From: Synergistaceae bacterium
GTDB taxonomy: Bacteria; Synergistota; Synergistia; Synergistales; Synergistaceae
Length of the DNA stretch: 51,803 nt
Assembly: GCA_045601305.1 (NCBI GenBank)
Contig: JAZRZG010000030.1
Location: forward strand, 1-51,803
Reading direction: 5' to 3'
The notes under the pieces: model-generated
Databases searched by the model: none
Told to the model about the DNA's origin: nothing
What the model saw: only the letters and a program-made list of their open reading frames with translations
Program-made: the position numbers and the translations under genes
Part shown: piece by piece, positions 1 through 51,803 of the stretch
How the letters are laid out: every line of letters starts with the position of its first letter
Position numbering within the stretch: the first letter of the stretch is position 1

Positions 1-379
1 GCAACCTACGATTTGTTTCGGGTAAGTCTTTCAATTCCGCCCCAGTGAAACGGAAAACAACTTGGGGAAGCTCCGCTTCAGCCGGAAAAGAAAGCCCGTT
101 AGAGAAAGCCGTTAATTTATTGTCCGCCCGTCGCATACGCAGTACGTTAGAAACGTTACCCCCTTTATTACTTTGGTTTCCCGAAGTGCAAGGTGCGGAG
201 TGCGAGGTGCGAAATTAACAACCCTCTCTACTATATAAATATGTTTTTTGCTCAAAAAATGGAAACACTTGTTGCAGATAAAGCCGCACTGTAACTGAGT
301 TTACACCGTGTCAAAAAAACAGCTGGTGTTTCCAAAATTTCTGCTGAAAACATATTTACTAAGTGGAAGGAGATGATAA

Positions 380-667
380 ATGTTTCAAAATGAGCAAGAG
401 AAAACAAGAAAAACAAATAACAATGCGGACAACAAAAGAATAATAGTCAATGTCGCGGACGGCATTAACCCGCCCCCGAACTTTATGCTCAGCGCGTCAA
501 CATCAGTCGGCAGCAATCAGAATGCCTACAATGTGAGCGTAAGCCTGAAATTCGGCAAGGGCAAAACGGCAAAGACGAGAGCCGAACTGAAAAAAATAGG
601 TGAAGTATCTAAACAAGAGAAATCAGGCGCAGGACGCGGAAATTCAAACATTGAAAAGCGAGATTGA
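380..667 (+). CDS. hypothetical small protein (95 aa, K/N/G-rich)
   Basis: ATG ORF with AGGAG about 7 nt upstream (ggaaggagatgataaATG). A hairpin terminator follows at 723-752. No domain recognised. Confidence 0.35.
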   Translation: MFQNEQEKTRKTNNNADNKRIIVNVADGINPPPNFMLSASTSVGSNQNAYNVSVSLKFGKGKTAKTRAELKKIGEVSKQEKSGAGRGNSNIEKRD

Positions 668-722
668 GGAACTTAAGAAACTTATTAAGAAATAGCGTCA
701 GGAGTCTGTAAAATACAAAGAG

Positions 723-752
723 CGGGAGGAATTGTCCCTCCCGTGTTTTATT
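723..752 (+). terminator. Rho-independent terminator-like hairpin
   Basis: cgggagg(723-729)/cctcccg(737-743) 7-bp GC stem followed by tgttttattt. It overlaps the stop codon of the convergent minus-strand gene. Confidence 0.5.
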
Positions 753-1497
753 TCCAGCTTTCGCTCTCGGAGCAGTTTTGAAGCGCGTGGATGATGTTGC
801 TTTTTATCATTGGAACTTCTTTGGCAATTTCTTCAAGCAGTTTTTTTGCCGTTATTCTTTTTGTGTCCGCGCCGTAGGGACAGCAGGAACTTGTTACAGG
901 CAGCGCAAGCCGTTCGGCTTCAAGCGCGATGTTTCTTTCTTCAACGTAAACAAGCGGGCGGATGACGCGCAGCTGTGTCCTTGTCATAAACATATTCGGG
1001 CGGAAGCATTTGAAATGTCCGTCGTAACAGAGATTGAGCAGAACCGTTTCGGCGGCATCGTCTTTGTGGTGTCCGAGGGCTATGACGTTGCAGTGTTCTT
1101 CTTTTGCTGCTGTCGCAAGCAGTCCGCGTCTGAAATTCGCGCACAGGCTGCAGGGTGACCGTTCTTCCCGTGCTTTGATGATTTCGTATGTGGAATGAGG
1201 CTCAACGCGCACGGGAATATCAAGCGTTTTCATAAATTCAAGAACGGCTGTTGTTTTCATCGTGCCGTTTGACTGGTCGATTATGCAGGCTGATAGGTGA
1301 AATTTAACGGGGCTTCTTTTTTTCAGAACGGCAAGCGCGAGGGACAGCACAAGGCTGTCTTTGCCGCCTGAAAGTCCTATCATTATTCTGTCATTTTCGT
1401 TTATCATGTCAAAATCGCGCACGGCTTCCCCTGCGGCGCGGATAATTTTCTGTGACAGCGGATACTGTTCTTCAAAATCGTTTTTCAAAATTTTCAT
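748..1497 (-). CDS. ttcA: PP-loop ATPase, tRNA 2-thiocytidine synthetase (TtcA) family
   Basis: 249-aa ORF with the PP-loop motif GLSGGKDS and Cys motifs (CSLC, SSCCPYG). Size is typical of TtcA-like tRNA thiolases. Confidence 0.75.
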   Translation of the reverse strand: MKILKNDFEEQYPLSQKIIRAAGEAVRDFDMINENDRIMIGLSGGKDSLVLSLALAVLKKRSPVKFHLSACIIDQSNGTMKTTAVLEFMKTLDIPVRVEPHSTYEIIKAREERSPCSLCANFRRGLLATAAKEEHCNVIALGHHKDDAAETVLLNLCYDGHFKCFRPNMFMTRTQLRVIRPLVYVEERNIALEAERLALPVTSSCCPYGADTKRITAKKLLEEIAKEVPMIKSNIIHALQNCSESESWK

Positions 1498-1567
1498 TCC
1501 TTTCTGCTGTGTCGCGCAGGCAAAAACAGCGATGGAGCAAACGGCTGAAATATGTTATTATATTAGC

Positions 1568-2140
1568 ATGAACAATACAATTTCTTCGATGGCTTTCAAG
1601 TGCAGAGGGTTGTTCTGGGGGATATTCGCGCTCGGTTTTCTGATTTTCCCCGGAAGTTTTTCGTTGCCGAGATATTGTTTCGGTCTGTTGCTTGTACTTT
1701 CCGGTCAGGCTGTCCGCCTTTGGGCTGCCGGCTATATTCCCGAATACCGCACTGAGGTTATAGGCGCGCCGAAACTTGTCACTTCAGGTCCCTATGCTTA
1801 CGTTCGCAATCCGCTTTATGCCGGTAACTTTATTATGGGCGTCGGCTGGGCGGTTATGGCAGGCTGGGGCTGGGTGATTGCTTTCTGTGCCGCGTTTTTT
1901 CTCCTTTACTGCCTGATTATCATTCCCGCGGAAGAAGAATTTCTCGGCGGAAAATTCGGTGAGCAGTATGCTGCTTATAAAAAATCGGTGAACGCTCTTT
2001 TCCCGAAACTCTGCATCCCGACTGTGGCGGCAGAAGACGTGTTCAAATTTTCAACGGCCTTTGCGCTTGAAAAATATTCGGTCAGAATGCACGTTCTGAT
2101 TACCGTTCTGCTTACGCTGCGGCTGATTTTTACCCGTTAA
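1568..2140 (+). CDS. isoprenylcysteine carboxyl / phospholipid methyltransferase family membrane protein
   Basis: Polytopic hydrophobic ORF with the motif VTSGPYAYVRNPLYAGNF typical of the ICMT/PEMT family. Start is uncertain (ATG at 1532, 1568 or 1589); the track ORF from 1361 overlaps ttcA and is too long. Confidence 0.65.
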   Translation: MNNTISSMAFKCRGLFWGIFALGFLIFPGSFSLPRYCFGLLLVLSGQAVRLWAAGYIPEYRTEVIGAPKLVTSGPYAYVRNPLYAGNFIMGVGWAVMAGWGWVIAFCAAFFLLYCLIIIPAEEEFLGGKFGEQYAAYKKSVNALFPKLCIPTVAAEDVFKFSTAFALEKYSVRMHVLITVLLTLRLIFTR

Positions 2141-2987
2141 ATTCCCTGTAATTTACCTTGCGCTTTCTTTTTGCCGGAGGATTGAAGACTCTGAGCGTGT
2201 CAAGGTCAATTATTGTGCCGTCCTGCGCGGCGACTGCGCGTGTGCGCGGTGTTGATATGCCGTCTGCAAGTTTCTGCGGGTCTTTTTCTGCAATCATTCT
2301 GCCGAGATGTGACAACGCGACAAGTTCCGCGTGTGCTGTTTTGACAAAATCAGCGGCATCAGGTATTGAAAAATGGTCAACGTTCGGCCGCTGTATCAGC
2401 ATTGTAGAATTAAGCGAAATAAATTTGCACTTTCTGTAGCGGCTGCTGAATTCCTCAAGCGGGCGGGTGTCGCTGATTATTCCCCAGACAGGGAAACCGC
2501 GCTTTGAAAATATCAGTCCGAAACAGTCAACGCCGTGGTGAATGTGCTTCACAGGCTCAATGACAACACCGTTTTCAAGCTTGATTTTCTCTCCGTCACG
2601 CATTTCGTAAACTTTTTTTACCTTTGACATTGAATAGGCAAGAAGCACAGGGTCTTTTTCAAAAGCGGCGTCGTGTGTTGTCAGAATTTCGCCCTGTTTT
2701 TTGTAGCCGCCGGAGGTCATCGCTTCCGTCAGCACGTTTATGTCAGTGCTGTGGTCTATATGCCGGTGCGTGAGAAAAATCGCGCGTATATCTTCAGGGT
2801 TAAGCGCAGGATAAGCATCGCAGATTTGCACAAGACTGCCCGGACCGGGGTCAACAACAGCGTTTAATCCCGCGTAGCGTATCCACATTCCGCCTGTCGC
2901 GCGGTACTGATGTATCATGGTAAAACGCGCGCCGCCCGTGCCGAGATAGCGTATGAAATTTTCGGGATATTCAAATTTTTCTGCCAT
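2130..2987 (-). CDS. MBL-fold metallo-hydrolase
   Basis: HRHIDHS (HxHxDH) motif. ATG at 2987 (MAEKFEYP) is preferred over GTG at 2999, with GGTGG upstream. Confidence 0.75.
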   Translation of the reverse strand: MAEKFEYPENFIRYLGTGGARFTMIHQYRATGGMWIRYAGLNAVVDPGPGSLVQICDAYPALNPEDIRAIFLTHRHIDHSTDINVLTEAMTSGGYKKQGEILTTHDAAFEKDPVLLAYSMSKVKKVYEMRDGEKIKLENGVVIEPVKHIHHGVDCFGLIFSKRGFPVWGIISDTRPLEEFSSRYRKCKFISLNSTMLIQRPNVDHFSIPDAADFVKTAHAELVALSHLGRMIAEKDPQKLADGISTPRTRAVAAQDGTIIDLDTLRVFNPPAKRKRKVNYREFNG

Positions 2988-2989
2988 TT

Positions 2990-3670
2990 TTACCACCACT
3001 TGTATATATGTCCGTTTTTGTTAAGCTCGGCGCGAATTTTTTTGTAATCAGGGATTATTTTTTCAACCTCTGCCCAAAACTTTGCAGAATGATTCATCTG
3101 TATCAGATGACAAAGCTCATGCACAACGATATATTCAAAATGTTCGCGCGGAAGCAGAGCAAGTCTCGTGCAGAAACTAATATTGCCCCGTCTGCTGCAG
3201 CTTCCCCAGACGGAAGAAGTGCTTTTTACGGTGATTTTTGCCGGTGAAACGTTCAGCCTTTTGCAAAGCGCGGGAAGAATTTCCGACAGTCTGTTTTCAA
3301 GCGCTCTTTTATACCAGCGTTCAAAAAGTTTTCCCGCGTCATTTCTTTTGCCGCTGTTCATAAAGAAAAAATTGCCGTCAAATTCCAGCGCTCGAACGCT
3401 GCCGGTAAGTTTCAGCGGATATTCAGCGCCGCGATACAGAAATTTTTCACCATCGGTATATTTTTTTGCTTGCGGTATCGGCTTGGCGCGTTTTATAATT
3501 TCTTCAAGCAGGGGAGTCAGAAGTTCTGCCGTTTTGCCGCTGATTTTGTAATGCGCCGGCAGAGCTACCGTAATGTTACCGTCAATATCGGAAATCACGG
3601 ATATATTTTTTCTCCTTGCGTTGCGCCGTACAGGGTAAGTTTTCCCGTTCAGGGTGATAGTTTCGTTCAT
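2990..3670 (-). CDS. M48-family / YgjP-like (DUF45) metal-dependent hydrolase
   Basis: HELCHL (HExxH) near the C-terminus. Start moved to ATG 3670 (MNETITLNGK), which has GGAGGA 7-8 nt upstream (tcctcc at 3678-3683 on the plus strand). Confidence 0.8.
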   Translation of the reverse strand: MNETITLNGKTYPVRRNARRKNISVISDIDGNITVALPAHYKISGKTAELLTPLLEEIIKRAKPIPQAKKYTDGEKFLYRGAEYPLKLTGSVRALEFDGNFFFMNSGKRNDAGKLFERWYKRALENRLSEILPALCKRLNVSPAKITVKSTSSVWGSCSRRGNISFCTRLALLPREHFEYIVVHELCHLIQMNHSAKFWAEVEKIIPDYKKIRAELNKNGHIYKWW

Positions 3671-3734
3671 CAGCAATCCTCCGCGCGACAATAATAAACC
3701 TGAAATGGATAATAGTCTATGATTGGAGACAAAT

Positions 3735-5609
3735 ATGTCAGAAAAAAATGTTAAACTGAAGATTACAAGAGACAATTTTCTTCCTGTGTGCCGCGCCGAT
3801 ATGGAAAAACGCGGCTGGGAGGAGCTTGATTTCCTTCTGATTTCAGGTGACGCTTACGTTGACCACCCGAGTTTCGGACACGCGATAATTTCGCGCTGCC
3901 TTGAATCGGCAGGCTTTCGTATCGGAATAATTGCCCAGCCTGACTGGCGCGGTACGGAGGATTTTACGAAAATGGGTCGTCCGCGTTTCGGAGTATTTGT
4001 AACGGCGGGAAATCTCGATTCAATGCTCAATCATTACACCGCAATGCTTAAGAAAAGGCACGGCGACAGTTATTCCCCGGGAGGAAAAGCGGGACTTCGT
4101 CCTGACAGGGCAACAATAGTTTACTGCAACCGTATTCGTGAAATATGGAAAGACATTCCGCTTGTCATAGGCGGAATTGAAGCAAGTCTGAGACGTTTCG
4201 CGCATTATGATTACTGGAGCGATTCCGTGCGCCGTTCGCTTCTTGCGGACAGCCGCGCGGACATTCTCTCATTCGGCATGGGCGAACTTTCAACTGTTGC
4301 GACAGCACGCGCGCTTGCCGAGGGAAAGCCTGTAAGCGCAATCAGAAACGTTGCAGGAACCTGCTGGAAAACGCATGAACCGTCCAACGCAAAGGACGCT
4401 GTCGTGCTTCCGTCGTTTGACGAAATATGCGGCGACAAAAAAAGTTTTGCCGAAGCGTTTCGCATGCAGTACGCGGAGCAAAATCCATATTTAGGCAAAA
4501 GGCTTATTCAAAATCAGGGCGCGTGGCATATTGTCCAGAACAGACCGTCGCGCCCGCTGACGACCGCTGAAATGGACAAAGTGTACGCGCTGCCCTACAC
4601 GCGCTGCTGGCACCCCGATTACGACGCGCACGGCGGCGTACCTGCGCTTGCAGAAGTTAAATTCAGCATTACAAGCCACCGCGGCTGCTTCGGCGAATGT
4701 GCCTTCTGTGCGATAGCAAGTCATCAGGGAAGAATAATTCAGCGCCGCAGCGACGAATCGATAATCTCAGAAGCGGAAAGTTTCAGAAATATGCCGGATT
4801 TCAAAGGATATATTCACGATGTCGGAGGTCCTACCGCAAACTTTATGCAACCTGCCTGCAAAAAGCAGTGCAAAAGCGGAGCCTGCGGCGGCAAATTCTG
4901 CCTTTTCCCGAAGCCGTGCGCCACGCTTGAAGCAGACCACAGCGATTATATTTCGCTTTTGAGAAAACTGCGCGCGCTTGACGGAATAAAGAAAGTCTTT
5001 ATCCGTTCGGGTGTCCGCTATGATTATATGCTTGCCGACAGAAACAATGATTTTCTTTCTGAACTCTGCGAACATCATATAAGCGGACAGCTCAAAATCG
5101 CGCCGGAACATGTCAGCCCCAAGGTTTTGTCGCTTATGAGAAAGCCGGGCAGAGAAGTTACGCTTGAATTTATGAAAAAATATACAGCGGTCAATGAAAA
5201 ACTCGGTTTAAAACAGTTCCTTGTGCCCTATTTTATCTCCTCGCACCCCGGCGCAACGCTTGATGACGCCGTTATGCTTGCGGAATTTATACGCGACACG
5301 CGTCTTCGCCCTGAACAGGTGCAGGATTTTACTCCAACGCCGGGTTCTGCCGCAACTTGTATGTATTACAGCGGGTATGATCCATTCAGCGGAAAAGAAG
5401 TGTACGTCGCAAAAAGCGCGAAAGAAAGGAAAATGCAGCGCGCGCTCATGCAGTATTGGCTGCCTAAAAATGAAGAACTTGTGCGTGAAGCGCTGATAAG
5501 GGCAGGCAGAAATGATTTAATCGGAAACGCGCCGAAATGCCTTGTAAAAGCGCGCGGCAGCAATAAAAATCAAAAAATCAGTAAAAATACCCATGCCCGA
5601 CGCGGATAA
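3735..5609 (+). CDS. ygiQ: YgiQ-family (UPF0313) radical SAM protein
   Basis: About 624 aa. Has the CxxxCxxC cluster GCFGECAFCAI and the N-terminal motif LLISGDAYVDHPSFG typical of YgiQ. ATG 3735 with GGAGA upstream is preferred over TTG 3723. Confidence 0.85.
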   Translation: MSEKNVKLKITRDNFLPVCRADMEKRGWEELDFLLISGDAYVDHPSFGHAIISRCLESAGFRIGIIAQPDWRGTEDFTKMGRPRFGVFVTAGNLDSMLNHYTAMLKKRHGDSYSPGGKAGLRPDRATIVYCNRIREIWKDIPLVIGGIEASLRRFAHYDYWSDSVRRSLLADSRADILSFGMGELSTVATARALAEGKPVSAIRNVAGTCWKTHEPSNAKDAVVLPSFDEICGDKKSFAEAFRMQYAEQNPYLGKRLIQNQGAWHIVQNRPSRPLTTAEMDKVYALPYTRCWHPDYDAHGGVPALAEVKFSITSHRGCFGECAFCAIASHQGRIIQRRSDESIISEAESFRNMPDFKGYIHDVGGPTANFMQPACKKQCKSGACGGKFCLFPKPCATLEADHSDYISLLRKLRALDGIKKVFIRSGVRYDYMLADRNNDFLSELCEHHISGQLKIAPEHVSPKVLSLMRKPGREVTLEFMKKYTAVNEKLGLKQFLVPYFISSHPGATLDDAVMLAEFIRDTRLRPEQVQDFTPTPGSAATCMYYSGYDPFSGKEVYVAKSAKERKMQRALMQYWLPKNEELVREALIRAGRNDLIGNAPKCLVKARGSNKNQKISKNTHARRG

Positions 5610-5679
5610 AAATATGGACAAACAGATATAAAACGAGTAAAATGCTTTAGGTTGCGAAACAGAACAGGAGGTATATGAC

Positions 5680-6096
5680 ATGAAGAAGACTGTTGCAGCA
5701 ATACTTGCGGTATTTGCAATGCTTGCAGCCGGACAGGCGGCATTTGCGGACGTAAAAGTAGGTTGTGTTGACGGAGACAAAGTGCTTCGCGAATATCCAA
5801 AATTTGTCGCGGCTCAGAGACAGCTTGCACAGGTTGGACAGAGTAAAGAAACTGTCGCTCGTGCTGCCTTTGACAAGGAGAAAAACGAAAGCAAAAAAAA
5901 TCAAATAGTGCAGAATATGCAGAAGGAAATGGCTCAGGAAGAAGAAAAACTTATGAAGCCTGTCCTCAAGACAGTAAACGATACAGTACAGCGTGTCGCG
6001 CGCCAGAAAGGCATAACGGTTGTAGTCAACAAAAGCATTGTCTATTACGGCGGAACTGATATTACAAACGACGTAATCGCAGCGCTTAAGAGATAA
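5680..6096 (+). CDS. skp: OmpH/Skp-family periplasmic chaperone
   Basis: 138 aa. Signal peptide MKKTVAAILAVFAMLAAGQAAFA, then a K/E/Q-rich coiled-coil body. AGGAGG lies upstream. Confidence 0.7.
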   Translation: MKKTVAAILAVFAMLAAGQAAFADVKVGCVDGDKVLREYPKFVAAQRQLAQVGQSKETVARAAFDKEKNESKKNQIVQNMQKEMAQEEEKLMKPVLKTVNDTVQRVARQKGITVVVNKSIVYYGGTDITNDVIAALKR

Positions 6097-6100
6097 CAAA

Positions 6101-6126
6101 AAGACGCCGTGCGGCGTCTTTTTTCT
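6101..6126 (+). terminator. Rho-independent terminator
   Basis: aagacgcc-gtgc-ggcgtctt hairpin followed by ttttct. Confidence 0.8.
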
Positions 6127-6131
6127 TAAAG

Positions 6132-6722
6132 ATGATGACACTTTTTTGGATTTTTGCCGGATATTGCGCAGGCAGCTGCCCGACTGGCTATCTGCTTGCA
6201 AAATATCTCAAAAACACGGACATAAGAGAATTCGGCTCAGGCAATATCGGAGCGACAAACGCAGGGCGGCTGCTCGGAAAAAAATATGCCGTCTTCATCG
6301 CGCTCTTTGATATGCTTAAGGGCGGAATTGTTGTTCTGCTTGCCTCGTTGTGCGGACAGGGAACATGGGCTGTCGCTCTTGCAGGAGTGTTTTCCGTGCT
6401 CGGACACAACTATCCTGTATGGCTGAATTTCAAAGGCGGCAAAGGAGTGGCTACAACCTTCGGAGTGATATTTTTTTACAATTTCTTCACTCCGCTGCCG
6501 GCGCTTCTCGGCGGCGCTGTATGGTACGTTGTTATGAAAACAACGCGATACGTCTCCGCCGCTTCAATCATCGGACTTTTTGCCGCTGCGCTGCTTACAG
6601 TTGTTTTCCAAATGCCCGCGCCATATTTTTACGCTTCATTTGCTCTTGCAGTTTTATCCGCGTACAGGCACAAAGCCAATATAAAACGCATAAAAGCAGG
6701 TACGGAAACAAAGGTAAACTAA
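6132..6722 (+). CDS. plsY: glycerol-3-phosphate acyltransferase PlsY
   Basis: 196-aa polytopic protein with GSGNIGATN and NFKGGKGVAT motifs. Confidence 0.9.
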   Translation: MMTLFWIFAGYCAGSCPTGYLLAKYLKNTDIREFGSGNIGATNAGRLLGKKYAVFIALFDMLKGGIVVLLASLCGQGTWAVALAGVFSVLGHNYPVWLNFKGGKGVATTFGVIFFYNFFTPLPALLGGAVWYVVMKTTRYVSAASIIGLFAAALLTVVFQMPAPYFYASFALAVLSAYRHKANIKRIKAGTETKVN

Positions 6723-6781
6723 ATTAGTTGCCGGTCATTGCTTTTTTCCGCAGACAGCCGTCAGCTGCCTGCTTGATTTTT

Positions 6782-6798
6782 ATTGACCAAATATGATA
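6782..6798. promoter_or_regulatory. degenerate CtsR-box-like element overlapping a TTGACC -35
   Basis: ATTGACC-AAA-TATGATA. The reverse complement gives GGTCAAT (6/7) plus a weak second heptad (4/7) against the GGTCAAA-NAN-GGTCAAA consensus. It lies about 35 nt upstream of ctsR. Confidence 0.3.
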
Positions 6799-6832
6799 AA
6801 CTTGTGTAAGTTTATGGAGCGGAGTGATTCCT

Positions 6833-7324
6833 ATGGCGTTTGAAAGCGACAGCATTACCAAAGCGATAGAAGAATATTTCGGACAGCTTTTGCAGGATGC
6901 TTCCGAGGGCAGTATTCTGCTGAGGAGAAAGGACGTAGCGGCAAAGTTCGGCTGTGTGCCGAGTCAGATAAATTATGTGCTTCGCAGCCGTTTTGCGCCT
7001 GAGAACGGTTTTCTTGTCGAGAGCCAGCGGGGCGGTCATGGCTACATAAAAATTATGCAGCTTACATTCAAAGACGTGGACGAAAAACTTTCACATCTTT
7101 CTGAACTTGTCGGGAATTCCGTCACGGAGCAGGAAGCAAGAAGGCTGCTTGTAAATCTGCAAAACAGAGAGCTGATTTCTGCAAGAGAACGCCTTTTGAT
7201 AGAAGTGGCGCTCAGAAATCAGGAAGAAAACTGCCGGACGCTTTTTGACGTTTCGCCGTACAAAAGTGACGTAATGCGCGCCGAGCTTTTGCAGAAACTC
7301 CTAACTGGACTTACACTGCAGTAA
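6833..7324 (+). CDS. ctsR: class III stress-gene repressor CtsR
   Basis: FGCVPSQINYVLRSRF...ESQRGGHGYIKI matches the CtsR HTH and glycine-rich loop. ATG 6833 has GGAG 8 nt upstream. Confidence 0.9.
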   Translation: MAFESDSITKAIEEYFGQLLQDASEGSILLRRKDVAAKFGCVPSQINYVLRSRFAPENGFLVESQRGGHGYIKIMQLTFKDVDEKLSHLSELVGNSVTEQEARRLLVNLQNRELISARERLLIEVALRNQEENCRTLFDVSPYKSDVMRAELLQKLLTGLTLQ

Positions 7325-7344
7325 ACAGAAGGCCGGTGGACTGT

Positions 7345-9648
7345 ATGGCTCTTGATTTCACAGAAAAAAGCAAAAAAGTATTTACCGCGGCTGCCGATAT
7401 TGCAAAAAAATACGGAAGCGCAATGCTCGGTACGGAACATCTGCTTACCGCGCTGCTTGAAGAGGATGCCGGCGGCAGAATTTGTGCGCTGCTTGAAAGC
7501 TGCGGCGCAGATGCCGGAGCAATTAAAAACGAAGCTCTGTCCGTTGCGGCGCAGGGCGAACAAACCTTGAATTCCGCCGATCTGCCGACATCGCAGGAGG
7601 CAAAGACGGTCTTTGAATTTGCCATGAAAGAAGCACGGGAACTTAACAGCGGATATATAGGCACGGAACACATACTGCTCGGATTGCTGGACGAAGAAGC
7701 GGAAGGCCGTCCGGGAATATTGTCCGCGCACGGTGTTACCGCCCTTAAAATGCGCAGCGTGCTTGCCTCTTTTCCCGTTGCAGATGAAAATAAAAGCGAA
7801 ATGTCAAAAACAGAGCCTGAAAAAACAAAAACAGAAATATTGACACAAACGGAAACTCCTGTGCTTGACGAGGTCGCAGCTGATTTAACAGCAGAAGCAG
7901 CCGCAGGAAAACTTGACCCTGTAATCGGCAGAGACAAAGAAATTCAGCGTGTCATTCAGATACTTTCCAGAAAAACCAAACACAACCCGATACTTGTCGG
8001 TGAGCCCGGCGTTGGCAAAACCGCTGTTGTTGAAGGACTTGCGGCGCTTATGGCAGCTGACAGAGTGCCCGAGAACATGAGAAACAAAAGGCTTATGCAG
8101 CTGAACGTTGCCTCACTTGTAGCCGGTACGAAATACCGCGGCGAATTTGAAGAAAAAATTACCAAGCTGATAAAGGAAGTATTTGAAGCGGAGAATATCA
8201 TTCTTTTTATTGATGAAATACACACAATAGTAGGTGCTGGCGGAACAGAAGGGGCAGTTGACGCGGCAAACATACTCAAGCCGAGCCTTGCGCGCGGAGA
8301 AATTCAGCTCATTGGAGCCACAACAATTTCCGAATACAGAAAATACATTGAAAAAGACAGCGCGCTGGAACGCCGTTTCCAGCCTGTTGCTGTTGAAGAA
8401 CCATCAGAAGATGACACATATGAAATACTTAAAGGGGTGCGCGAAAGCTATGAAAAGCACCACAGAGTTAAAATCAGCGATGAGGCGCTGAAAGCGGCTG
8501 TTTCACTTTCAAAACGTTACATAACTGACCGTTTCCTTCCGGACAAAGCGATTGACCTTGTAGATGAAGCAGCGGCAAGAGTAAAAATCCGCCAGCTCAC
8601 AGATAACAATGGCAAGGCAGAAGTTATTTCCGCCGATATTGCGGAAGCCGTTTCCGCATGGTCGAAAGTTCCTGTGTCGCAGCTTACGGAAGATGAAAGC
8701 TGCAGACTGCTGAAAATGGAAGAAGAACTTGCAAAAACAGTGATTGGACAGGAAGATGCGCTTCATGCCGTTGCCAGTGCCGTGCGCCGTGCCAGAACAG
8801 GACTCAGAGATTCTAAACGCCCGCTGGGCAGCTTCCTTTTCCTCGGCCCGACAGGTGTCGGCAAAACACAAGTTGCGCGCTGCCTTGCCAATTTCCTTTT
8901 CGGCAGTGACGACGCAATGATACGCCTTGACATGAGTGAATACATGGAACGACATGAAGCCGCGAAACTTATAGGACCGCCGCCCGGTTACGCCGGTTAC
9001 GAAGAAGGCGGAAAACTTACCGAGGCAATACGCCGCAGACCCTATTCGGTAGTTCTGTTTGACGAGGTGGAGAAGGCGCACCCCGACGTTTACAATATGA
9101 TGCTTCAGCTGCTTGACGACGGACGGCTTACCGACGGACAGGGGCATCTTGCTGATTTCCGCAACGCAATAATAATTATGACAAGCAATCTCGGCGTTCC
9201 TGAAGAAGTGAAGCCTGTCAGCCTCGGTTTCGGCTCATCTGCTGAAACTTCCGCAAGACCTGACCATGAGAAACTGAAAACAGCCATGCTCGCGGAAGCG
9301 GCGGAATTTTTCCGCCCCGAATTTCTTAACAGAATAGATGAAATGATAGTCTTTAACGCGCTGGAACGCGATGATTTATACAAAATCATTGATGTGCTTT
9401 TGAAACGTGTACTTGACACTGCCGAAACAAAAGGAATTGAACTCACGGTTGACGCCTCTGCCAAAGAATTTATGCTTGAAAAAGCCTACAATCCGAAGTA
9501 CGGCGCAAGACCTCTGCGCAGAGCAATACAGACAATGATAGAGGACGAAATTGCCGAACGGCTGCTTTCAAAAGATATTGTTTTTGGTGATAAACTGGAA
9601 ATTTCCTCAGACGGAAAACGTCTGACGTTTGAGAAGTACAGCGGTTAG
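7345..9648 (+). CDS. clpC: Clp protease ATP-binding subunit, ClpC/ClpA family (no M-domain)
   Basis: Duplicated Clp_N repeats. Two AAA+ modules (GEPGVGKTA; GPTGVGKTQ). A ClpP-docking LGF loop is present. Lies directly downstream of ctsR. Confidence 0.85.
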   Translation: MALDFTEKSKKVFTAAADIAKKYGSAMLGTEHLLTALLEEDAGGRICALLESCGADAGAIKNEALSVAAQGEQTLNSADLPTSQEAKTVFEFAMKEARELNSGYIGTEHILLGLLDEEAEGRPGILSAHGVTALKMRSVLASFPVADENKSEMSKTEPEKTKTEILTQTETPVLDEVAADLTAEAAAGKLDPVIGRDKEIQRVIQILSRKTKHNPILVGEPGVGKTAVVEGLAALMAADRVPENMRNKRLMQLNVASLVAGTKYRGEFEEKITKLIKEVFEAENIILFIDEIHTIVGAGGTEGAVDAANILKPSLARGEIQLIGATTISEYRKYIEKDSALERRFQPVAVEEPSEDDTYEILKGVRESYEKHHRVKISDEALKAAVSLSKRYITDRFLPDKAIDLVDEAAARVKIRQLTDNNGKAEVISADIAEAVSAWSKVPVSQLTEDESCRLLKMEEELAKTVIGQEDALHAVASAVRRARTGLRDSKRPLGSFLFLGPTGVGKTQVARCLANFLFGSDDAMIRLDMSEYMERHEAAKLIGPPPGYAGYEEGGKLTEAIRRRPYSVVLFDEVEKAHPDVYNMMLQLLDDGRLTDGQGHLADFRNAIIIMTSNLGVPEEVKPVSLGFGSSAETSARPDHEKLKTAMLAEAAEFFRPEFLNRIDEMIVFNALERDDLYKIIDVLLKRVLDTAETKGIELTVDASAKEFMLEKAYNPKYGARPLRRAIQTMIEDEIAERLLSKDIVFGDKLEISSDGKRLTFEKYSG

Positions 9649-9703
9649 CGCTTAGCGCGCAGCACGTATTTATCAGCGGACAGATAAAAGCTGACAACTA
9701 AAA

Positions 9704-9735
9704 CAACTCCCCGAAAGGGGAGTTGGAATTTTCTT
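9704..9735. terminator. bidirectional Rho-independent terminator
   Basis: caactcccc-gaaa-ggggagttg 9-bp stem with T-runs on both strands. It sits between clpC (+) and the tRNA genes (-). Confidence 0.8.
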
Positions 9736-9811
9736 TGGCAGTCCCTAAGGGATTCGAACCCTTGCCAACGGGCTGAGAACCCGACATCCTGGACCGCTAG
9801 ACGAAGGGACC
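9736..9811 (-). tRNA. tRNA-Glu (anticodon CUC)
   Basis: The reverse complement GGTCCCTTCGTCTAGCGGTCCAGGAT...TTCTCAG...GGTTCGAATCCCTTAGGGACTGCCA folds as a cloverleaf. It closely parallels E. coli tRNA-Glu. CCA is encoded. Confidence 0.85.
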
Positions 9812-9825
9812 GCTAAGTATGAAAA

Positions 9826-9899
9826 TGGCTGGGGTACCTGGATTCGAACCAAGATTACCTGATCCAGAGTCAGGCGTGCTGCCGTTGCACCATACCCCA
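9826..9899 (-). tRNA. tRNA-Gln (anticodon CUG)
   Basis: The reverse complement is TGGGGTATGGTGCAACGG...CCTGA-CTCTGGA-TCAGG...GGTTCGAATCCAGGTACCCCAGCCA. Acceptor, T-arm and anticodon loop are all clear. Confidence 0.9.
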
Positions 9900-9912
9900 A
9901 CAACAGATAAAA

Positions 9913-9940
9913 ATTATAGCGTGATTTGTATCTTTGTCAA
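9913..9940 (-). promoter_or_regulatory. sigma70-type promoter for the tRNA-Gln/Glu operon
   Basis: Minus strand reads TTGACA (9940-9935), a 16-nt spacer, then TATAAT (9918-9913). It ends about 13 nt before the tRNA-Gln 5' end. Confidence 0.7.
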
Positions 9941-10127
9941 GCGAGCGATTGCGGTGTGCCAAAATCCGTGCTGCCTACCACTATTCAAACTAAATGCAAC
10001 ACCTAACCCGCCAGGGAGTTATTACATTTACTTTGAAAAGTGGCGCAAAAATTTGTTTTTCAAATTTTTACTGCTGGAAAATTTATGTGTGAGGTTGTAA
10101 AATATTATCTTGGAGGGAATTGTATTA

Positions 10128-11840
10128 ATGACGAACTTTACGACACAGCGCAGACCGGCGAGGGTCGCCGGAACGAGGCAGGGAGAACTGAAAATTATAC
10201 CGCTTGGCGGACTTGGCGAAATAGGCAAAAATCTTACGGTGTTTCGCTGGAATGACGATATAATTGTTGTTGACTGCGGGCTGAAATTTCCTGACGAGAC
10301 TATGCTTGGAATCGATTTTGTCATTCCTGACGTTCAGTATCTCATAGAAAACAAAAAGAAAATCAAGGGAATATTTATTACGCACGGGCATGAAGACCAT
10401 ATCGGCGCGCTTCCGCTTGTGCTTCCGTCGCTGAACGTTCCTGTCTACTGTACACGGCTGGCAGCCGGTCTTATACAGAACAAACTGGATGAAGTGTGCC
10501 CTGCGTATCAGCCGAAATTTCATGAAATAACGCGAGGAGACAAGATAAAAGCCGGCGCTTTCTTAGTTGAGTTTATATCTGTGTGTCATTCTATTCCGGA
10601 TGCGCTGGCTCTTGCGGTGCGTACGCCTGTCGGTACTGTCGTGCATACCGGCGACTACAAACTTGACCCGACTCCGATTGACGGTGTCAGAACGGATTTT
10701 GCCAAATTCGCAAAGCTTGGCGAAGAAGGTGTACTTATGCTGATGTCTGACTCTACAAACGTGGAAAGAGACGGAGTGACGCCTTCGGAAAAAACTGTCG
10801 GACAGACTTTTGAAAGACTTTTCAGACTTCACAAGGACAGGCGTATTGTAATAGCAGCTTTTGCGAGTAATCTGCACAGAATTCAGCAGGTGCTTAATGT
10901 CGCGGCGCGTTTTAACAGGAAGGTTATGCTTGTTGGACGCAGTATGCTTGGCAATGTTGAGCTTGCGGCAGAGCTCGGCTGTATAAAGCTTCCAAATGAT
11001 GAAATACTTATTTCTCCCGAAGAAGCGGCGCGTATGTCTGACAACCGCCTTGTGATTCTTACTACGGGGAGTCAGGGCGAGCCGTTCTCGGGTCTTGTCC
11101 TGATGAGCAGAGGAATGCACAAAACCGTTAAAATGGGGGAAAAGGATCTGGTTATTATTTCGGCAAATCCAATCCCGGGCAATGAAAAGCTTGTCAGTCA
11201 GACTATAGACAGGCTGCTTTCCTTCGGCTGTGAGGTTGTTTACGGAAAGGAAGAAAAAACGCATGTCTCAGGTCACGCTTCACGCGATGAACTTACGATG
11301 ATGCTTTCGCTTGTCAATCCACAGTTCTTTATGCCGGTACACGGCGAGTTCCGCCATCTTACACGCCATGCGCAGTTAGCGCGTGAACTCGGCGTTCAGC
11401 AGAAAAATATTTTCATTCTTGAAAACGGCGATGTGCTTACTTTCAAGTCAGGCAAAAAAGCGCTGATTGACGGAAAAGTGACAGCAGGCTCTGTGCTTGT
11501 TGACGGTAAGGCACTCGGTGAATTTGACGGCAGCCTGCTGCGCGAAAGGCGCGAACTTTCGGAAAACGGCATTGTTGTCGTGTCTGTTGTTATTGACAGG
11601 AAAGGCAATATCAAAGCTCCTGTTCAGATAAAGACAAAGGGAAGCATTATCAGTTCCGATGAAGAAAGTCGTGACGTGCTTGAACGCGCCGTTACAAGAG
11701 CGGTTGAACAGTTCGCGCGTACGCCCGGAGCGAAACAGGAACTGCTGCCGACAGAAATAAGAAAGAGAATACGTGAAATCTGCGGACAGTCGCCGCGCAA
11801 TTATCCGACGATTATTCCGCTTATCACTACCGTAAAGTAA
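10128..11840 (+). CDS. rnj: ribonuclease J
   Basis: LKIIPLGGLGEIGKN N-terminus, HGHEDHIG beta-lactamase motif, beta-CASP region and C-terminal domain. ATG 10128 has GGAGGG 10 nt upstream. Confidence 0.9.
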   Translation: MTNFTTQRRPARVAGTRQGELKIIPLGGLGEIGKNLTVFRWNDDIIVVDCGLKFPDETMLGIDFVIPDVQYLIENKKKIKGIFITHGHEDHIGALPLVLPSLNVPVYCTRLAAGLIQNKLDEVCPAYQPKFHEITRGDKIKAGAFLVEFISVCHSIPDALALAVRTPVGTVVHTGDYKLDPTPIDGVRTDFAKFAKLGEEGVLMLMSDSTNVERDGVTPSEKTVGQTFERLFRLHKDRRIVIAAFASNLHRIQQVLNVAARFNRKVMLVGRSMLGNVELAAELGCIKLPNDEILISPEEAARMSDNRLVILTTGSQGEPFSGLVLMSRGMHKTVKMGEKDLVIISANPIPGNEKLVSQTIDRLLSFGCEVVYGKEEKTHVSGHASRDELTMMLSLVNPQFFMPVHGEFRHLTRHAQLARELGVQQKNIFILENGDVLTFKSGKKALIDGKVTAGSVLVDGKALGEFDGSLLRERRELSENGIVVVSVVIDRKGNIKAPVQIKTKGSIISSDEESRDVLERAVTRAVEQFARTPGAKQELLPTEIRKRIREICGQSPRNYPTIIPLITTVK

Positions 11841-11874
11841 AAACAGCATACAAACCGGAAGGAGCAGAAAAAGT

Positions 11875-13506
11875 ATGTCATTGAACATGGTTTTGCAAGT
11901 TTGCGCAGGTATCGGGGTACTGATTTACGGAATTATCCTGATGGGGGATTCACTGCAGATTATCGCCGGCGACAAAATGCGTGTTTTAATCGGCAAACTC
12001 ACAAGTACACCGCTGAAAGGTTTTCTTGTCGGGACAGTGGTTACCGGAATTTTGCAAAGCAGCGGAGCAACAAGCGTTATGGTGGTAAGTTTTGTCGATA
12101 TTGGTTTTATGAATCTGACACAGGCAATAAGCGTGATTCTGGGTGCGAATATCGGTACTACCGTTACAGCACAGCTCATAGCTTTTAACATTCTTAATGT
12201 TGCGTATATGTGCGCGCTTATCGGCGCCGCTGTTTGCATTTTGGGAAAAACAAAACGCGTCAAACAGATTGGCGCCTGTACTGTGGGCTTTGCGCTGCTG
12301 TTTATCGGCATTCACATGATGAAGGGACCTCTCGGAGAGCTCAGCAAATATCCTAAAATCGCAGAATTGTTCGGCAGTCATCTGATTTTCGCGTTTTTGT
12401 TCGGACTTGGAATTACGCTTCTTGTACAGTCAAGTTCCGCAACGGTCGGTCTTACGATGGCATTTGCCGCACAGGGTGTTATCAATCTTCCGACAGCAAT
12501 AGTCATCTGTCTTGGTGAAAATATCGGCTCCACCGTTACCGCTGTTCTCGCTTCGCTCACTTCAAGCCGCGCGGCAAAACAGGCGGCAGCTTCACACGTA
12601 ATCGTAAAGGTTATCGGCACGCTTATAATACTCGCGCTTCTTCCGCTTTACACAAAACTTATCATCTGCACGTCAACAGATATTTCACGTCAGATAGCCA
12701 ACGCACACACGATTTTCAACGTTATTATCGCCTTCCTGTTCCTTCCGTTTGTGCCGCAGTATGCTAAGCTGATAAAGAAAATTCTGCCGGATGATGAAAG
12801 CGCCAGAGAGGCAGGTCCTATCTACCTGAACAGGGCTCTGATAAGCGTCTCTCCTGCGGCAGCCGTTCAGGCGGTCAGAAGTGAACTGATAAGACTTGCA
12901 GAATATACTTCAAAAATGCTTTTTAATGCTGAAAAGCTGTTTTTGTCAAAGGATAACAAACAGGCAGACAAACTGATAGAGCAGATTGGCAAAGCTGAAT
13001 CTAACGTTGACAGTACATCGGACGAAATTATTATTTATGCTGCGGAGGTGGGGCAGACAGGTCTTGCCGCTGACCTTTCTTCAATGCTTAATTCATGTAC
13101 CGGCGGCGTAAGCGACGTTGAACGTATAGGGGACCATGCCACGAACCTTGTTGAACTGTATCAGTTCCTTAAAGAGCATGAGCTGTCGTTCTCTGAGCAT
13201 GCTCTTAAAGAATGTCAGGCAATGTTTGAGATGGTAATTTCTGCCGTTAAATATGCTATTCAGGCGCTTAAGGAAGAAAACATCGACCTTGCGCAGCACG
13301 TGGTTGAACTTGAGGACAAAATAGATGATATGGAGCTTGAGCTTCGCGCCAAACATATTGCAAGGCTTAACGCAGGAACTTGCAAGCCGGGGGCAGGCGT
13401 TGCCTTTATAGATATGCTGAGCAATCTTGAACGAGTCGGCGACCACGCCCATAATTTGGCGCAGGTGGTGCTTGACATCAATCATCTGCACAGACACGAA
13501 AGCTAA
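11875..13506 (+). CDS. Na+/phosphate cotransporter family protein with C-terminal PhoU-like repeats
   Basis: 543 aa. Duplicated GANIGTT / GENIGST transporter motifs. The C-terminus has a duplicated ERIGDHA / ERVGDHA PhoU-type motif. Confidence 0.85.
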   Translation: MSLNMVLQVCAGIGVLIYGIILMGDSLQIIAGDKMRVLIGKLTSTPLKGFLVGTVVTGILQSSGATSVMVVSFVDIGFMNLTQAISVILGANIGTTVTAQLIAFNILNVAYMCALIGAAVCILGKTKRVKQIGACTVGFALLFIGIHMMKGPLGELSKYPKIAELFGSHLIFAFLFGLGITLLVQSSSATVGLTMAFAAQGVINLPTAIVICLGENIGSTVTAVLASLTSSRAAKQAAASHVIVKVIGTLIILALLPLYTKLIICTSTDISRQIANAHTIFNVIIAFLFLPFVPQYAKLIKKILPDDESAREAGPIYLNRALISVSPAAAVQAVRSELIRLAEYTSKMLFNAEKLFLSKDNKQADKLIEQIGKAESNVDSTSDEIIIYAAEVGQTGLAADLSSMLNSCTGGVSDVERIGDHATNLVELYQFLKEHELSFSEHALKECQAMFEMVISAVKYAIQALKEENIDLAQHVVELEDKIDDMELELRAKHIARLNAGTCKPGAGVAFIDMLSNLERVGDHAHNLAQVVLDINHLHRHES

Positions 13507-13519
13507 GAAGGGATTTTCA

Positions 13520-14326
13520 GTGAACGAAAAAATTGTTCTGCTCGGATTTTTGCAGGGACTTACGGAATTTTTACCGGTAAGCAGTTCTGGACATCTTGCG
13601 CTTGCGCAGATTTTTTGCGGAATTGACAACGCTTCGGCTGCCTATGACATTGTTCTGCATATAGCTACAATGCTTGCCACGCTTATTTTCTTCTGCTTCG
13701 ATATTTATTATCTTGTTTCGGAATGGCTCTCCGGTTTTGTTGCAGATACTGCCAAAACCAAAGAAAGCTGGAGAACAGGCTGGGCCGTAATTTTTGCCAC
13801 AGTAATTACCGGAATTATCGGAATAGCAATGAAGCCTGTTGTGGAGAAGGTACTGCAAAATTCACTTTTTGTAGGGCTTGGACTGCTTGTAACAGGCATT
13901 CTGCTTATAGCTTCGCACTTTATTAAAGAGGGTTACGGTCACGTTCGTCCCGCAGACGGAATCATTGTCGGTATCGCTCAGGGAATTGCGACGCTTCCTG
14001 GTGTATCCCGTTCAGGTATGACAATTCTTGCCGGATGCCGCGCAGGACTTTCAAGAGATGAGGCATTCAGGCTTTCTTTTCTTGTTTCCATTCCTGCAAT
14101 TTGCGGGGCAACGCTTCTTGAAGCGCTTGACCTCGGCGGGTTCGGCGCGTTTTGCGCAGCGTTGCCTGAAGGCTGGCTGTTCGGCGCGCTGTCTGCTTTT
14201 TTGAGCGGTCTGCTTGCTTTGATTATACTTAAAAAACTTGTTATAAATGCCAAATGGTGGATATTTGGAATTTACTGTCTTTTGCTCGGTCTGGCTACGA
14301 TTGGATTTTCTTTTTTGGGGGTATAA
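13520..14326 (+). CDS. uppP: undecaprenyl-diphosphate phosphatase (UppP/BacA)
   Basis: LQGLTEFLPVSSSGHL and PGVSRSG motifs. GTG 13520 has GAAGGG upstream; the track ORF from 13427 overlaps the previous gene. Confidence 0.9.
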   Translation: MNEKIVLLGFLQGLTEFLPVSSSGHLALAQIFCGIDNASAAYDIVLHIATMLATLIFFCFDIYYLVSEWLSGFVADTAKTKESWRTGWAVIFATVITGIIGIAMKPVVEKVLQNSLFVGLGLLVTGILLIASHFIKEGYGHVRPADGIIVGIAQGIATLPGVSRSGMTILAGCRAGLSRDEAFRLSFLVSIPAICGATLLEALDLGGFGAFCAALPEGWLFGALSAFLSGLLALIILKKLVINAKWWIFGIYCLLLGLATIGFSFLGV

Positions 14327-14329
14327 ACA

Positions 14330-14575
14330 ATGTTCTTTAAAAACTCTGCAAAAGCATCCCTGATAATTTTTGTTTCACTTGTTCTCGGAACAGGGCTTGG
14401 CATTTTCTTTCAGCAGTTCAGCGTTACGAGGCAGCTTTTTCAGAATTTCATAGACGTTAAATTCAATATCACGGAAATAAAGCTGATATTCATAGATTTT
14501 GGACTGTTGTTCGGAATTAAAATCAATCTCGGCACAATTTTCGGCGGAGCAGCCGGAGTGTTTCTTGCGCGCTGA
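14330..14575 (+). CDS. small membrane protein (DUF4321-like)
   Basis: 81 aa with hydrophobic N- and C-termini, tightly packed between uppP and maf. The family assignment is from memory only. Confidence 0.45.
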   Translation: MFFKNSAKASLIIFVSLVLGTGLGIFFQQFSVTRQLFQNFIDVKFNITEIKLIFIDFGLLFGIKINLGTIFGGAAGVFLAR

Positions 14576-15165
14576 TGAAAAAGAGATTGCTGCTTGCTTC
14601 GGCAAGTCCGCGCAGACGCGCAATGCTTGCTGAACTTGGCTGGAATTTTGCCGCAGTGGCATCAGAGTATGAAGAAATTTCTGTCGAAGGTGAAACACCG
14701 GAAGAGATGACACGTCGTTTCGCGTTTGGAAAAGCGCTGGACGTTTTCAGCCGCAATCGTGACGCAGTTGTAGCAGCTGCCGACACAACGGTAGTTATTG
14801 ACAATGAAATACTGGGCAAACCAAAAGATGAGGCGGATGCCTGCCGTATGCTTTCAATGCTGCAGGGAAGGAAACACACGGTTATGACCGCGGTTGCAAT
14901 TTTTTCAGCGGAGCATGAGACTGTTTCCTTTGTTGAAAAAACAGATGTGTTTTTCAGAAAACTTTCGCCGGAAGAAATCGAAAGCTATGTCGCGACAGGC
15001 GAAAGCCTTGACAAAGCCGGAGCTTACGCAATTCAAGGGCACGGTATGCTCCTTGTTGAAAAAATCCGCGGCTGTTATTTCAACGTTGTGGGACTGCCTG
15101 TTGAACGGTTAAGCAAAGAACTTGACGCGCTCGGTTTCAGCCTTAAAGAGCAATGGGGGAATTAA
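14575..15165 (+). CDS. maf: Maf-like nucleoside triphosphate pyrophosphatase
   Basis: LLLASASPRR N-terminus, DTTVV, GKP, AGAYAIQG motifs. Confidence 0.9.
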   Translation: MKKRLLLASASPRRRAMLAELGWNFAAVASEYEEISVEGETPEEMTRRFAFGKALDVFSRNRDAVVAAADTTVVIDNEILGKPKDEADACRMLSMLQGRKHTVMTAVAIFSAEHETVSFVEKTDVFFRKLSPEEIESYVATGESLDKAGAYAIQGHGMLLVEKIRGCYFNVVGLPVERLSKELDALGFSLKEQWGN

Positions 15166-15166
15166 A

Positions 15167-17020
15167 TTGAAACCTGTTTCACGAAGATATCTTTATTATA
15201 TGTTAATGGCGGCGGCACTTTTGCTTGCCTGTGTCGGAGTTTTGCCGCGCGTGCGGGCAGAGCGTCTCAATAACACGTATGCCTTTGCCGCAAATTACAG
15301 AGACACAGCAGCGCTTGCAAAGCAGAGAAACTGTACCGAACAGGAAATATGGAAGAAACTCAGCAACTGTTCTGTCGCTGCTCTTACTGCACAGGAATTT
15401 ACAGGAGAAGAAATTATTAAATATCGTCCGTTAGGTGCAGCCATGACGGTGTACCAAGGCAGAGCCGCACTGAGTCTCCCAAAAGATTTTAAATATACGA
15501 TCCCGCTTAAAAAATATCTCAATGCAAAAATCTCCGGTATGCAGTTTGTTGCAGAGGAAAATACGCTGTTTGTTTTCCCGTCAACGATGGAAATGCTGTC
15601 GTCATCATCTGTCCTTCCTGATTTTGAAGCGCTTGAATTTTGCAGGACGAATAATATTCCCGCGCTTTTCAGACTCGGTACGTGCAGCATCTCAGACGGC
15701 AGCCGAACGGCTGAAGCGCTTGCTCTGATTTGCCACGAATATCCGCAGATTAAAAATATACTTCCTGCAGGGTATATCATTGCGGGAAATCCGAACGTCA
15801 AGCCGATAGCGGAGCTGATTAAAGCGCGCGGAATAAGCCTCTCACAGGTTGAATTTTTCAAGCAGTCAGGAGCGTCAAATGCTTTTATAAACGCTTATCC
15901 TGAAATTTTGCCGCTTCACAGTCTCACAGCTGACGAGGTAATTTCCAAAAATATATCCAGAACAGCGACTGTTGAACGCTATGTCAGGGCAATTCATGAG
16001 CGTTCCGTCAGAATTATCCTTGTCAGGCCGTTTGATTTGCTTATGGGAGACAAATTTGACGCTTTCGTCGAAGATTTGACAAAGACAGCAGACAAACTTG
16101 CCGCGCGCGGATATAAAGCGCAGTGGACAGAGCCGTACAAGCCGTGGGGCAGAAACGCTGCTTCCGCCATAGCGCTTGCCGTTGTTTTTGTGTCCTCGGT
16201 ATGGTTCTACCGCGCAAGACTGCTCTGCGCTGATGACAAAACCGCGGGACTTAAAGAAATCGCCGGACTGGTTTTGGTTATTCTCCTTTACGCGGGCTGT
16301 TTATGGAAAGTCTCTGCCGTTGCGAAACTTACCGGCGGTTTATGTACAGGCTTTGCCGCCGCGGAAGCAGCCTTGTGCGCAATGAGCGGAAGAAAAAAAC
16401 TTTTGCCTGCGCTCTTTATAATTTTTGCGGCGGGGTTGTCTGTCGCCGCTTTTTACGGAACAACAAAGGCTGCGTTGCGGCTGCTGCCGTTCTCCGGTGT
16501 TAAACTCACGCTGCTGCTTCCGCCTGTTCTTGTCCTTTGGCACGATTTAAAACTCAGAATTCACAATGAAACGGGAAAGGAGCTGTTTATTCGTCCCGCG
16601 CTTTGGGGTGAGCTGTTGCTTTGCGGTGTCGCGATGCTGGCGCTTTTGATTATGGCGCTCAGAAGCGACAACGTTTCCGAAGTTCCCGCATTTGAGCTTG
16701 CGTTTCGCGATTTTTTGGAAAGAACTCTGCTGATCAGACCAAGGACAAAAGAGATATTGATAGGTTATCCGGCGCTGGTGCTATATCTGTACGTTGTGAA
16801 AAATGATTATATTCCGCATTACAGAGAACTGCTGCGGCTTGCGGCAACGCTTGCGTTCTGCTCCGCAATGAACACCTTCTGCCATTTCCATACGCGGCTT
16901 ATGCTGAGTATCATACGAGTGCTGAACGGCTGGTGGGTCGGTCTGCTGGCAGGCTGCGCCGCAGTACTGCTTCTGCATACCGTAATTAAAACAGTCCAAA
17001 GGCATAAACAAGCGGTGTAA
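15167..17020 (+). CDS. large polytopic membrane protein (DUF5693-like, CsaB-associated)
   Basis: About 617 aa: N-terminal TM, a soluble domain, then many C-terminal TM helices. It lies immediately upstream of csaB. Start is uncertain (TTG 15167 after GGGGGA, or ATG 15200). Confidence 0.55.
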   Translation: MKPVSRRYLYYMLMAAALLLACVGVLPRVRAERLNNTYAFAANYRDTAALAKQRNCTEQEIWKKLSNCSVAALTAQEFTGEEIIKYRPLGAAMTVYQGRAALSLPKDFKYTIPLKKYLNAKISGMQFVAEENTLFVFPSTMEMLSSSSVLPDFEALEFCRTNNIPALFRLGTCSISDGSRTAEALALICHEYPQIKNILPAGYIIAGNPNVKPIAELIKARGISLSQVEFFKQSGASNAFINAYPEILPLHSLTADEVISKNISRTATVERYVRAIHERSVRIILVRPFDLLMGDKFDAFVEDLTKTADKLAARGYKAQWTEPYKPWGRNAASAIALAVVFVSSVWFYRARLLCADDKTAGLKEIAGLVLVILLYAGCLWKVSAVAKLTGGLCTGFAAAEAALCAMSGRKKLLPALFIIFAAGLSVAAFYGTTKAALRLLPFSGVKLTLLLPPVLVLWHDLKLRIHNETGKELFIRPALWGELLLCGVAMLALLIMALRSDNVSEVPAFELAFRDFLERTLLIRPRTKEILIGYPALVLYLYVVKNDYIPHYRELLRLAATLAFCSAMNTFCHFHTRLMLSIIRVLNGWWVGLLAGCAAVLLLHTVIKTVQRHKQAV

Positions 17021-17025
17021 TTATC

Positions 17026-18030
17026 ATGAAACTTCAAAAAACAATAGATGTACTTGTCTTAGGATATTACGGCTTCGGAAATTTAGGCGACGAGCTGCTT
17101 TCAAAAGCGGTTGTTGATAACCTTGCTGCCGCGGGAATTGCCAAAGAACGCATTGTTATTCTTTCCGCAGACCCGCAAAAAAGCGAAGAACTTACCGGAG
17201 TTAAATGTTACAACAGATGGAATCTCGGTACGGTTGCTGCGCTTATGAAGCAGTCCAAAAGTTTTCTGCTCGGCGGTGGCGGACTGTTTCAGGATATTAC
17301 AAGTGTTAAATCCTGCGGCTATTACTGGTGGATTGTCCGTACTGCAAAAATGTCCGGCGTAAAAATCTGGGCAGTGAGTCAGTCAGTCGGACCTCTTAAA
17401 ACAAAACTCGGAAAATGGTTTACAAAAAATTCTCTCAAAAGTGCTTCGTACCTGAATGTAAGAGACAAAAAATCTTCCGCTCTGCTTGCTGAGTGGAAAA
17501 TTGAGCATGCAACCGCGCCCGATCTTGTACTCGGCATTTCGTCCGTGTGTGACGCGGCAAACGGAGACAGCCTGTTGCTCAATCTGCGCCCAGGGTATGA
17601 TGAAATTGCCAAATTCGCGGTAAAAAATGCCGGTTACATCGCAAAAAAAGACAAACTGAAAATAACAGGCATTGCCTTTGCAAGGGAAGATCAGGTATAT
17701 CTTGAAAACCTTGAAGCAGAAGGGATAATAAAATTCAAAAAGATTATACTTGCAGAGAACATAAACGATTTTGAAAAAGCAGAGGAAACGGCAAAAATTG
17801 CCATAGGCATGAGGCTTCATTTTGCGGAGTTGTGCGCTGTTTTGCAAATTCCGGCAGCAATGGCAGCCTACGACCCAAAGGTTGAAGCTTTCTGTGAAGA
17901 ATGGAAAATACCGCAGCTGTGTGAAAAACTTTCCGACAGCTTTGCGTTGCCTGACAAAACTCGGCTTACCTGTGCGAAACAACAAATAGAGAAAGAATTT
18001 GCTGACGGAATAAAAGCGGTACTGGAATAA
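17026..18030 (+). CDS. csaB: polysaccharide pyruvyl transferase CsaB
   Basis: N-terminal GYYGFGNLGDELL and LGGGGLFQD motifs typical of the PS_pyruv_trans/CsaB family. Confidence 0.75.
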   Translation: MKLQKTIDVLVLGYYGFGNLGDELLSKAVVDNLAAAGIAKERIVILSADPQKSEELTGVKCYNRWNLGTVAALMKQSKSFLLGGGGLFQDITSVKSCGYYWWIVRTAKMSGVKIWAVSQSVGPLKTKLGKWFTKNSLKSASYLNVRDKKSSALLAEWKIEHATAPDLVLGISSVCDAANGDSLLLNLRPGYDEIAKFAVKNAGYIAKKDKLKITGIAFAREDQVYLENLEAEGIIKFKKIILAENINDFEKAEETAKIAIGMRLHFAELCAVLQIPAAMAAYDPKVEAFCEEWKIPQLCEKLSDSFALPDKTRLTCAKQQIEKEFADGIKAVLE

Positions 18031-18051
18031 TTCTCCTTACGGAGGTTGATT

Positions 18052-18774
18052 ATGGACATAAAATTTAACGGTGTTACAAAAAAATATGAACCGAATATTC
18101 TGGCGCTTGAAAATGTTTTCCTTCATATAGACAAGGGGGAGTTTGTCTATCTCATAGGGGAAACAGGCTCAGGAAAATCTTCGTTGCTGCGCTGCATAAC
18201 GCGCGAAGTTCTTCCGACAAGAGGTCAGGTTACAGTCGGCGGTATGCAGCTCAGAAAAATGAGTAAGGTCAATCTTGCGTTTTACAGGCGTGAAATAGGA
18301 GTTGTTTTTCAGGATTTTCAGCTGCTGCCAAAACTGAACGTTGCCGAGAACGCAGCTTTTGTGCTTGAGACGATGGGCTATGCATCGAAACTTATACAGG
18401 AGAGAGTGTCAGAAGTGCTGCATCAGGTCGGTCTTTGGCCGAGACGCACAATGTTTCCGTCGCAGATTTCAGGCGGTGAACAGCAGCGTCTTGCAATAGC
18501 AAGGGCAATCGTCAACAAACCGTCGCTGCTGATAGCGGACGAACCCACAGGAAATCTTGACGACCATACAGCCGCGCAGATAATGAATCTCATCTTTGAA
18601 ATAAACAGACAGGGAACGACGGTGCTCATGGCAACGCATAATTCAACGCTTGTAAATACCTACAGGCATCGTGTACTGGAGATGCAGCAGGGACATATCG
18701 TAAGAGACGAAAGAAACGGCAGTTACGAAGCTGAGCAGCCGGTACGAAAAGAGGGTGACGCAAGCAATGGGTAA
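18052..18774 (+). CDS. ftsE: cell-division ABC ATPase FtsE
   Basis: Walker A GETGSGKSS, signature ISGGEQQR, Walker B LLIADEPTGNLD. GGAGG lies 6 nt before ATG 18052. ftsX follows. Confidence 0.9.
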   Translation: MDIKFNGVTKKYEPNILALENVFLHIDKGEFVYLIGETGSGKSSLLRCITREVLPTRGQVTVGGMQLRKMSKVNLAFYRREIGVVFQDFQLLPKLNVAENAAFVLETMGYASKLIQERVSEVLHQVGLWPRRTMFPSQISGGEQQRLAIARAIVNKPSLLIADEPTGNLDDHTAAQIMNLIFEINRQGTTVLMATHNSTLVNTYRHRVLEMQQGHIVRDERNGSYEAEQPVRKEGDASNG

Positions 18775-19651
18775 ATTAGGATATATATTAAGAGACGGCT
18801 GGCGTCTGGTCAGCAGAAATCTTCTGACGAGCGTACTCACGGTTTTTACGGCTGTGGCAGTTTTTTTTGTAATCGGGGTTGGGCTTCTGTTTGTCATAAA
18901 TATGAGAAATGTTGTATCTACGATGGATGATCAGCTCACAGTCCAGATATATCTGAGACCGGAAGCTGACGCAAAAGCAGTTCTGAATGCTGTTGCAAAA
19001 TGTAAGGGTGTCAGAGACGCGAAAATCATCACAAAACAGATGGCGCTTGACAGACTTCGTTCAAGAATGGAGCAGCAGACGGACGCAGTGTCGCTGCTCG
19101 GTGACAACCCGCTGCCGGAAAGTGTGGAACTGCAGCTCAACGAAGCCTCCGAAGTGCCGAATATTGTAAAGAAAGCGGAAAATCTCCGCGGAGTGGAAGA
19201 AGTCATATATGCGGGCAAAGTCGCGGAAAAACTTACCAGAATATCAAACTTCGTAAACGAAGTTTCAATGGTTCTGCTGGTAATTGCTGTGCTTGCAAGC
19301 GGAATAGTGCTTTATAATACCGTGAAACTGTCCGTGTATGCCAAGGAAGAAGAAATAAAAATAATGCTGCTGGTGGGTGCTACGCCGACCTATATCGCGT
19401 TTCCGTACGTCATACAGGGACTGCTGCTCGGAATTTCAGGGGCAGCGGCATCCTTCGGACTGCTTGCGGCGGCATACACACTTGCATTAGACAAATTAAA
19501 GGAAATGCTTCCTTTCCTGCCTTTTGTCGGAGTGCCGGTACTTGTAAGCAAGCTCGGACTTCTTATGCTCGCCTGCGGAGTTGCCGTAAGTCTTATCGCC
19601 AGCCTTATTGCAGTAGAAAGTTATATTCACAAGGCATCCAAACCGCTTTAA
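18767..19651 (+). CDS. ftsX: cell-division permease-like protein FtsX
   Basis: N-terminal TM, periplasmic domain and three C-terminal TMs. It overlaps the ftsE stop by 8 nt. Confidence 0.85.
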   Translation: MGKLGYILRDGWRLVSRNLLTSVLTVFTAVAVFFVIGVGLLFVINMRNVVSTMDDQLTVQIYLRPEADAKAVLNAVAKCKGVRDAKIITKQMALDRLRSRMEQQTDAVSLLGDNPLPESVELQLNEASEVPNIVKKAENLRGVEEVIYAGKVAEKLTRISNFVNEVSMVLLVIAVLASGIVLYNTVKLSVYAKEEEIKIMLLVGATPTYIAFPYVIQGLLLGISGAAASFGLLAAAYTLALDKLKEMLPFLPFVGVPVLVSKLGLLMLACGVAVSLIASLIAVESYIHKASKPL

Positions 19652-19653
19652 TT

Positions 19654-20844
19654 ATGAAACGAAAAATTGCTGCTGCGACAATCACAGTGTTACTTCTGAC
19701 GACGGCACTTTGCGAAGTGCTGCCGTTTTGTGCGGCTCATGCGGAAGACAGCATAGAGAAACAGCTTCAGCAACAGGAACAGCAGTATGACGAACTCAGA
19801 AAAAAAATCGTCGGCACAAGACAGAAAATAGTTGAAAGCAGGAAAAAAGAGAAAAATGTTGTCCGGCAGATAGATGTAATAAACAAAAAAATTGACGATA
19901 CCCAAAAGAAAGTTGACATCGTTGTTAAAGACATAAAGCTGGTGGAAGGCAATATAAATGTGCTAAACTCGCAAATCTCCGCGATAAAAAAGCGGATAGC
20001 CGAATGTGAAAACTACCTGCGAAAACGCTTTGTTTCAATGTACAAGTACGGCAGATTTTCCGAATACAGCGCGCTGCTGTCCTCCGAAGGAGTGCAGACT
20101 GCAATGGACAATATGTATCTGCTTGGAAAAATCGCAAAACAGGATCAGTATATCATTCTTGAACTGTCCGAGCAGAAGCAGCGGCTGGGAGACAAACAGA
20201 CTGCGCTTGGCAGACAGAAAGGCATTCTCAAAGAAAAAAACAACGAGCTGAACGTTCAGCACGCGCAGCTGAAAACAGCAGTCGGAGAAAAACAGATTGC
20301 GCTTCAGCAGATACAGAAGGAAAAAGAAGCGTATATAGCGCAGCAGCGGGAATTTGAAAAAGCAGCCAGAGAATTGCAGGGAACAATCAATAAACTGCTT
20401 GCCGCAAAACGCGCGAAAAACAAAAGCAGCAAAAAAACTTCCGTTGTCTATTACAAAGGCGGGAAGATTGCCTGGCCTGTACAGGGAAGCATAACAAGCA
20501 GCTACGGAATCCGCGTTCATCCTGTTTTTAAAACTAAAACAAAACATTCAGGCATAGATATCGCGGCTTCGACAGGCACGCCGATAGGCGCCGCGTCTGC
20601 CGGAGAAGTGCTTTATGCCGGTTCAATGCGCGGCTACGGAAACGTTGTTATCATCGACCATGGAAATAATCTGACAACTGTTTACGGACACATGTCAAAA
20701 ATGAGCTGTTCGGAAAATCAAAAAGTTGCAAAAGGTAGTATAATAGGATACGTTGGCATGACAGGAATAACGACGGGACCTCATCTGCACTTTGAAGTGC
20801 GCGTCAACGGCAATACAGTTGACCCGATGAGTTATCTCCGTTAA
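19654..20844 (+). CDS. M23-family murein DD-endopeptidase / EnvC-like coiled-coil activator
   Basis: Signal peptide and a long Q/K/E coiled coil. The C-terminal M23 domain has HSGIDIAA...GPHLHFEVR. Confidence 0.85.
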   Translation: MKRKIAAATITVLLLTTALCEVLPFCAAHAEDSIEKQLQQQEQQYDELRKKIVGTRQKIVESRKKEKNVVRQIDVINKKIDDTQKKVDIVVKDIKLVEGNINVLNSQISAIKKRIAECENYLRKRFVSMYKYGRFSEYSALLSSEGVQTAMDNMYLLGKIAKQDQYIILELSEQKQRLGDKQTALGRQKGILKEKNNELNVQHAQLKTAVGEKQIALQQIQKEKEAYIAQQREFEKAARELQGTINKLLAAKRAKNKSSKKTSVVYYKGGKIAWPVQGSITSSYGIRVHPVFKTKTKHSGIDIAASTGTPIGAASAGEVLYAGSMRGYGNVVIIDHGNNLTTVYGHMSKMSCSENQKVAKGSIIGYVGMTGITTGPHLHFEVRVNGNTVDPMSYLR

Positions 20845-20874
20845 AAAATATATTTATACAGGGAGTCTTTATAA

Positions 20875-22125
20875 ATGAAAAAGTTTAGAGATCTGTTCAT
20901 AGGAATAATACTTGGCGCAGTTTTGGCAGGAGCGGCTGTGTATTTTGTGCCTCAGGCAGGGGCAGACAATATATGGCCGTTTACCCAGCAGCAGCTTGTA
21001 ATAATGAAACAGGTAAAAGAAACACTAAAAGCATATCAGGTTGACGGTGAGAAAAAAGGCAAAATTGACGATGACAAAATGTATTACGGCGCGATGAAAG
21101 GCATAGTTTCATCGCTTGAAGACCCCTACACACGCTTTGTCAATCCGAAAGACCTTGAAGAAGAAATGATGCAGCTGAAAGGCGAATACGGCGGGCTTGG
21201 CATGTATATTTCAATGAAAGACAACAGAGTCGTCGTAGTTTCGCCTATGGAAGGAACGCCTGCCGACAAAGCAGGATTAAAACCGATGGACGAAATAGTT
21301 AAGGTTGACGACACAAGCATTATCGGCAAGACAACCGAAGATGCCGTGAAACTTATGCGCGGCGACCCCGGAAAAGCCGTTACCGTACACATCCGCAGAA
21401 AAGGCGTTGAAAAAATACTCAAATTCAAAATGGTGCGCGAACTGATAAAAATAAAAACAGTCCGCTCAGAAATGATAGGCAATGACATTGCCTACATCAA
21501 AATCAACCAGTTTATCGAAAAAACAGCAAAAGACGTTGCCAAAGCGATGGAAACGGCAAAAAACAAAAAAGCTAAAGGCATAATAATAGACGTTCGCAAC
21601 AACCCCGGCGGACTGCTGAATATATGCGTTGACGTTGCGTCGCAGTTCATAGACGGCGGACTCATAGTTTCCACCAAAGGACGTTTTGACCACGCAAACG
21701 AAACACTATACGCCGACAAAGGCAAAGCGACAAACCTTCCGTTAGTTATATTGATTAACGAAGGCAGCGCAAGCGCGTCAGAAATACTGTCAGGCGCGAT
21801 TAAAGACCGCAAACGCGGGCTGCTGATAGGCACAAAGAGCTTCGGCAAAGGCTCAGTGCAGACCCTGTTCAACCTTCCCGACAAGTCAGGAGTCTATATC
21901 ACAATAGCGCGCTATGCGACACCGTCAGGCTTCTTCCTTGACAAAAAAGGACTTCAGCCGGACATTAAAATTGCCGGAGACGTTGAAAAAGACAAGAAAA
22001 AAGACAAACAGCTCCAGAAAGCGATTTCTGTGCTGCGCGATAAAATCGCGGGAAAAACTGTAACAGTCGATTCAGATAAAGTTAATAAAGCGAAAAAAGT
22101 TGCCCCGAAAACAAAGAAAAAATAA
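20875..22125 (+). CDS. ctpA: S41-family C-terminal processing protease (PDZ domain)
   Basis: GGLGMYI...PMEGTPADKAGLKP (PDZ), NNPGG, NEGSASASEI and GTKSFGKGSVQ (Ser/Lys dyad) motifs. Confidence 0.9.
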   Translation: MKKFRDLFIGIILGAVLAGAAVYFVPQAGADNIWPFTQQQLVIMKQVKETLKAYQVDGEKKGKIDDDKMYYGAMKGIVSSLEDPYTRFVNPKDLEEEMMQLKGEYGGLGMYISMKDNRVVVVSPMEGTPADKAGLKPMDEIVKVDDTSIIGKTTEDAVKLMRGDPGKAVTVHIRRKGVEKILKFKMVRELIKIKTVRSEMIGNDIAYIKINQFIEKTAKDVAKAMETAKNKKAKGIIIDVRNNPGGLLNICVDVASQFIDGGLIVSTKGRFDHANETLYADKGKATNLPLVILINEGSASASEILSGAIKDRKRGLLIGTKSFGKGSVQTLFNLPDKSGVYITIARYATPSGFFLDKKGLQPDIKIAGDVEKDKKKDKQLQKAISVLRDKIAGKTVTVDSDKVNKAKKVAPKTKKK

Positions 22126-22134
22126 AAAAAGTTA

Positions 22135-22162
22135 TTGACACACTCTGAAATTATAGTATAAT
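22135..22162 (+). promoter_or_regulatory. sigma70-type promoter of the tRNA array
   Basis: TTGACA (22135-22140), a 16-nt spacer, then TATAAT (22157-22162), about 38 nt before tRNA-Val. Confidence 0.7.
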
Positions 22163-22199
22163 TTCTCCTGTTGTCGCTTATGCGTACGGCAGGGCGAGC

Positions 22200-22274
22200 G
22201 GGCGGATAGCTCAGCGGGAGAGCACCTGCCTTACACGCAGGGGGTCGTAGGTTCGAAACCTATTCCGCCCACCA
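22200..22274 (+). tRNA. tRNA-Val (anticodon UAC)
   Basis: Acceptor GGGCGGA/TCCGCCC, anticodon arm CCTGC-CTTACAC-GCAGG, T-loop GGTTCGAAACC, CCA encoded. Confidence 0.9.
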
Positions 22275-22289
22275 TGACAACTTATTTGC

Positions 22290-22366
22290 GGAGCTGTAGC
22301 TCAGTCGGTTAGAGCGTCGGCCTGTCACGCCGAAGGTCGCGAGTTCGAGTCTCGTCAGCTCCGCCA
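22290..22366 (+). tRNA. tRNA-Asp (anticodon GUC)
   Basis: Acceptor GGAGCTG/CAGCTCC, anticodon arm TCGGC-CTGTCAC-GCCGA, discriminator G, CCA encoded. Confidence 0.9.
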
Positions 22367-22381
22367 TTTTGAGAAGTCAAA

Positions 22382-22457
<76 letters not shown>

Positions 22458-22472
22458 CTGATAAGAAAATTT

Positions 22473-22547
22473 GCGGAAGTAGCTCAGGGGTAGAGCACAA
22501 CCTTGCCAAGGTTGGGGTCGCGGGTTCAAATCCCGTCTTCCGCTCCA
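22473..22547 (+). tRNA. tRNA-Gly (anticodon GCC), copy 1
   Basis: GCGGAAGTAGCTCAGGGGTAGAGCACAACCTTGCCAAGGTTGGGGTCGCGGGTTCAAATCCCGTCTTCCGCTCCA, with anticodon loop TTGCCAA. Confidence 0.9.
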
Positions 22548-22570
22548 TTTTTTATAATATCGCGGTTGCT

Positions 22571-22645
22571 GCGGAAGTAGCTCAGGGGTAGAGCACAACC
22601 TTGCCAAGGTTGGGGTCGCGGGTTCAAATCCCGTCTTCCGCTCCA
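22571..22645 (+). tRNA. tRNA-Gly (anticodon GCC), copy 2
   Basis: 75/75 nt identical to 22473-22547, 23 nt downstream of copy 1. Confidence 0.9.
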
Positions 22646-22650
22646 AAATA

Positions 22651-22675
22651 ACAGGCGGGCAGCCTGTGTTTTTTT
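22651..22675 (+). terminator. Rho-independent terminator of the tRNA array
   Basis: acaggc-gggca-gcctgt hairpin followed by g plus T7. Confidence 0.75.
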
Positions 22676-22700
22676 GTCTAAATGCCATATCGTAATACAA

Positions 22701-22730
22701 ACGGACTGAATGATGTTCAGTCCGTCTTTT
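22701..22730 (+). terminator. second terminator-like hairpin
   Basis: Perfect 10-bp stem acggactgaa/ttcagtccgt, a 5-nt loop, then ctttt. Confidence 0.5.
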
Positions 22731-23157
22731 ATGCGCGGATGAAAAATCAGAAGGTATATTTTGCAAGATATTTTTTCAAAATCGTGTCAAAATGACACGC
22801 CATTGTCTATCTGCCGGAGTATAATATATTGTGAAAAGACAAACACCGAGAACGTAAACAGACGGTAAGCAGCGGGGGATGATAGACAGATATTGTCTAT
22901 TTGAGTTTTATGTTCAATCTGATATAATCAACTTGGACAGAAAGGCTTAGAAATGATTGTTGCCGACGTTCAGGCGCAGTATTCAGATACGAAGAGGTAT
23001 ATTTGCTAATGTGGGGCTTTTTTCTGCATTTATTGGTTTCGTTTATTATGTTATGTGCGCACCTGCTAATCGCAGTTTGTTCATTAGCTGTGCATCTTAT
23101 TGTTGTAATATTTACTTTTTTATTTCATCTGATATTTTAGCTTGATGATGAAAAATA

Positions 23158-23185
23158 TTGTAAAACTATCGTAACAAGTTATAAT
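23158..23185 (+). promoter_or_regulatory. candidate sigma70 promoter of the three-gene island operon
   Basis: TTGTAA (23158-23163), a 16-nt spacer, then TATAAT (23180-23185), about 120 nt upstream of the first ORF. Prediction by eye only. Confidence 0.4.
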
Positions 23186-23308
23186 AAATTCTGGAAACAC
23201 AGAAGCCTAAACCATGTGAGTGCAAAGAATTGTGGAAAAACAATGTCCATGTATTTTTTACACTTAAACTGATATGCTTGACAGAAAAATTGATCGGAGG
23301 TTGTTATT

Positions 23309-23896
23309 ATGGGTTTTTGGGATCTTCTTGAAGAAGTCGCCTCTGTCGGTATTGATTTACTGAATAAAGGTATTGAAGAAAGTATGCGCCGTCAGGAGAA
23401 GAATCTCCAGTCATACGCCAAAAAACATAATTTATCAAAAGAGCAGGTATCTCAGCTACGAGAAAAAATGCATCGCAGAACACACGAAGAGTTTGGAGCA
23501 GATCGAACAGGAATGGACTGTCGTCCTGAAGATTTTTCAATAAGCAGAGGGGATTATTTGAGCGATGCTGTCTCATCTGCGCCGGGAGAACCGGGTGTTT
23601 ATATACTTTATCTTTACGGAAGAGTAATGAAATGCGGGGTTGCAAGCTACGGGCAAGGAATTCGCTGGAGATTCACGCAGTATTACAATCTAAACTATGA
23701 CAACAAAGCAAGGTGCGGAGATTACTGGTCGGTAAGTCCTGAAAACAGGGACAGTATTACTGTGGCATGGCAAGCATGCCCGCCTCGTGTCTGTAATGAA
23801 CTGGAATACAAGTTGTTTAAGAAATATGGTAAAGGACCTTGGGCAAAACGAGCACCTGTAGCTTCGTACACAAATGAATGGAAATTATTGATTTAA
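23309..23896 (+). CDS. GIY-YIG-like nuclease-fold protein with about 95-aa helical N-terminal extension
   Basis: GGAGG 8 nt upstream of the ATG. The C-terminal half reads GVYILYLYGRVMKCGVAS..GIRWRFTQYYN...NELEYKLFKKYG. This reproduces the GIY-(9 aa)-YIG spacing, the conserved Arg and the distal Glu of GIY-YIG modules (compare the UvrC N-terminus). The N-terminal half is unassigned. Confidence 0.5.
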   Translation: MGFWDLLEEVASVGIDLLNKGIEESMRRQEKNLQSYAKKHNLSKEQVSQLREKMHRRTHEEFGADRTGMDCRPEDFSISRGDYLSDAVSSAPGEPGVYILYLYGRVMKCGVASYGQGIRWRFTQYYNLNYDNKARCGDYWSVSPENRDSITVAWQACPPRVCNELEYKLFKKYGKGPWAKRAPVASYTNEWKLLI

Positions 23897-23938
23897 CGAT
23901 TTGAATTTACCAATACAACTTTAGGTGAGGGGTATTTA

Positions 23939-26383
23939 ATGTTAAAATTTCTTCGCAGAAAATTTGACCGAAATTTCTTGAGTTTGAGATTGCATGAGCA
24001 GTTAGGATTGTTGTTTGCCTTTTATTTATTTTTCTATCTTGTATTCTTATTCATTTTAACTAACTTTGGAGGCAGTGCGCCAGAAGTTAAAAATTGGCGT
24101 TGGTGGGTATATGCACACATGGTGGATGCAGGTACCATCATTGAAAGTGCCAAGATTAACACACCTGTTGTTAATATCTGCGGCTTCTTAATGAATATAC
24201 TTAATATATTCCTTTTCGGCGGTATATTTATTTCGCTTTTCACGAACTTTTTCGAAGAATCCGCAAAAAGAGTCCATAACGGACAAGCGCGTGACAAAAT
24301 AAACAAAGAGCATCATGTTATCTTAGGCTGGGACGTTGTCGGTGCCTCCATAGTCCACAAATTGATTGCAAAGAAGAAAGACAAAAAACCGATAGTAATT
24401 TTGTCATCCCGTAATCCGGAGGATATTCGTGCCGATATTATGTCGTATGATAAAAGCGAGATTAAAAATCAAAAAAAACATGATCTGAGCGATAAGTTGA
24501 AAAAACAAATATATATTCTCAACGGTTCTTTTACCAACCGTGATGAATTGAATAGTGATGCGCTCATGCTGCGCAAAGCGGAAACAATCTACATTCTCGG
24601 CGAAAACAATAGCACAAGAAATGACAGTGATACGATTTCTACAGCCCTTCATTTCGCTAATCTGATTAATGATAAGCAAAAAATGAAAAATAACTCCACT
24701 ATTCCCTTGATAGCAGATATCCGCAGTTTTTCGATGTTCAGCCAATTAAAAAGTAAAGTAACAGGAAATTTGAACAACAATCAAGAGAACAATAAGAACA
24801 ATAAGAACAATAAGAACGATGCTTCGAAACCAAGTGGGAATAATTCGCCGCAAAGTGGCGAAGATTTAGGACACGATAAAGATTCAGGACACTATGCTGC
24901 TGTTTTTAACTTCTGTGAAAAGAGGGCAAGAAGGATTTGGAGCCATATTTCGGAAGAAAAAGATAAGATGTTCAGCCAATTAAAAAGTAAAGTAACAGGA
25001 ATTTTGAACAACAATCAAGAGGACAATAAGGATGCTTCGCAGCAAGGTGGCAAAGGTTCAGGCCACGATAAAGGTCAAGGACGCTATGATGCTGTGATTT
25101 TTAACTTCTATGAAAACTGGGCAAGAAGAATTTGGAGCCATATTCCGGAAGAGAAAGATGAGAAGTCTTATTATCCGCTGGCTTATGTCCCTGTTACCCA
25201 AAATAATTTTGTGCATCTGATAATTATAGGTTTCGGACAAATGGGGCAGGCGCTTGCAGTTGAAGCAGCGAGAGTCGCGCATTACGGCACAGGCAAAAAC
25301 ACGCGGATAACAGTTATAGACAACAATATGACAGAGCGTAAAGCAAAATTTGTTGCGACATTCGCGCTAAAGCATGATAAGGATAACGAAATTTACAGCT
25401 GGTATGAAGAAAACGGTTACAAAGCAGATGTTGAGTTTGTTTTTAAAGACAACAGCGCGGAAGATGAAGAAATACGCGAATTTCTTGTAGAAACGGCAAA
25501 AGAAGCTGAAGCAGGAAACCAGATTCCGACGCTTGCGATCTGTTTCTCAAAGCTTGACACAGCATTTGAGACAGCTTTGTCCCTGCCGATAGAATTCACC
25601 ACGGCAGAAGTGAAGTCGTTTACTGACAAGCGGATCCCTGTACTTCTTAGGAACGAAAGCGATTATAGAAGAAGCAGCAGCAGTAAGGATAGCCCTGTAA
25701 AGGATAATGATAAAGAAAGTGCAGAAAAGAAGGACGCTGCAGCGAACCGGGAAAAAGAACACAAAAGAGATATAGACAATATAGATTTGTTTGGAAATTT
25801 GAAAGAATGCACAGGTTTTGACGAGCAAATAGAAACATTTGCCAAGGTATTGAATATGCTGTATAAGATGTTTAATGATGATAATGGGGTGTTTAATAAT
25901 AATGAAGAGAGTAAGGCACCCGATGATGAAGATGATAAGGAGGATATAGAAAAACCTGACTATTGGTGGAAAAAAGCAGACGAATATAGCCGCTGGGCAT
26001 CCCGTCATCAGGCAGCGGCTTTTGTTGAAAGATTAAGGTCTATGGGATATAAGTTTGAAGCAAACACAGACATCTGTTTGAAGACATCTGAGCGTTTAAA
26101 TAGAGCTGATGTAGACGATTGGCAGCAGCGAGGCAAAGAGTTATTCGGCGATGATTTCGATAATAGACTCGGTATAGCCGAACATTATCGTTGGAGTGTT
26201 GAAAAATGGTTGTGTGGTTATCGGTATGATAAAGAGAAAGTTACTGAATTACACAAACATCCCTGCCTTATTGATTATTCTAAACTTAACGAGAAGAATA
26301 AAAATAATGACCTTCGTTCTACGGCACTTGCAAAATGGATTTTGGAAAACTATTGCGGCGTAACGTTAGACCGTAACGAGTAA
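23939..26383 (+). CDS. CASTOR/POLLUX-like 2TM pore + two Rossmann (RCK/TrkA-N-like) domains + C-terminal RyR domain membrane protein
   Basis: SD GGTGAGGGG. TM1 at about aa 22-43. Pore-helix-like WRWWVYAHMVDAGT. TM2 at about aa 78-104. Then HHVILGWDVVGASIVHKL (aa 125-) and a second FVHLIIIGFGQMGQALAVEAA. The C-terminal AEHYRWSVEKWLCGYRYDKEK..HKHPCLIDYSKLNEKNKNND fits the RyR-domain (PF02026) pattern as recalled. Confidence 0.6.
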   Translation: MLKFLRRKFDRNFLSLRLHEQLGLLFAFYLFFYLVFLFILTNFGGSAPEVKNWRWWVYAHMVDAGTIIESAKINTPVVNICGFLMNILNIFLFGGIFISLFTNFFEESAKRVHNGQARDKINKEHHVILGWDVVGASIVHKLIAKKKDKKPIVILSSRNPEDIRADIMSYDKSEIKNQKKHDLSDKLKKQIYILNGSFTNRDELNSDALMLRKAETIYILGENNSTRNDSDTISTALHFANLINDKQKMKNNSTIPLIADIRSFSMFSQLKSKVTGNLNNNQENNKNNKNNKNDASKPSGNNSPQSGEDLGHDKDSGHYAAVFNFCEKRARRIWSHISEEKDKMFSQLKSKVTGILNNNQEDNKDASQQGGKGSGHDKGQGRYDAVIFNFYENWARRIWSHIPEEKDEKSYYPLAYVPVTQNNFVHLIIIGFGQMGQALAVEAARVAHYGTGKNTRITVIDNNMTERKAKFVATFALKHDKDNEIYSWYEENGYKADVEFVFKDNSAEDEEIREFLVETAKEAEAGNQIPTLAICFSKLDTAFETALSLPIEFTTAEVKSFTDKRIPVLLRNESDYRRSSSSKDSPVKDNDKESAEKKDAAANREKEHKRDIDNIDLFGNLKECTGFDEQIETFAKVLNMLYKMFNDDNGVFNNNEESKAPDDEDDKEDIEKPDYWWKKADEYSRWASRHQAAAFVERLRSMGYKFEANTDICLKTSERLNRADVDDWQQRGKELFGDDFDNRLGIAEHYRWSVEKWLCGYRYDKEKVTELHKHPCLIDYSKLNEKNKNNDLRSTALAKWILENYCGVTLDRNE
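24734..25165 (+). repeat. intragenic tandem duplication (234-nt unit + 198-nt unit)
   Basis: Copy 1 (24734-24967) and copy 2 (24968-25165) both begin atgttcagccaattaaaaagtaaagtaacagga (33 nt identical). Both end in ...RRIWSHI(S/P)EEKD. Copy 1 carries extra N/K-rich sequence. Confidence 0.9.
24787..24817 (+). repeat. 9-nt microsatellite (gaacaataa) x3.4, in frame
   Basis: gaacaataa gaacaataa gaacaataa gaac, encoding the NNK NNK NNK run inside copy 1 of the duplication. Confidence 0.95.
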
Positions 26384-26422
26384 ATACAGCAAATAAAGTA
26401 ATCTGCGGGAGGAAGAAAGACA

Positions 26423-29400
26423 ATGACAAATGATAGGTATGATGTTTTTATAAGCTGGGCACACCAGGATGGTCGAGACAATATTGGAAATGTAAAAAAA
26501 GCAATTATTGAGGAGCATCAAAATCAGTATCCAAAAGAAGAAGAATTGAAGATATTCATGGATACAGATATAGAAGATGCTCAGGATTGGAAGGCTCGTA
26601 TTTCAGATGAGCTTAGGAAATGTCAAGTATTTCTATCGATTCTCAGCCCAAACTATTTTGGCTCGAAATTTTGTACGCGCGAGATGTCCCTTTGGAAGAA
26701 TCATGAGATTCGGAACAGTTTATTAAACAAAGCTACTCTGCCTGTCTATTTTATCAAATTGGATGAAGATCCATATAAATCTGAAGATGTAAATGTAAAC
26801 AAAGCATTTATACAGCAGATTCATGGTGAACTTAAGCCCTGGTTTGGTAATCAGAGGACGTATTCTTATGAAGAAATCAAAAATTGTATCAAAGAATCTC
26901 ACATTATTGATACACTCAAAAAACGATTTGACGACATAAAAGAGATTAATAAGAGTAACAAACATAGTAACCTGCCTGACCCTGATCCAGATTTTGTCGG
27001 CAGAGTACAGGAGATAAGTGATATTAACGCTGAAATTAAGCATCACATTGTACTTTTGCGCGGTGAGGAAGGTATTGGAAAAACCTCGGTTGCCCTTGCG
27101 TATGCGTCAGCATATGCTGGTGAGTATCCCGGGGGTAGATATATGATTGACTGTCAAAACGCAAAGAATATTCCTGAGGCTTTTGCGCATCTTCTCATCA
27201 ATGGAAAACTTGTTGCAGATAACCTTGGCATTACAACTAATTATGTGGGAGCTGATGATAACGAATACATATTAAATAGCAAAATTGTTCCAGCCCTTAC
27301 TAAGGCTAATGGGAAAAAACTTATTATTCTTGATGATGTGACTGAGCTTAAAATGTTGCAAACTGAAGTTGTAAATAAGTATCTTAATTGGCGGAGAGAG
27401 GCTTGTGTTGATATTATCGCAACAACGAATGTTGATGGAGCAGAGAAAGTCCAATACAAAGATACAGACCCTGTTTATGGGTACAATATAGATCCGTTGT
27501 CCGAAGTTGATGCTTTGGAAATGCTGCGGAATGAACGTGATTTCTCCGAAAAAAGCAATGATGAAGACTATGCCAAAAAAATTATTGAGCGTCTTAACCG
27601 TCATGCGGGGGATCTTAATGAAGCGGCAAACAGACTTAAGCAAGAAGCAGAGTTAACATATGATAAATTGTGTGAATATATTCTTAATCACACAATAGAC
27701 GGATTGCGCAAACGTGTTGTAGAAAAAATGGAGGAGGATGAAAAAAACATAGCTGAATATGCGGCCTTGCTGCCTGCTGACTGTGTGCATATAGACTGGC
27801 TCAAAGAATTATTTGTTCTTCAAAAAATCAGCCGTGAAAGAGTAACTGAAAATATTGAAAATGCATGGGAAAATATCCAAAAAAATCCCAAAACGTTACA
27901 ACATACCGGTCGTGGTCATAGTCAAATGGAGAAAAATTACAGTGCGTATATTGAAGCGTCCATGGAAAATCGTAAGAAAAATAAAAAACTAAAAAAACTG
28001 GAAGAACTGATTATAAAGCGTATAAACAATAATAAACTTGGTGTGGAAGAAATTAATTCTATATACCAGACCATTAATAAGTGGTGGAATAAAAAATATT
28101 TTGTTTTTGCTGCCAGTCTAATAGCATCTGATAAATTGTATGAGGCTGTTAAAATCTCCGGTTCAATCGCAAGAAAATATTTTGAACTTGTTAATAAAAT
28201 TTACGATAGTCATGAAATTGAAAAAAATAAGTTGGATGAAAAAACTCCGGGCTTGATGGAATGTATTGCCAAATGCCTTTCGGAATTGGGTAAATATAAA
28301 AAAGCCAAGGAAATTACCGAGAAAATTTTCAAAAGGAAAGAAAAAATAGACGCAGATCTTGAAAGCACACTGCTGGCTGAAAGTGCCTATGCAGATTGTT
28401 TGTTTGATTGTGGTGAATATAAAGAAGCCAATAAACATTATGAAAAAATATTTAAAAGTCGGTCAAAACTTAATGCGAACAATCCTCATACAATAAACGC
28501 TGAAAGTGCTTTGGCTAGAAGTTATGCAAGTATTGGTCAGCTTGAAGAAGCTTTGAAACACTATAATAAGGTGGTACGGTTAAAAGAGAAACTGCATATG
28601 GATTCCCTTTGGGCAAAACTGGAACTTGCGATTGGTTATTCTGATGTCGGAGATTATAAAAATGCTTGTAAGATATGTGAAAGCAGTGTTAAAACTGAAA
28701 CCGATGAATTGAGACAAATAAGCGCAAAAAGTGTTTTGGCAGGTATTTATACTGTTAGCGGTAAATACACTGACGCGAGGAATCTTAGAGATGAAATATT
28801 TAAATTTAGAGAAGAAAACTTAGGTAAAAAACATCTTCTTACGCTTAGAACGCAGGGACGATTGGCTGCCAGTTATTCTATGCTTGGCGACTATAAACGA
28901 GCTCGTGACTTGCGTCAAAAAGTATTAGATGCAAGGAAAGATATTTTTAGTAAAGACCATCCGGAAATACTTAAAGCACAATTAGCCTTAGCCGCAAGTC
29001 ATTCTGAGTTGGGCGAATATAAAAAGGCTCATGATCTGCGGAAAGATGTGTTAACAGCGAGACAGAAGAAAAAGCTTCCTGACGACCATCCTGATATACT
29101 CAAGGCAAAATTAGCTTTAGCTGTCAGTCATACGGAGTGTGGGGACTACATTAAATCATTAAATTTGCGAGAAAAAATCTACGACACTGTGGCTGCAAAA
29201 GACTATAATCCACTCACTCCTGCTGTTGCTTTGGCACTTGCAGACAGTTATTATAATTTAGGTAAGTATAGTGCTGCGCGTAGAATATATGAAAATATAC
29301 GAAATTTTTATTGTAACGAAACCGAGGCTAAAAATAAACGTGGGGTCTTTAAAGGTTTGCGCGTAAAAAATATGGCGCCGTACATCATTGCGACAGATAA

Positions 29401-29944
29401 AAAACTTGCGGACTGTGATTTTGCCGAAAAATATTATCAGAAAGCTGAGGAAAAATATAAATTAATACTGAACGTGCTTGAAAAACAATTTGGCAAGGAT
29501 CATCCGGAAGCGCTTAGAATCAAAACATGTGTTGCAAACTGCTATTCCGCTCTTGGGCAGTATGATGAGGCTTTAAAGAGCTACGAGACAATAGAAGAGG
29601 AGTTAAAGGTCAAATTAAAAGATGAGAATCATCCCGATAGAATTTGTGTATTGAGCGGAAAGGCACACAATTATTTTATGAATGGAAAGTATGAAGATGC
29701 CTTGAAGCTTCGAAAGGATATTCTTGAAAAACGGAGAAGAATCTTGGGAGAAGATCATCCGGAAACACTTAAAACCAGAAGACGTGTGGCTGATTGTTAT
29801 TTAAAGCTTAAAAAATACAATGAGGCACTAAACATCTATAATGAAATTTTGGATAAAACAAAAGAGAAATTGGGTGAAGAACACCCGTGTACAAAAAAAG
29901 TGCAGCAAGGAATTGCTGAAGCGGCAAAAATGCTGAAAGGTTAA
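26423..29944 (+). CDS. TIR domain / NB-ARC (STAND P-loop NTPase) / TPR-repeat protein
   Basis: SD GGGAGGA. N-terminal YDVFISWAHQD...FLSILSPNYFGSKFCTREMSLW (TIR, with candidate catalytic Glu87 at 26681-26683). Walker A GEEGIGKTS (K220). Walker B KKLIILDDV, then IIATTN. The C-terminal roughly 570 aa are kinesin-light-chain-type TPRs (repeated LG.Y..A....(K/E)(V/I)...R...LG..HP(D/E)(I/T)L). Confidence 0.8.
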   Translation: MTNDRYDVFISWAHQDGRDNIGNVKKAIIEEHQNQYPKEEELKIFMDTDIEDAQDWKARISDELRKCQVFLSILSPNYFGSKFCTREMSLWKNHEIRNSLLNKATLPVYFIKLDEDPYKSEDVNVNKAFIQQIHGELKPWFGNQRTYSYEEIKNCIKESHIIDTLKKRFDDIKEINKSNKHSNLPDPDPDFVGRVQEISDINAEIKHHIVLLRGEEGIGKTSVALAYASAYAGEYPGGRYMIDCQNAKNIPEAFAHLLINGKLVADNLGITTNYVGADDNEYILNSKIVPALTKANGKKLIILDDVTELKMLQTEVVNKYLNWRREACVDIIATTNVDGAEKVQYKDTDPVYGYNIDPLSEVDALEMLRNERDFSEKSNDEDYAKKIIERLNRHAGDLNEAANRLKQEAELTYDKLCEYILNHTIDGLRKRVVEKMEEDEKNIAEYAALLPADCVHIDWLKELFVLQKISRERVTENIENAWENIQKNPKTLQHTGRGHSQMEKNYSAYIEASMENRKKNKKLKKLEELIIKRINNNKLGVEEINSIYQTINKWWNKKYFVFAASLIASDKLYEAVKISGSIARKYFELVNKIYDSHEIEKNKLDEKTPGLMECIAKCLSELGKYKKAKEITEKIFKRKEKIDADLESTLLAESAYADCLFDCGEYKEANKHYEKIFKSRSKLNANNPHTINAESALARSYASIGQLEEALKHYNKVVRLKEKLHMDSLWAKLELAIGYSDVGDYKNACKICESSVKTETDELRQISAKSVLAGIYTVSGKYTDARNLRDEIFKFREENLGKKHLLTLRTQGRLAASYSMLGDYKRARDLRQKVLDARKDIFSKDHPEILKAQLALAASHSELGEYKKAHDLRKDVLTARQKKKLPDDHPDILKAKLALAVSHTECGDYIKSLNLREKIYDTVAAKDYNPLTPAVALALADSYYNLGKYSAARRIYENIRNFYCNETEAKNKRGVFKGLRVKNMAPYIIATDKKLADCDFAEKYYQKAEEKYKLILNVLEKQFGKDHPEALRIKTCVANCYSALGQYDEALKSYETIEEELKVKLKDENHPDRICVLSGKAHNYFMNGKYEDALKLRKDILEKRRRILGEDHPETLKTRRRVADCYLKLKKYNEALNIYNEILDKTKEKLGEEHPCTKKVQQGIAEAAKMLKG

Positions 29945-30095
29945 GAAGCGCAGAGATTAAGAAGTATAAAATTTATATATGCGTTGAACATAGTGGAGGG
30001 GTACCATAAATGTACGGTGCTGTGAATGTACAATAGCAGTGTACTGCTAAAATTTGCACGGTGCAGAGAAAGAATAATGGAAAATCACAATAAAA

Positions 30096-30127
30096 ACGGC
30101 TTGGGAATGATCCCAAGCCGTGATTTT
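30096..30127 (+). terminator. Rho-independent terminator (likely end of the island operon; bidirectional)
   Basis: acggcttggga-atga-tcccaagccgt 11-bp stem followed by gatttt. There is an A-run upstream. Confidence 0.7.
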
Positions 30128-30826
30128 GACCTAAATTTCCATTTGGGTACAGAAAACAACAGGTATCAGTATCGTTTTCGCAGAAAAATATCAAAAATAG
30201 ATTTCTGACTTCGATATCCAATTCCTGAAGGAGAATTTTGAACCGGCAGTGTTTCATTGCTTTTTTGTGTTTCAGCCTTCGGCAATTTTGGCTAAAGCCT
30301 TGAAAAACCCTGATTCTGACTGCATTCCCGTACAGCCTGCCCGCTTTGCCGCCCTAAAACGAGTTAAGTGCGAAGTCCGCAACCCGCCGCTGCCACCGGC
30401 AGTCGTTTGAGCCCTAAGCTCTGCGAGAGGCGCGACCCGGAGGACCGTTAATCAAATCGTATCCACTCCGAAAATAATCCCGTCCGGCACTGACACGTAA
30501 GCGCAACCTACGATTTTTAATAAAACTGCAAATGTAAAGACCGATGTACAGTGTGGGTGAAACTTATGCGCGGTCACGCTCCCGCCGCTGTACCAAACAA
30601 TGCAGGCTGAGGGGTAAACCCGACAGCGAGAAAATATTTTACTCTTATTTTCTACAATGTCAATACCTTTTTTCAAAAAAAATGTAAAAAATCTGCAAGA
30701 AAATTGTATAGTCTGCACGGAGGCAGTAATAGCAAGGGTTTAGAAGAGCCAATGACTGATAAGAAGCAGTAAAGACCATTCCAAGAAAGATCGACATTTA
30801 GGATTCAAAATTCAATACCGGTACGC

Positions 30827-30836
30827 GGGGGGGGGG
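30827..30836. repeat. G10 homopolymer tract
   Basis: cgc-gggggggggg-caac in non-coding DNA about 200 nt upstream of feoAB. Confidence 0.95.
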
Positions 30837-30995
30837 CAACAGAGTTGTCTCGACAGGCAATTTACGGCTGTTGACAAAAATTGAAATGTAAAAATCGGGG
30901 TGTAATACGGCTGTATGTCTGCGCATTACAGGGTGGGCATATCAAAACTTACGGAACTGTCTGCGTAATTTTACGTTTTTCTGCGGCTTTGGCAG

Positions 30996-31004
30996 TGGTA
31001 TAAT
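30996..31004 (+). promoter_or_regulatory. extended -10 promoter element (TGgTATAAT) for feoAB
   Basis: tggtataat sits 32 nt upstream of the ATG. The -35 is weak. AAGGAG SD follows. Confidence 0.5.
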
Positions 31005-31035
31005 TTGACTGTAAAAAGGAGTTGGGGAACGGAGT

Positions 31036-33393
31036 ATGTATCTTTCTGATTTGCAGATTGGCGAAAGCGCGGTTATAAAGAGTGTCGGCGGAGAAAAAAC
31101 GCTTCGCAGGCATTTTCTTGATATGGGGTTAACTCCGGGCAGTGAATTGAAGCTTGTCAAAAAAGCTCCTATGGATGACCCGCTTGAATTTATGGTGCGC
31201 GGTTATGAACTGACGCTTCGGCTTGCTGACGCAAGGCAGATTGAGGCTGAAAAAATAAGCTCGGTTCAAAAGGCGCTGTCTGAGCAGTGTATGGAGGATA
31301 CAAGTCACCCGCAGCTCGGCGAATTTGGTGTTTATCATACAAGCAGCAGCGGCGAGGAAATTCCGGAGGGCGCGCGTGTCAGTTTTGCCCTTGCGGGAAA
31401 TCAGAATACGGGCAAATCAACGCTTTTTAATCAGCTGACAGGTTCAAATCAGCATGTAGGCAACTTTCCGGGGGTTACGGTTGACCGCAGGGAGGGAAAA
31501 ATGCGCGGCTGTGACAACGCTGTTATCATTGACCTTCCGGGCGTTTATTCTCTTTCTCCATATACGAACGAAGAACTTGTCACGAGAGATTTTCTGCTTA
31601 AGGAAAAGCCTGACTGTATCATAAACATTGTTGACGCGACAAATATTGAGCGCAATTTGTATCTGACGATGCAGCTTATTGAGCTGAATATTCCGACGGT
31701 GCTTGCGCTTAACATGATGGACGAGGTGCGCGACAGCGGCGGCACTATTCTTGTCAATAAACTGGAAAACGCGCTGGGTATTCCTGTTGTGCCTATTTCT
31801 GCGGCAAACAACGAGGGTACGAATGAAACGATACGTCACGCAATGCATGTCGCGCGTTTCCGCGAACGTCCTGGGAGGCTTGATTTCTGCGACGCGGACG
31901 GAGAATACGGGGGCGCGGTGCACCGCTGTATTCACAGCGTAAGTCACTTGATTGAGGATCATGCAAAGAGGTGCGGCATACCGGTACGTTTTGCCGCGAC
32001 GAAGCTTGTTGAGGGCGACGCTCCGATTATGGTGCAGCTTGGGCTGAATGACAATGAAAAGGATATGCTTGAGCATATTATTGTCGAAATGGAGCGTGAA
32101 ACGGGCATGGACAGGGAAGCGGCAATGGCTGACATGCGCTTTGATTTTATAGAAAAAATCTGTGCCGCGACTGTTGTAAAGCCTGTGCAGAATCTTGCCC
32201 GCGCAAGAAGTCTGCGTTTCGATAAAATCCTTACGGGAAAGTACACGGCGCTTCCTGCGTTTTTCGTGATTATGGGGCTTGTTTTCTGGCTTACGTTCGG
32301 GGTTTTCGGCGCTGTGCTGTCTGAGAGTTTTGAACGGCTGATTGCTCGCGTTGCGGCTGTATGCGACGCCGCGCTGAGCGCCTACGGGCTTAACAGTGTT
32401 GCTCATTCGCTGATTATTGACGGGGTTTTTGCGGGGGTCGGCTCGGTTCTCAGTTTTCTGCCTGTTATAGTAATACTTTTCTTCTTTCTTTCGATTATTG
32501 AGGACACCGGATATATGGCGCGTGTCGCTTTTGTCATGGACAGACCGCTTCGCAAAATAGGACTTTCGGGGCGCAGTTTTGTGCCGCTGCTTATTGGTTT
32601 CGGCTGTTCTGTTCCAGCAATTATGGCTGCGCGTACTCTGCCTTCCGAACGCGACAGAAAAATGACGATATTTCTTACGCCGTTTATGAGCTGTTCGGCG
32701 AAGCTGCCGATTTACGCGCTGTTCACGGCTGCGTTTTTCCCGCGTACGCAGGGCACGCTTGTTATGACGGGGCTGTACCTGTTTGGGATTTTAAGCGGCG
32801 CTGTTTTTGCAATGGTTATGAAAAACAGTGTGTTTACGGGCTATCCTGTGCCTTTTGTAATGGAGCTTCCCAACTATCGTTTCCCGAACGCGAAAACGGT
32901 TGCTCTGCTTATCTGGGACAAGGCAAAGGATTTTCTTACGCGCGCGTTCACTGTGATTTTTGCCGCTGCTATCGTAATTTGGTTTTTGCAGACCTTTGAC
33001 ACGCGGCTGAATGTTGTTACAGACTCCTCGCGGAGTCTGCTTGCGCTGCTCGGCGGAATTTCCGCGCCGTTGTTCAAGCCGCTTGTCGGTGTCAGCGACT
33101 GGAAAATTTCAACGGCGCTTATTACGGGGCTTATGGCAAAGGAAAGTGTTGTCAGCACTTTGACTGTTCTGCTCGGCGGTTCGGCGGCCGCGATAAAAGA
33201 TATGTTCACGACAAAAACCGCGCTTGTGTTTCTCACGTTTACGCTGCTTTACACCCCCTGTGTCGCGGCGATAGCTGCGGTCAGGCGGGAACTCGGCGGA
33301 AGGTTTGCCTGGATTTTTGCGGTGGGACAGTGCGTTATCGCCTGGGCAGCGGCGTTTATGGTTAAAATTCTGCTGACGCTGGCGGGAATTTAA
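31036..33393 (+). CDS. feoB: ferrous iron transporter FeoB with N-terminal fused FeoA domain
   Basis: aa 1-70 are FeoA-like (LSDLQIGESAVIKSVGG...GLTPGSELKLVKKAPMDDPLEFMVRGYELTLR). Then the G-domain GNQNTGKSTLFNQLTG, DLPG, NMMD, followed by a polytopic C-terminal permease. Confidence 0.9.
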   Translation: MYLSDLQIGESAVIKSVGGEKTLRRHFLDMGLTPGSELKLVKKAPMDDPLEFMVRGYELTLRLADARQIEAEKISSVQKALSEQCMEDTSHPQLGEFGVYHTSSSGEEIPEGARVSFALAGNQNTGKSTLFNQLTGSNQHVGNFPGVTVDRREGKMRGCDNAVIIDLPGVYSLSPYTNEELVTRDFLLKEKPDCIINIVDATNIERNLYLTMQLIELNIPTVLALNMMDEVRDSGGTILVNKLENALGIPVVPISAANNEGTNETIRHAMHVARFRERPGRLDFCDADGEYGGAVHRCIHSVSHLIEDHAKRCGIPVRFAATKLVEGDAPIMVQLGLNDNEKDMLEHIIVEMERETGMDREAAMADMRFDFIEKICAATVVKPVQNLARARSLRFDKILTGKYTALPAFFVIMGLVFWLTFGVFGAVLSESFERLIARVAAVCDAALSAYGLNSVAHSLIIDGVFAGVGSVLSFLPVIVILFFFLSIIEDTGYMARVAFVMDRPLRKIGLSGRSFVPLLIGFGCSVPAIMAARTLPSERDRKMTIFLTPFMSCSAKLPIYALFTAAFFPRTQGTLVMTGLYLFGILSGAVFAMVMKNSVFTGYPVPFVMELPNYRFPNAKTVALLIWDKAKDFLTRAFTVIFAAAIVIWFLQTFDTRLNVVTDSSRSLLALLGGISAPLFKPLVGVSDWKISTALITGLMAKESVVSTLTVLLGGSAAAIKDMFTTKTALVFLTFTLLYTPCVAAIAAVRRELGGRFAWIFAVGQCVIAWAAAFMVKILLTLAGI

Positions 33394-33475
33394 TTCAGCG
33401 CGCAGCTGAGTTAATGAGATACATTGTGTGCAATCGTTTGCGGTTTAATATACTTAAGGGCGGTGAAAAACTGAA

Positions 33476-33697
33476 ATGTTTTTAACGGATTTGAGCGACG
33501 GAGATATTGCTGTTATAGAAAAACTGCCGGACGGAGCAGGAGGCGAAAAACTGCTTGCGCTTGGAATTTCCTCAGGCGCGGAGATTGAAAAAATATCAGG
33601 CTCTCCGCTTGGAAACATTGTTTCAATCGCCGTCGGCGAAAAATTTTACGCAATAACAAACGATATAGCCGAAAAACTTGAAGTGCGCGCAAAATAG
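33476..33697 (+). CDS. feoA: FeoA-family protein
   Basis: 73-aa SH3-like FeoA pattern (LTDLSDGDIAVIEKL...LGISSGAEIEKI), immediately downstream of feoB. Confidence 0.7.
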   Translation: MFLTDLSDGDIAVIEKLPDGAGGEKLLALGISSGAEIEKISGSPLGNIVSIAVGEKFYAITNDIAEKLEVRAK

Positions 33698-33736
33698 CTG
33701 TTATAATACAAACGAGCTGATTGTGAGGTGTTTTGT

Positions 33737-34741
33737 GTGAGGAAATTTGCAGCTGCTTTTCTGATAATACTGTGTCTTGCAGTGCCTTCCTTTGCGGCAC
33801 GTACCAACGTTGCGCTTGTGGTTGCCGGCAGCGCGGGCAACGCGACTGCTCCTGAATTTGTCAACGAGTGCAATGAGGGGCTGAAAATGGCGAAGCACAA
33901 CTATATGCGTTCGCTTTCAACAAAACTGATTGATTCAAAGGACTGCGCGTCAAAGACCGACGCGCTTGAAAAGGCATCTGTATGGGCAAATCTTGTGATA
34001 ATTCCTGTCGAAGATTTTTCCGTCGAGCTGCCTGCGGTTATGAGAAATCATCCGAACGTTACCTACGTTGTTTTTGAGGCTGTGCCTAACGCGAGGGTTG
34101 CTCATTTCAGAGACGAGGAAGCAGGCTTTCTTGCCGGTGTTACCGCGGCTCTTTATCTGAAAAACGAAAAGGATGCACGTATAAACAAAAAATCAAGAAT
34201 CGGCGCAATTTTCGGTCCTGAAAATGCCGCGATAAAGCGAATGAAGCACGGTTTCAGGACAGGCGTGTGGTATATTGACAAAAAACTTGAGCCTGTCATG
34301 GTGCACACGGAAGATTTCTTTAACAAAGACGCCGCTGCCGATTATGCGCGCAGAATGCACGCAAAAAACATAGACATAATTTTCACCGCTGCCGGAAATG
34401 CCGGACTTGGCGCTGCCGAAATTGCTGAAAAAGAGGGCTTTTGGACGATAGGCGTTGACAACGAGGTTGAAAAAACATATCCGAAGGCTGTTCTTGCAAG
34501 CGCTGTCAAATGCGTGGATTACGTCATCTTTGCCGCAATAGACAGATACATGCAGAAAAAACTCGACGCGAACTATGTTTCGCTCGGTGTCAAGGAAGGG
34601 GCAATAGGAATTTCAACATGGACGCGCGAGGCAAAGTCAAATATACCGCTCAGTATCAGACAACGGATTGAAGAGATAGAAAACAAGGTAAAAACCGGTC
34701 TGATAGTGCTCCCTGACATGGACGGCAAAAATAAAGAATAA
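33737..34741 (+). CDS. BMP-family (Med/PnrA-like) substrate-binding protein
   Basis: Signal peptide, EAGFLAGVTAAL and FTAAGNAGLGA motifs. Start is uncertain (GTG 33728 or 33737). There are no adjacent ABC permease or ATPase genes. Confidence 0.65.
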   Translation: MRKFAAAFLIILCLAVPSFAARTNVALVVAGSAGNATAPEFVNECNEGLKMAKHNYMRSLSTKLIDSKDCASKTDALEKASVWANLVIIPVEDFSVELPAVMRNHPNVTYVVFEAVPNARVAHFRDEEAGFLAGVTAALYLKNEKDARINKKSRIGAIFGPENAAIKRMKHGFRTGVWYIDKKLEPVMVHTEDFFNKDAAADYARRMHAKNIDIIFTAAGNAGLGAAEIAEKEGFWTIGVDNEVEKTYPKAVLASAVKCVDYVIFAAIDRYMQKKLDANYVSLGVKEGAIGISTWTREAKSNIPLSIRQRIEEIENKVKTGLIVLPDMDGKNKE

Positions 34742-34933
34742 AAGTACGGCTGTCAGCAGTCAGCTGTCAGTCGCCGGTTGTTCTATAATAGTCTTGAATA
34801 GTCTTGCTTAGGGTAATTAAGTGCGGCGCCTCTGCGCCATTACCCGCTGAAAAGCGGTTGAGGACAGGAGAGTTTGCTGAATTTTATTCGGAGTTTATCG
34901 TGAAATTAAATTAACCAACGGAGGAGATAAATT

Positions 34934-36028
34934 ATGCTGCATTGCGGAATAGTCGGGCTGCCTTTGAGCGGCAAGTCAACGGTTTTCAACGTTATCACGA
35001 GGGCTGGCGCTGAGGTTAAGCCGTACGCAGGCGGAAAAACAGACCCCAACAAGGCTGTTGTTTCTGTGCCTGACAAGCGTTTTGACCATCTTTGCGAAGT
35101 TTTCGCGCCGAAAAAGGAAACGCCGGCTCAGATTGAATTTGTTGATCTTGCAGGGCTTTCACGGGGGGCAGGAAAAGGCGCAGGTCTGGGCAACGCTTTT
35201 CTTTCCTTTGTTGCAGACGCAGACGCGCTGATTCAGGTAATACGCTGTTTTGAAAACAGTTCGGTCGAGCACCCTGAAGGCAGCATTGACCCTATGCGCG
35301 ACTGGGACATTGTTGAAAATGAACTTGTTTTCCGCGACTACGCGGTCATTGAAAACCGACTGAACAAACTCAACGAAAAGAAGAAGCTGCTGCCTGCCGA
35401 GGTTAAAGAAAAAGAGCTGCTTGAGCGCTGTTTTGCATGCCTTGAAGAAGAAAAACCGCTTCGCTATGTTGAAATGAGCGACGAAGAAAAACATCTGCTC
35501 AAAAGCTATGCCTTTGTCACGGCAAAGCCTGAGCTTATTGTTCTTAACCTTGACGATTCCCAGAGCGACGAAAGCAAAATACCGCAGTACGAAGCGCTCA
35601 AAAAACGCGCGGAGGAACAGGGAATTGAAATATGCAAATTGTACGGAAGTCTTGAAATGGACATTGCAGAGTTCAGCGAAGAAGAAGCCGCGGAATTTAC
35701 GGAGGGGCTGAACATTGCTGAGCCCGGCAGAGAACGTCTCATTCAGGCGGCATATTCCGTACTCGGTCTTATAAGTTTCTTCACAAGCGGAGCTGACGAA
35801 GTGCGCGCGTGGACGCTGCACAAGGGCGACAGCGCAGTTCAGGCGGCAGGCGCCATTCACTCTGACCTTGCAAGAGGTTTCATACGCGCGCAGGTGGTTG
35901 CGTATGACGATTACGCGGCACACGGCGATTCGTTTGACGAATGCCGCAAGGCAGGCGTTTTGCGCCTCGAAGGCAAGGAATATCCTGTAAAAGACGGAGA
36001 TATGATAGAAATCAGATTTAACGTGTAG
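34934..36028 (+). CDS. ychF: redox-regulated ribosome-binding ATPase YchF
   Basis: GIVGLPLSGKSTVFN P-loop, DLAGL, coiled-coil insert, C-terminal TGS-like FIRAQV...DGDMIEIRFNV. GGAGGAG SD. Confidence 0.9.
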   Translation: MLHCGIVGLPLSGKSTVFNVITRAGAEVKPYAGGKTDPNKAVVSVPDKRFDHLCEVFAPKKETPAQIEFVDLAGLSRGAGKGAGLGNAFLSFVADADALIQVIRCFENSSVEHPEGSIDPMRDWDIVENELVFRDYAVIENRLNKLNEKKKLLPAEVKEKELLERCFACLEEEKPLRYVEMSDEEKHLLKSYAFVTAKPELIVLNLDDSQSDESKIPQYEALKKRAEEQGIEICKLYGSLEMDIAEFSEEEAAEFTEGLNIAEPGRERLIQAAYSVLGLISFFTSGADEVRAWTLHKGDSAVQAAGAIHSDLARGFIRAQVVAYDDYAAHGDSFDECRKAGVLRLEGKEYPVKDGDMIEIRFNV

Positions 36029-36057
36029 CACGGCACATAATTGCTGAGTCAGCCGAA

Positions 36058-36070
36058 ATAACAGTCCGCC
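36058..36070 (+). repeat. 13-nt direct repeat, left copy (ataacagtccgcc)
   Basis: Exact copy of 36514-36526. The two copies bracket hicB. Confidence 0.9.
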
Positions 36071-36112
36071 ATGTTATAAATCGTCATGGCATAAAATAGG
36101 CGGTGAAAAATA

Positions 36113-36490
36113 ATGAAAACAATTTATCCGGCAAAATTTCACAAAGAGAATGAAAGCTATTGGGTTGAATTTCAAGACCTTGAAGGTTGCTATTCCGACG
36201 GCATAACGCTTGAAGAGGCTGTTAAAAACGCGCAGGAAGCACTAAGCGCGCACTTGGCGTATCTTTTGGACAAAAATACAGCTGTTCCCGAGCCGTCAGA
36301 TATTGTGACATTATCAGCAGGCGACAATGAATTTGTTACATACATTTGCGGAAATCCCGAGGCGTATATTACCCGCAACAAAACCGTTAAAAAAACGCTC
36401 ACGGTTCCCAAGTGGTTAAACGATGCGGCTGAGCGAAGAAACATAAATTTCTCGTCGGTATTGAAAGACGCGTTGCTTGAGAGAGTATAG
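36113..36490 (+). CDS. hicB: HicB-family antitoxin (UPF0150 fold + C-terminal RHH-like tail), no HicA partner
   Basis: IYPAKFHKENESYWVEFQDLEGCYSDGITLEEAVKNAQEAL is the classic HicB N-domain. The C-terminal LTVPKWLNDAAERRNINFSSVLKDALLERV is ribbon-helix-helix-like. Confidence 0.75.
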   Translation: MKTIYPAKFHKENESYWVEFQDLEGCYSDGITLEEAVKNAQEALSAHLAYLLDKNTAVPEPSDIVTLSAGDNEFVTYICGNPEAYITRNKTVKKTLTVPKWLNDAAERRNINFSSVLKDALLERV

Positions 36491-36513
36491 AAAGTTAATA
36501 AATGTCTTGCTGT

Positions 36514-36526
36514 ATAACAGTCCGCC
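36514..36526 (+). repeat. 13-nt direct repeat, right copy (ataacagtccgcc)
   Basis: Exact copy of 36058-36070. Here it forms the 5' arm of the terminator hairpin. Confidence 0.9.
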
Positions 36527-36556
36527 CTGCGTGTAAACGTAAGGCGGATTTAATTT
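36521..36556 (+). terminator. Rho-independent terminator after hicB
   Basis: tccgcc...ggcgga stem with an inner cgt/acg pairing, followed by tttaattt. Confidence 0.55.
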
Positions 36557-36571
36557 GCGGTAATGTTGGTA

Positions 36572-36607
36572 TAAAAACAGGTGACAAATCACCTGAATTT
36601 TCATTAG
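36572..36607 (+). repeat. 36-nt repeat, copy A, with palindromic core caggtga-caaa-tcacctg
   Basis: taaaaacaggtgacaaatcacctgaattttcattag. 35/36 identical to 36715-36750. Confidence 0.9.
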
Positions 36608-36714
36608 CGGCACAGCCGACGTTTTGCCAGAAAAACATATAAGCTGAAAGTGTTTGTATATGTTAAGATTATTCGGACTTGCAAAAATGCGAGAAGATGT
36701 TATTATTCTTAATG

Positions 36715-36750
36715 TAAAAACAGGTGACAAATCACCCGAATTTTCATTAG
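36715..36750 (+). repeat. 36-nt repeat, copy B
   Basis: taaaaacaggtgacaaatcacccgaattttcattag. It ends 12 nt before the ATG of the DUF4143 ATPase gene. Confidence 0.9.
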
Positions 36751-36762
36751 GTGGTGCCCGGC

Positions 36763-38016
36763 ATGGAAATAAAACGCGACAAATATCTTGAAAAATTGCT
36801 TGTTCGCCGCAATAACGGCATGATAAAAATAATTACAGGAATAAGACGCTGCGGAAAGTCATATCTGTTATTCAGACTTTTCGCTGATAAACTGCTTGCT
36901 GACGGAATTGACGAAGAACATATAATACGAATGGAACTGGACAGATATGAAAATAAAGACTTTAGAAATCCTGACGCGCTGTATTCTTTTGTAAAAAATA
37001 AACTCAAAGACAGGGGACAGTATTATCTGCTGCTTGATGAAGTTCAGCTGCTGCCTGACTTTGAATCTGTACTCAACAGCTTTCTTCATATTCCCAATCT
37101 TGACGTTTATGTTACGGGCAGCAATTCAAGATTTTTGTCATCGGACATAGTTACAGAATTTCGCGGGCGCGGTGACCAAGTAAGAGTAGCTCCGCTGACT
37201 TTTGCCGAAATATATAATTTTTCCGGCAAACCGTATCAGCAGCTTCTGCCCGAATTTTTACGCTTTGGCGGAATGCCTTTAGTTGTTTTGATGGAGAGTG
37301 AAGAGCAGAAAAAAGAATACTTGCAGAGCTTGTTTGAGAATGTATATATAAACGATGTGGTTGAAAGGAACGACATAAGGCTGAAAGAAGACTTGGACGA
37401 CCTTGTTAATGTGCTGGCATCTGTGACAGGCTCAGTAACGAACGCGCACAAAATCGCTGATACCTTTAAATCCAAAAAACAAAGCAGCTGCGGTTATTTT
37501 ACAATAGCGAAATACATTGATTTTCTAAAAGACGCTTTTATGATATCGGAAGCGAAAAGATACGATATTAAAGGCAGACGCTATATAAACGCAGGACGCA
37601 AATATTATTTTGCCGATCACGGTTTACGCAACGCAAGGCTGAATTTTATGCAGCAGGATAAATCATTTCTGATGGAAAATCTTGTGTATAATGAGCTGAA
37701 AAGCCGCGGGTACAGCGTAAATGTCGGTGTTGTTGAACGGACTGAAAGAAATGCTGAGGGCATAAGGCAGAAAAAACAATATGAAGTTGATTTTATTGCC
37801 GAACGTGCGGAAAAAAAATACTATATACAGTCATGTATGCAGATTAACACAACAGAAAAATTGGAACAGGAAGCTGCATCTCTCAAATATATAGACGATT
37901 CCTTCAGAAAAGTAATAATACGGCAGGATTTAGCCTTTTCAGCGCCGGATGACAGCGGAATCTACCATCTTAGATTAGAGGATTTTCTGCTGAAAGAAAA
38001 CAATTTGGACTATTAA
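36763..38016 (+). CDS. AAA-family ATPase with C-terminal DUF4143-type domain (COG1373-like)
   Basis: Walker A GIRRCGKSYL and Walker B YLLLDEVQ. Size and layout are typical of the 'ATPase, DUF4143' proteins common in accessory DNA. ATG 36763 (MEIKRDKYL) is preferred. Confidence 0.7.
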   Translation: MEIKRDKYLEKLLVRRNNGMIKIITGIRRCGKSYLLFRLFADKLLADGIDEEHIIRMELDRYENKDFRNPDALYSFVKNKLKDRGQYYLLLDEVQLLPDFESVLNSFLHIPNLDVYVTGSNSRFLSSDIVTEFRGRGDQVRVAPLTFAEIYNFSGKPYQQLLPEFLRFGGMPLVVLMESEEQKKEYLQSLFENVYINDVVERNDIRLKEDLDDLVNVLASVTGSVTNAHKIADTFKSKKQSSCGYFTIAKYIDFLKDAFMISEAKRYDIKGRRYINAGRKYYFADHGLRNARLNFMQQDKSFLMENLVYNELKSRGYSVNVGVVERTERNAEGIRQKKQYEVDFIAERAEKKYYIQSCMQINTTEKLEQEAASLKYIDDSFRKVIIRQDLAFSAPDDSGIYHLRLEDFLLKENNLDY

Positions 38017-38169
38017 AACAGCATTGCGCGTTTTACCGAAATAAAGGCGCGTATTAATCAGGACAATATACGATACGGCAATTTTTGTGTAGTAAAGACG
38101 ATAAAAGCACGGGGGCACGGAAGAGGCGCACAAGGCGCGGAAGACTTAATAAATAACAATATTTTGTAT

Positions 38170-38197
38170 TTTCATAACTCTTTATAGGTGGTATAAT
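38170..38197 (+). promoter_or_regulatory. extended -10 promoter candidate for typA
   Basis: tttcat, a 16-nt spacer with TGg, then TATAAT (38192-38197), about 75 nt upstream of the ATG. Confidence 0.45.
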
Positions 38198-38270
38198 CCT
38201 CTTTTGTTCGGGTATTAAACCCCGTATGATACTCCTATGGCTTATCGGGCGACGAAAGGAAACAGATAAA

Positions 38271-40163
38271 ATGCAGGACGCGTCAAAAATCAGAAACATA
38301 GCAATCATAGCTCACATTGACCACGGAAAGACTACGCTGATTGACGGTATTTTTAAGGCAGCAAGGCTTTTCCGCGACAATCAGGTCGTGGAGGAGCGCG
38401 TTATGGACGCAGGTTCAATCGAACGCGAACGCGGGATAACGATAAAATCAAAACATTGCACGGTTGAATGGGGCGGCTATAAAATCAACATAGTTGACAC
38501 CCCCGGACACGCTGATTTTTCAGGCGAAGTCGAACGTGTTCTCTCTATGGTTGACTCGGTGCTTTTGCTTGTTGACGCTAACGAAGGTCCGATGCCTCAG
38601 ACGCGCTACGTGCTTATGCATTCGCTCAAACTCGGGCTTAAGCCTATTGTCATAGTGAACAAAGTTGACCGCCCGAACGCTGACCCTGCAGGCGCTTTGG
38701 ACAAAACTTTTGACCTGTTTATAGAGCTTGGCGCAACGGAAGAACAGTGTGATTTCAAGGCATTGTACGGCTCTGGCTTGCAGGGGTGGCTTGTGGATGA
38801 CATGGACAGAATTCCTGAGGGCGCAAGCGCCGGAATGGATGACCTTTTCAAAACAATTATCGAAAATGTCCCGGCGCCTGCCGCAGACATGGAAAAACCG
38901 TTCAAAATGCAGGTTTGCACGCTCAGCTGGAGCGAATATCTCGGTCGTATCGGCTGCGGAAAAATATTGCAGGGCAGGCTTAAAAAAGGCGACAGAATCG
39001 TGCGCACGCACACTCGCTGGAAGGATTATGACCAGACAGACTGGGAGGCTGTTTCAGCCGAAAATGCCGCCTGTACGCACCTTTACGTAACGGAAGGACT
39101 GGGCAGGGCTGAGGTTGAAGAAGCGGGCGCTGGAGATATTGTATGGTTCACGGGTCCTGAAAATATTGACCTTGGCGACACAATTACCGCGCCTGAAATT
39201 TCAGGCGAAGTTATGCCGCCTCTTGATATTGAAGAGCCTACGGTTTCAATGCTTTTCCTTGTCAACACAAGCCCGTTCGCAGGGCGCGACGGCAACGCAA
39301 TCACGCTTCGTCAGCTGAAAGCGCGTCTTGACCGTGAGCTCAAAACAGACCCTGCGCTTCGTGTTGAAGACATCGGCAGAGCAGACGGCGTAAAGGTTTC
39401 AGGACGCGGCGAGCTTCATCTCGGCATAATCATCGAAGAAATACGCCGCGAAGGCTCAGAAATTTGTGTGTCAGGTCCTGAGGTTATAGTACAGCAGGGG
39501 GCAGACGGCAGAAAACTTGAACCGTTTGAGGAGCTTATTATCGATGTTCCTGAGGAATATCAGGGCGCGGTTATTCAGAAACTTGCGCCGCGCAAGGGCG
39601 AGCTTACGAACATGGAAAACAACGGCACAGGCGTACTCCGTCTGCAGTTCAAGATACCTACGCGCGGGCTCATCGGCTATCGCAGCGAATTTTTAACAGA
39701 CACGCGCGGGCTCGGCATTCTTGCTTCGCGTTTTGTCGGTTATGAGCCGTGGGTCGGTGAAATTACCACAAGAAACCGCGGTTCGCTCGTCAGCGTTGAC
39801 ACAGGACAGGCTACAAGCTATGCGATAGACAACATTCAGGTGCGCGGCACAATGTTCATAAAGCCGGGAGACGAAATTTACAACGGTCAGGTGGTCGGAG
39901 AAGCCTCGCGCAACAGAGACCTGCCTGTCAATCCGTGCAAAGCAAAGCAGAAAACGAACTACCGTTCGGCAACAAAGGATATGATGATTGTTCTTGACGT
40001 TCCGCGTACAATGACTGTTGACGCTGCGCTTGAATGGATAGCGTCCGATGAACTTGTCGAAGTCACGCCGAACAGCGTTCGTATCAGAAAAATGATACTT
40101 GACCACAACGAGCGCAGAAAAGCGCGTATCAAGGCTGGTATTATCGATGACGAAGATGAATAG
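38271..40163 (+). CDS. typA: translational GTPase TypA/BipA
   Basis: [33 protein letters not shown]-like domains and the C-terminal BipA domain are present. ATG 38271 follows AAGGAAA. Confidence 0.9.
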
Positions 40164-41430
40164 ACCTTTTGTACTGCGAAAAATATACGGAGACGATGTT
40201 TTCAGTTCAGTGAGATGTCTCATCGACAGAATAGGAGATCCGCTTATCGGAGATCTTTGCTTTGACGAGGAAAAAGACAATTACTTTGACGCTGTGTGCC
40301 GAATGGCAGACAATGCCGAAAAGCTCGGTACAGCCGGAAATCCCTGGCTGCTGTGGCTTGCGAAATTGTTTTCCGAAACAGAAACGCAGTTTGCGCTTGC
40401 CCATGAACGCACGGCACATCTCAGCGGAAGCCTTAAAGAGATTCTGCTTGAAGAACTTGAAGATTTTGTTAAATATGTCTCTTTTGACCTCAGACAACTT
40501 GATGAATTTACAGAAACGGAGTGCTACTCCCATATAGCTGATTTCACGCCGCTGCGCGAAAGTAAAAACGAAGTTTCGCGCCGTGTCGCAGCGCTTGCGG
40601 AAGATCTTGGCGCGGCAAAAAGCGTGTCGGAGCTTTACGCCGTGCTTGCGAAATTCTACGAGGCGCACGGCGTAGGGCAGTATGCGCTCTGCAAAGCGTT
40701 CCGCTGGGACAAAAACGCGCGCGCGATCGTTCCCGTAACAAACACGGAGAAAGTCGCGCTTTCGGACATAATCGGCTATGACGAGCAGAAGCGGCTGCTT
40801 TGCGAAAACACAGAAGCCTTTGTTGAAGGGCGTCCTGCCAACAACGTGCTGCTCTACGGCGAAAGCGGAACAGGCAAATCCACTTCAGTAAAAGCGATTA
40901 TGAATGAGTACGCAGAGCGCGGGCTGCGCGTGGTTGAAGTTTACAAACATCAAATTGAAGATTTGGACGAGATTATCAACATTATCAAGAACAGAAATTA
41001 CCGTTTTATTCTTTTTATGGATGACCTTTCCTTTGAACAGTTTGAAATTGAATACAAATATCTCAAATCGTTTATCGAGGGCGGACTTGAAAAACGTCCG
41101 GACAACGTGCTTATCTACGCAACTTCAAACCGCCGCCATCTCATGAAAGAGAGCTGGAAGGACAAAGAGGATATGCAGGAAGATATGCACGAGTCCGAAA
41201 CAATGCAGGAAAAGATGTCGCTTGTTGACCGCTTCGGACTGCTTATCCGCTACATTTCGCCGGCTCAGCGCGAATATCTGAACATTGTCCGCGCGCTTGC
41301 AGCGGAATACGGCATTGAAATTAACGAAGAACTTGAACATGGCGCAATCCGCTGGGAACTGCAGCACGGAGGTTTTTCCGGACGCGCCGCAAGACAGTTT
41401 GTGGAGCACGCGGCTGGAAAAAAGAAATAA
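40156..41430 (+). CDS. DUF815-type AAA ATPase (COG2607-like)
   Basis: LLYGESGTGKSTSVKAI Walker A, ILFMDDLSF Walker B, ATSNRRHL sensor. The start overlaps the typA stop (ATG 40156; alternative 40147). Confidence 0.7.
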   Translation: MNRPFVLRKIYGDDVFSSVRCLIDRIGDPLIGDLCFDEEKDNYFDAVCRMADNAEKLGTAGNPWLLWLAKLFSETETQFALAHERTAHLSGSLKEILLEELEDFVKYVSFDLRQLDEFTETECYSHIADFTPLRESKNEVSRRVAALAEDLGAAKSVSELYAVLAKFYEAHGVGQYALCKAFRWDKNARAIVPVTNTEKVALSDIIGYDEQKRLLCENTEAFVEGRPANNVLLYGESGTGKSTSVKAIMNEYAERGLRVVEVYKHQIEDLDEIINIIKNRNYRFILFMDDLSFEQFEIEYKYLKSFIEGGLEKRPDNVLIYATSNRRHLMKESWKDKEDMQEDMHESETMQEKMSLVDRFGLLIRYISPAQREYLNIVRALAAEYGIEINEELEHGAIRWELQHGGFSGRAARQFVEHAAGKKK

Positions 41431-41437
41431 ACAAACG

Positions 41438-41463
41438 GCTCTGCTTCGGCAGGGCATTTTTAT
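41438..41463 (+). terminator. Rho-independent terminator-like hairpin
   Basis: gctctgc-ttcg-gcagggc (one G-U pair) followed by atttttatt. Confidence 0.5.
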
Positions 41464-41566
41464 TGCAATGCCGCATATTGAAAAATCCGGCAAAGTAGTT
41501 TACAATAAATCCGTTTTGTAAGGCATTGAAAAACAAAAGACAATTTGAGACGGGGAGTTGGTATAT

Positions 41567-42604
41567 ATGCGTCATACACTTGGAATTACAATGGGAGACC
41601 CTGCGGGAATAGGCGCTGAAATCACTGTAAAGGCGCTTTCAGACAAGGCTGTTTACGAACGCTGCATTCCTGTGGTAATCGGCGACGGAGCGGTTTTGAA
41701 AAAAATGCTGCGCCACAGCAGCGAAGTGCTTGCGATAAATACAATCAAAAGCCCTTCCGAAGCCAAAGGGCAGTTCGGCATTATTGACCTTATAGACCTT
41801 AAAATGATTGAAGAGGGCGGCTGGGAGTTCGGCAAGGTGCAGAAAAACTGCGGAGACGCCTCCTTTAACTACGTTACCACCGGAATAGAGCTTGCGATGA
41901 AAGGCGAGCTGCACGCGGTTGTAACAGGACCAATCAACAAAGAGGCAATTAACCTTGCGGGGCATGCTTACGCGGGGCATACGGAAATTTTTGCGAAATA
42001 CACCGGTACAGACGATTACGGTATGCTGCTTACCGCGCCCGGACTTCGCGTAGTCCACGTCACAACGCACGTTTCAATGCGCGGCGCCTGTGACATCATC
42101 CGCGAACATCCTGAACGCGTTGAAACAACGATAGAGCTTGCCAAAGAAGCCATGCATCTTCTTGGCAACGACAATCCGCGCATAGCGGTTGCCGGACTCA
42201 ACGCGCACTGCTCGGAACACGGACTTTTCGGTGACGAAGAACGCGTTTCAATAATTCCGGCAGTGGAAAAATGCCGCGCGAAAGGCATAAACGTTGAAGG
42301 TCCAATCCCGCCTGATACAGTATTTGTCAAGGCTGTTGCAGGAAAATATGACATAGTTGTCGCAATGTATCACGATCAGGGTCATATCCCTCTCAAACTC
42401 TGCGGCTTCAAACTTGACTCAAAAACCAACAAATTTACCGCAATGTCCGGCGTAAACATCACGGTGGGACTTCCGATTATACGCACAAGCGTTGACCACG
42501 GCACTGCTTTCGGTCACGCAGGCATGGGCTTTGCAAACGAACAGAGCCTTGTTGACGCGATTTACACAGCCTGCGACATGGCGGCTGTGAAATTCGGAAA
42601 ATAA
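41567..42604 (+). CDS. pdxA: PdxA-family NAD-dependent dehydrogenase (PdxA2-like, 4-phospho-tetronate dehydrogenase type)
   Basis: GITMGDPAGIGAEI N-terminus, GHTE, YHDQGHIPLK, SVDHGTAF motifs. It is adjacent to a DUF1537 kinase rather than to pdxJ or other PLP genes. Confidence 0.8.
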   Translation: MRHTLGITMGDPAGIGAEITVKALSDKAVYERCIPVVIGDGAVLKKMLRHSSEVLAINTIKSPSEAKGQFGIIDLIDLKMIEEGGWEFGKVQKNCGDASFNYVTTGIELAMKGELHAVVTGPINKEAINLAGHAYAGHTEIFAKYTGTDDYGMLLTAPGLRVVHVTTHVSMRGACDIIREHPERVETTIELAKEAMHLLGNDNPRIAVAGLNAHCSEHGLFGDEERVSIIPAVEKCRAKGINVEGPIPPDTVFVKAVAGKYDIVVAMYHDQGHIPLKLCGFKLDSKTNKFTAMSGVNITVGLPIIRTSVDHGTAFGHAGMGFANEQSLVDAIYTACDMAAVKFGK

Positions 42605-42605
42605 A

Positions 42606-43772
42606 ATGCCCAAGCTGCTTGTCTTAGCCGATGACTTTACCGGCTCCTTAGATACAGGAGTCCAGTTCGCCAAGGCAGGAATTTCAACAAGAGTAATATT
42701 TTCAGACATTGAAAGCTGCGACATTTCGGCATACCTTGAAACGGTTGTCGTTGCCGACCTTGAAAGCCGGCATGATACGCCGGAAAAAGCATACGAAAAA
42801 GTTTATCGTATTTCCGAAAAGGCATGTGCAGACGGTGTAAAGCATTTCTACAAAAAAACAGACTCTGCGCTTCGCGGCAATATCGGAGCGGAACTTTCGG
42901 CTATGCTTAACGCCGTAAAAGCAAGCGTGCTTGAATTTGTGCCGGCGTTTCCAAAAAACGGACGCACAACAGTAAATGGCGTACAATTTATTTCAGGCGT
43001 GGAAGTCGCAAAGTCAGTATTCGGCGAAGACCCGTTTAATCCTGTTACAAAATCCTATATTCCCGACATCATCGCGCAGCAGTCGGATACAGCGGTGACG
43101 CTTGGCAAGGATTTGCCCTGCCCGTTTATACGCGTGCATGACGCGCAAAGCGAAGAAGATTTGCGCAAAACCGCGGACAAAATCAGCTGCACAGCCGCGC
43201 TTGCAGGCTGTGCCGGATTTGCGGAATACCTGCCGGGGCTTCTCGGGCTTGCGGCAGAACAAAAAACGGAAGAAAAACGCTCAGAAAAAACAAAAATTCT
43301 GCTTGTTTCGGGCAGCGTGAACGCCATAACGCTTGAACAGACAGCAGAAGCGGCAAAAGAACATAAGATATTCGCTCTTTCCGACAGCGACAAAACAATC
43401 GCGGAATATTATGCTCAGAAAAACTGTGTGTTAATTTCCTCTGCAGACAGCGCAAATGAGCCGGATTTTTCGTCGTACAGCGCTGAGGAAACCGAAGCGC
43501 TGCGGCAGGAAACAGCTGAAATCATCTCGGCAAAAACGGAACGGCTTTTTAATACCCTCCGTCCCGATCTGCTTGCGATATTCGGTGGAGACACGCTAAT
43601 ACAGACAGTCAGAAAACTCGGCTGCAAAAGCATAACGCCGCTGTGCGAAATCTCCTCAGGCACAGTGCTCTGCAAAGCGCAGACAGACACGCGGGAATTT
43701 CTCCTCGTCTCAAAATCCGGCGGCTTCGGCGGCAAAAATATCGTCAAAGAAATTATGGAGTTTGAATATTAA
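42606..43772 (+). CDS. four-carbon acid sugar kinase family protein (DUF1537)
   Basis: LVLADDFTGSLDTGVQFAKAG N-terminus and KKTDSALRGNIG motif, typical of DUF1537 (OtnK/DtnK-type) kinases. It starts 2 nt after the pdxA-like stop. Confidence 0.75.
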   Translation: MPKLLVLADDFTGSLDTGVQFAKAGISTRVIFSDIESCDISAYLETVVVADLESRHDTPEKAYEKVYRISEKACADGVKHFYKKTDSALRGNIGAELSAMLNAVKASVLEFVPAFPKNGRTTVNGVQFISGVEVAKSVFGEDPFNPVTKSYIPDIIAQQSDTAVTLGKDLPCPFIRVHDAQSEEDLRKTADKISCTAALAGCAGFAEYLPGLLGLAAEQKTEEKRSEKTKILLVSGSVNAITLEQTAEAAKEHKIFALSDSDKTIAEYYAQKNCVLISSADSANEPDFSSYSAEETEALRQETAEIISAKTERLFNTLRPDLLAIFGGDTLIQTVRKLGCKSITPLCEISSGTVLCKAQTDTREFLLVSKSGGFGGKNIVKEIMEFEY

Positions 43773-43791
43773 AAAAGTCTGCAAAGTTATT

Positions 43792-43828
43792 AAATCCGCT
43801 CATAAAAACGTTGAGCGGATTTTTGTTT
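43792..43828 (+). terminator. Rho-independent terminator (between convergent genes)
   Basis: aatccgctca / tgagcggatt 10-bp stem, a 9-10-nt loop, then tttgtttg. Confidence 0.7.
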
Positions 43829-43855
43829 GTTTTATGCAGAGTGTTCCGGCTGAAA

Positions 43856-44482
43856 CTATTCAGCCTTTTTTCTCTTGCAGTAAATGACGTAAATTACAAC
43901 GAGCAGAACGCAGCCGGCGATAAGCCCTGCTGTTATTTTTTTCAGCTCTGTATGGATGAGCGCCTCATTGTTGCCGAGGAAATAGCCGAGCAGCGCAAGG
44001 ATTACGACCCATATTCCGCTGCCGAGCGCAGTGTAGGCGCAGAACTGTTTCATATTCATTCGCGCAAGTCCCGCGGGAAGCGAAATGTACTGGCGAATGA
44101 CAGGCAGAAGCCGTCCCGTGAAGGTGCTGATGTGTCCGTGTTTTGCAAAAAAAGCTTCAGCTTTGTCAAGCGATTCTTTGCTGATGAAAAGATATTTGCC
44201 GTACTTTTCAAGGAAAGGCCGTCCCCAGCGTACCGCAAGCCAGTAGTTGAAAAGCGCGCCGAGTATGCTGCCGAGTATTCCGAAAAATATTGCCGCAAGC
44301 AGATTCATTTCGCCTTTGCTTGCGAGGTATCCCGCGGGCGGCATAACAACTTCGCTCGGGAAGGGAAAACAGGAGGATTCAAGGAACATGAGCCCTGTTA
44401 TTCCGATGTAGCCGAGTTTGCCTATTGTTGCCACAAGCCAGGCAATGAATGAGTGAAAAAGCGACGCTGCGTAGGTAAGCAT
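43856..44482 (-). CDS. dedA: DedA-family membrane protein
   Basis: 208 aa from ATG 44482 (MLTYAASLF) with GGAGGG upstream. Motifs: [21 protein letters not shown] and [19 protein letters not shown]. Confidence 0.85.
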
Positions 44483-44623
44483 AATATCCCTCCGTGGTTG
44501 TGTTATCAATAGTATATCGTAAATATCGCAATTTCTGCTACAATAATTAACGAAAAACAGAAAACAACCTGCGGCTGACAGTTGTGTTGCAGGAAGTTGT
44601 CCTGATTTAAGGGAGATTTGACT

Positions 44624-45910
44624 GTGAGAATTTTTATTTTGAGTTTGGGCTGTGCAAAAAACAGGGTTGACAGTGAGTGTCTTGCGGGCGAACTTCGCCG
44701 CGCCGGTCACGTGCTTGTCGGTGAAGCGGAAGATGCTGAGGCTGCCATTGTCAACACGTGCGGTTTCATTCAGCCTGCAGTTGAGGAAAATATTTCTGTC
44801 ATACTTGACCTTGAGGAGCTGAAAGCGCAGGGAAAACTCAAAAAAATCGGCGTTGTCGGCTGTCTTTTCAACCGCTACGGCACCGAGCTTGCGAAAGGGT
44901 TTGACACAGTTGATTTCTGGGCGGAAAGCGAAGCGTGGGACAGGGTGCTTGAGGCTTTGGGCAGCAAAACGCAGCGCGGACGTGTCCGCGCAAATCTGCC
45001 TGATTCACCGTTTTTCACGCGTTACCTTAAAATCAGCGAAGGGTGCGATAACCGCTGCACGTACTGCGCCATACCGTCAATTCGCGGGAGTTTGCGCAGT
45101 CTGCCTGTGAAAACCGTTGTCAGCGAGGCGCGGCGGCTTGCGGAAGAAGGAGCGAAAGAGCTGTGCGTTGTCGGACAGGATTTAACGGCGTATGGTATGG
45201 ATTTTGCAGGAAAATCGCAGCTTGCGCAGCTGCTTGACGCGCTTGAAAGAGAACTGCCGGACAATGTTAAACTGCGTCTTTTGTATCTGCACCCTGACAG
45301 GGTAACGCCGCGGCTGCTTGAACGTATTGTTTCCGGAGGCAAAATTCTGAATTATCTTGATATTCCGATTCAGCACGCTGACGAAGGAGTGCTTGCCGCC
45401 ATGAACCGCGGCATAAGCAAAAATCGGCTGCTTGATATTTTCCGCTGTGCCCGTTCGCTTGACGCTGATTTTGCGCTGCGCACGACCTGTATGGTCGGTT
45501 TCCCCGGCGAAACGCGCCGCGCGTTCCGCAATCTGCTTGATTTTATGTCAGAGGTGCGGTTTGACCGCGCCGGAGCGTTTGCCTTTTTTGCGGAGGAGGG
45601 CACAAAAGCGGCGGCTATGCCTCATCAGACAAGAAAATCCACTAAGGAAAGCAGACTTGCGGAGCTTATGGAACTTCAGGAGCAGATTTCGTTTGAACGC
45701 CAGCAGCGGTTTGAGGGGAAAACGCTTCGGGTGCTTGTTGAGAAAACTGACGGTGATTATGCCGAAGGGCGCAGCTACCGCGAAGCGCCGGAGGTTGACG
45801 GAATAATTGAGATAATCAATGCCCGCGGCGCTTTGCGTGCCGGCGACGTTATAAACGTAAAGATAAAAGAAGCGCTGCCGCACGATTTGACGGGGGAAGA
45901 GGTGCGTTAA
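44624..45910 (+). CDS. rimO: ribosomal protein S12 methylthiotransferase RimO
   Basis: [13 protein letters not shown]-terminal MTTase domain, radical-SAM [12 protein letters not shown]-terminal TRAM. GTG 44624 follows GGGAG (TTG 44618 is an alternative). Confidence 0.8.
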
Positions 45911-46396
45911 ATGGAATTCACAAAGGCTGTTAAAAGCTGGTACGGCATGGTTGCCACACTTTGCGGGCTGAGCTGTTTTTCGCGTATGCCCGGTACAATA
46001 GGTTCTATGGCAGCGTGTGTCGCGTGGCTTGCGTTTAAGGGAATACCGGTGTGGGTAACAGCACTGACTGCCGTTGTCGGCTGCATTGCGGCAGACAAAT
46101 ATGAAAAAGCCTGCGGCCGCGAAGACCCTGGCGAATGCGTCATAGACGAGGTTGTCGGTTACTGGATTTCTGCCTATGGTTTCGGTATGAATTTTGCCGT
46201 TGTCGCGCTTTTTGCGTTCAGAATTATAGACATTGTTAAACCTTTCCCTGTCAGCCGCGCCGATAAGGTACGCGGCGGTCTTGGAATAATGCTTGACGAT
46301 ATTGTCGGAGGCATTATCGTAAATCTTCTGCTTCGCGCCGCTTATTGGCTGTTCTGCGGCGGCGGAATACAGACAGTCAGAGGGGTCATAAGGTGA
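45911..46396 (+). CDS. pgpA: phosphatidylglycerophosphatase A
   Basis: MPGTIGS, DPGECVIDEVVG, FRIIDIVKPFP, GIMLDDIVGG motifs. Confidence 0.85.
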   Translation: MEFTKAVKSWYGMVATLCGLSCFSRMPGTIGSMAACVAWLAFKGIPVWVTALTAVVGCIAADKYEKACGREDPGECVIDEVVGYWISAYGFGMNFAVVALFAFRIIDIVKPFPVSRADKVRGGLGIMLDDIVGGIIVNLLLRAAYWLFCGGGIQTVRGVIR

Positions 46397-46875
46397 CAGA
46401 CAAAATTTTTGAACTTGCGGACAAGGTTGTTAAACGCGCGGCTGAACTTGGTGTCTCGATTTCTGCCGCAGAGTCATGCACAGGCGGACTGATCGGAGCG
46501 TCAATAACTGAAATTTCAGGCGCGTCAGAAGTGTTTTTCGGTTCTGCCGTCACCTACCACAACAGCGCTAAGGAAAACATACTTGGCGTACTGCCTTTTG
46601 TGCTTGAAAAATACGGAGCTGTTTCGCCGCAGTGCGCGACAGAAATGGCGCGCGGCGCAAGACTGCTGTACAAAACTGATTTTGCCGTTGCGGTAACAGG
46701 CATTGCAGGGCCTTGCGGCGGAAGCAGAGAAAAGCCTGTCGGGACTGTGTGGTTCGGCTGTTCATCGGCTGGAGGCGCGTATTCTTATGTATGTCATTTT
46801 GACGGCGACAGAAAGGCTGTGCGCGAAGCGACCGTTAAAGAAGCGCTGGCGCTTTTTTTGAGGCTGATGAAATAA
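46393..46875 (+). CDS. pncC: CinA C-terminal domain protein / nicotinamide-nucleotide amidohydrolase PncC
   Basis: AESCTGGLIGASITEISGAS..F.GSAVTYHNSAKENILGV...AVAVTGIAGP. GTG 46393 overlaps the pgpA stop. Confidence 0.8.
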   Translation: MTDKIFELADKVVKRAAELGVSISAAESCTGGLIGASITEISGASEVFFGSAVTYHNSAKENILGVLPFVLEKYGAVSPQCATEMARGARLLYKTDFAVAVTGIAGPCGGSREKPVGTVWFGCSSAGGAYSYVCHFDGDRKAVREATVKEALALFLRLMK

Positions 46876-47462
46876 TGGGCTGCTGCGTTCCTATGTTTGC
46901 GGGAGAACTTGTCCGGAGCTTTGTCTGCATAGAAATACCTGACACGCACAGGGCAAAACTTGCCGAATGGATGAAAGTTCAGCGCAAACTCACTGACGAA
47001 ATCCGCTGGCTGCGCGCCGAAACACTGCACATAACGCTGAAATTCTGCGGCGAACGTCCGCGGGAAATTGTCGATACGCTTGTAAAAAGACTTTCCGAAA
47101 TGAAGCCGTGCGGCGCTTTGCAGCTGTCTCTTTCAGGCACAGGCGGTTTCCCGAAACTTGAAAACGCGCGAATAGTCTGGACAGGCATAGGCGGTGACAC
47201 CGATAAATTGACCGAGCTGGCGAAAAACGTGTCGCGGATTGCCGAAAGCTGCGGAATGGAGCGCGAAAGGAAAGCGTTTACGCCTCACGTTACACTCGGC
47301 AGAAGAAACGGGTTCGGTTATATGTCGGACAGCGCGGTAAACGCGCTCAGACAAAGCAAACTGAAACTTGAGCCGTGGAGTGCGGATGAAATAGTGCTTA
47401 TGCGAAGCAGACTGCTTCCGACAGGAGCGGAATATACTCCGATAAAACGGTTCAAACTCTGA
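46875..47462 (+). CDS. thpR: RNA 2',3'-cyclic phosphodiesterase ThpR (LigT, 2H family)
   Basis: Two HxT motifs: HITLKF and HVTLGR. Start is ATG 46875 or 46893. Confidence 0.8.
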   Translation: MGCCVPMFAGELVRSFVCIEIPDTHRAKLAEWMKVQRKLTDEIRWLRAETLHITLKFCGERPREIVDTLVKRLSEMKPCGALQLSLSGTGGFPKLENARIVWTGIGGDTDKLTELAKNVSRIAESCGMERERKAFTPHVTLGRRNGFGYMSDSAVNALRQSKLKLEPWSADEIVLMRSRLLPTGAEYTPIKRFKL

Positions 47463-47564
47463 AAATAAGGTATAATATAAGAACAGTTTCATACGTTTGC
47501 TGCTTACGGCGGTCGGTCGGGCAGTTGAATACTATACTAAATTATATTCCGGAGGTGTCCGAAT

Positions 47565-48692
47565 ATGGCAAAGAAAGCTTTAACAAAAGAAGACATTCTT
47601 GAGCAGGCGCTGTCAGACATCAGAGACAAATTCGGCGATGGCGCGATTATGCGGCTCGGCGATGAAGTGCAGCGCACGGTTGAAGTAATATCGACAGGCA
47701 TACTGCCTCTTGACGTTGCATTGGGAGTAGGCGGAGTTCCACGCGGCAGAATTATTGAAGTTTTCGGTCCTGAAGGCGGCGGTAAAACAACAATAGCCCT
47801 TCACATACTTGCCGAAGCCCAAAAGGCGGGAGGCACAGCGGCATTCATAGACGCGGAACACGCGCTTGACCCGCACCTTGCAAAACAGCTCGGCGTTGAC
47901 ACGGAGAACCTTTATATGTCTCAGCCGGACAGCGGAGAACAGGCATTTTACATTATAGACACGCTCGTGCGAAGCGGAGCATTTTCACTCGTAGTTGTTG
48001 ACTCTGTCGCCGCGCTTACCCCTCAGGCTGAAATAGACGGAAAAATGGGCGAAGGCTCGAATCAGGTCGGACTTCAGGCAAGGCTTATGTCCTACGCGCT
48101 CAGAAGACTTACGGCAGCGATAGCAAAAAGCAATACGACAGTCATCTTTATCAACCAGCTGCGCGCTACGATCAACAGCGGTTACAGTCAGGGACCGACA
48201 GAAACCACAACAGGCGGCCGCGCGCTCAAATTCTACAGTTCAGTGCGAATTGAAGTTAAACGCGGCAAACAGATTACGTCAAAAGACGTTGCCATCGGGC
48301 ATGAACTTTGGATTAAGGTTGTCAAAAACAAACTTGCGCCGCCGTTCCGTTCAGCACATACGTCGCTTATTTACGGCAAAGGCGTGCCTCAGGCAATTTC
48401 CGTAATAGACATGGCAGTAGATGCCGAAGTCCTCAAACGCAAAGGTTCATGGCTTGCCTACAAAGGCGAAACCTTCGCGCAGGGCAAGGAAGCCGCAGCC
48501 GACTATCTTGCGGAACATCCGGACTTTATGGAAGAAATCAAAAAAGAAGTTCTCCGCAAGGTCGCCGAAGGGCTTGGACTTATGGACATTTCAGAAAACA
48601 ACGAGCCTGAAGCAGAACTGCCGCCCGCAGAAGACGCGGTAGAGTCGCTTCTCAAAGAAGGCGCGCTGAAAATAGACCTCGACGCTGAATAA
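47565..48692 (+). CDS. recA: recombinase RecA
   Basis: GPEGGGKTT Walker A, IDAEHALD, VVVDSVAAL, FINQLR. Acidic C-terminal tail. GGAGG SD. Confidence 0.95.
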   Translation: MAKKALTKEDILEQALSDIRDKFGDGAIMRLGDEVQRTVEVISTGILPLDVALGVGGVPRGRIIEVFGPEGGGKTTIALHILAEAQKAGGTAAFIDAEHALDPHLAKQLGVDTENLYMSQPDSGEQAFYIIDTLVRSGAFSLVVVDSVAALTPQAEIDGKMGEGSNQVGLQARLMSYALRRLTAAIAKSNTTVIFINQLRATINSGYSQGPTETTTGGRALKFYSSVRIEVKRGKQITSKDVAIGHELWIKVVKNKLAPPFRSAHTSLIYGKGVPQAISVIDMAVDAEVLKRKGSWLAYKGETFAQGKEAAADYLAEHPDFMEEIKKEVLRKVAEGLGLMDISENNEPEAELPPAEDAVESLLKEGALKIDLDAE

Positions 48693-48713
48693 AAATAACA
48701 AACCGGATAAAAA

Positions 48714-48742
48714 CAGGGGCTGTTTATCAGTCCCTGTTTTTG
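48714..48742 (+). terminator. Rho-independent terminator after recA
   Basis: caggggctg-tttat-cagtccctg (one mismatch) followed by tttttgg. Confidence 0.6.
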
Positions 48743-48803
48743 GTATTTTGATATTTTGATATTCAGCCTGTGCAAACTTCTCTGCTGCAATAATGCGTGT
48801 ACT

Positions 48804-49277
48804 CTAACGGCAGTATTTGTTTTCCAGTTCGAGCAGCTTTTGTTTCATTTCCGTTCCGTAAGCGTAGCCGGTTAATTTACCGTCTGCGCCGATTACCCTG
48901 TGGCAGGGAACAATTATACATATCGGATTTCTGTTGCAGGCGCTTCCCGCGGCGCGGCATGCCCTCGGACTGCCGGCGAGAGCCGCAAGCTGATTGTACG
49001 CAACAGTTGTCCCGTACGGAATTTTTTGCAAAGCACTCCATATTTTCAGCTGAAATTTCGTGCCGCGCAGTTTCAGCGGCAGAGTGAAATTTAATCTTTT
49101 GCCGCCGAAATATTCCTCAAGCTGCCTTTTCGCCGCAAGTAGCAACGCTGTTTCGCGCTGTTTGCCGAAGAGAGCGGCGTGTTTTGACACAGCAGTAATG
49201 GCGCCGTCCTCTTCAGTAATTATCAGTTTTCCCGCAAGCTGAAAGTTATATTCAAGATAACTAATCATTGTACACAA
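48804..49277 (-). CDS. ogt: methylated-DNA--protein-cysteine methyltransferase
   Basis: IIVPCHRVIG active-site motif and the YGTTVAYNQLA helix. Confidence 0.9.
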   Translation of the reverse strand: MCTMISYLEYNFQLAGKLIITEEDGAITAVSKHAALFGKQRETALLLAAKRQLEEYFGGKRLNFTLPLKLRGTKFQLKIWSALQKIPYGTTVAYNQLAALAGSPRACRAAGSACNRNPICIIVPCHRVIGADGKLTGYAYGTEMKQKLLELENKYCR

Positions 49278-49964
49278 TCAATCTCTCCCAAGAGCAGTTC
49301 CCTTGCGGCCGGAAGCTTTTTTGAGTTTGCCTGTCCGTTTGGCTTCAAGCTCATTGTCAACCGCCGCTTCCCAAAGATACAGCGAAGCGGTTGTGCCGTA
49401 CGGCGACCAGCGCTTTGCAAGCCTGTCAAATTTTTCTTTTGTAAGTTCTTTCAGACCGTAAAGATTCATAACGCCTCGGCGGATTGCAAGGTCGCCGTAG
49501 CTTGTAACGTCCTGACGGCAGAAGCAGAACATCAGAAGCATCTCGACCGTCCAGCGTCCGACGCCGCGAATTTTTAGCAGCCGTTCCGCGATTTCTTCAT
49601 CGCTGAGCCTGTCAAGTTCATCAAATTCAAGCTGACCGCCGCAGGCAAGTTTTGTTATTCCGATTATATATTCAGCCTTGCGCGCTGAAAGCCCGCAGCT
49701 TTTCAGCTGTTCAGCCGTGACGTTTTTGAAATTCTCCGGCGTTATCCTGCCAAGCGTGCTGACAACGCGTTTTTCAATAGCTTCAGCGGCAGGCGTTGCT
49801 ATCTGCTGTACTATTACGGAGGAAACAAGCGCGTGAAACAGCGTTTCATAAGCGTACACGGTTATTTTGCCGTGCCGCGCGATAAATTCTCCGAGCCTCT
49901 TGTCGCGTCTGCTCAAGTATTTAATTTTTTCGTCATCTGCCGCGCCGTTTTCAAGCGGTTTCAT
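49278..49964 (-). CDS. HhH-GPD DNA glycosylase (AlkA / 3-methyladenine glycosylase II-like)
   Basis: LLKIRGVGRWTVEMLLMF hairpin-helix-hairpin followed by a catalytic Asp region. Start moved to ATG 49964 (MKPLENG) with GGAGGGAGGG upstream. It abuts ogt with no gap. Confidence 0.8.
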   Translation of the reverse strand: MKPLENGAADDEKIKYLSRRDKRLGEFIARHGKITVYAYETLFHALVSSVIVQQIATPAAEAIEKRVVSTLGRITPENFKNVTAEQLKSCGLSARKAEYIIGITKLACGGQLEFDELDRLSDEEIAERLLKIRGVGRWTVEMLLMFCFCRQDVTSYGDLAIRRGVMNLYGLKELTKEKFDRLAKRWSPYGTTASLYLWEAAVDNELEAKRTGKLKKASGRKGTALGRD

Positions 49965-50503
49965 TCCGCACCCTCCCTCCGTTTCGGACATTATAGCAAA
50001 TATTCTTTGCAACGGTTGAATATTGTGCTTTGACACACGGTCTGAGTTTACACGAGCTGTATTTTTTGAAAAAATTGGGTTCTATACAGAAAAATGTGAG
50101 ATAAAAGTTTCACGTGGTTCATCCCATTTTGTTGTGAGATTTTGAATTAAGTAAGGTATAAACATTGAAAACCGTGCTTTAAAGGTGTAAAAGCCTGCTA
50201 TGCGAGTTTTGTTAGATTGCACAGAAATTGTGAGATGAAAAATACTATCCGGACACTCAATATCAGCCGTCCTAAAAAACATTCCACGTCAAAGTGTGAA
50301 GAAGCATGATTTTTCTCCTCAAAATAGCTACCTAATTTTGAAAAAGTTCAAATTTATTTTCAGAGTGACACACGTCTGTCTATGTATCTTCGTATAATCG
50401 AGTTGTGAGGTTGAGGTCTCAGGCGAAGGAGTGTTGTTCGCAACGGACTGACAACCGGAGAAAATAATACGGCGAAAGCCGTTATATAAAGGAGGAAACA
50501 TGT

Positions 50504-51232
50504 ATGGATACTAATGAAGTCGTAAAGAGTTTGATTTCGCTGCTTGAGGACAAGGGAGATGAACTGCTGCTGGCTGCAGTGGAGGAGTCGCCGGCTGAGC
50601 TTGTAAAAATTCTGCTTGACGCAGGCGCTGACCCCAACGCGGTTGACGATGACGGCAATCCCGCGCTCTGCAAAGCTGCGGAAGCAGAGGACGCGGAGTC
50701 TGTAAAAATGCTGCTTGACGCGGGTGCTGATGTGAATGCTGAAGACGGAGACGACAGAAGCGCGCTGCGTATAGCCTTTGACAATGAGGACACGGAAATT
50801 ATGGGGCTTTTGCTTGCGGCAGGGGCAGACAGTGATATTGTGAACGGCGATGATGATACGCTTCTGGCTGCCGCTGTGGAGAATGGGAATGCCGCTGTTG
50901 TGAAGGTTCTGCTTGACGGTGGCGCGGACGCTGACGCGTGCGATGACGACGGAAATTCCGCGTTGTCTTTGGCAGTTGCCGAAGGAAATACAGAGATCGT
51001 AAAGCTCTTGCTTGACGGAGGCGCAGACGCTGACGCTTCAGATGAAGACAGTAATCCTGCGATTTGTACTGCAGCGTATAAGGGCAACGCTGAAATGGTG
51101 AAACTGCTGCTTGACGCGGGCGCTGATTATGACGCTGAAGACAATGACGGCGATACCGCGCTTTCAATCGCGGTCGCGGCTAAAAATTCAAATGTTGCCA
51201 AGCTGCTTATTGAAGCCGACGCTCTTGAATAG
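50504..51232 (+). CDS. ankyrin-repeat protein (about 7 repeats), highly acidic, no signal peptide
   Basis: Roughly 33-aa periodicity of (V/M)K(L/I)LLDAGAD.(N/D)A.D.DGN(T/S/P)AL. GGAGG lies 8 nt before ATG 50504. Confidence 0.85.
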   Translation: MDTNEVVKSLISLLEDKGDELLLAAVEESPAELVKILLDAGADPNAVDDDGNPALCKAAEAEDAESVKMLLDAGADVNAEDGDDRSALRIAFDNEDTEIMGLLLAAGADSDIVNGDDDTLLAAAVENGNAAVVKVLLDGGADADACDDDGNSALSLAVAEGNTEIVKLLLDGGADADASDEDSNPAICTAAYKGNAEMVKLLLDAGADYDAEDNDGDTALSIAVAAKNSNVAKLLIEADALE

Positions 51233-51510
51233 CGCTGAATAACAATGGAAGTGAATTTATATGCTGCCGCGATAGTAATATAGGCAGTGTGACTGCCCGT
51301 AAACGCGAGGTTAAGGAAAATTGTGTTCTATATAATGTGGTAGGGAAGTGTTCGTTAAACAGCCGGTTGGGGTATGCCCCGCCGGCGTTTTGTTCTTACT
51401 GTCAGATGATAACAAATTAAGATTGAACATATAAACATAAGTTAATATCTTAATAAATAATAAACAATAATTCAGTAAAAATTTTCTCAACAAATTTTTT
51501 CAAAAAGTGG

Positions 51511-51539
51511 TTGACAAACCATTCAAAGGAGAGTAATAT
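51511..51539 (+). promoter_or_regulatory. rRNA operon promoter with AT-rich UP-like element
   Basis: TTGACA (51511-51516), a 17-nt spacer, then TAATAT (51534-51539). An A/T-rich stretch precedes it (51420-51505). It lies about 145 nt upstream of the 16S gene. Confidence 0.65.
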
Positions 51540-51680
51540 ATCTCCCGTTGCGCGTCCGGCGCCCCAAAGAGGAGGGCTGAACGAGCAGCAGGCACCATGA
51601 AAGAAGAATAAGGGCAAAAAGAGAAGAAAACCAGCTTAAGAAGCGGTAGCCAGTAAAAGACTATGAGTTACGATCCGGAA

Positions 51681-51803
<123 letters not shown>

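Follow-up and report, generated by a model that had tools for sequence, protein, structure and literature searches.

Thoeris systems, described as types I-XI, place a TIR gene beside a separate effector that joins nucleotide-sensing and membrane-damaging modules; the screen behind this classification explicitly dropped Avs-type TIRs (10.64898/2025.12.03.692087). RyR Repeat12-type domains bind cADPR isomers (PMC13232231; 10.64898/2026.06.04.730250), and two small soluble viral proteins, RyDEP and RyR Tad, degrade or sequester 2'/3'-cADPR and block Thoeris immunity (2026 preprints). The cADPR-contact residues of RyDEP are H75, W78, H100, and D117 (PMC13232231), and the corresponding RyR Tad residues are H129, W132, H154, and D171, with H129A/W132A, H154A/K147A, and K170A/D171A as the mutants tested (2026 preprint). 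Binding of cADPR to Repeat12 of the animal RyR itself is unproven (PMC13232231, discussion). DUF4062 is reported to be an NADase that gives linear ADPR and not a cyclic signal (10.64898/2026.05.01.722283).

Here we describe a locus from a Synergistaceae bacterium, within a window of 51,803 nucleotides (the whole stretch of DNA analyzed; contig JAZRZG010000030.1), in which a TIR sensor adjoins a RyR-domain channel-like protein. The pair has the look of a bacterial immune module that has not been described before and that echoes animal cADPR-to-RyR signaling. An earlier note on this DNA had not recognized the combination of the three genes g1, g2, and g3 as a named system, and this holds: PADLOC gives no significant match, and no description was found in the searchable literature.

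An imported island with three co-oriented genes

The features of the region are as follows.

22200 to 22645, + strand: tRNA array Val-Asp-Phe-Gly-Gly, the left edge of the island (ARAGORN and Rfam).
22646 to 30994, no strand: low-GC variable island of ~8.3 kb (GC profile and homology boundary with the related genome L094).
23158 to 23185, + strand: candidate sigma-70 promoter, TTGTAA-16-TATAAT (10 of 12 matches; not statistically above background).
23309 to 23896, + strand: g1, 195 aa, an N-terminal helical hairpin and a C-terminal GIY-YIG-fold domain.
23534 to 23836, + strand: the GIY-YIG-fold domain of g1, aa ~76-176 (AF2 model and Foldseek).
23939 to 26383, + strand: g2, 814 aa, a 2TM pore, two RCK/Rossmann domains, and a C-terminal RyR Repeat12-type domain.
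24733 to 25166, + strand: in-frame tandem duplication and low-complexity insert in g2, aa ~265-407, absent from relatives.
26183 to 26311, + strand: predicted ligand pocket of the g2 RyR domain, H749, W752, H774, and D791 (residues read from the sequence).
26423 to 29944, + strand: g3, 1173 aa, a TIR domain (aa 6-170), a STAND NTPase, and a TPR_12/TPR_10 array (aa ~600-1170).
30096 to 30121, no strand: 11-bp G+C-rich hairpin 3′ of g3, a good terminator for the minus strand and a weak one for the plus strand.

The GC content is 0.34-0.41 across 23-30 kb and 0.44-0.53 over most of the remaining window, which confirms the AT-rich block that had been placed directly after the tRNA array. GC is also low in one other stretch, 36-38 kb (0.39-0.40). 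Because homology with L094 picks up again only from 30995, we place the variable island at ~22.65-30.99 kb; in this empty-site comparison the related genome differs from the window upstream of feoAB. The island carrying g2 and g3 is itself a variable region, is foreign in composition, and is regarded as imported. It contains no integrase gene and no other defense gene. Integration targeted to the tRNAs was considered and rejected, since the island has no integrase gene and is not flanked by a repeat of the tRNA 3′ end.

By their coordinates, the three plus-strand ORFs are separated by gaps of 42 and 39 nt. Each has its own Shine-Dalgarno sequence, read directly from the DNA (GGAGG for g1, GGTGAGGGG for g2, and GGGAGGA for g3), and a scan of the plus strand from 23092 to 30245 found no terminator-like hairpin; on all these points the earlier description was accurate. 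The ORFs are all long and intact, in DNA of 37% GC. The promoter proposed at 23158-23185 is present but is not the single candidate it was taken for: the region holds 29 promoter-like sites, no excess over the 24.1 ± 5.3 in shuffled sequences, and one of equal quality lies at 22901-22928. Likewise, the hairpin 3′ of g3 is real, but for the three genes it is a weaker terminator than had been stated, as the scan scores it for the minus strand and only GATTTTG follows it on the plus strand; a terminator-like site on the plus strand comes further on, at 30245-30261. In this genome g1 is probably cotranscribed.

Domain structure of g2 and g3

Pfam, Foldseek, and phmmer bear out the domain calls that had been made for all three proteins: a GIY-YIG fold in g1, pore, RCK, and RyR modules in g2, and TIR, STAND, and TPR modules in g3. 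The segments of g2 are the following, in residue positions.

18 to 43: TM1.
53 to 71: pore helix and loop (VDAGT).
76 to 113: TM2.
~122 to 290: RCK1.
~420 to 575: RCK2 (GFGQMG...D461).
~670 to 814: RyR Repeat12-type domain.

The AF2 model of g2 (pLDDT 78.6) has a helix and strand pattern that agrees with a 2TM pore and tandem RCK domains. Its best Foldseek match is GsuK (4.9e-7), including the NAD-bound chain 4gx2, followed by MthK, Slo1, the CASTOR/DMI1 gating rings, and RyR3 Repeat12 (6uhi, 6uhh). In Pfam the RyR model is matched at 28.3 bits, above its cutoff of 27.4, and the TrkA_N and Slo-like RCK matches are weak. The C terminus finds human RyR3 Repeat12 by phmmer at 7e-8 and a Bacteroides thetaiotaomicron RyR-like protein at 2e-3, and phrog_5154 matches residues 747-791.

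The T(V/I)GYG filter of K+ channels is absent from g2, which has the pore loop HMVDAGTII; its relatives have (T/V)D(P/S)G. These loops resemble the ADAGNH/ADSGNH filter of CASTOR/DMI1, a likeness that we take as a lead only. RCK1 has lost its glycine motif, and RCK2 keeps GFGQMG and a nearly invariant D461; this intact GxGxxG...D site may add NAD(H) sensing. The four predicted pocket residues of the RyR domain are spaced at 0, +3, +25, and +42, identically to those of RyDEP and RyR Tad, and all four (H, W, H, and D) are intact in 63 of 72 g2 relatives.

RCK1 and RCK2 of g2 are separated by an insert and duplication of ~100 aa that stands out in comparison with 10 homologs; its direct repeats (D2, D3, and D6) are at 82-97% identity, and the pLDDT falls below 50 at aa 295-317 and 351-379. 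The second copy retains the family consensus FNFYENWARRIW; the insertion and duplication might nevertheless impair the protein. The g2 family is sizeable, comprising 1048 clusters in an exhaustive search (50% identity, E up to 0.001); a word-indexed search returned four weak matches only. The closest homolog is 35% identical, g2 and g3 are each singletons at 90% identity, and no g2 homolog was found among the PLSDB plasmids.

For g3, Pfam gives TIR_2 (2.5e-9), TIR (2.7e-6), and TPR_12 (1.2e-62), together with weak AAA_16 and nSTAND3 matches. The catalytic glutamate of the TIR domain is E87, within SKFCTRE, which aligns with the Glu of the plant TIR 7xoz; the STAND module has the Walker A motif GEEGIGKT (K220) and the Walker B motif LIILDD. 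Homologs of g3 likewise combine TIR, NB-ARC, and TPR, and one is followed by a TPR-CHAT effector gene. The closest, P0106, is a lone gene flanked by housekeeping genes, and TIR-STAND-TPR proteins can therefore work as self-contained NADases. Among Thoeris models, g3 matches only ThsB1 in PADLOC (E 0.013) and only the Thoeris type III model ThcB4 in NCBIfam (E 0.011); none of the PADLOC matches at E up to 1 is an Avs model. Membership of the FxSxx-COOH system was rejected because both scores fall short of their cutoffs (TPR model, 288.7 with a cutoff of 300; FxsC N-terminal model, 42 with a cutoff of 130).

TIR genes recur beside g2-like genes

Using an 11-sequence alignment, with patterns taken from the closest relatives of g2, we scanned species-representative genomes and obtained 72 species-level g2-family loci, most of them from gut and rumen Bacteroidota. 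Genes were called by a same-strand operon walk, and TIR genes by a three-seed iterated HMM whose calls were then checked against Pfam; single-sequence phmmer with the TIR or NTPase region of g3 found no match in these loci. TIR genes occur in 24 of the 72 loci (33 TIR ORFs in all, 32 of which share the strand of the g2-like gene), spanning at least five other phyla: Bacteroidota, Planctomycetota, Cloacimonadota, Hydrogenedentota, and Verrucomicrobiota. All 10 calls tested against Pfam are TIR_2 (E 7.7e-12 to 2e-22). As a control, no TIR gene occurs in the g1-family loci with a length of 8 kb or more (0 of 31; P = 7e-5, Fisher).

In 23 loci the TIR gene lies within ~4.1 kb of the g2-like gene; in 10 the distance is no more than 150 nt and the strand is shared, and the TIR genes that abut in this way have at least four architectures. 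Directly downstream from g2-like genes we find TIR-nSTAND1-HEAT (locus L081), TIR-TPR_12 (L017), and DUF4062-STAND-TPR (L016 and L021). Many loci, such as L018, L019, and L062, have short ThsB-like TIR partners of 290-590 aa. DUF4062-STAND-TPR genes in two further loci bring the total with TIR or DUF4062 to 26 of 72. A stand-alone gene for a RyR-domain protein of <300 aa, ~100 aa if directly upstream, is present in 31 of the 72 loci. Gene order, folds, motifs, and the repeated occurrence of g2-like and TIR genes as neighbors are observed, and the g2-g3 pairing is conserved in kind across phyla.

In the remaining 46 loci neither a TIR nor a DUF4062 gene lies within 10 kb, and some of these loci follow housekeeping genes (e.g., dnaG and cysS). 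The closest relatives of g2 directly precede Wadjet jetABCD and have no TIR gene. The TPR partners encoded in several Bacteroidota operons are not of the STAND kind and bear signal peptides.

The GIY-YIG-fold protein g1

The earlier note had treated the three genes as one candidate system, and as a conserved unit they do not hold up: a g1-like gene occurs in none of the 72 g2-family loci, and none of the ~50 other g1-family loci has a TIR, RyR, or g2-like gene. The recurrence of g2 homologs that it had asked about is seen beside TIR genes (24 of 72 loci) but not beside the GIY-YIG family of g1. The surroundings of g1-family genes are diverse (after Colicin-DNase and DUF6985, beside LRAT, and beside PDDEXK_2), with large TPR_12 proteins nearby in L087, L093, and L117; no member was found on phages in IMG/VR.

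The AF2 model of g1 (pLDDT 88.6) matches best the UvrC GIY-YIG domain (1yd5; Foldseek E 4.7e-4, TM 0.72), then Hpy188I, T4 EndoII, and Eco29kI. g1 itself has no match in Pfam, PADLOC, NCBIfam, or PHROG; one of 34 family members matches the Pfam GIY-YIG model weakly (E 0.077). Invariant in the family alignment are G96, V97, Y98, K108, G110, R121, Y125, N146, and E166. In a weak alignment of the family profile with UvrC (E 0.6), the UvrC residues opposite Y98, R121, and Y125 would be Y19, R39, and Y43; the PDB titles of the UvrC matches name Y19F, Y29F, Y43F, and N88A. The second catalytic tyrosine (UvrC Y29) is replaced by the invariant K108, and the UvrC counterparts of E166 and N146 are putative.

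Also considered was whether g1 is the counterpart of the small upstream gene in other g2 operons; this was rejected, since those genes encode RyR-domain proteins and g1 fails the RyR model. The trio is not conserved. The family of g1 is independent and widely scattered, and g1 most likely stands outside the core, either as a small conflict gene in its own right or as an accessory that is optional.

Discussion

The reading that we favor, with a probability of roughly 55%, is that g2 and g3 together make up an abortive-infection module of two genes on the imported island, a Thoeris/Avs hybrid in which a TIR-made, ADPR-derived signal would gate a RyR-domain channel. Here g3 would be the sensor, with its TPR array recognizing an invader cue; its STAND NTPase would then oligomerize, and the clustered TIR domains would convert NAD+ to an ADP-ribose-derived product, a cADPR isomer or ADPR itself. 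The effector would be g2, working as a tetramer: a 2TM channel whose two RCK/Rossmann domains make up a gating ring in the cytoplasm, with the C-terminal pocket in addition. Binding of the TIR product in this pocket would open a non-K+-selective pore, membrane potential or ion homeostasis would collapse, and the infected cell would no longer support the invader. Signal production, ligand binding, gating, and protection are the steps that we infer. The earlier suggestion that the pore/RCK/RyR protein receives the TIR output is supported by the TIR or DUF4062 genes at 26 of 72 loci and by the cADPR isomers that domains of this type bind. Also in favor of the module are the conserved pocket residues with the spacing of RyDEP and RyR Tad, the stand-alone RyR-domain genes at 31 of 72 loci, the low-GC island beside tRNA genes, the place of the closest g2 relatives just before Wadjet jetABCD, and the TPR-CHAT effector gene after a g3 homolog. 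Counting against the two-gene module are the lack of any close relative of the exact operon (the best g2 homolog being only 35% identical), the 46 loci with neither TIR nor DUF4062, the isolation of g3's closest homolog, the insertion and duplication in g2, the linear ADPR attributed to DUF4062 partners, and the non-STAND TPR partners with signal peptides.

Several other readings have to be weighed against this one. If g3 were a self-contained Avs-like sensor whose TIR domain depletes NAD+, g2 would be an unrelated nucleotide-regulated channel sharing the island, and their adjacency would therefore reflect defense-island clustering and not signaling. The solitary P0106, the 46 loci, and the Wadjet-associated relatives of g2 all fit such a reading, but it sits poorly with the variety of TIR architectures abutting g2-like genes, with an association spanning five phyla, and with the conservation of the cADPR-contact residues across the g2 family; we consider it unlikely. 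Less probable again is that the channel reads NAD+ depletion, NAD(H) on RCK2 keeping it shut until TIR consumption opens it, with the RyR domain doing something else (e.g., ATP/ADP sensing as in RyR3 Repeat12). The NAD-bound GsuK match, the retained GFGQMG and D461, and the DUF4062 partners, reported to be plain NADases (10.64898/2026.05.01.722283), speak for it. Against it, the cADPR-contacting pocket residues are far better conserved than a dispensable module would predict, and the additional stand-alone RyR genes found in the same operons are best understood as buffers of a signal.

That all three genes form one system, with g1 as a GIY-YIG nuclease that g3 controls and that serves as a second effector or a regulator, is improbable to a similar degree: the 42-nt gap between g1 and g2 without a terminator, the fold and most of the catalytic residues of g1, and the large TPR_12 proteins near some of its relatives are outweighed by the mutual absence of the g1 and g2 families from each other's loci and by the widely varying contexts of g1. 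Finally, the module might have decayed, the duplication having inactivated g2, or might have no immune role and serve ordinary stress or ion signaling. The duplication and insert are peculiar to this g2, PADLOC matches nothing, and the island lacks an integrase and other defense genes; but three long, intact ORFs at 37% GC, an in-frame duplication whose second copy keeps the consensus, and a variable island of foreign composition make this very improbable.

Should the two-gene module be confirmed, a ligand-gated RCK channel with a RyR Repeat12 sensor would be a new effector class for TIR-based bacterial immunity, and STAND-type (NLR-like) TIR proteins could signal to a separate effector, like plant TNLs, beyond burning NAD+. 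The recently discovered anti-Thoeris proteins of phages that consist of a RyR domain would gain a meaning on the host side, and there would be a simple bacterial model in which to ask whether cADPR-type ligands gate channels through Repeat12 pockets, a question still open for animal ryanodine receptors. More tentatively, and at somewhat less than even odds, we suggest that ADP-ribose derivatives made by TIR or DUF4062 proteins gate a family of bacterial channels through the Repeat12-type pocket, and that these channels are a new Thoeris/NLR effector class, with host stand-alone RyR proteins as built-in signal buffers, phage RyDEP and RyR Tad as captured host sensors, and a prokaryotic immune precedent for the animal cADPR-RyR link.

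Comparison with known systems

In the manner of a Thoeris locus, 39 nt separate g2 from g3, which follows it on the plus strand, and g2 combines a predicted RyR Repeat12 pocket with a predicted 2TM/RCK channel. The nearest of the types is X, a TIR with the "ion channel" effector ThsK (compared with g2 by description only), along with the membrane-effector types II and V. The differences are that the TIR domain is fused to a STAND NTPase and TPR array and is not a stand-alone ThsB-type sensor, and that the sensor of g2 is RyR Repeat12 and not SLOG, Macro, DUF2270, DUF6650, or SLATT. Among Thoeris models in PADLOC and NCBIfam, which do not include types V-XI, none matches g3 significantly and none matches g2 at all; "RyR" and PF02026 do not appear in the available part of the supplements of 10.64898/2025.12.03.692087. 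Type X TIRs, a separate cluster from Bacillus and Vibrio, have no direct phmmer match to ORFs of g2-family loci, and in a tblastn search of plasmids with the TIRs of Table S1 (10.64898/2025.12.03.692087) the three neighborhoods examined are type II macro-domain systems.

With Avs/AVAST and bacterial NLR-like proteins g3 shares an N-terminal TIR, a Walker A/B STAND NTPase, and a C-terminal TPR sensor, but it matches none of the PADLOC models Avs1-5 and is paired with a dedicated membrane effector, which implies signaling and not NAD+ depletion alone. RyDEP and RyR Tad have the same PF02026 Repeat12-type fold, with the H, W, H, and D residues spaced as in g2. They are viral and soluble, whereas the g2 domain is encoded by the host as part of a channel, and would therefore read the signal and not destroy it; buffering may fall to the stand-alone RyR genes that hosts carry in related operons. 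GsuK, MthK, Slo1, and CASTOR/POLLUX/DMI1 have the same two-helix pore followed by tandem RCK/Rossmann domains, but g2 differs in having no TVGYG filter, no glycine motif in RCK1, and an extra C-terminal RyR domain. The animal ryanodine receptor is unrelated in pore architecture, size, and organism, but it too is a channel bearing a Repeat12-type nucleotide pocket.

Gene layout and flanks of the island

The plus-strand layout of three ORFs described in the earlier note is borne out, together with its short gaps, Shine-Dalgarno sequences, low GC content and preceding tRNA array.

Features of the island
ends at 22645: tRNA array (Val, Asp, Phe, Gly, Gly)
23309-23896, +: g1, GIY-YIG-fold protein, 195 aa
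23939-26383, +: g2, pore/RCK/RyR channel-like protein, 814 aa
26423-29944, +: g3, TIR-STAND-TPR protein, 1173 aa

The gaps measure 42 nt (g1-g2) and 39 nt (g2-g3), and a purine-rich Shine-Dalgarno sequence lies 5′ of each gene. GC content is 0.34-0.41 between 23 and 30 kb and 0.44-0.53 in most of the remaining window. Since DNA homology to a related genome (L094) resumes only at 30995, just 5′ of feoAB, the foreign segment extends from about 22.65 to 30.99 kb. Both flanks are housekeeping (left: ftsEX, M23 peptidase, S41 peptidase; right: feoAB, bmp, ychF, bipA). The promoter candidate proposed earlier is present, but consensus matches in the region are no commoner than in shuffled sequence. 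The hairpin taken for the operon's terminator also exists (30096-30121), but in the orientation of a minus-strand terminator, with only GATTTTG following it on the plus strand; a scan of the window found no terminator-like plus-strand hairpin between 23092 and 30245.

In the island leader (features at 22795-22930), ATAGACA-N5-TGTCTAT at about 22884-22902 forms a perfect inverted repeat of 7 bp, to which TTGTCTATCTG at 22804 is related. Also 5′ of g1, a small ORF (22957-23145, inner start MWGFFLHLLVSF...) encodes a very hydrophobic product; repeat and ORF could be regulatory, or the ORF could encode a small toxic peptide. A run of nine G (30825-30836) falls in the roughly 1 kb of noncoding DNA from the island genes to feoAB. 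Relative to L094 there is a second low-GC insertion (36608-38136, GC about 0.39-0.40), with a gene for an AAA_14/DUF4143 ATPase (36751-38016) lying between ychF and bipA.

The g2 and g3 proteins

In Pfam, g2 gives an RyR domain just over threshold and weak Rossmann and RCK matches. Its structure model (pLDDT 78.6) matches GsuK, MthK, Slo1 and the CASTOR/DMI1 gating rings, and its C-terminus matches RyR Repeat12 domains, also by sequence (human RyR3 Repeat12, E 7e-8), in agreement with the earlier pore/RCK/RyR assignment. The K+ filter is missing from the pore loop, which reads VDAGT; GFGQMG and D461 are retained in RCK2. An exhaustive search placed 1048 clusters in the family (E up to 0.001), typically of 600-750 aa. 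Nucleotides 24733-25166 hold a tandem duplication that keeps the reading frame and a low-complexity Asn/Lys-rich insert, both missing in relatives. The duplicated unit is about 66-78 aa, and the copies are 82-97% identical in nucleotides: the second retains the family motif FNFYENWARRIW, and the first has drifted (FNFCEKRARRIW).

The TIR-STAND-TPR reading of g3 likewise stands: a TIR domain (E87) is joined to a STAND NTPase with Walker motifs (GEEGIGKT, with K220; LIILDD) and to TPR_12/TPR_10 repeats, and homologues combine TIR, NB-ARC and TPR. At L131:4737-11008, the gene after a TIR-TPR homologue of g3 encodes a TPR-CHAT (caspase-like) protein, an arrangement like type IV Thoeris that differs by its NLR-like TIR partner.

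TIR genes beside g2-family genes

A scan of species-representative genomes gave 74 loci, of which 71 contain a g2-like ORF; adding the Kiritimatiellae locus L001 gives 72 g2-family loci. An iterated TIR model that took g3 and two neighbours as seeds detected 33 TIR ORFs, distributed over 24 of the 72 loci; these 24 come from Bacteroidota, Planctomycetota, Cloacimonadota, Hydrogenedentota and Verrucomicrobiota. All but one (32/33) share their strand with the g2-like gene, and Pfam confirmed all 10 calls checked. The TIR gene lies within 150 nt of the g2-like gene in 10 loci and within about 4.1 kb in 23; none occurs in 31 control loci of the g1 family, each of at least 8 kb (P = 7e-5). The partners are short TIR proteins (some with an Lcl_C domain), SIR2-TIR, TIR-TPR_12 (L017, Planctomycetota) and TIR-nSTAND1-HEAT (L081). 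In two loci (L016, L021) the partner is DUF4062-STAND-TPR, and DUF4062 is reported to be a TIR-like NADase. The g2-g3 pairing is conserved, in kind.

Stand-alone RyR-domain genes (<300 aa) adjoin the channel gene in 31 of the 72 loci.

Stand-alone RyR genes
L064:9307-9597 (Pfam RyR 3e-38)
L027:8797-9093
L039:7307-7609
L020:9663-9926
about 27 other loci

In 22 loci the directly upstream gene belongs to one cluster of such genes, with products of about 100 aa in the examples. The stand-alone genes may encode the host's own equivalents of the phage cADPR sponges and hydrolases.

Four Bacteroidota operons (L053:9527-19377, L060:7731-17250, L028:9506-16794, L040:2326-7327) recur in one layout, in which the gene for a g2-like channel is joined by those for a TIR protein of 376-380 aa and for one to three TPR_12 paralogues. 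Their TPR_12 proteins contain no P-loop, and the one examined for it (L053:11699-14011) has an N-terminal signal peptide. The divergent g2-like gene of L001, a Kiritimatiellae MAG, encodes a protein whose ligand residues are not conserved (KYHN); it lies in a same-strand cluster (3497-14800) with a 1195-aa Response_reg/TCAD9 protein, a His_Phos_1 phosphatase and 675- and 815-aa proteins without assignment.

The g1 family

The proposal that the trio forms one conserved system fails on the distribution of g1: a g1-like gene is found in 0/72 g2-family loci, and no TIR, RyR or g2-like gene among about 50 further g1 loci. Thus g1 is not a conserved member of the system. Pfam, PADLOC, NCBIfam and PHROG gave no match to it; the GIY-YIG assignment was recovered by its AlphaFold2 model (pLDDT 88.6), whose best match is the UvrC GIY-YIG domain (E 4.7e-4, TM 0.72), followed by further GIY-YIG nucleases. 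Aligned with UvrC, the g1 profile places Y98, R121 and Y125 on putative catalytic positions, and the position of the second catalytic tyrosine is an invariant lysine in the family. The roughly 100 clusters, most at 41-71% identity and mainly from gut and other metagenomes, have in common an MGFxDxLG peptide at the N-terminus and a conserved domain of about 110 aa at the C-terminus, joined by a helical linker that varies; the family was not found in IMG/VR. Its settings are varied and of conflict type: family genes follow a Colicin-DNase/DUF6985 pair or adjoin LRAT or PDDEXK_2 genes, and in three loci (L087, L093, L117) large TPR_12 proteins are encoded nearby.

At L087:799-6246, the g1-like gene has a 1080-aa STAND-TPR gene on one side and a 400-aa ORF on the other. 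The ORF shares 78% identity with aa 37-433 of the STAND-TPR product and is therefore a truncated duplicate of the NTPase, which suggests cassette-like rearrangement around g1-family genes. In one family member (P0091) a Cas1 fragment (Pfam Cas_Cas1 1.8e-21) is appended to the C-terminus, which could reflect insertion into cas1 or an assembly chimera.

Predicted ligand pocket and model

Nanomolar binding of cADPR isomers has been shown for phage proteins of the RyR Repeat12 type in two 2026 preprints (PMC13232231; 10.64898/2026.06.04.730250): both report binding of 2′cADPR and 3′cADPR, and the RyR Tad study also canonical cADPR (10.64898/2026.06.04.730250). One of the two proteins also hydrolyses 2′cADPR and 3′cADPR (PMC13232231; 10.64898/2026.06.04.730250). 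The contact residues of RyDEP, H75, W78, H100 and D117 (PMC13232231), correspond to H129, W132, H154 and D171 in RyR Tad (10.64898/2026.06.04.730250), and H749, W752, H774 and D791 of g2 have identical spacing; all four are intact in 63 of the 72 g2 relatives.

Given these matching residues and cADPR binding by the phage proteins, the best-supported model is one in which a TIR product gates the channel. The TPR array of g3 would sense an invader, the STAND module would oligomerise, and the TIR domains would make an ADPR-derived product; this would enter the RyR pocket of g2, the RCK ring would open a non-selective pore, and the cell would depolarise. RCK2 may contribute GsuK-like NAD(H) sensing. 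Stand-alone RyR proteins of related operons may act as host buffers or hydrolases that set the threshold; the window's operon has no such gene.

We give a probability of about 0.55 to g2 and g3 being a variant of TIR-signalling immunity with an RyR-domain-gated channel effector. The main rival, in which g3 is a self-sufficient TIR-STAND NADase and the neighbouring channel is unrelated, seems unlikely to us. One g3 homologue is single, without a partner, and the closest g2 relatives, in Synergistaceae (L013:9335-17880, L011:3209-11754), run 8 nt into the beginning of a complete Wadjet operon (DUF3375/JetA, DUF4194/JetB, JetC, JetD), with no TIR gene in flanks of up to 10 kb on each side; to be set beside these are the same-strand TIR genes of the wider family and the intact ligand residues. 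The observation of the earlier note is confirmed, and its interpretation as an immune system is partly supported. The channel-effector model links the anti-Thoeris RyR proteins of phages with NLR-like sensors of bacteria and with the question of a cADPR-RyR connection in animals; the family is sizeable, and the hypothesis is open to direct testing.

Comparison with known systems

PADLOC and NCBIfam gave no match to an Avs or Thoeris effector model. Avs-type TIRs were discarded in the Thoeris screen (10.64898/2025.12.03.692087), and neither "RyR" nor PF02026 is found in the accessible part of its supplements. In the searchable literature PF02026 appears only in the RyDEP paper and one unrelated paper, and the g2-g3 pair is apparently undescribed. 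The type X effectors (ThsK) are possible relatives of g2. A host RyR-domain effector is mentioned in neither of the 2026 RyR preprints (PMC13232231; 10.64898/2026.06.04.730250), and one of them has an author in common with the Thoeris screen, which together argue weakly against homology of ThsK and g2.

The g3 sensor is built like an Avs or bacterial NLR protein and, unlike its Thoeris counterpart, is not a ThsB-type stand-alone sensor. With this and the missing model matches, the module lacks a trait that defines Thoeris and one that defines Avs. As a whole it would work in the Thoeris manner; in concept its nearest neighbours are type X, which pairs a TIR with an "ion channel", and types II and V, which have membrane effectors (10.64898/2025.12.03.692087).

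Follow-up and report, generated by a model that had tools for sequence, protein, structure and literature searches.

A CASTOR-like candidate ion channel with a RyR domain, encoded beside a TIR-STAND gene on a low-GC island of a Synergistaceae bacterium

The window, which is the whole 51,803-nt stretch of DNA analysed, contains a low-GC island at positions 22700 to 30000 (approximately 0.32 to 0.42 GC, compared to 0.45 to 0.52 in the flanks) that carries three genes. A tRNA cluster (Val-Asp-Phe-Gly-Gly, 22200 to 22645) lies immediately 5' of the island, and terminator-like hairpins are found on the forward strand at 22651 to 22725. No terminator-like site was found on the forward strand between the start of the first gene (23309) and position 30245. 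The first gene (23309 to 23896, forward strand) encodes a 195-aa protein with no assigned function and lies 42 nt 5' of the second, co-directional gene. This ATG-initiated second gene (23939 to 26383, forward strand) encodes 814 aa according to the mechanical open reading frame list and its translation. A gap of 39 nt with a GGGAGGA Shine-Dalgarno sequence separates it from the third gene (26423 to 29944, forward strand), which encodes a 1,173-aa TIR-STAND NTPase-TPR protein, a candidate sensor and signal generator. The 195-aa protein matched nothing in Pfam, PHROG, PADLOC, or the PDB; its homologues form at least 100 clusters, occurring in unrelated toxin/immunity or defence-type contexts, and none is encoded in the 44 genomic loci gathered for the family of the 814-aa protein. 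The 195-aa gene is probably co-transcribed island cargo outside the conserved module.

The neighbouring gene had already been recognized as TIR-STAND in an earlier sequence-only reading, and its domain matches confirm this. The TIR domain (aa 6 to 169; 26438 to 26929, forward strand) was matched by TIR_2 with 38.1 bits (cut-off 28) and by TIR with 27.7 bits, with E87 as the candidate catalytic residue and an additional TIR-like match to NCBIfam FxsC_Nterm. It is followed by a P-loop NTPase (aa ~191 to 450; Walker A GEEGIGKT, Walker B LIILDD; Pfam AAA_16 and nSTAND3) and a TPR array (aa ~579 to 1163; TPR_12, 208 bits). PADLOC assigned neither this protein nor the 814-aa protein to a known system, and its Avs models did not match the TIR-STAND-TPR protein.

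For the 814-aa protein, the sequence-only reading had proposed a CASTOR/POLLUX-like pore, tandem RCK domains, and an RyR domain, and had suggested a Pfam search for these parts. In the single-sequence Pfam scan the RyR domain passed the threshold (28.3 bits; cut-off 27.4), as did F420_oxidored/Rossmann (25.9 bits; cut-off 21.6). TrkA_N (17.0 bits; cut-off 23.8) and Slo-like_RCK (21.5 bits; cut-off 24) remained below threshold, and Castor_Poll_mid, Ion_trans_2, and Ion_trans gave no matches, so that, of the models proposed for the search, RyR was the one to pass. The overall architecture was upheld by the family profile and by structure comparison. The profile matched RyR repeats in the PDB with an E value of 2e-22, and among the best 60 of 129 PDB matches the only non-RyR entries were DMI1 (7vm8; 6.6e-10) and CASTOR (6o6j; 1.8e-9), both over RCK1, where they are the closest non-RyR relatives. 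The AlphaFold model (pLDDT 82.8, pTM 0.83) is that of a monomer and covers the single chain. In Foldseek the model matched GsuK (E value of 1e-6), Slo1 (1.9e-5), and MthK (2e-5) best, and also DMI1, CASTOR, and RyR3 Repeat12. On these predictions, a plant-CASTOR-like ion pore, a regulatory ring, and the RyR domain of ryanodine receptors are combined in one chain, making the protein a candidate ligand-gated cation-channel effector. Its family is large and without a name so far: among sequences clustered at 50% identity, 3,275 representatives were matched with E ≤ 1e-3, while the stricter threshold of E ≤ 1e-30 left 262. Because full-length homologues occur in many phyla, albeit patchily, the observation is far beyond chance. 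No family member was found in IMG/VR viral contigs, and the family is therefore host-side.

A basic amphipathic helix (aa 2 to 14) precedes TM1, the outer helix (aa 18 to 43; 23990 to 24067), and TM2, the inner helix, runs into a cytoplasmic linker (aa 76 to 113; 24164 to 24277), all on the forward strand. These two hydrophobic helices were modelled with a pLDDT of 86 to 96, close to the positions proposed from the sequence (aa 22 to 43 and 78 to 104). The pore loop between them (24095 to 24151, forward strand) comprises a W-rich helix (aa 53 to 62), a filter-like turn (D63-A64-G65), and a short helix (aa 64 to 71), with a pLDDT of 92 to 94 for the two helices. The segment WRWWVYAHMVDAGTIIES lies here, at aa 53 to 70; this and the other motifs quoted in the sequence-only reading, HHVILGWDVVGASIVHKL, FVHLIIIGFGQMGQALAVEAA, and AEHYRWSVEKWLCGYRYDKEKVTELHKHPCLIDYSKLNEKNKNNDLRS, were all present in the translation where that reading had placed them. 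The family motif of the loop is W-x7-D-[P/S/A]-G-N, of which VDAGT is the local form. In the family alignment W55 is conserved in 73 of 119, D63 in 76 of 123, and G65 in 80 of 124 sequences, with P, S, or A at position 64 and N as the modal residue at 66; this conservation of just 60 to 65% is to be read with the alignment being noisy. The filter of CASTOR, given as A-D-(A/S)-G-N-H-A in the sequence-only reading, agrees with the published AD265S(A)GNHA, in which D265 is essential, and CASTOR is Ca2+ selective (PMC6697748). The family motif resembles this filter, with D-x-G-N in common. The N-H-A that follows D-A-G in CASTOR is missing from the 814-aa protein, as is the K+ signature TVGYG, consistent with what the sequence-only reading had stated.

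The likeness to CASTOR/POLLUX/DMI1, the plant nuclear Ca2+ channels, thus extends over an aspartate-based D-[S/A]-G filter past a W-containing helix without TVGYG, an inner helix leading through G-x8-N-H-x-(L/V)-I-L-G-W into RCK1, and a tandem-RCK gating-ring fold recovered by Foldseek. However, the plant channels have four TM helices instead of two and ADS/AGNHA instead of D-A-G-T (D-P-G-N in the family). The 814-aa protein is bacterial and set in a defence island, lacks Castor_Poll_mid, and has a canonical GxGxxG Rossmann RCK2 and an extra C-terminal RyR module. Judged by these features, it is CASTOR-like but outside the CASTOR family.

If the TM helices were only an anchor or disruptor, ligand-induced oligomerization could breach the membrane non-specifically, with no selective channel involved. 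Simple TM disruption is common among nucleotide-activated defence effectors, non-specific breaching of this kind has been put forward for a number of TM effectors of CBASS and Thoeris, and both the absence of Ion_trans and Ion_trans_2 matches in Pfam and the predicted helix-turn-helix form of the loop, which differs from the extended K+-type filter, would suit such a role. We nevertheless regard it as distinctly unlikely, given that the inter-helix loop is kept in length as well as in sequence (W...D-P-G-N) with a pLDDT above 90, and that the junction of TM2, linker, and RCK1 is conserved (G89, G95, and N103, then G115 and H125 into RCK1; G95, G115, H125, and G130 are near-invariant) and aligns with the start of the soluble domain of CASTOR/DMI1, NH-x-LILGW. 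The whole-chain fold also matches bona fide RCK channels, the TM part included (572 to 616 columns for GsuK and 235 for MthK).

The N-lobe of RCK1 (aa 125 to 262; 24311 to 24724, forward strand) begins with HHVILGWDVVGASIVHKL at aa 125 to 142 and is CASTOR/DMI1-like. The DMI1/CASTOR matches cover profile positions 117 to 231, and a smaller profile also matched the RCK1 of CASTOR/DMI1 (E value of 3e-5); the sub-threshold Slo-like_RCK match falls in the same lobe. Approximately 300 aa past HHVILGWDVVGASIVHKL, the RCK2 or Rossmann lobe (aa 424 to 571; 25208 to 25651, forward strand) starts with FVHLIIIGFGQMGQALAVEAA at aa 424 to 444 and carries G431-F-G-Q-M-G436, with D461 as the acidic residue that closes beta-2 in the beta-alpha-beta pattern of the AlphaFold model. 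The F420_oxidored match and weak matches to TrkA_N and Sacchrp_dh_NADP lie here. G431, M435, G436, and D461 are conserved in at least 90% of the family, and the GxGxxG...D motif is a candidate dinucleotide site. As in the RCK-gated 2TM/6TM K+ channels GsuK, MthK, and BK (Slo1), the 2TM pore-loop module is fused straight to RCK, and two RCK lobes per chain are shared with GsuK and BK. Unlike these channels, the 814-aa protein lacks the TVGYG filter, adds an RyR module, and is operonic with TIR-like sensors, and its sequence likeness to them is below Pfam thresholds.

Between the two lobes we observed an in-frame tandem duplication (24733 to 25166, forward strand; aa 265 to 409) that had not featured in the sequence-only reading. 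Copy 1 (24733 to 24966; aa 265 to 343) and copy 2 (24967 to 25166; aa 344 to 409) share direct repeats D2, D3, and D6, with 82 to 97% identity over three matched segments, and the duplicated stretch encodes an N/K/G-rich insert and a degenerate FNFYENWARRIW copy. All homologues are single-copy in this region, and only copy 2 matches them (alignments A1 and A3). The AlphaFold model has a pLDDT of 40 to 55 at aa 290 to 380, and a 79-aa duplication in the soluble domain might impair the protein.

The C-terminal RyR module (aa 664 to 812; 25928 to 26374, forward strand) is Repeat12-like. Its canonical repeat (aa 744 to 794; 26168 to 26320, forward strand) includes AEHYRWSVEKWLCGYRYDKEKVTELHKHPCLIDYSKLNEKNKNNDLRS at aa 747 to 794. 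The family profile matched the Bacteroides thetaiotaomicron structure 3nrt (E value of 2e-11), and Foldseek aligned the module with RyR3 residues 848 to 1055 over 206 columns (TM score of 0.58). The lobe preceding the canonical repeat held no detectable RyR repeat (hhalign probability of 3.6%). Conservation in the family is 114 of 126 for H749, 121 of 127 for W752, 109 of 123 for H774, and 118 of 126 for D791 (89 to 95%). The spacing of these residues (0/+3/+25/+42) is the same as that of H75/W78/H100/D117 in phage RyDEP, which contact 3'cADPR/ADPR; RyDEP binds 2'/3'cADPR, as did six of eight phage RyR domains assayed (PMC13232231). The module resembles the RyR domains (PF02026) of animals (Repeat12/34), 3NRT, and RyDEP in its Pfam match, its fold, and its H/W/H/D tetrad. 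RyDEP is free-standing and the animal repeats are embedded in a 5,000-aa receptor, whereas the family is host-encoded with RyR fused to a channel/RCK chassis, and the 814-aa protein has a single canonical repeat by sequence.

These residues also bear on whether RyR ends a signal rather than receives it. Levels of NAD+, NADH, or ADPR could gate the channel at the RCK2 Rossmann site, with RyR, in the manner of phage RyDEP, hydrolysing or sequestering cADPR-type molecules, thereby blocking self-activation or resetting the system. The top structural match, GsuK, is a tandem-RCK channel modulated by NAD+/ADP; the RCK2 dinucleotide motif is intact, both equivalents of the RyDEP catalytic dyad (H749 and D791) are kept, and stand-alone, buffer-like RyR open reading frames lie immediately 5' of the channel gene in several loci. 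We consider this account unlikely. Most RyDEP homologues with identical residues bind without cleavage (PMC13232231), and RyR is fused to the effector itself as well as, in family neighbourhoods, to unrelated RelA_SpoT+SLOG and AAA domains, an arrangement easier to reconcile with a sensing than with a regulating role. These neighbourhoods thus contain SLOG (LSDAT_prok) together with RyR, and from its fusions and stand-alone copies RyR behaves as an interchangeable sensor module.

The link between the channel and TIR-STAND genes, read from this one operon by the sequence-only reading, was found again elsewhere. A gene with a Pfam-threshold TIR_2 or DUF4062 match lies within 5 kb of the family member in 19 of 43 loci, with weak matches in 2 more. 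These neighbours mostly adjoin in the same direction with usual gaps of -34 to 800 bp (opposite strand in three loci), and they are mostly STAND NTPase fusions, with short TIR proteins as well. The paired loci belong to at least five phyla (Bacteroidota, Cloacimonadota, Hydrogenedentota, Planctomycetota, and Acidobacteriota). DUF4062, which acts in phage defence as a TIR-like NADase, was shown to yield linear ADPR and no cyclic signal (10.64898/2026.05.01.722283). The pairing recurs across the family and is not a single case; along with the architecture, the domain family membership, and the conservation of ligand-contact residues, the recurrent TIR/DUF4062 adjacency is established in this analysis.

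A reading in which the two genes are mere defence-island neighbours must be weighed against this adjacency. TIR-STAND would then be an autonomous Avs-like NADase, and the channel-RCK-RyR protein would serve defence or the stress response on its own, gated by, e.g., ATP/ADP, Ca2+, or another cue. TIR-STAND fusions are usually read as self-contained NAD+-depleting effectors and were deliberately left out of the Thoeris survey (10.64898/2025.12.03.692087). A detectable TIR-like neighbour is missing in 22 to 24 of the 43 loci, among them those of the five closest homologues (Synergistaceae), which adjoin Wadjet-like genes; Synergistaceae and Kiritimatiellae homologues adjoin other conflict systems (Wadjet-like and TCAD9) instead. 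This reading is nonetheless improbable given the tight, mostly co-directional adjacency, with gaps of 2 to 40 bp or overlaps in eight loci (the window, L012, L013, L021, L024, L025, L026, and L037), and given that the pairing repeats with two TIR-like families, STAND-fused and short TIR proteins, and five phyla. Co-location by chance at the observed rate is implausible because no more than a few percent of genomes carry TIR/DUF4062. The organization of the partner gene, with an N-terminal TIR or DUF4062, a STAND NTPase, and TPR/WD40, is shared by Avs/AVAST-type TIR-STAND proteins and by Swarozyc (DUF4062 NADase), but these are described as single-gene NAD+ depleters, whereas the family loci recurrently pair such proteins with an RyR-domain channel.

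The same neighbourhoods speak against a housekeeping cation channel, e.g., for K+/Ca2+ homeostasis under NAD(H)/ATP control outside conflict. RCK-regulated channels are frequent among housekeeping proteins, and the TM2-RCK junction has a weak likeness to Escherichia coli Kch that is not significant (E value of 0.083). This possibility is highly improbable in view of the low-GC island adjoining a tRNA cluster, the patchy phyletic spread, the defence-type neighbours throughout, and the lack of TVGYG.

That a TIR system can act through a membrane or ion-channel effector is well established from Thoeris II, V, VII, and X (10.64898/2025.12.03.692087). As in these systems (type X ThsK and the TM effectors of types II, V, and VII), a TIR gene adjoins a membrane or ion-channel effector, and in the proposed logic a NAD-derived signal switches on a cell-killing effector. 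The family's TIR is mostly STAND-fused or swapped for DUF4062, a class outside the published survey, and the TIRs of type X are unrelated to those adjoining the family. The identification of the 814-aa protein as the type X channel itself was ruled out: ThsK, identified at L050:4358-4984 on a published metagenome scaffold, is only 208 aa long, belongs to Ion_trans_2, has TLTYGGF as its filter, and contains neither RCK nor RyR. TRPM2, an ADPR-gated cation channel, and the animal cADPR-RyR axis offer a likeness in concept, in that a nucleotide of the ADPR type opens a channel permeable to Ca2+; this is an analogy only, as the TRPM2 pore has no homology to that of the 814-aa protein.

The channel and RyR architecture stands beside TIR-type sensors in many phyla and therefore probably represents an ion-channel executioner responding to a NAD-derived alarm molecule. 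We favour, with a probability of roughly 55%, a two-gene Thoeris-like abortive-infection module on the small low-GC island, in which the TIR product would gate a cation channel. Points that weigh against it are the single-sequence Pfam scan with RCK models below threshold and no channel model matched, the PADLOC result, the modest conservation of the filter motif, the helix-turn-helix form of the loop, the roughly one half of loci without a TIR-like neighbour, the usual view of TIR-STAND fusions as NAD+ depleters, the linear product of DUF4062, and the duplication in the 814-aa protein. For this module we infer the oligomeric state, conduction, selectivity, ligand identity, direction of signalling, and defence phenotype as follows. 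The TPR array of the TIR-STAND-TPR sensor would recognize a phage cue, upon which the NTPase would oligomerize and the TIR domain would convert NAD+ to an ADP-ribose-derived nucleotide, possibly a cADPR isomer or linear ADPR. The effector would most likely be a tetrameric 2TM pore-loop cation channel with an aspartate-based D63-A-G filter instead of TVGYG, its pore attached to a gating ring of tandem RCK domains, with the RyR Repeat12-like module at the end of the ring. The nucleotide would occupy the H749/W752/H774/D791 pocket, and the RCK2 GxGxxG...D site may also take it or sense NAD(H). The gating ring would then open the pore, and the resulting cation flux or depolarization would arrest or kill the infected cell. 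The interpretation of the 814-aa protein in the sequence-only reading is supported by independent tests of each architectural element, with conduction, selectivity, and ligand as predicted properties. If this reading is true, the family would provide a new Thoeris-like module, distinct from the published Thoeris type X channel.

The channel gene (23939-26383, + strand) opens with an ATG preceded by a Shine-Dalgarno-like GGTGAGGGG and encodes a protein of 814 aa, P0001. All the segments quoted in the sequence-only reading are present in its translation, namely WRWWVYAHMVDAGTIIES at aa 53-70, HHVILGWDVVGASIVHKL at aa 125-142, FVHLIIIGFGQMGQALAVEAA at aa 424-444, and AEHYRW...NNDLRS at aa 747-794. 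A direct-repeat search additionally revealed an in-frame tandem duplication within the gene (nt 24733-24966 and 24967-25166), whose copies are 82-97% identical at the nucleotide level over three matched segments, with indels, and encode aa 265-343 and 344-409. The duplicated segment is single copy in the aligned homologues, and the duplication is a recent event. It contains a microsatellite, AGAACAATA x3.6, at 24786-24817, and because of it the FNFYENWARRIW element is present in P0001 a second time, in degenerate form.

P0001 was compared with domain libraries as a single sequence. In Pfam, RyR (PF02026) passed its cut-off at aa 744-794 (28.3 bits, cut-off 27.4), as did the generic Rossmann model F420_oxidored at aa 429-478 (25.9 bits, cut-off 21.6). 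Slo-like_RCK (21.5 bits, cut-off 24) and TrkA_N (17.0 bits, cut-off 23.8) remained under theirs. There was no match to Ion_trans_2 and none to Castor_Poll_mid at E<=1, and searches of PADLOC, NCBIfam, and PHROGs returned nothing informative for the channel gene. The Pfam comparison therefore upheld the RyR domain proposed from sequence alone but none of Ion_trans_2, Castor_Poll_mid, and TrkA_N. Because this outcome was ambiguous, we turned to family-level evidence.

A word-indexed homologue search found only four relatives, with the single sequence as well as with a 5-sequence profile. This search was misleading as to the rarity of the family: when 1.84 billion representatives were searched exhaustively with a profile, 3,275 proteins matched at E<=1e-3, of which 262 reached E<=1e-30, and most were 600-750 aa long and aligned end to end. 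No family members were found on plasmids by a tblastn plasmid search or on viral contigs by a pattern-limited scan. Conserved blocks run along the entire chain in both the 127-sequence alignment (A2) and a 13-sequence alignment of closer members (A3). They comprise an N-terminal D-R...Q helix with TM1; W-x7-D-P-G-N; TM2 with G89, G95, and N103, followed by R-R...G115...Y...N-H125-x-V-I-I-G130; Y-I-L-G-E...D229 and P-F-N-F-Y-E-x-W-A-R-x-L-W; V-H-L-V-I-V-G431-F-x-x-M-G436...H-Y; I-T-x-I-D461; and L-A-x-x-E-H749-x-R-W752-x-A-E-R...G-W...H774-P...P-Y..L...K..D791. In a rough tally of match ranges, about 85% of the 150 best matches reached the last of these, the RyR block. The C-terminal regions of members without it had no Pfam match and no recognisable alternative sensor domain.

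The structure of the P0001 monomer was predicted with AlphaFold using A2 as the alignment (mean pLDDT 82.8, pTM 0.83); a model from a 5-sequence input gave a pLDDT of 43 and was set aside. The regions of low confidence are two linkers, acidic or of low complexity, and the insert created by the duplication (aa ~290-380). The model places two transmembrane helices (aa 18-43 and 76-113) around a 32-aa pore loop, which consists of a helix at aa 53-62, D63-A-G65, and a short helix at aa 64-71, all with a pLDDT of 87-95. A 2TM channel topology with both termini inside is consistent with the basic N-terminus (MLKFLRRKFDR) and with cytoplasmic RCK domains. The second RCK domain (RCK2) is a textbook beta-alpha-beta Rossmann fold with G431-F-G-Q-M-G436 and with D461 closing beta-2; G431, M435, G436, and D461 are each at least 90% conserved in the family. 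We take this GxGxxG...D arrangement to be a dinucleotide or adenosine-ribose site. P0001 very probably has the architecture of a 2TM pore-loop followed by tandem RCK/Rossmann domains and an RyR module.

As the sequence-only reading had noted, the potassium channel filter TVGYG is absent. P0001 contains no T-x-G-Y/F-G, and the motif in its loop is D-A-G, within a filter-like stretch V-D-A-G-T-I-I; the family mode is D-P-G-N. Conservation of the putative filter in the family is moderate rather than strict, with W55 in 73/119 sequences, D63 in 76/123, P, S, or A at position 64, G65 in 80/124, and N66 as the modal residue. The predicted filter of CASTOR is A-D265-S(A)-G-N-H-A; this channel is Ca2+ selective, its D265N substitution abolishes current, and the last two of its four transmembrane segments form the pore (PMC6697748). 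Set against that published filter string, P0001 shares the D-x-G after a Trp-containing helix, to which the family mode adds the N, but it lacks the H-A. Judged by these motifs, the pore loop resembles the CASTOR filter in part.

The claim that P0001 is CASTOR/POLLUX-like held for its first RCK domain (RCK1). When the family profile was compared with all PDB sequences, RyR proteins ranked first, and DMI1 (E 6.6e-10) and CASTOR (1.8e-9 and 2.9e-9) were the sole non-RyR entries among the best 60 of 129 matches. Their alignment spans profile positions 117-231, that is, the linker after TM2 through the RCK1 N-lobe, and the 5-sequence profile already matched DMI1/CASTOR-type RCK1 at E 3e-5. In Foldseek searches of the PDB, the model also matched the DMI1 ring (7vm8, E 1.5e-5, 527 columns) and the CASTOR ring (6o7a, E 4.7e-5, 546 columns). 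RCK1 of the family is therefore homologous to the CASTOR/DMI1 gating ring. In contrast, CASTOR, POLLUX, and DMI1 have four transmembrane segments and Castor_Poll_mid, whereas P0001 has two segments around one pore loop, no Castor_Poll_mid, and a canonical GxGxxG Rossmann fold as its second lobe. The P0001 family falls outside that of CASTOR.

Other RCK channels were likewise matched by the model, including GsuK (4gx0 and 4gx5, E 1e-6 and 1.1e-5, 572-616 columns), Slo1 (5tj6, E 1.9e-5, 698 columns), and MthK (6u5r, E 2e-5, 235 columns). In its predicted fold, P0001 shares with MthK/GsuK/BK-type channels a 2TM pore-loop module fused to RCK domains, but those channels have the TVGYG filter and match the curated channel and RCK models, and P0001 does neither. 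Among viral proteins, P0001 matched best a phage "potassium channel domain" protein and next best phage RyR-domain proteins.

The C-terminal RyR domain was firmly supported at the family level. The family profile matched RyR repeats at E 2e-22 (Bt-hRyR chimera), 4e-17 (RyR2), and 2e-11 (Bacteroides thetaiotaomicron 3NRT). The Foldseek match to human RyR3 Repeat12 (848-1055, E 6.8e-4, TM 0.58) covered the full two-lobed repeat over 206 columns. A second RyR repeat at aa 660-722 was unsupported by sequence (hhalign probability of 3.6%). The phage RyR-domain protein RyDEP binds 3'cADPR and ADPR via H75, W78, H100, and D117, with H75 and D117 acting as a glycosidase dyad, and linear ADPR occupies the pocket in its crystal (PMC13232231). 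Of eight phage homologues assayed, six bind 2'/3'cADPR, and nanomolar binding without cleavage was seen for two that were characterised; the study was confined to viral proteins (PMC13232231). The spacing of this tetrad (0/+3/+25/+42) is identical in RyDEP, in P0001 (H749/W752/H774/D791), and in the aligned animal repeats. In the family, the four residues are kept in 114/126, 121/127, 109/123, and 118/126 sequences, respectively. Judged by these residues, the RyR repeat of P0001 keeps the known nucleotide pocket.

Other proteins with RyR domains are encoded in the same neighbourhoods of family genes and TIR- or DUF4062-STAND genes. C-terminal RyR domains follow RelA_SpoT and LSDAT_prok (SLOG) in one locus (L020:13824-16505), RelA_SpoT and TPR in a second (L022:2732-5422), and an unknown domain in a third (L016:11362-14148), and an AAA/Torsin-like protein carries one that scores 27.1 bits, just under the 27.4 cut-off (L009:17406-20348). 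Stand-alone RyR proteins of 98-164 aa (116-126 bits) are encoded directly 5' of the channel gene and in the same direction in three loci (L015:9696-9992, L011:9501-9995, and L031:8744-9193; Pfam RyR). A further RyR-only ORF was detected with a local HMM only (L016:11005-11319), and another is a candidate by position and size only (L007:9678-9971). These small proteins, which occur in several phyla, could complete a two-lobed RyR in trans, or they could buffer or hydrolyse the signal. In the known pattern of SLOG, Macro, CARF, and SAVED sensors, a single small domain is found joined to unrelated "executioner" domains. As the RyR fusions match this pattern, RyR looks like a swappable sensor module that moves between different effectors.

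In the window, the channel gene lies in a low-GC island of ~7 kb (about 22.7-30.0 kb; 22700-30000; GC 0.32-0.42 versus 0.45-0.52 on either side). The island follows a tRNA cluster, Val(TAC)-Asp(GTC)-Phe(GAA)-Gly(GCC)-Gly(GCC), at 22200-22645, in which the two tRNA-Gly copies are identical and after which terminator-like hairpins directly occur. It consists of three co-directional genes separated by 42 and 39 nt, encoding a 195-aa protein, the channel, and a TIR-STAND-TPR protein, and no terminator-like site was found on the + strand across these genes until 30245. The flanks are housekeeping genes, a CtpA-type protease upstream and FeoAB downstream. A search for bounding elements found no att-like direct repeat, and the scanned ORFs included no integrase. 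Upstream of feoAB (31036-33393), about 1.1 kb of non-coding DNA matched no Rfam family and contains a G10 homopolymer at 30827-30836, which could be a slipped-strand phase-variation tract. At its end, the window contains the initial 121 nt of a bacterial 16S rRNA gene (51682-51803; Rfam, 94.6 bits).

The proposed TIR-STAND neighbour was borne out. The partner gene (26423-29944, + strand) begins 39 nt after the channel gene and encodes 1173 aa with TIR_2 (38.1 bits) and TIR (27.7 bits) matches, a P-loop NTPase, and a long TPR array. Its TIR domain has a candidate catalytic residue, E87, in SKFCTREM, and its NTPase matches AAA_16/nSTAND3 with Walker A GEEGIGKT and LIILDD. The protein shares the Avs/AVAST layout of an N-terminal effector (TIR), a STAND NTPase, and a C-terminal repeat sensor (TPR); the PADLOC output contained no curated Avs model for it. 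The 195-aa gene (23309-23896, + strand) had no Pfam, PHROG, PADLOC, or PDB match, and a by-eye assignment of its product as GIY-YIG-like was rejected, as no domain matched. Homologues of this protein form at least 100 clusters (34-71% identity) and occur in toxin/immunity or defence-type islands with Colicin-DNase/WHH and DUF6985, PDDEXK, HEPN/nucleotidyltransferase, LRAT, and kinases. RyR and TIR genes are not among their neighbours. A role as the third component of the system was therefore rejected, as its homologues are found in unrelated contexts; it is a "dark" island gene family of its own.

The link to TIR-STAND genes that had been suggested for this operon recurs across the family. A pattern-seeded scan of one genome per species gave 44 loci, 42 of them with a recognisable family ORF, and the window brought the number to 43. 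In 19 of these 43 loci, a Pfam match to TIR_2 or DUF4062 above the gathering cut-off lay within 5 kb, and two more had weak matches only (L026, TIR_2 at 24.1 bits; L041, DUF4062 at 16.5 bits). The partner was TIR_2 in the window and in L008, L012, L013, L014, L020, L021, L024, L031, L035, and L042; DUF4062 in L007, L009 (two genes), L011, L016, L025, L029, and L037; and both in L040 (three genes). By their record titles, the TIR-linked loci belong to five phyla, Bacteroidota, Cloacimonadota, Hydrogenedentota, Planctomycetota, and Acidobacteriota. The TIR-like gene is mostly adjacent and co-directional, with closest gaps of -34, 2, 3, 3, 13, 20, 22, 40, and 133 bp; it lies on the opposite strand in L007, L011, and L020. 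Most partners are STAND fusions (NACHT, nSTAND1, AAA_16, or NB-ARC) with TPR, WD40, or HEAT arrays. Short TIR proteins in which Pfam detected no STAND domain occur in L012, L013, and L035, with a hydrophobic TM-like segment in the first two. In L014, from a Hydrogenedentota MAG, a SIR2_2 and TIR_2 fusion (4844-6256) is flanked by the channel-RCK-RyR gene on one side and an nSTAND1 gene on the other, so that two NAD-consuming domains are found in one protein.

According to a 2026 report, DUF4062 is a TIR-like NADase, produces ADPR, and constitutes the Swarozyc defence system (10.64898/2026.05.01.722283). TIR and DUF4062 genes are present in only a few percent of genomes (10.64898/2026.05.01.722283; 10.64898/2025.12.03.692087). 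Since they stand beside more than 40% of the family loci, their enrichment there would be by orders of magnitude, as estimated from these proportions rather than as a computed statistic. About half of the 43 loci have no TIR-like neighbour, and many of these have very short flanks. The five closest homologues, from Synergistaceae (e.g., L003:6532-10552), adjoin DUF4194/MksE and an SbcC-like ATPase without a TIR gene, in a context that looks Wadjet-like. A Kiritimatiellae homologue (L001:3497-9763) adjoins a Response_reg and TCAD9 protein and a His_Phos_1 gene, also without TIR; this context is ternary-conflict-system-like. These TIR-less members are still located in conflict-type islands. We consider it probable that the channel family and TIR-like genes are functionally coupled.

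An alternative is that P0001 is the effector of a described Thoeris system. The type X system of a recent survey has an effector listed as an "ion channel"; TIRs in Avs/STAND proteins were discarded from that survey (10.64898/2025.12.03.692087). On the published type X metagenome scaffold (L050:4358-5495), the effector ends 4 nt before the TIR gene. However, the effector, ThsK, has 208 aa, matches Ion_trans_2, carries a TLTYGGF filter, and contains neither RCK nor RyR; it is unrelated to the P0001 family. The type X TIRs do not resemble the TIRs in family loci, and the assignment to type X was therefore rejected. Relatives of the type X TIR on plasmids proved in every case to belong to type II (macro-domain) systems or to be pseudogenes. 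The only Thoeris match in PADLOC was ThsB1, which was not significant (E 0.013), and none of the described Thoeris types or effectors (ThsA-ThsL) matches the module. The P0001 module would be a case of TIR/NAD-derived signalling with a membrane effector, outside the CASTOR family and any described Thoeris type. A full-text literature search, with most subscription journals outside its reach, turned up no account of this family or of any RyR-domain effector encoded by a host.

We infer every functional step of the module. The TIR(-like)-STAND protein would sense infection and turn NAD+ into an ADPR-type nucleotide. The membrane protein would bind this nucleotide in its RyR pocket, and RCK2 may respond either to the nucleotide as well or to NAD(H). 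The RCK ring would then open the putative D-x-G cation pore, and the cell would be depolarised or ion-loaded. We put the probability that P0001 is a nucleotide-gated channel with RyR as its sensor at about 0.5. Since the product of DUF4062 is linear ADPR, which is also what the pocket contains in the RyDEP crystal, the ligand may be ADPR and not a cyclic isomer. With ADPR as its ligand, the module would work like TRPM2. The more specific possibility of a prokaryotic pathway that leads from TIR via a cADPR-type nucleotide to an RyR repeat as the direct receptor, and on to a Ca2+-permeable CASTOR-type aspartate-filter channel, is rather unlikely. If it were true, cADPR synthesis by SARM1/TIR, the nucleotide pocket of RyR Repeat12, and the Ca2+ pore of CASTOR/DMI1 would all trace to one bacterial immune module.

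The first function for a bacterial RyR domain came from a 2026 preprint, in which phage RyR-domain proteins bind or cleave 2'/3'cADPR (PMC13232231); no host-side role was described in the searchable literature. An RyR domain fused to a channel and paired with ADPR-making enzymes predicts both a new Thoeris-like effector class and a new sensor domain. It also suggests that some "Avs-like" TIR- or DUF4062-STAND proteins signal to a partner, beyond NAD+ depletion. If the more specific pathway from TIR to a Ca2+-permeable channel is true, the RyR repeat would take its place beside SLOG, Macro, CARF, and SAVED among the general second-messenger sensor domains, also on RelA/SpoT and AAA effectors. 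For plants, the family would provide a relative of the CASTOR/DMI1 pore and RCK1 in bacteria. In animals, it has long been asked whether cADPR acts on RyRs and where, and a bacterial RyR-domain channel of small size would offer a tractable system for testing this.
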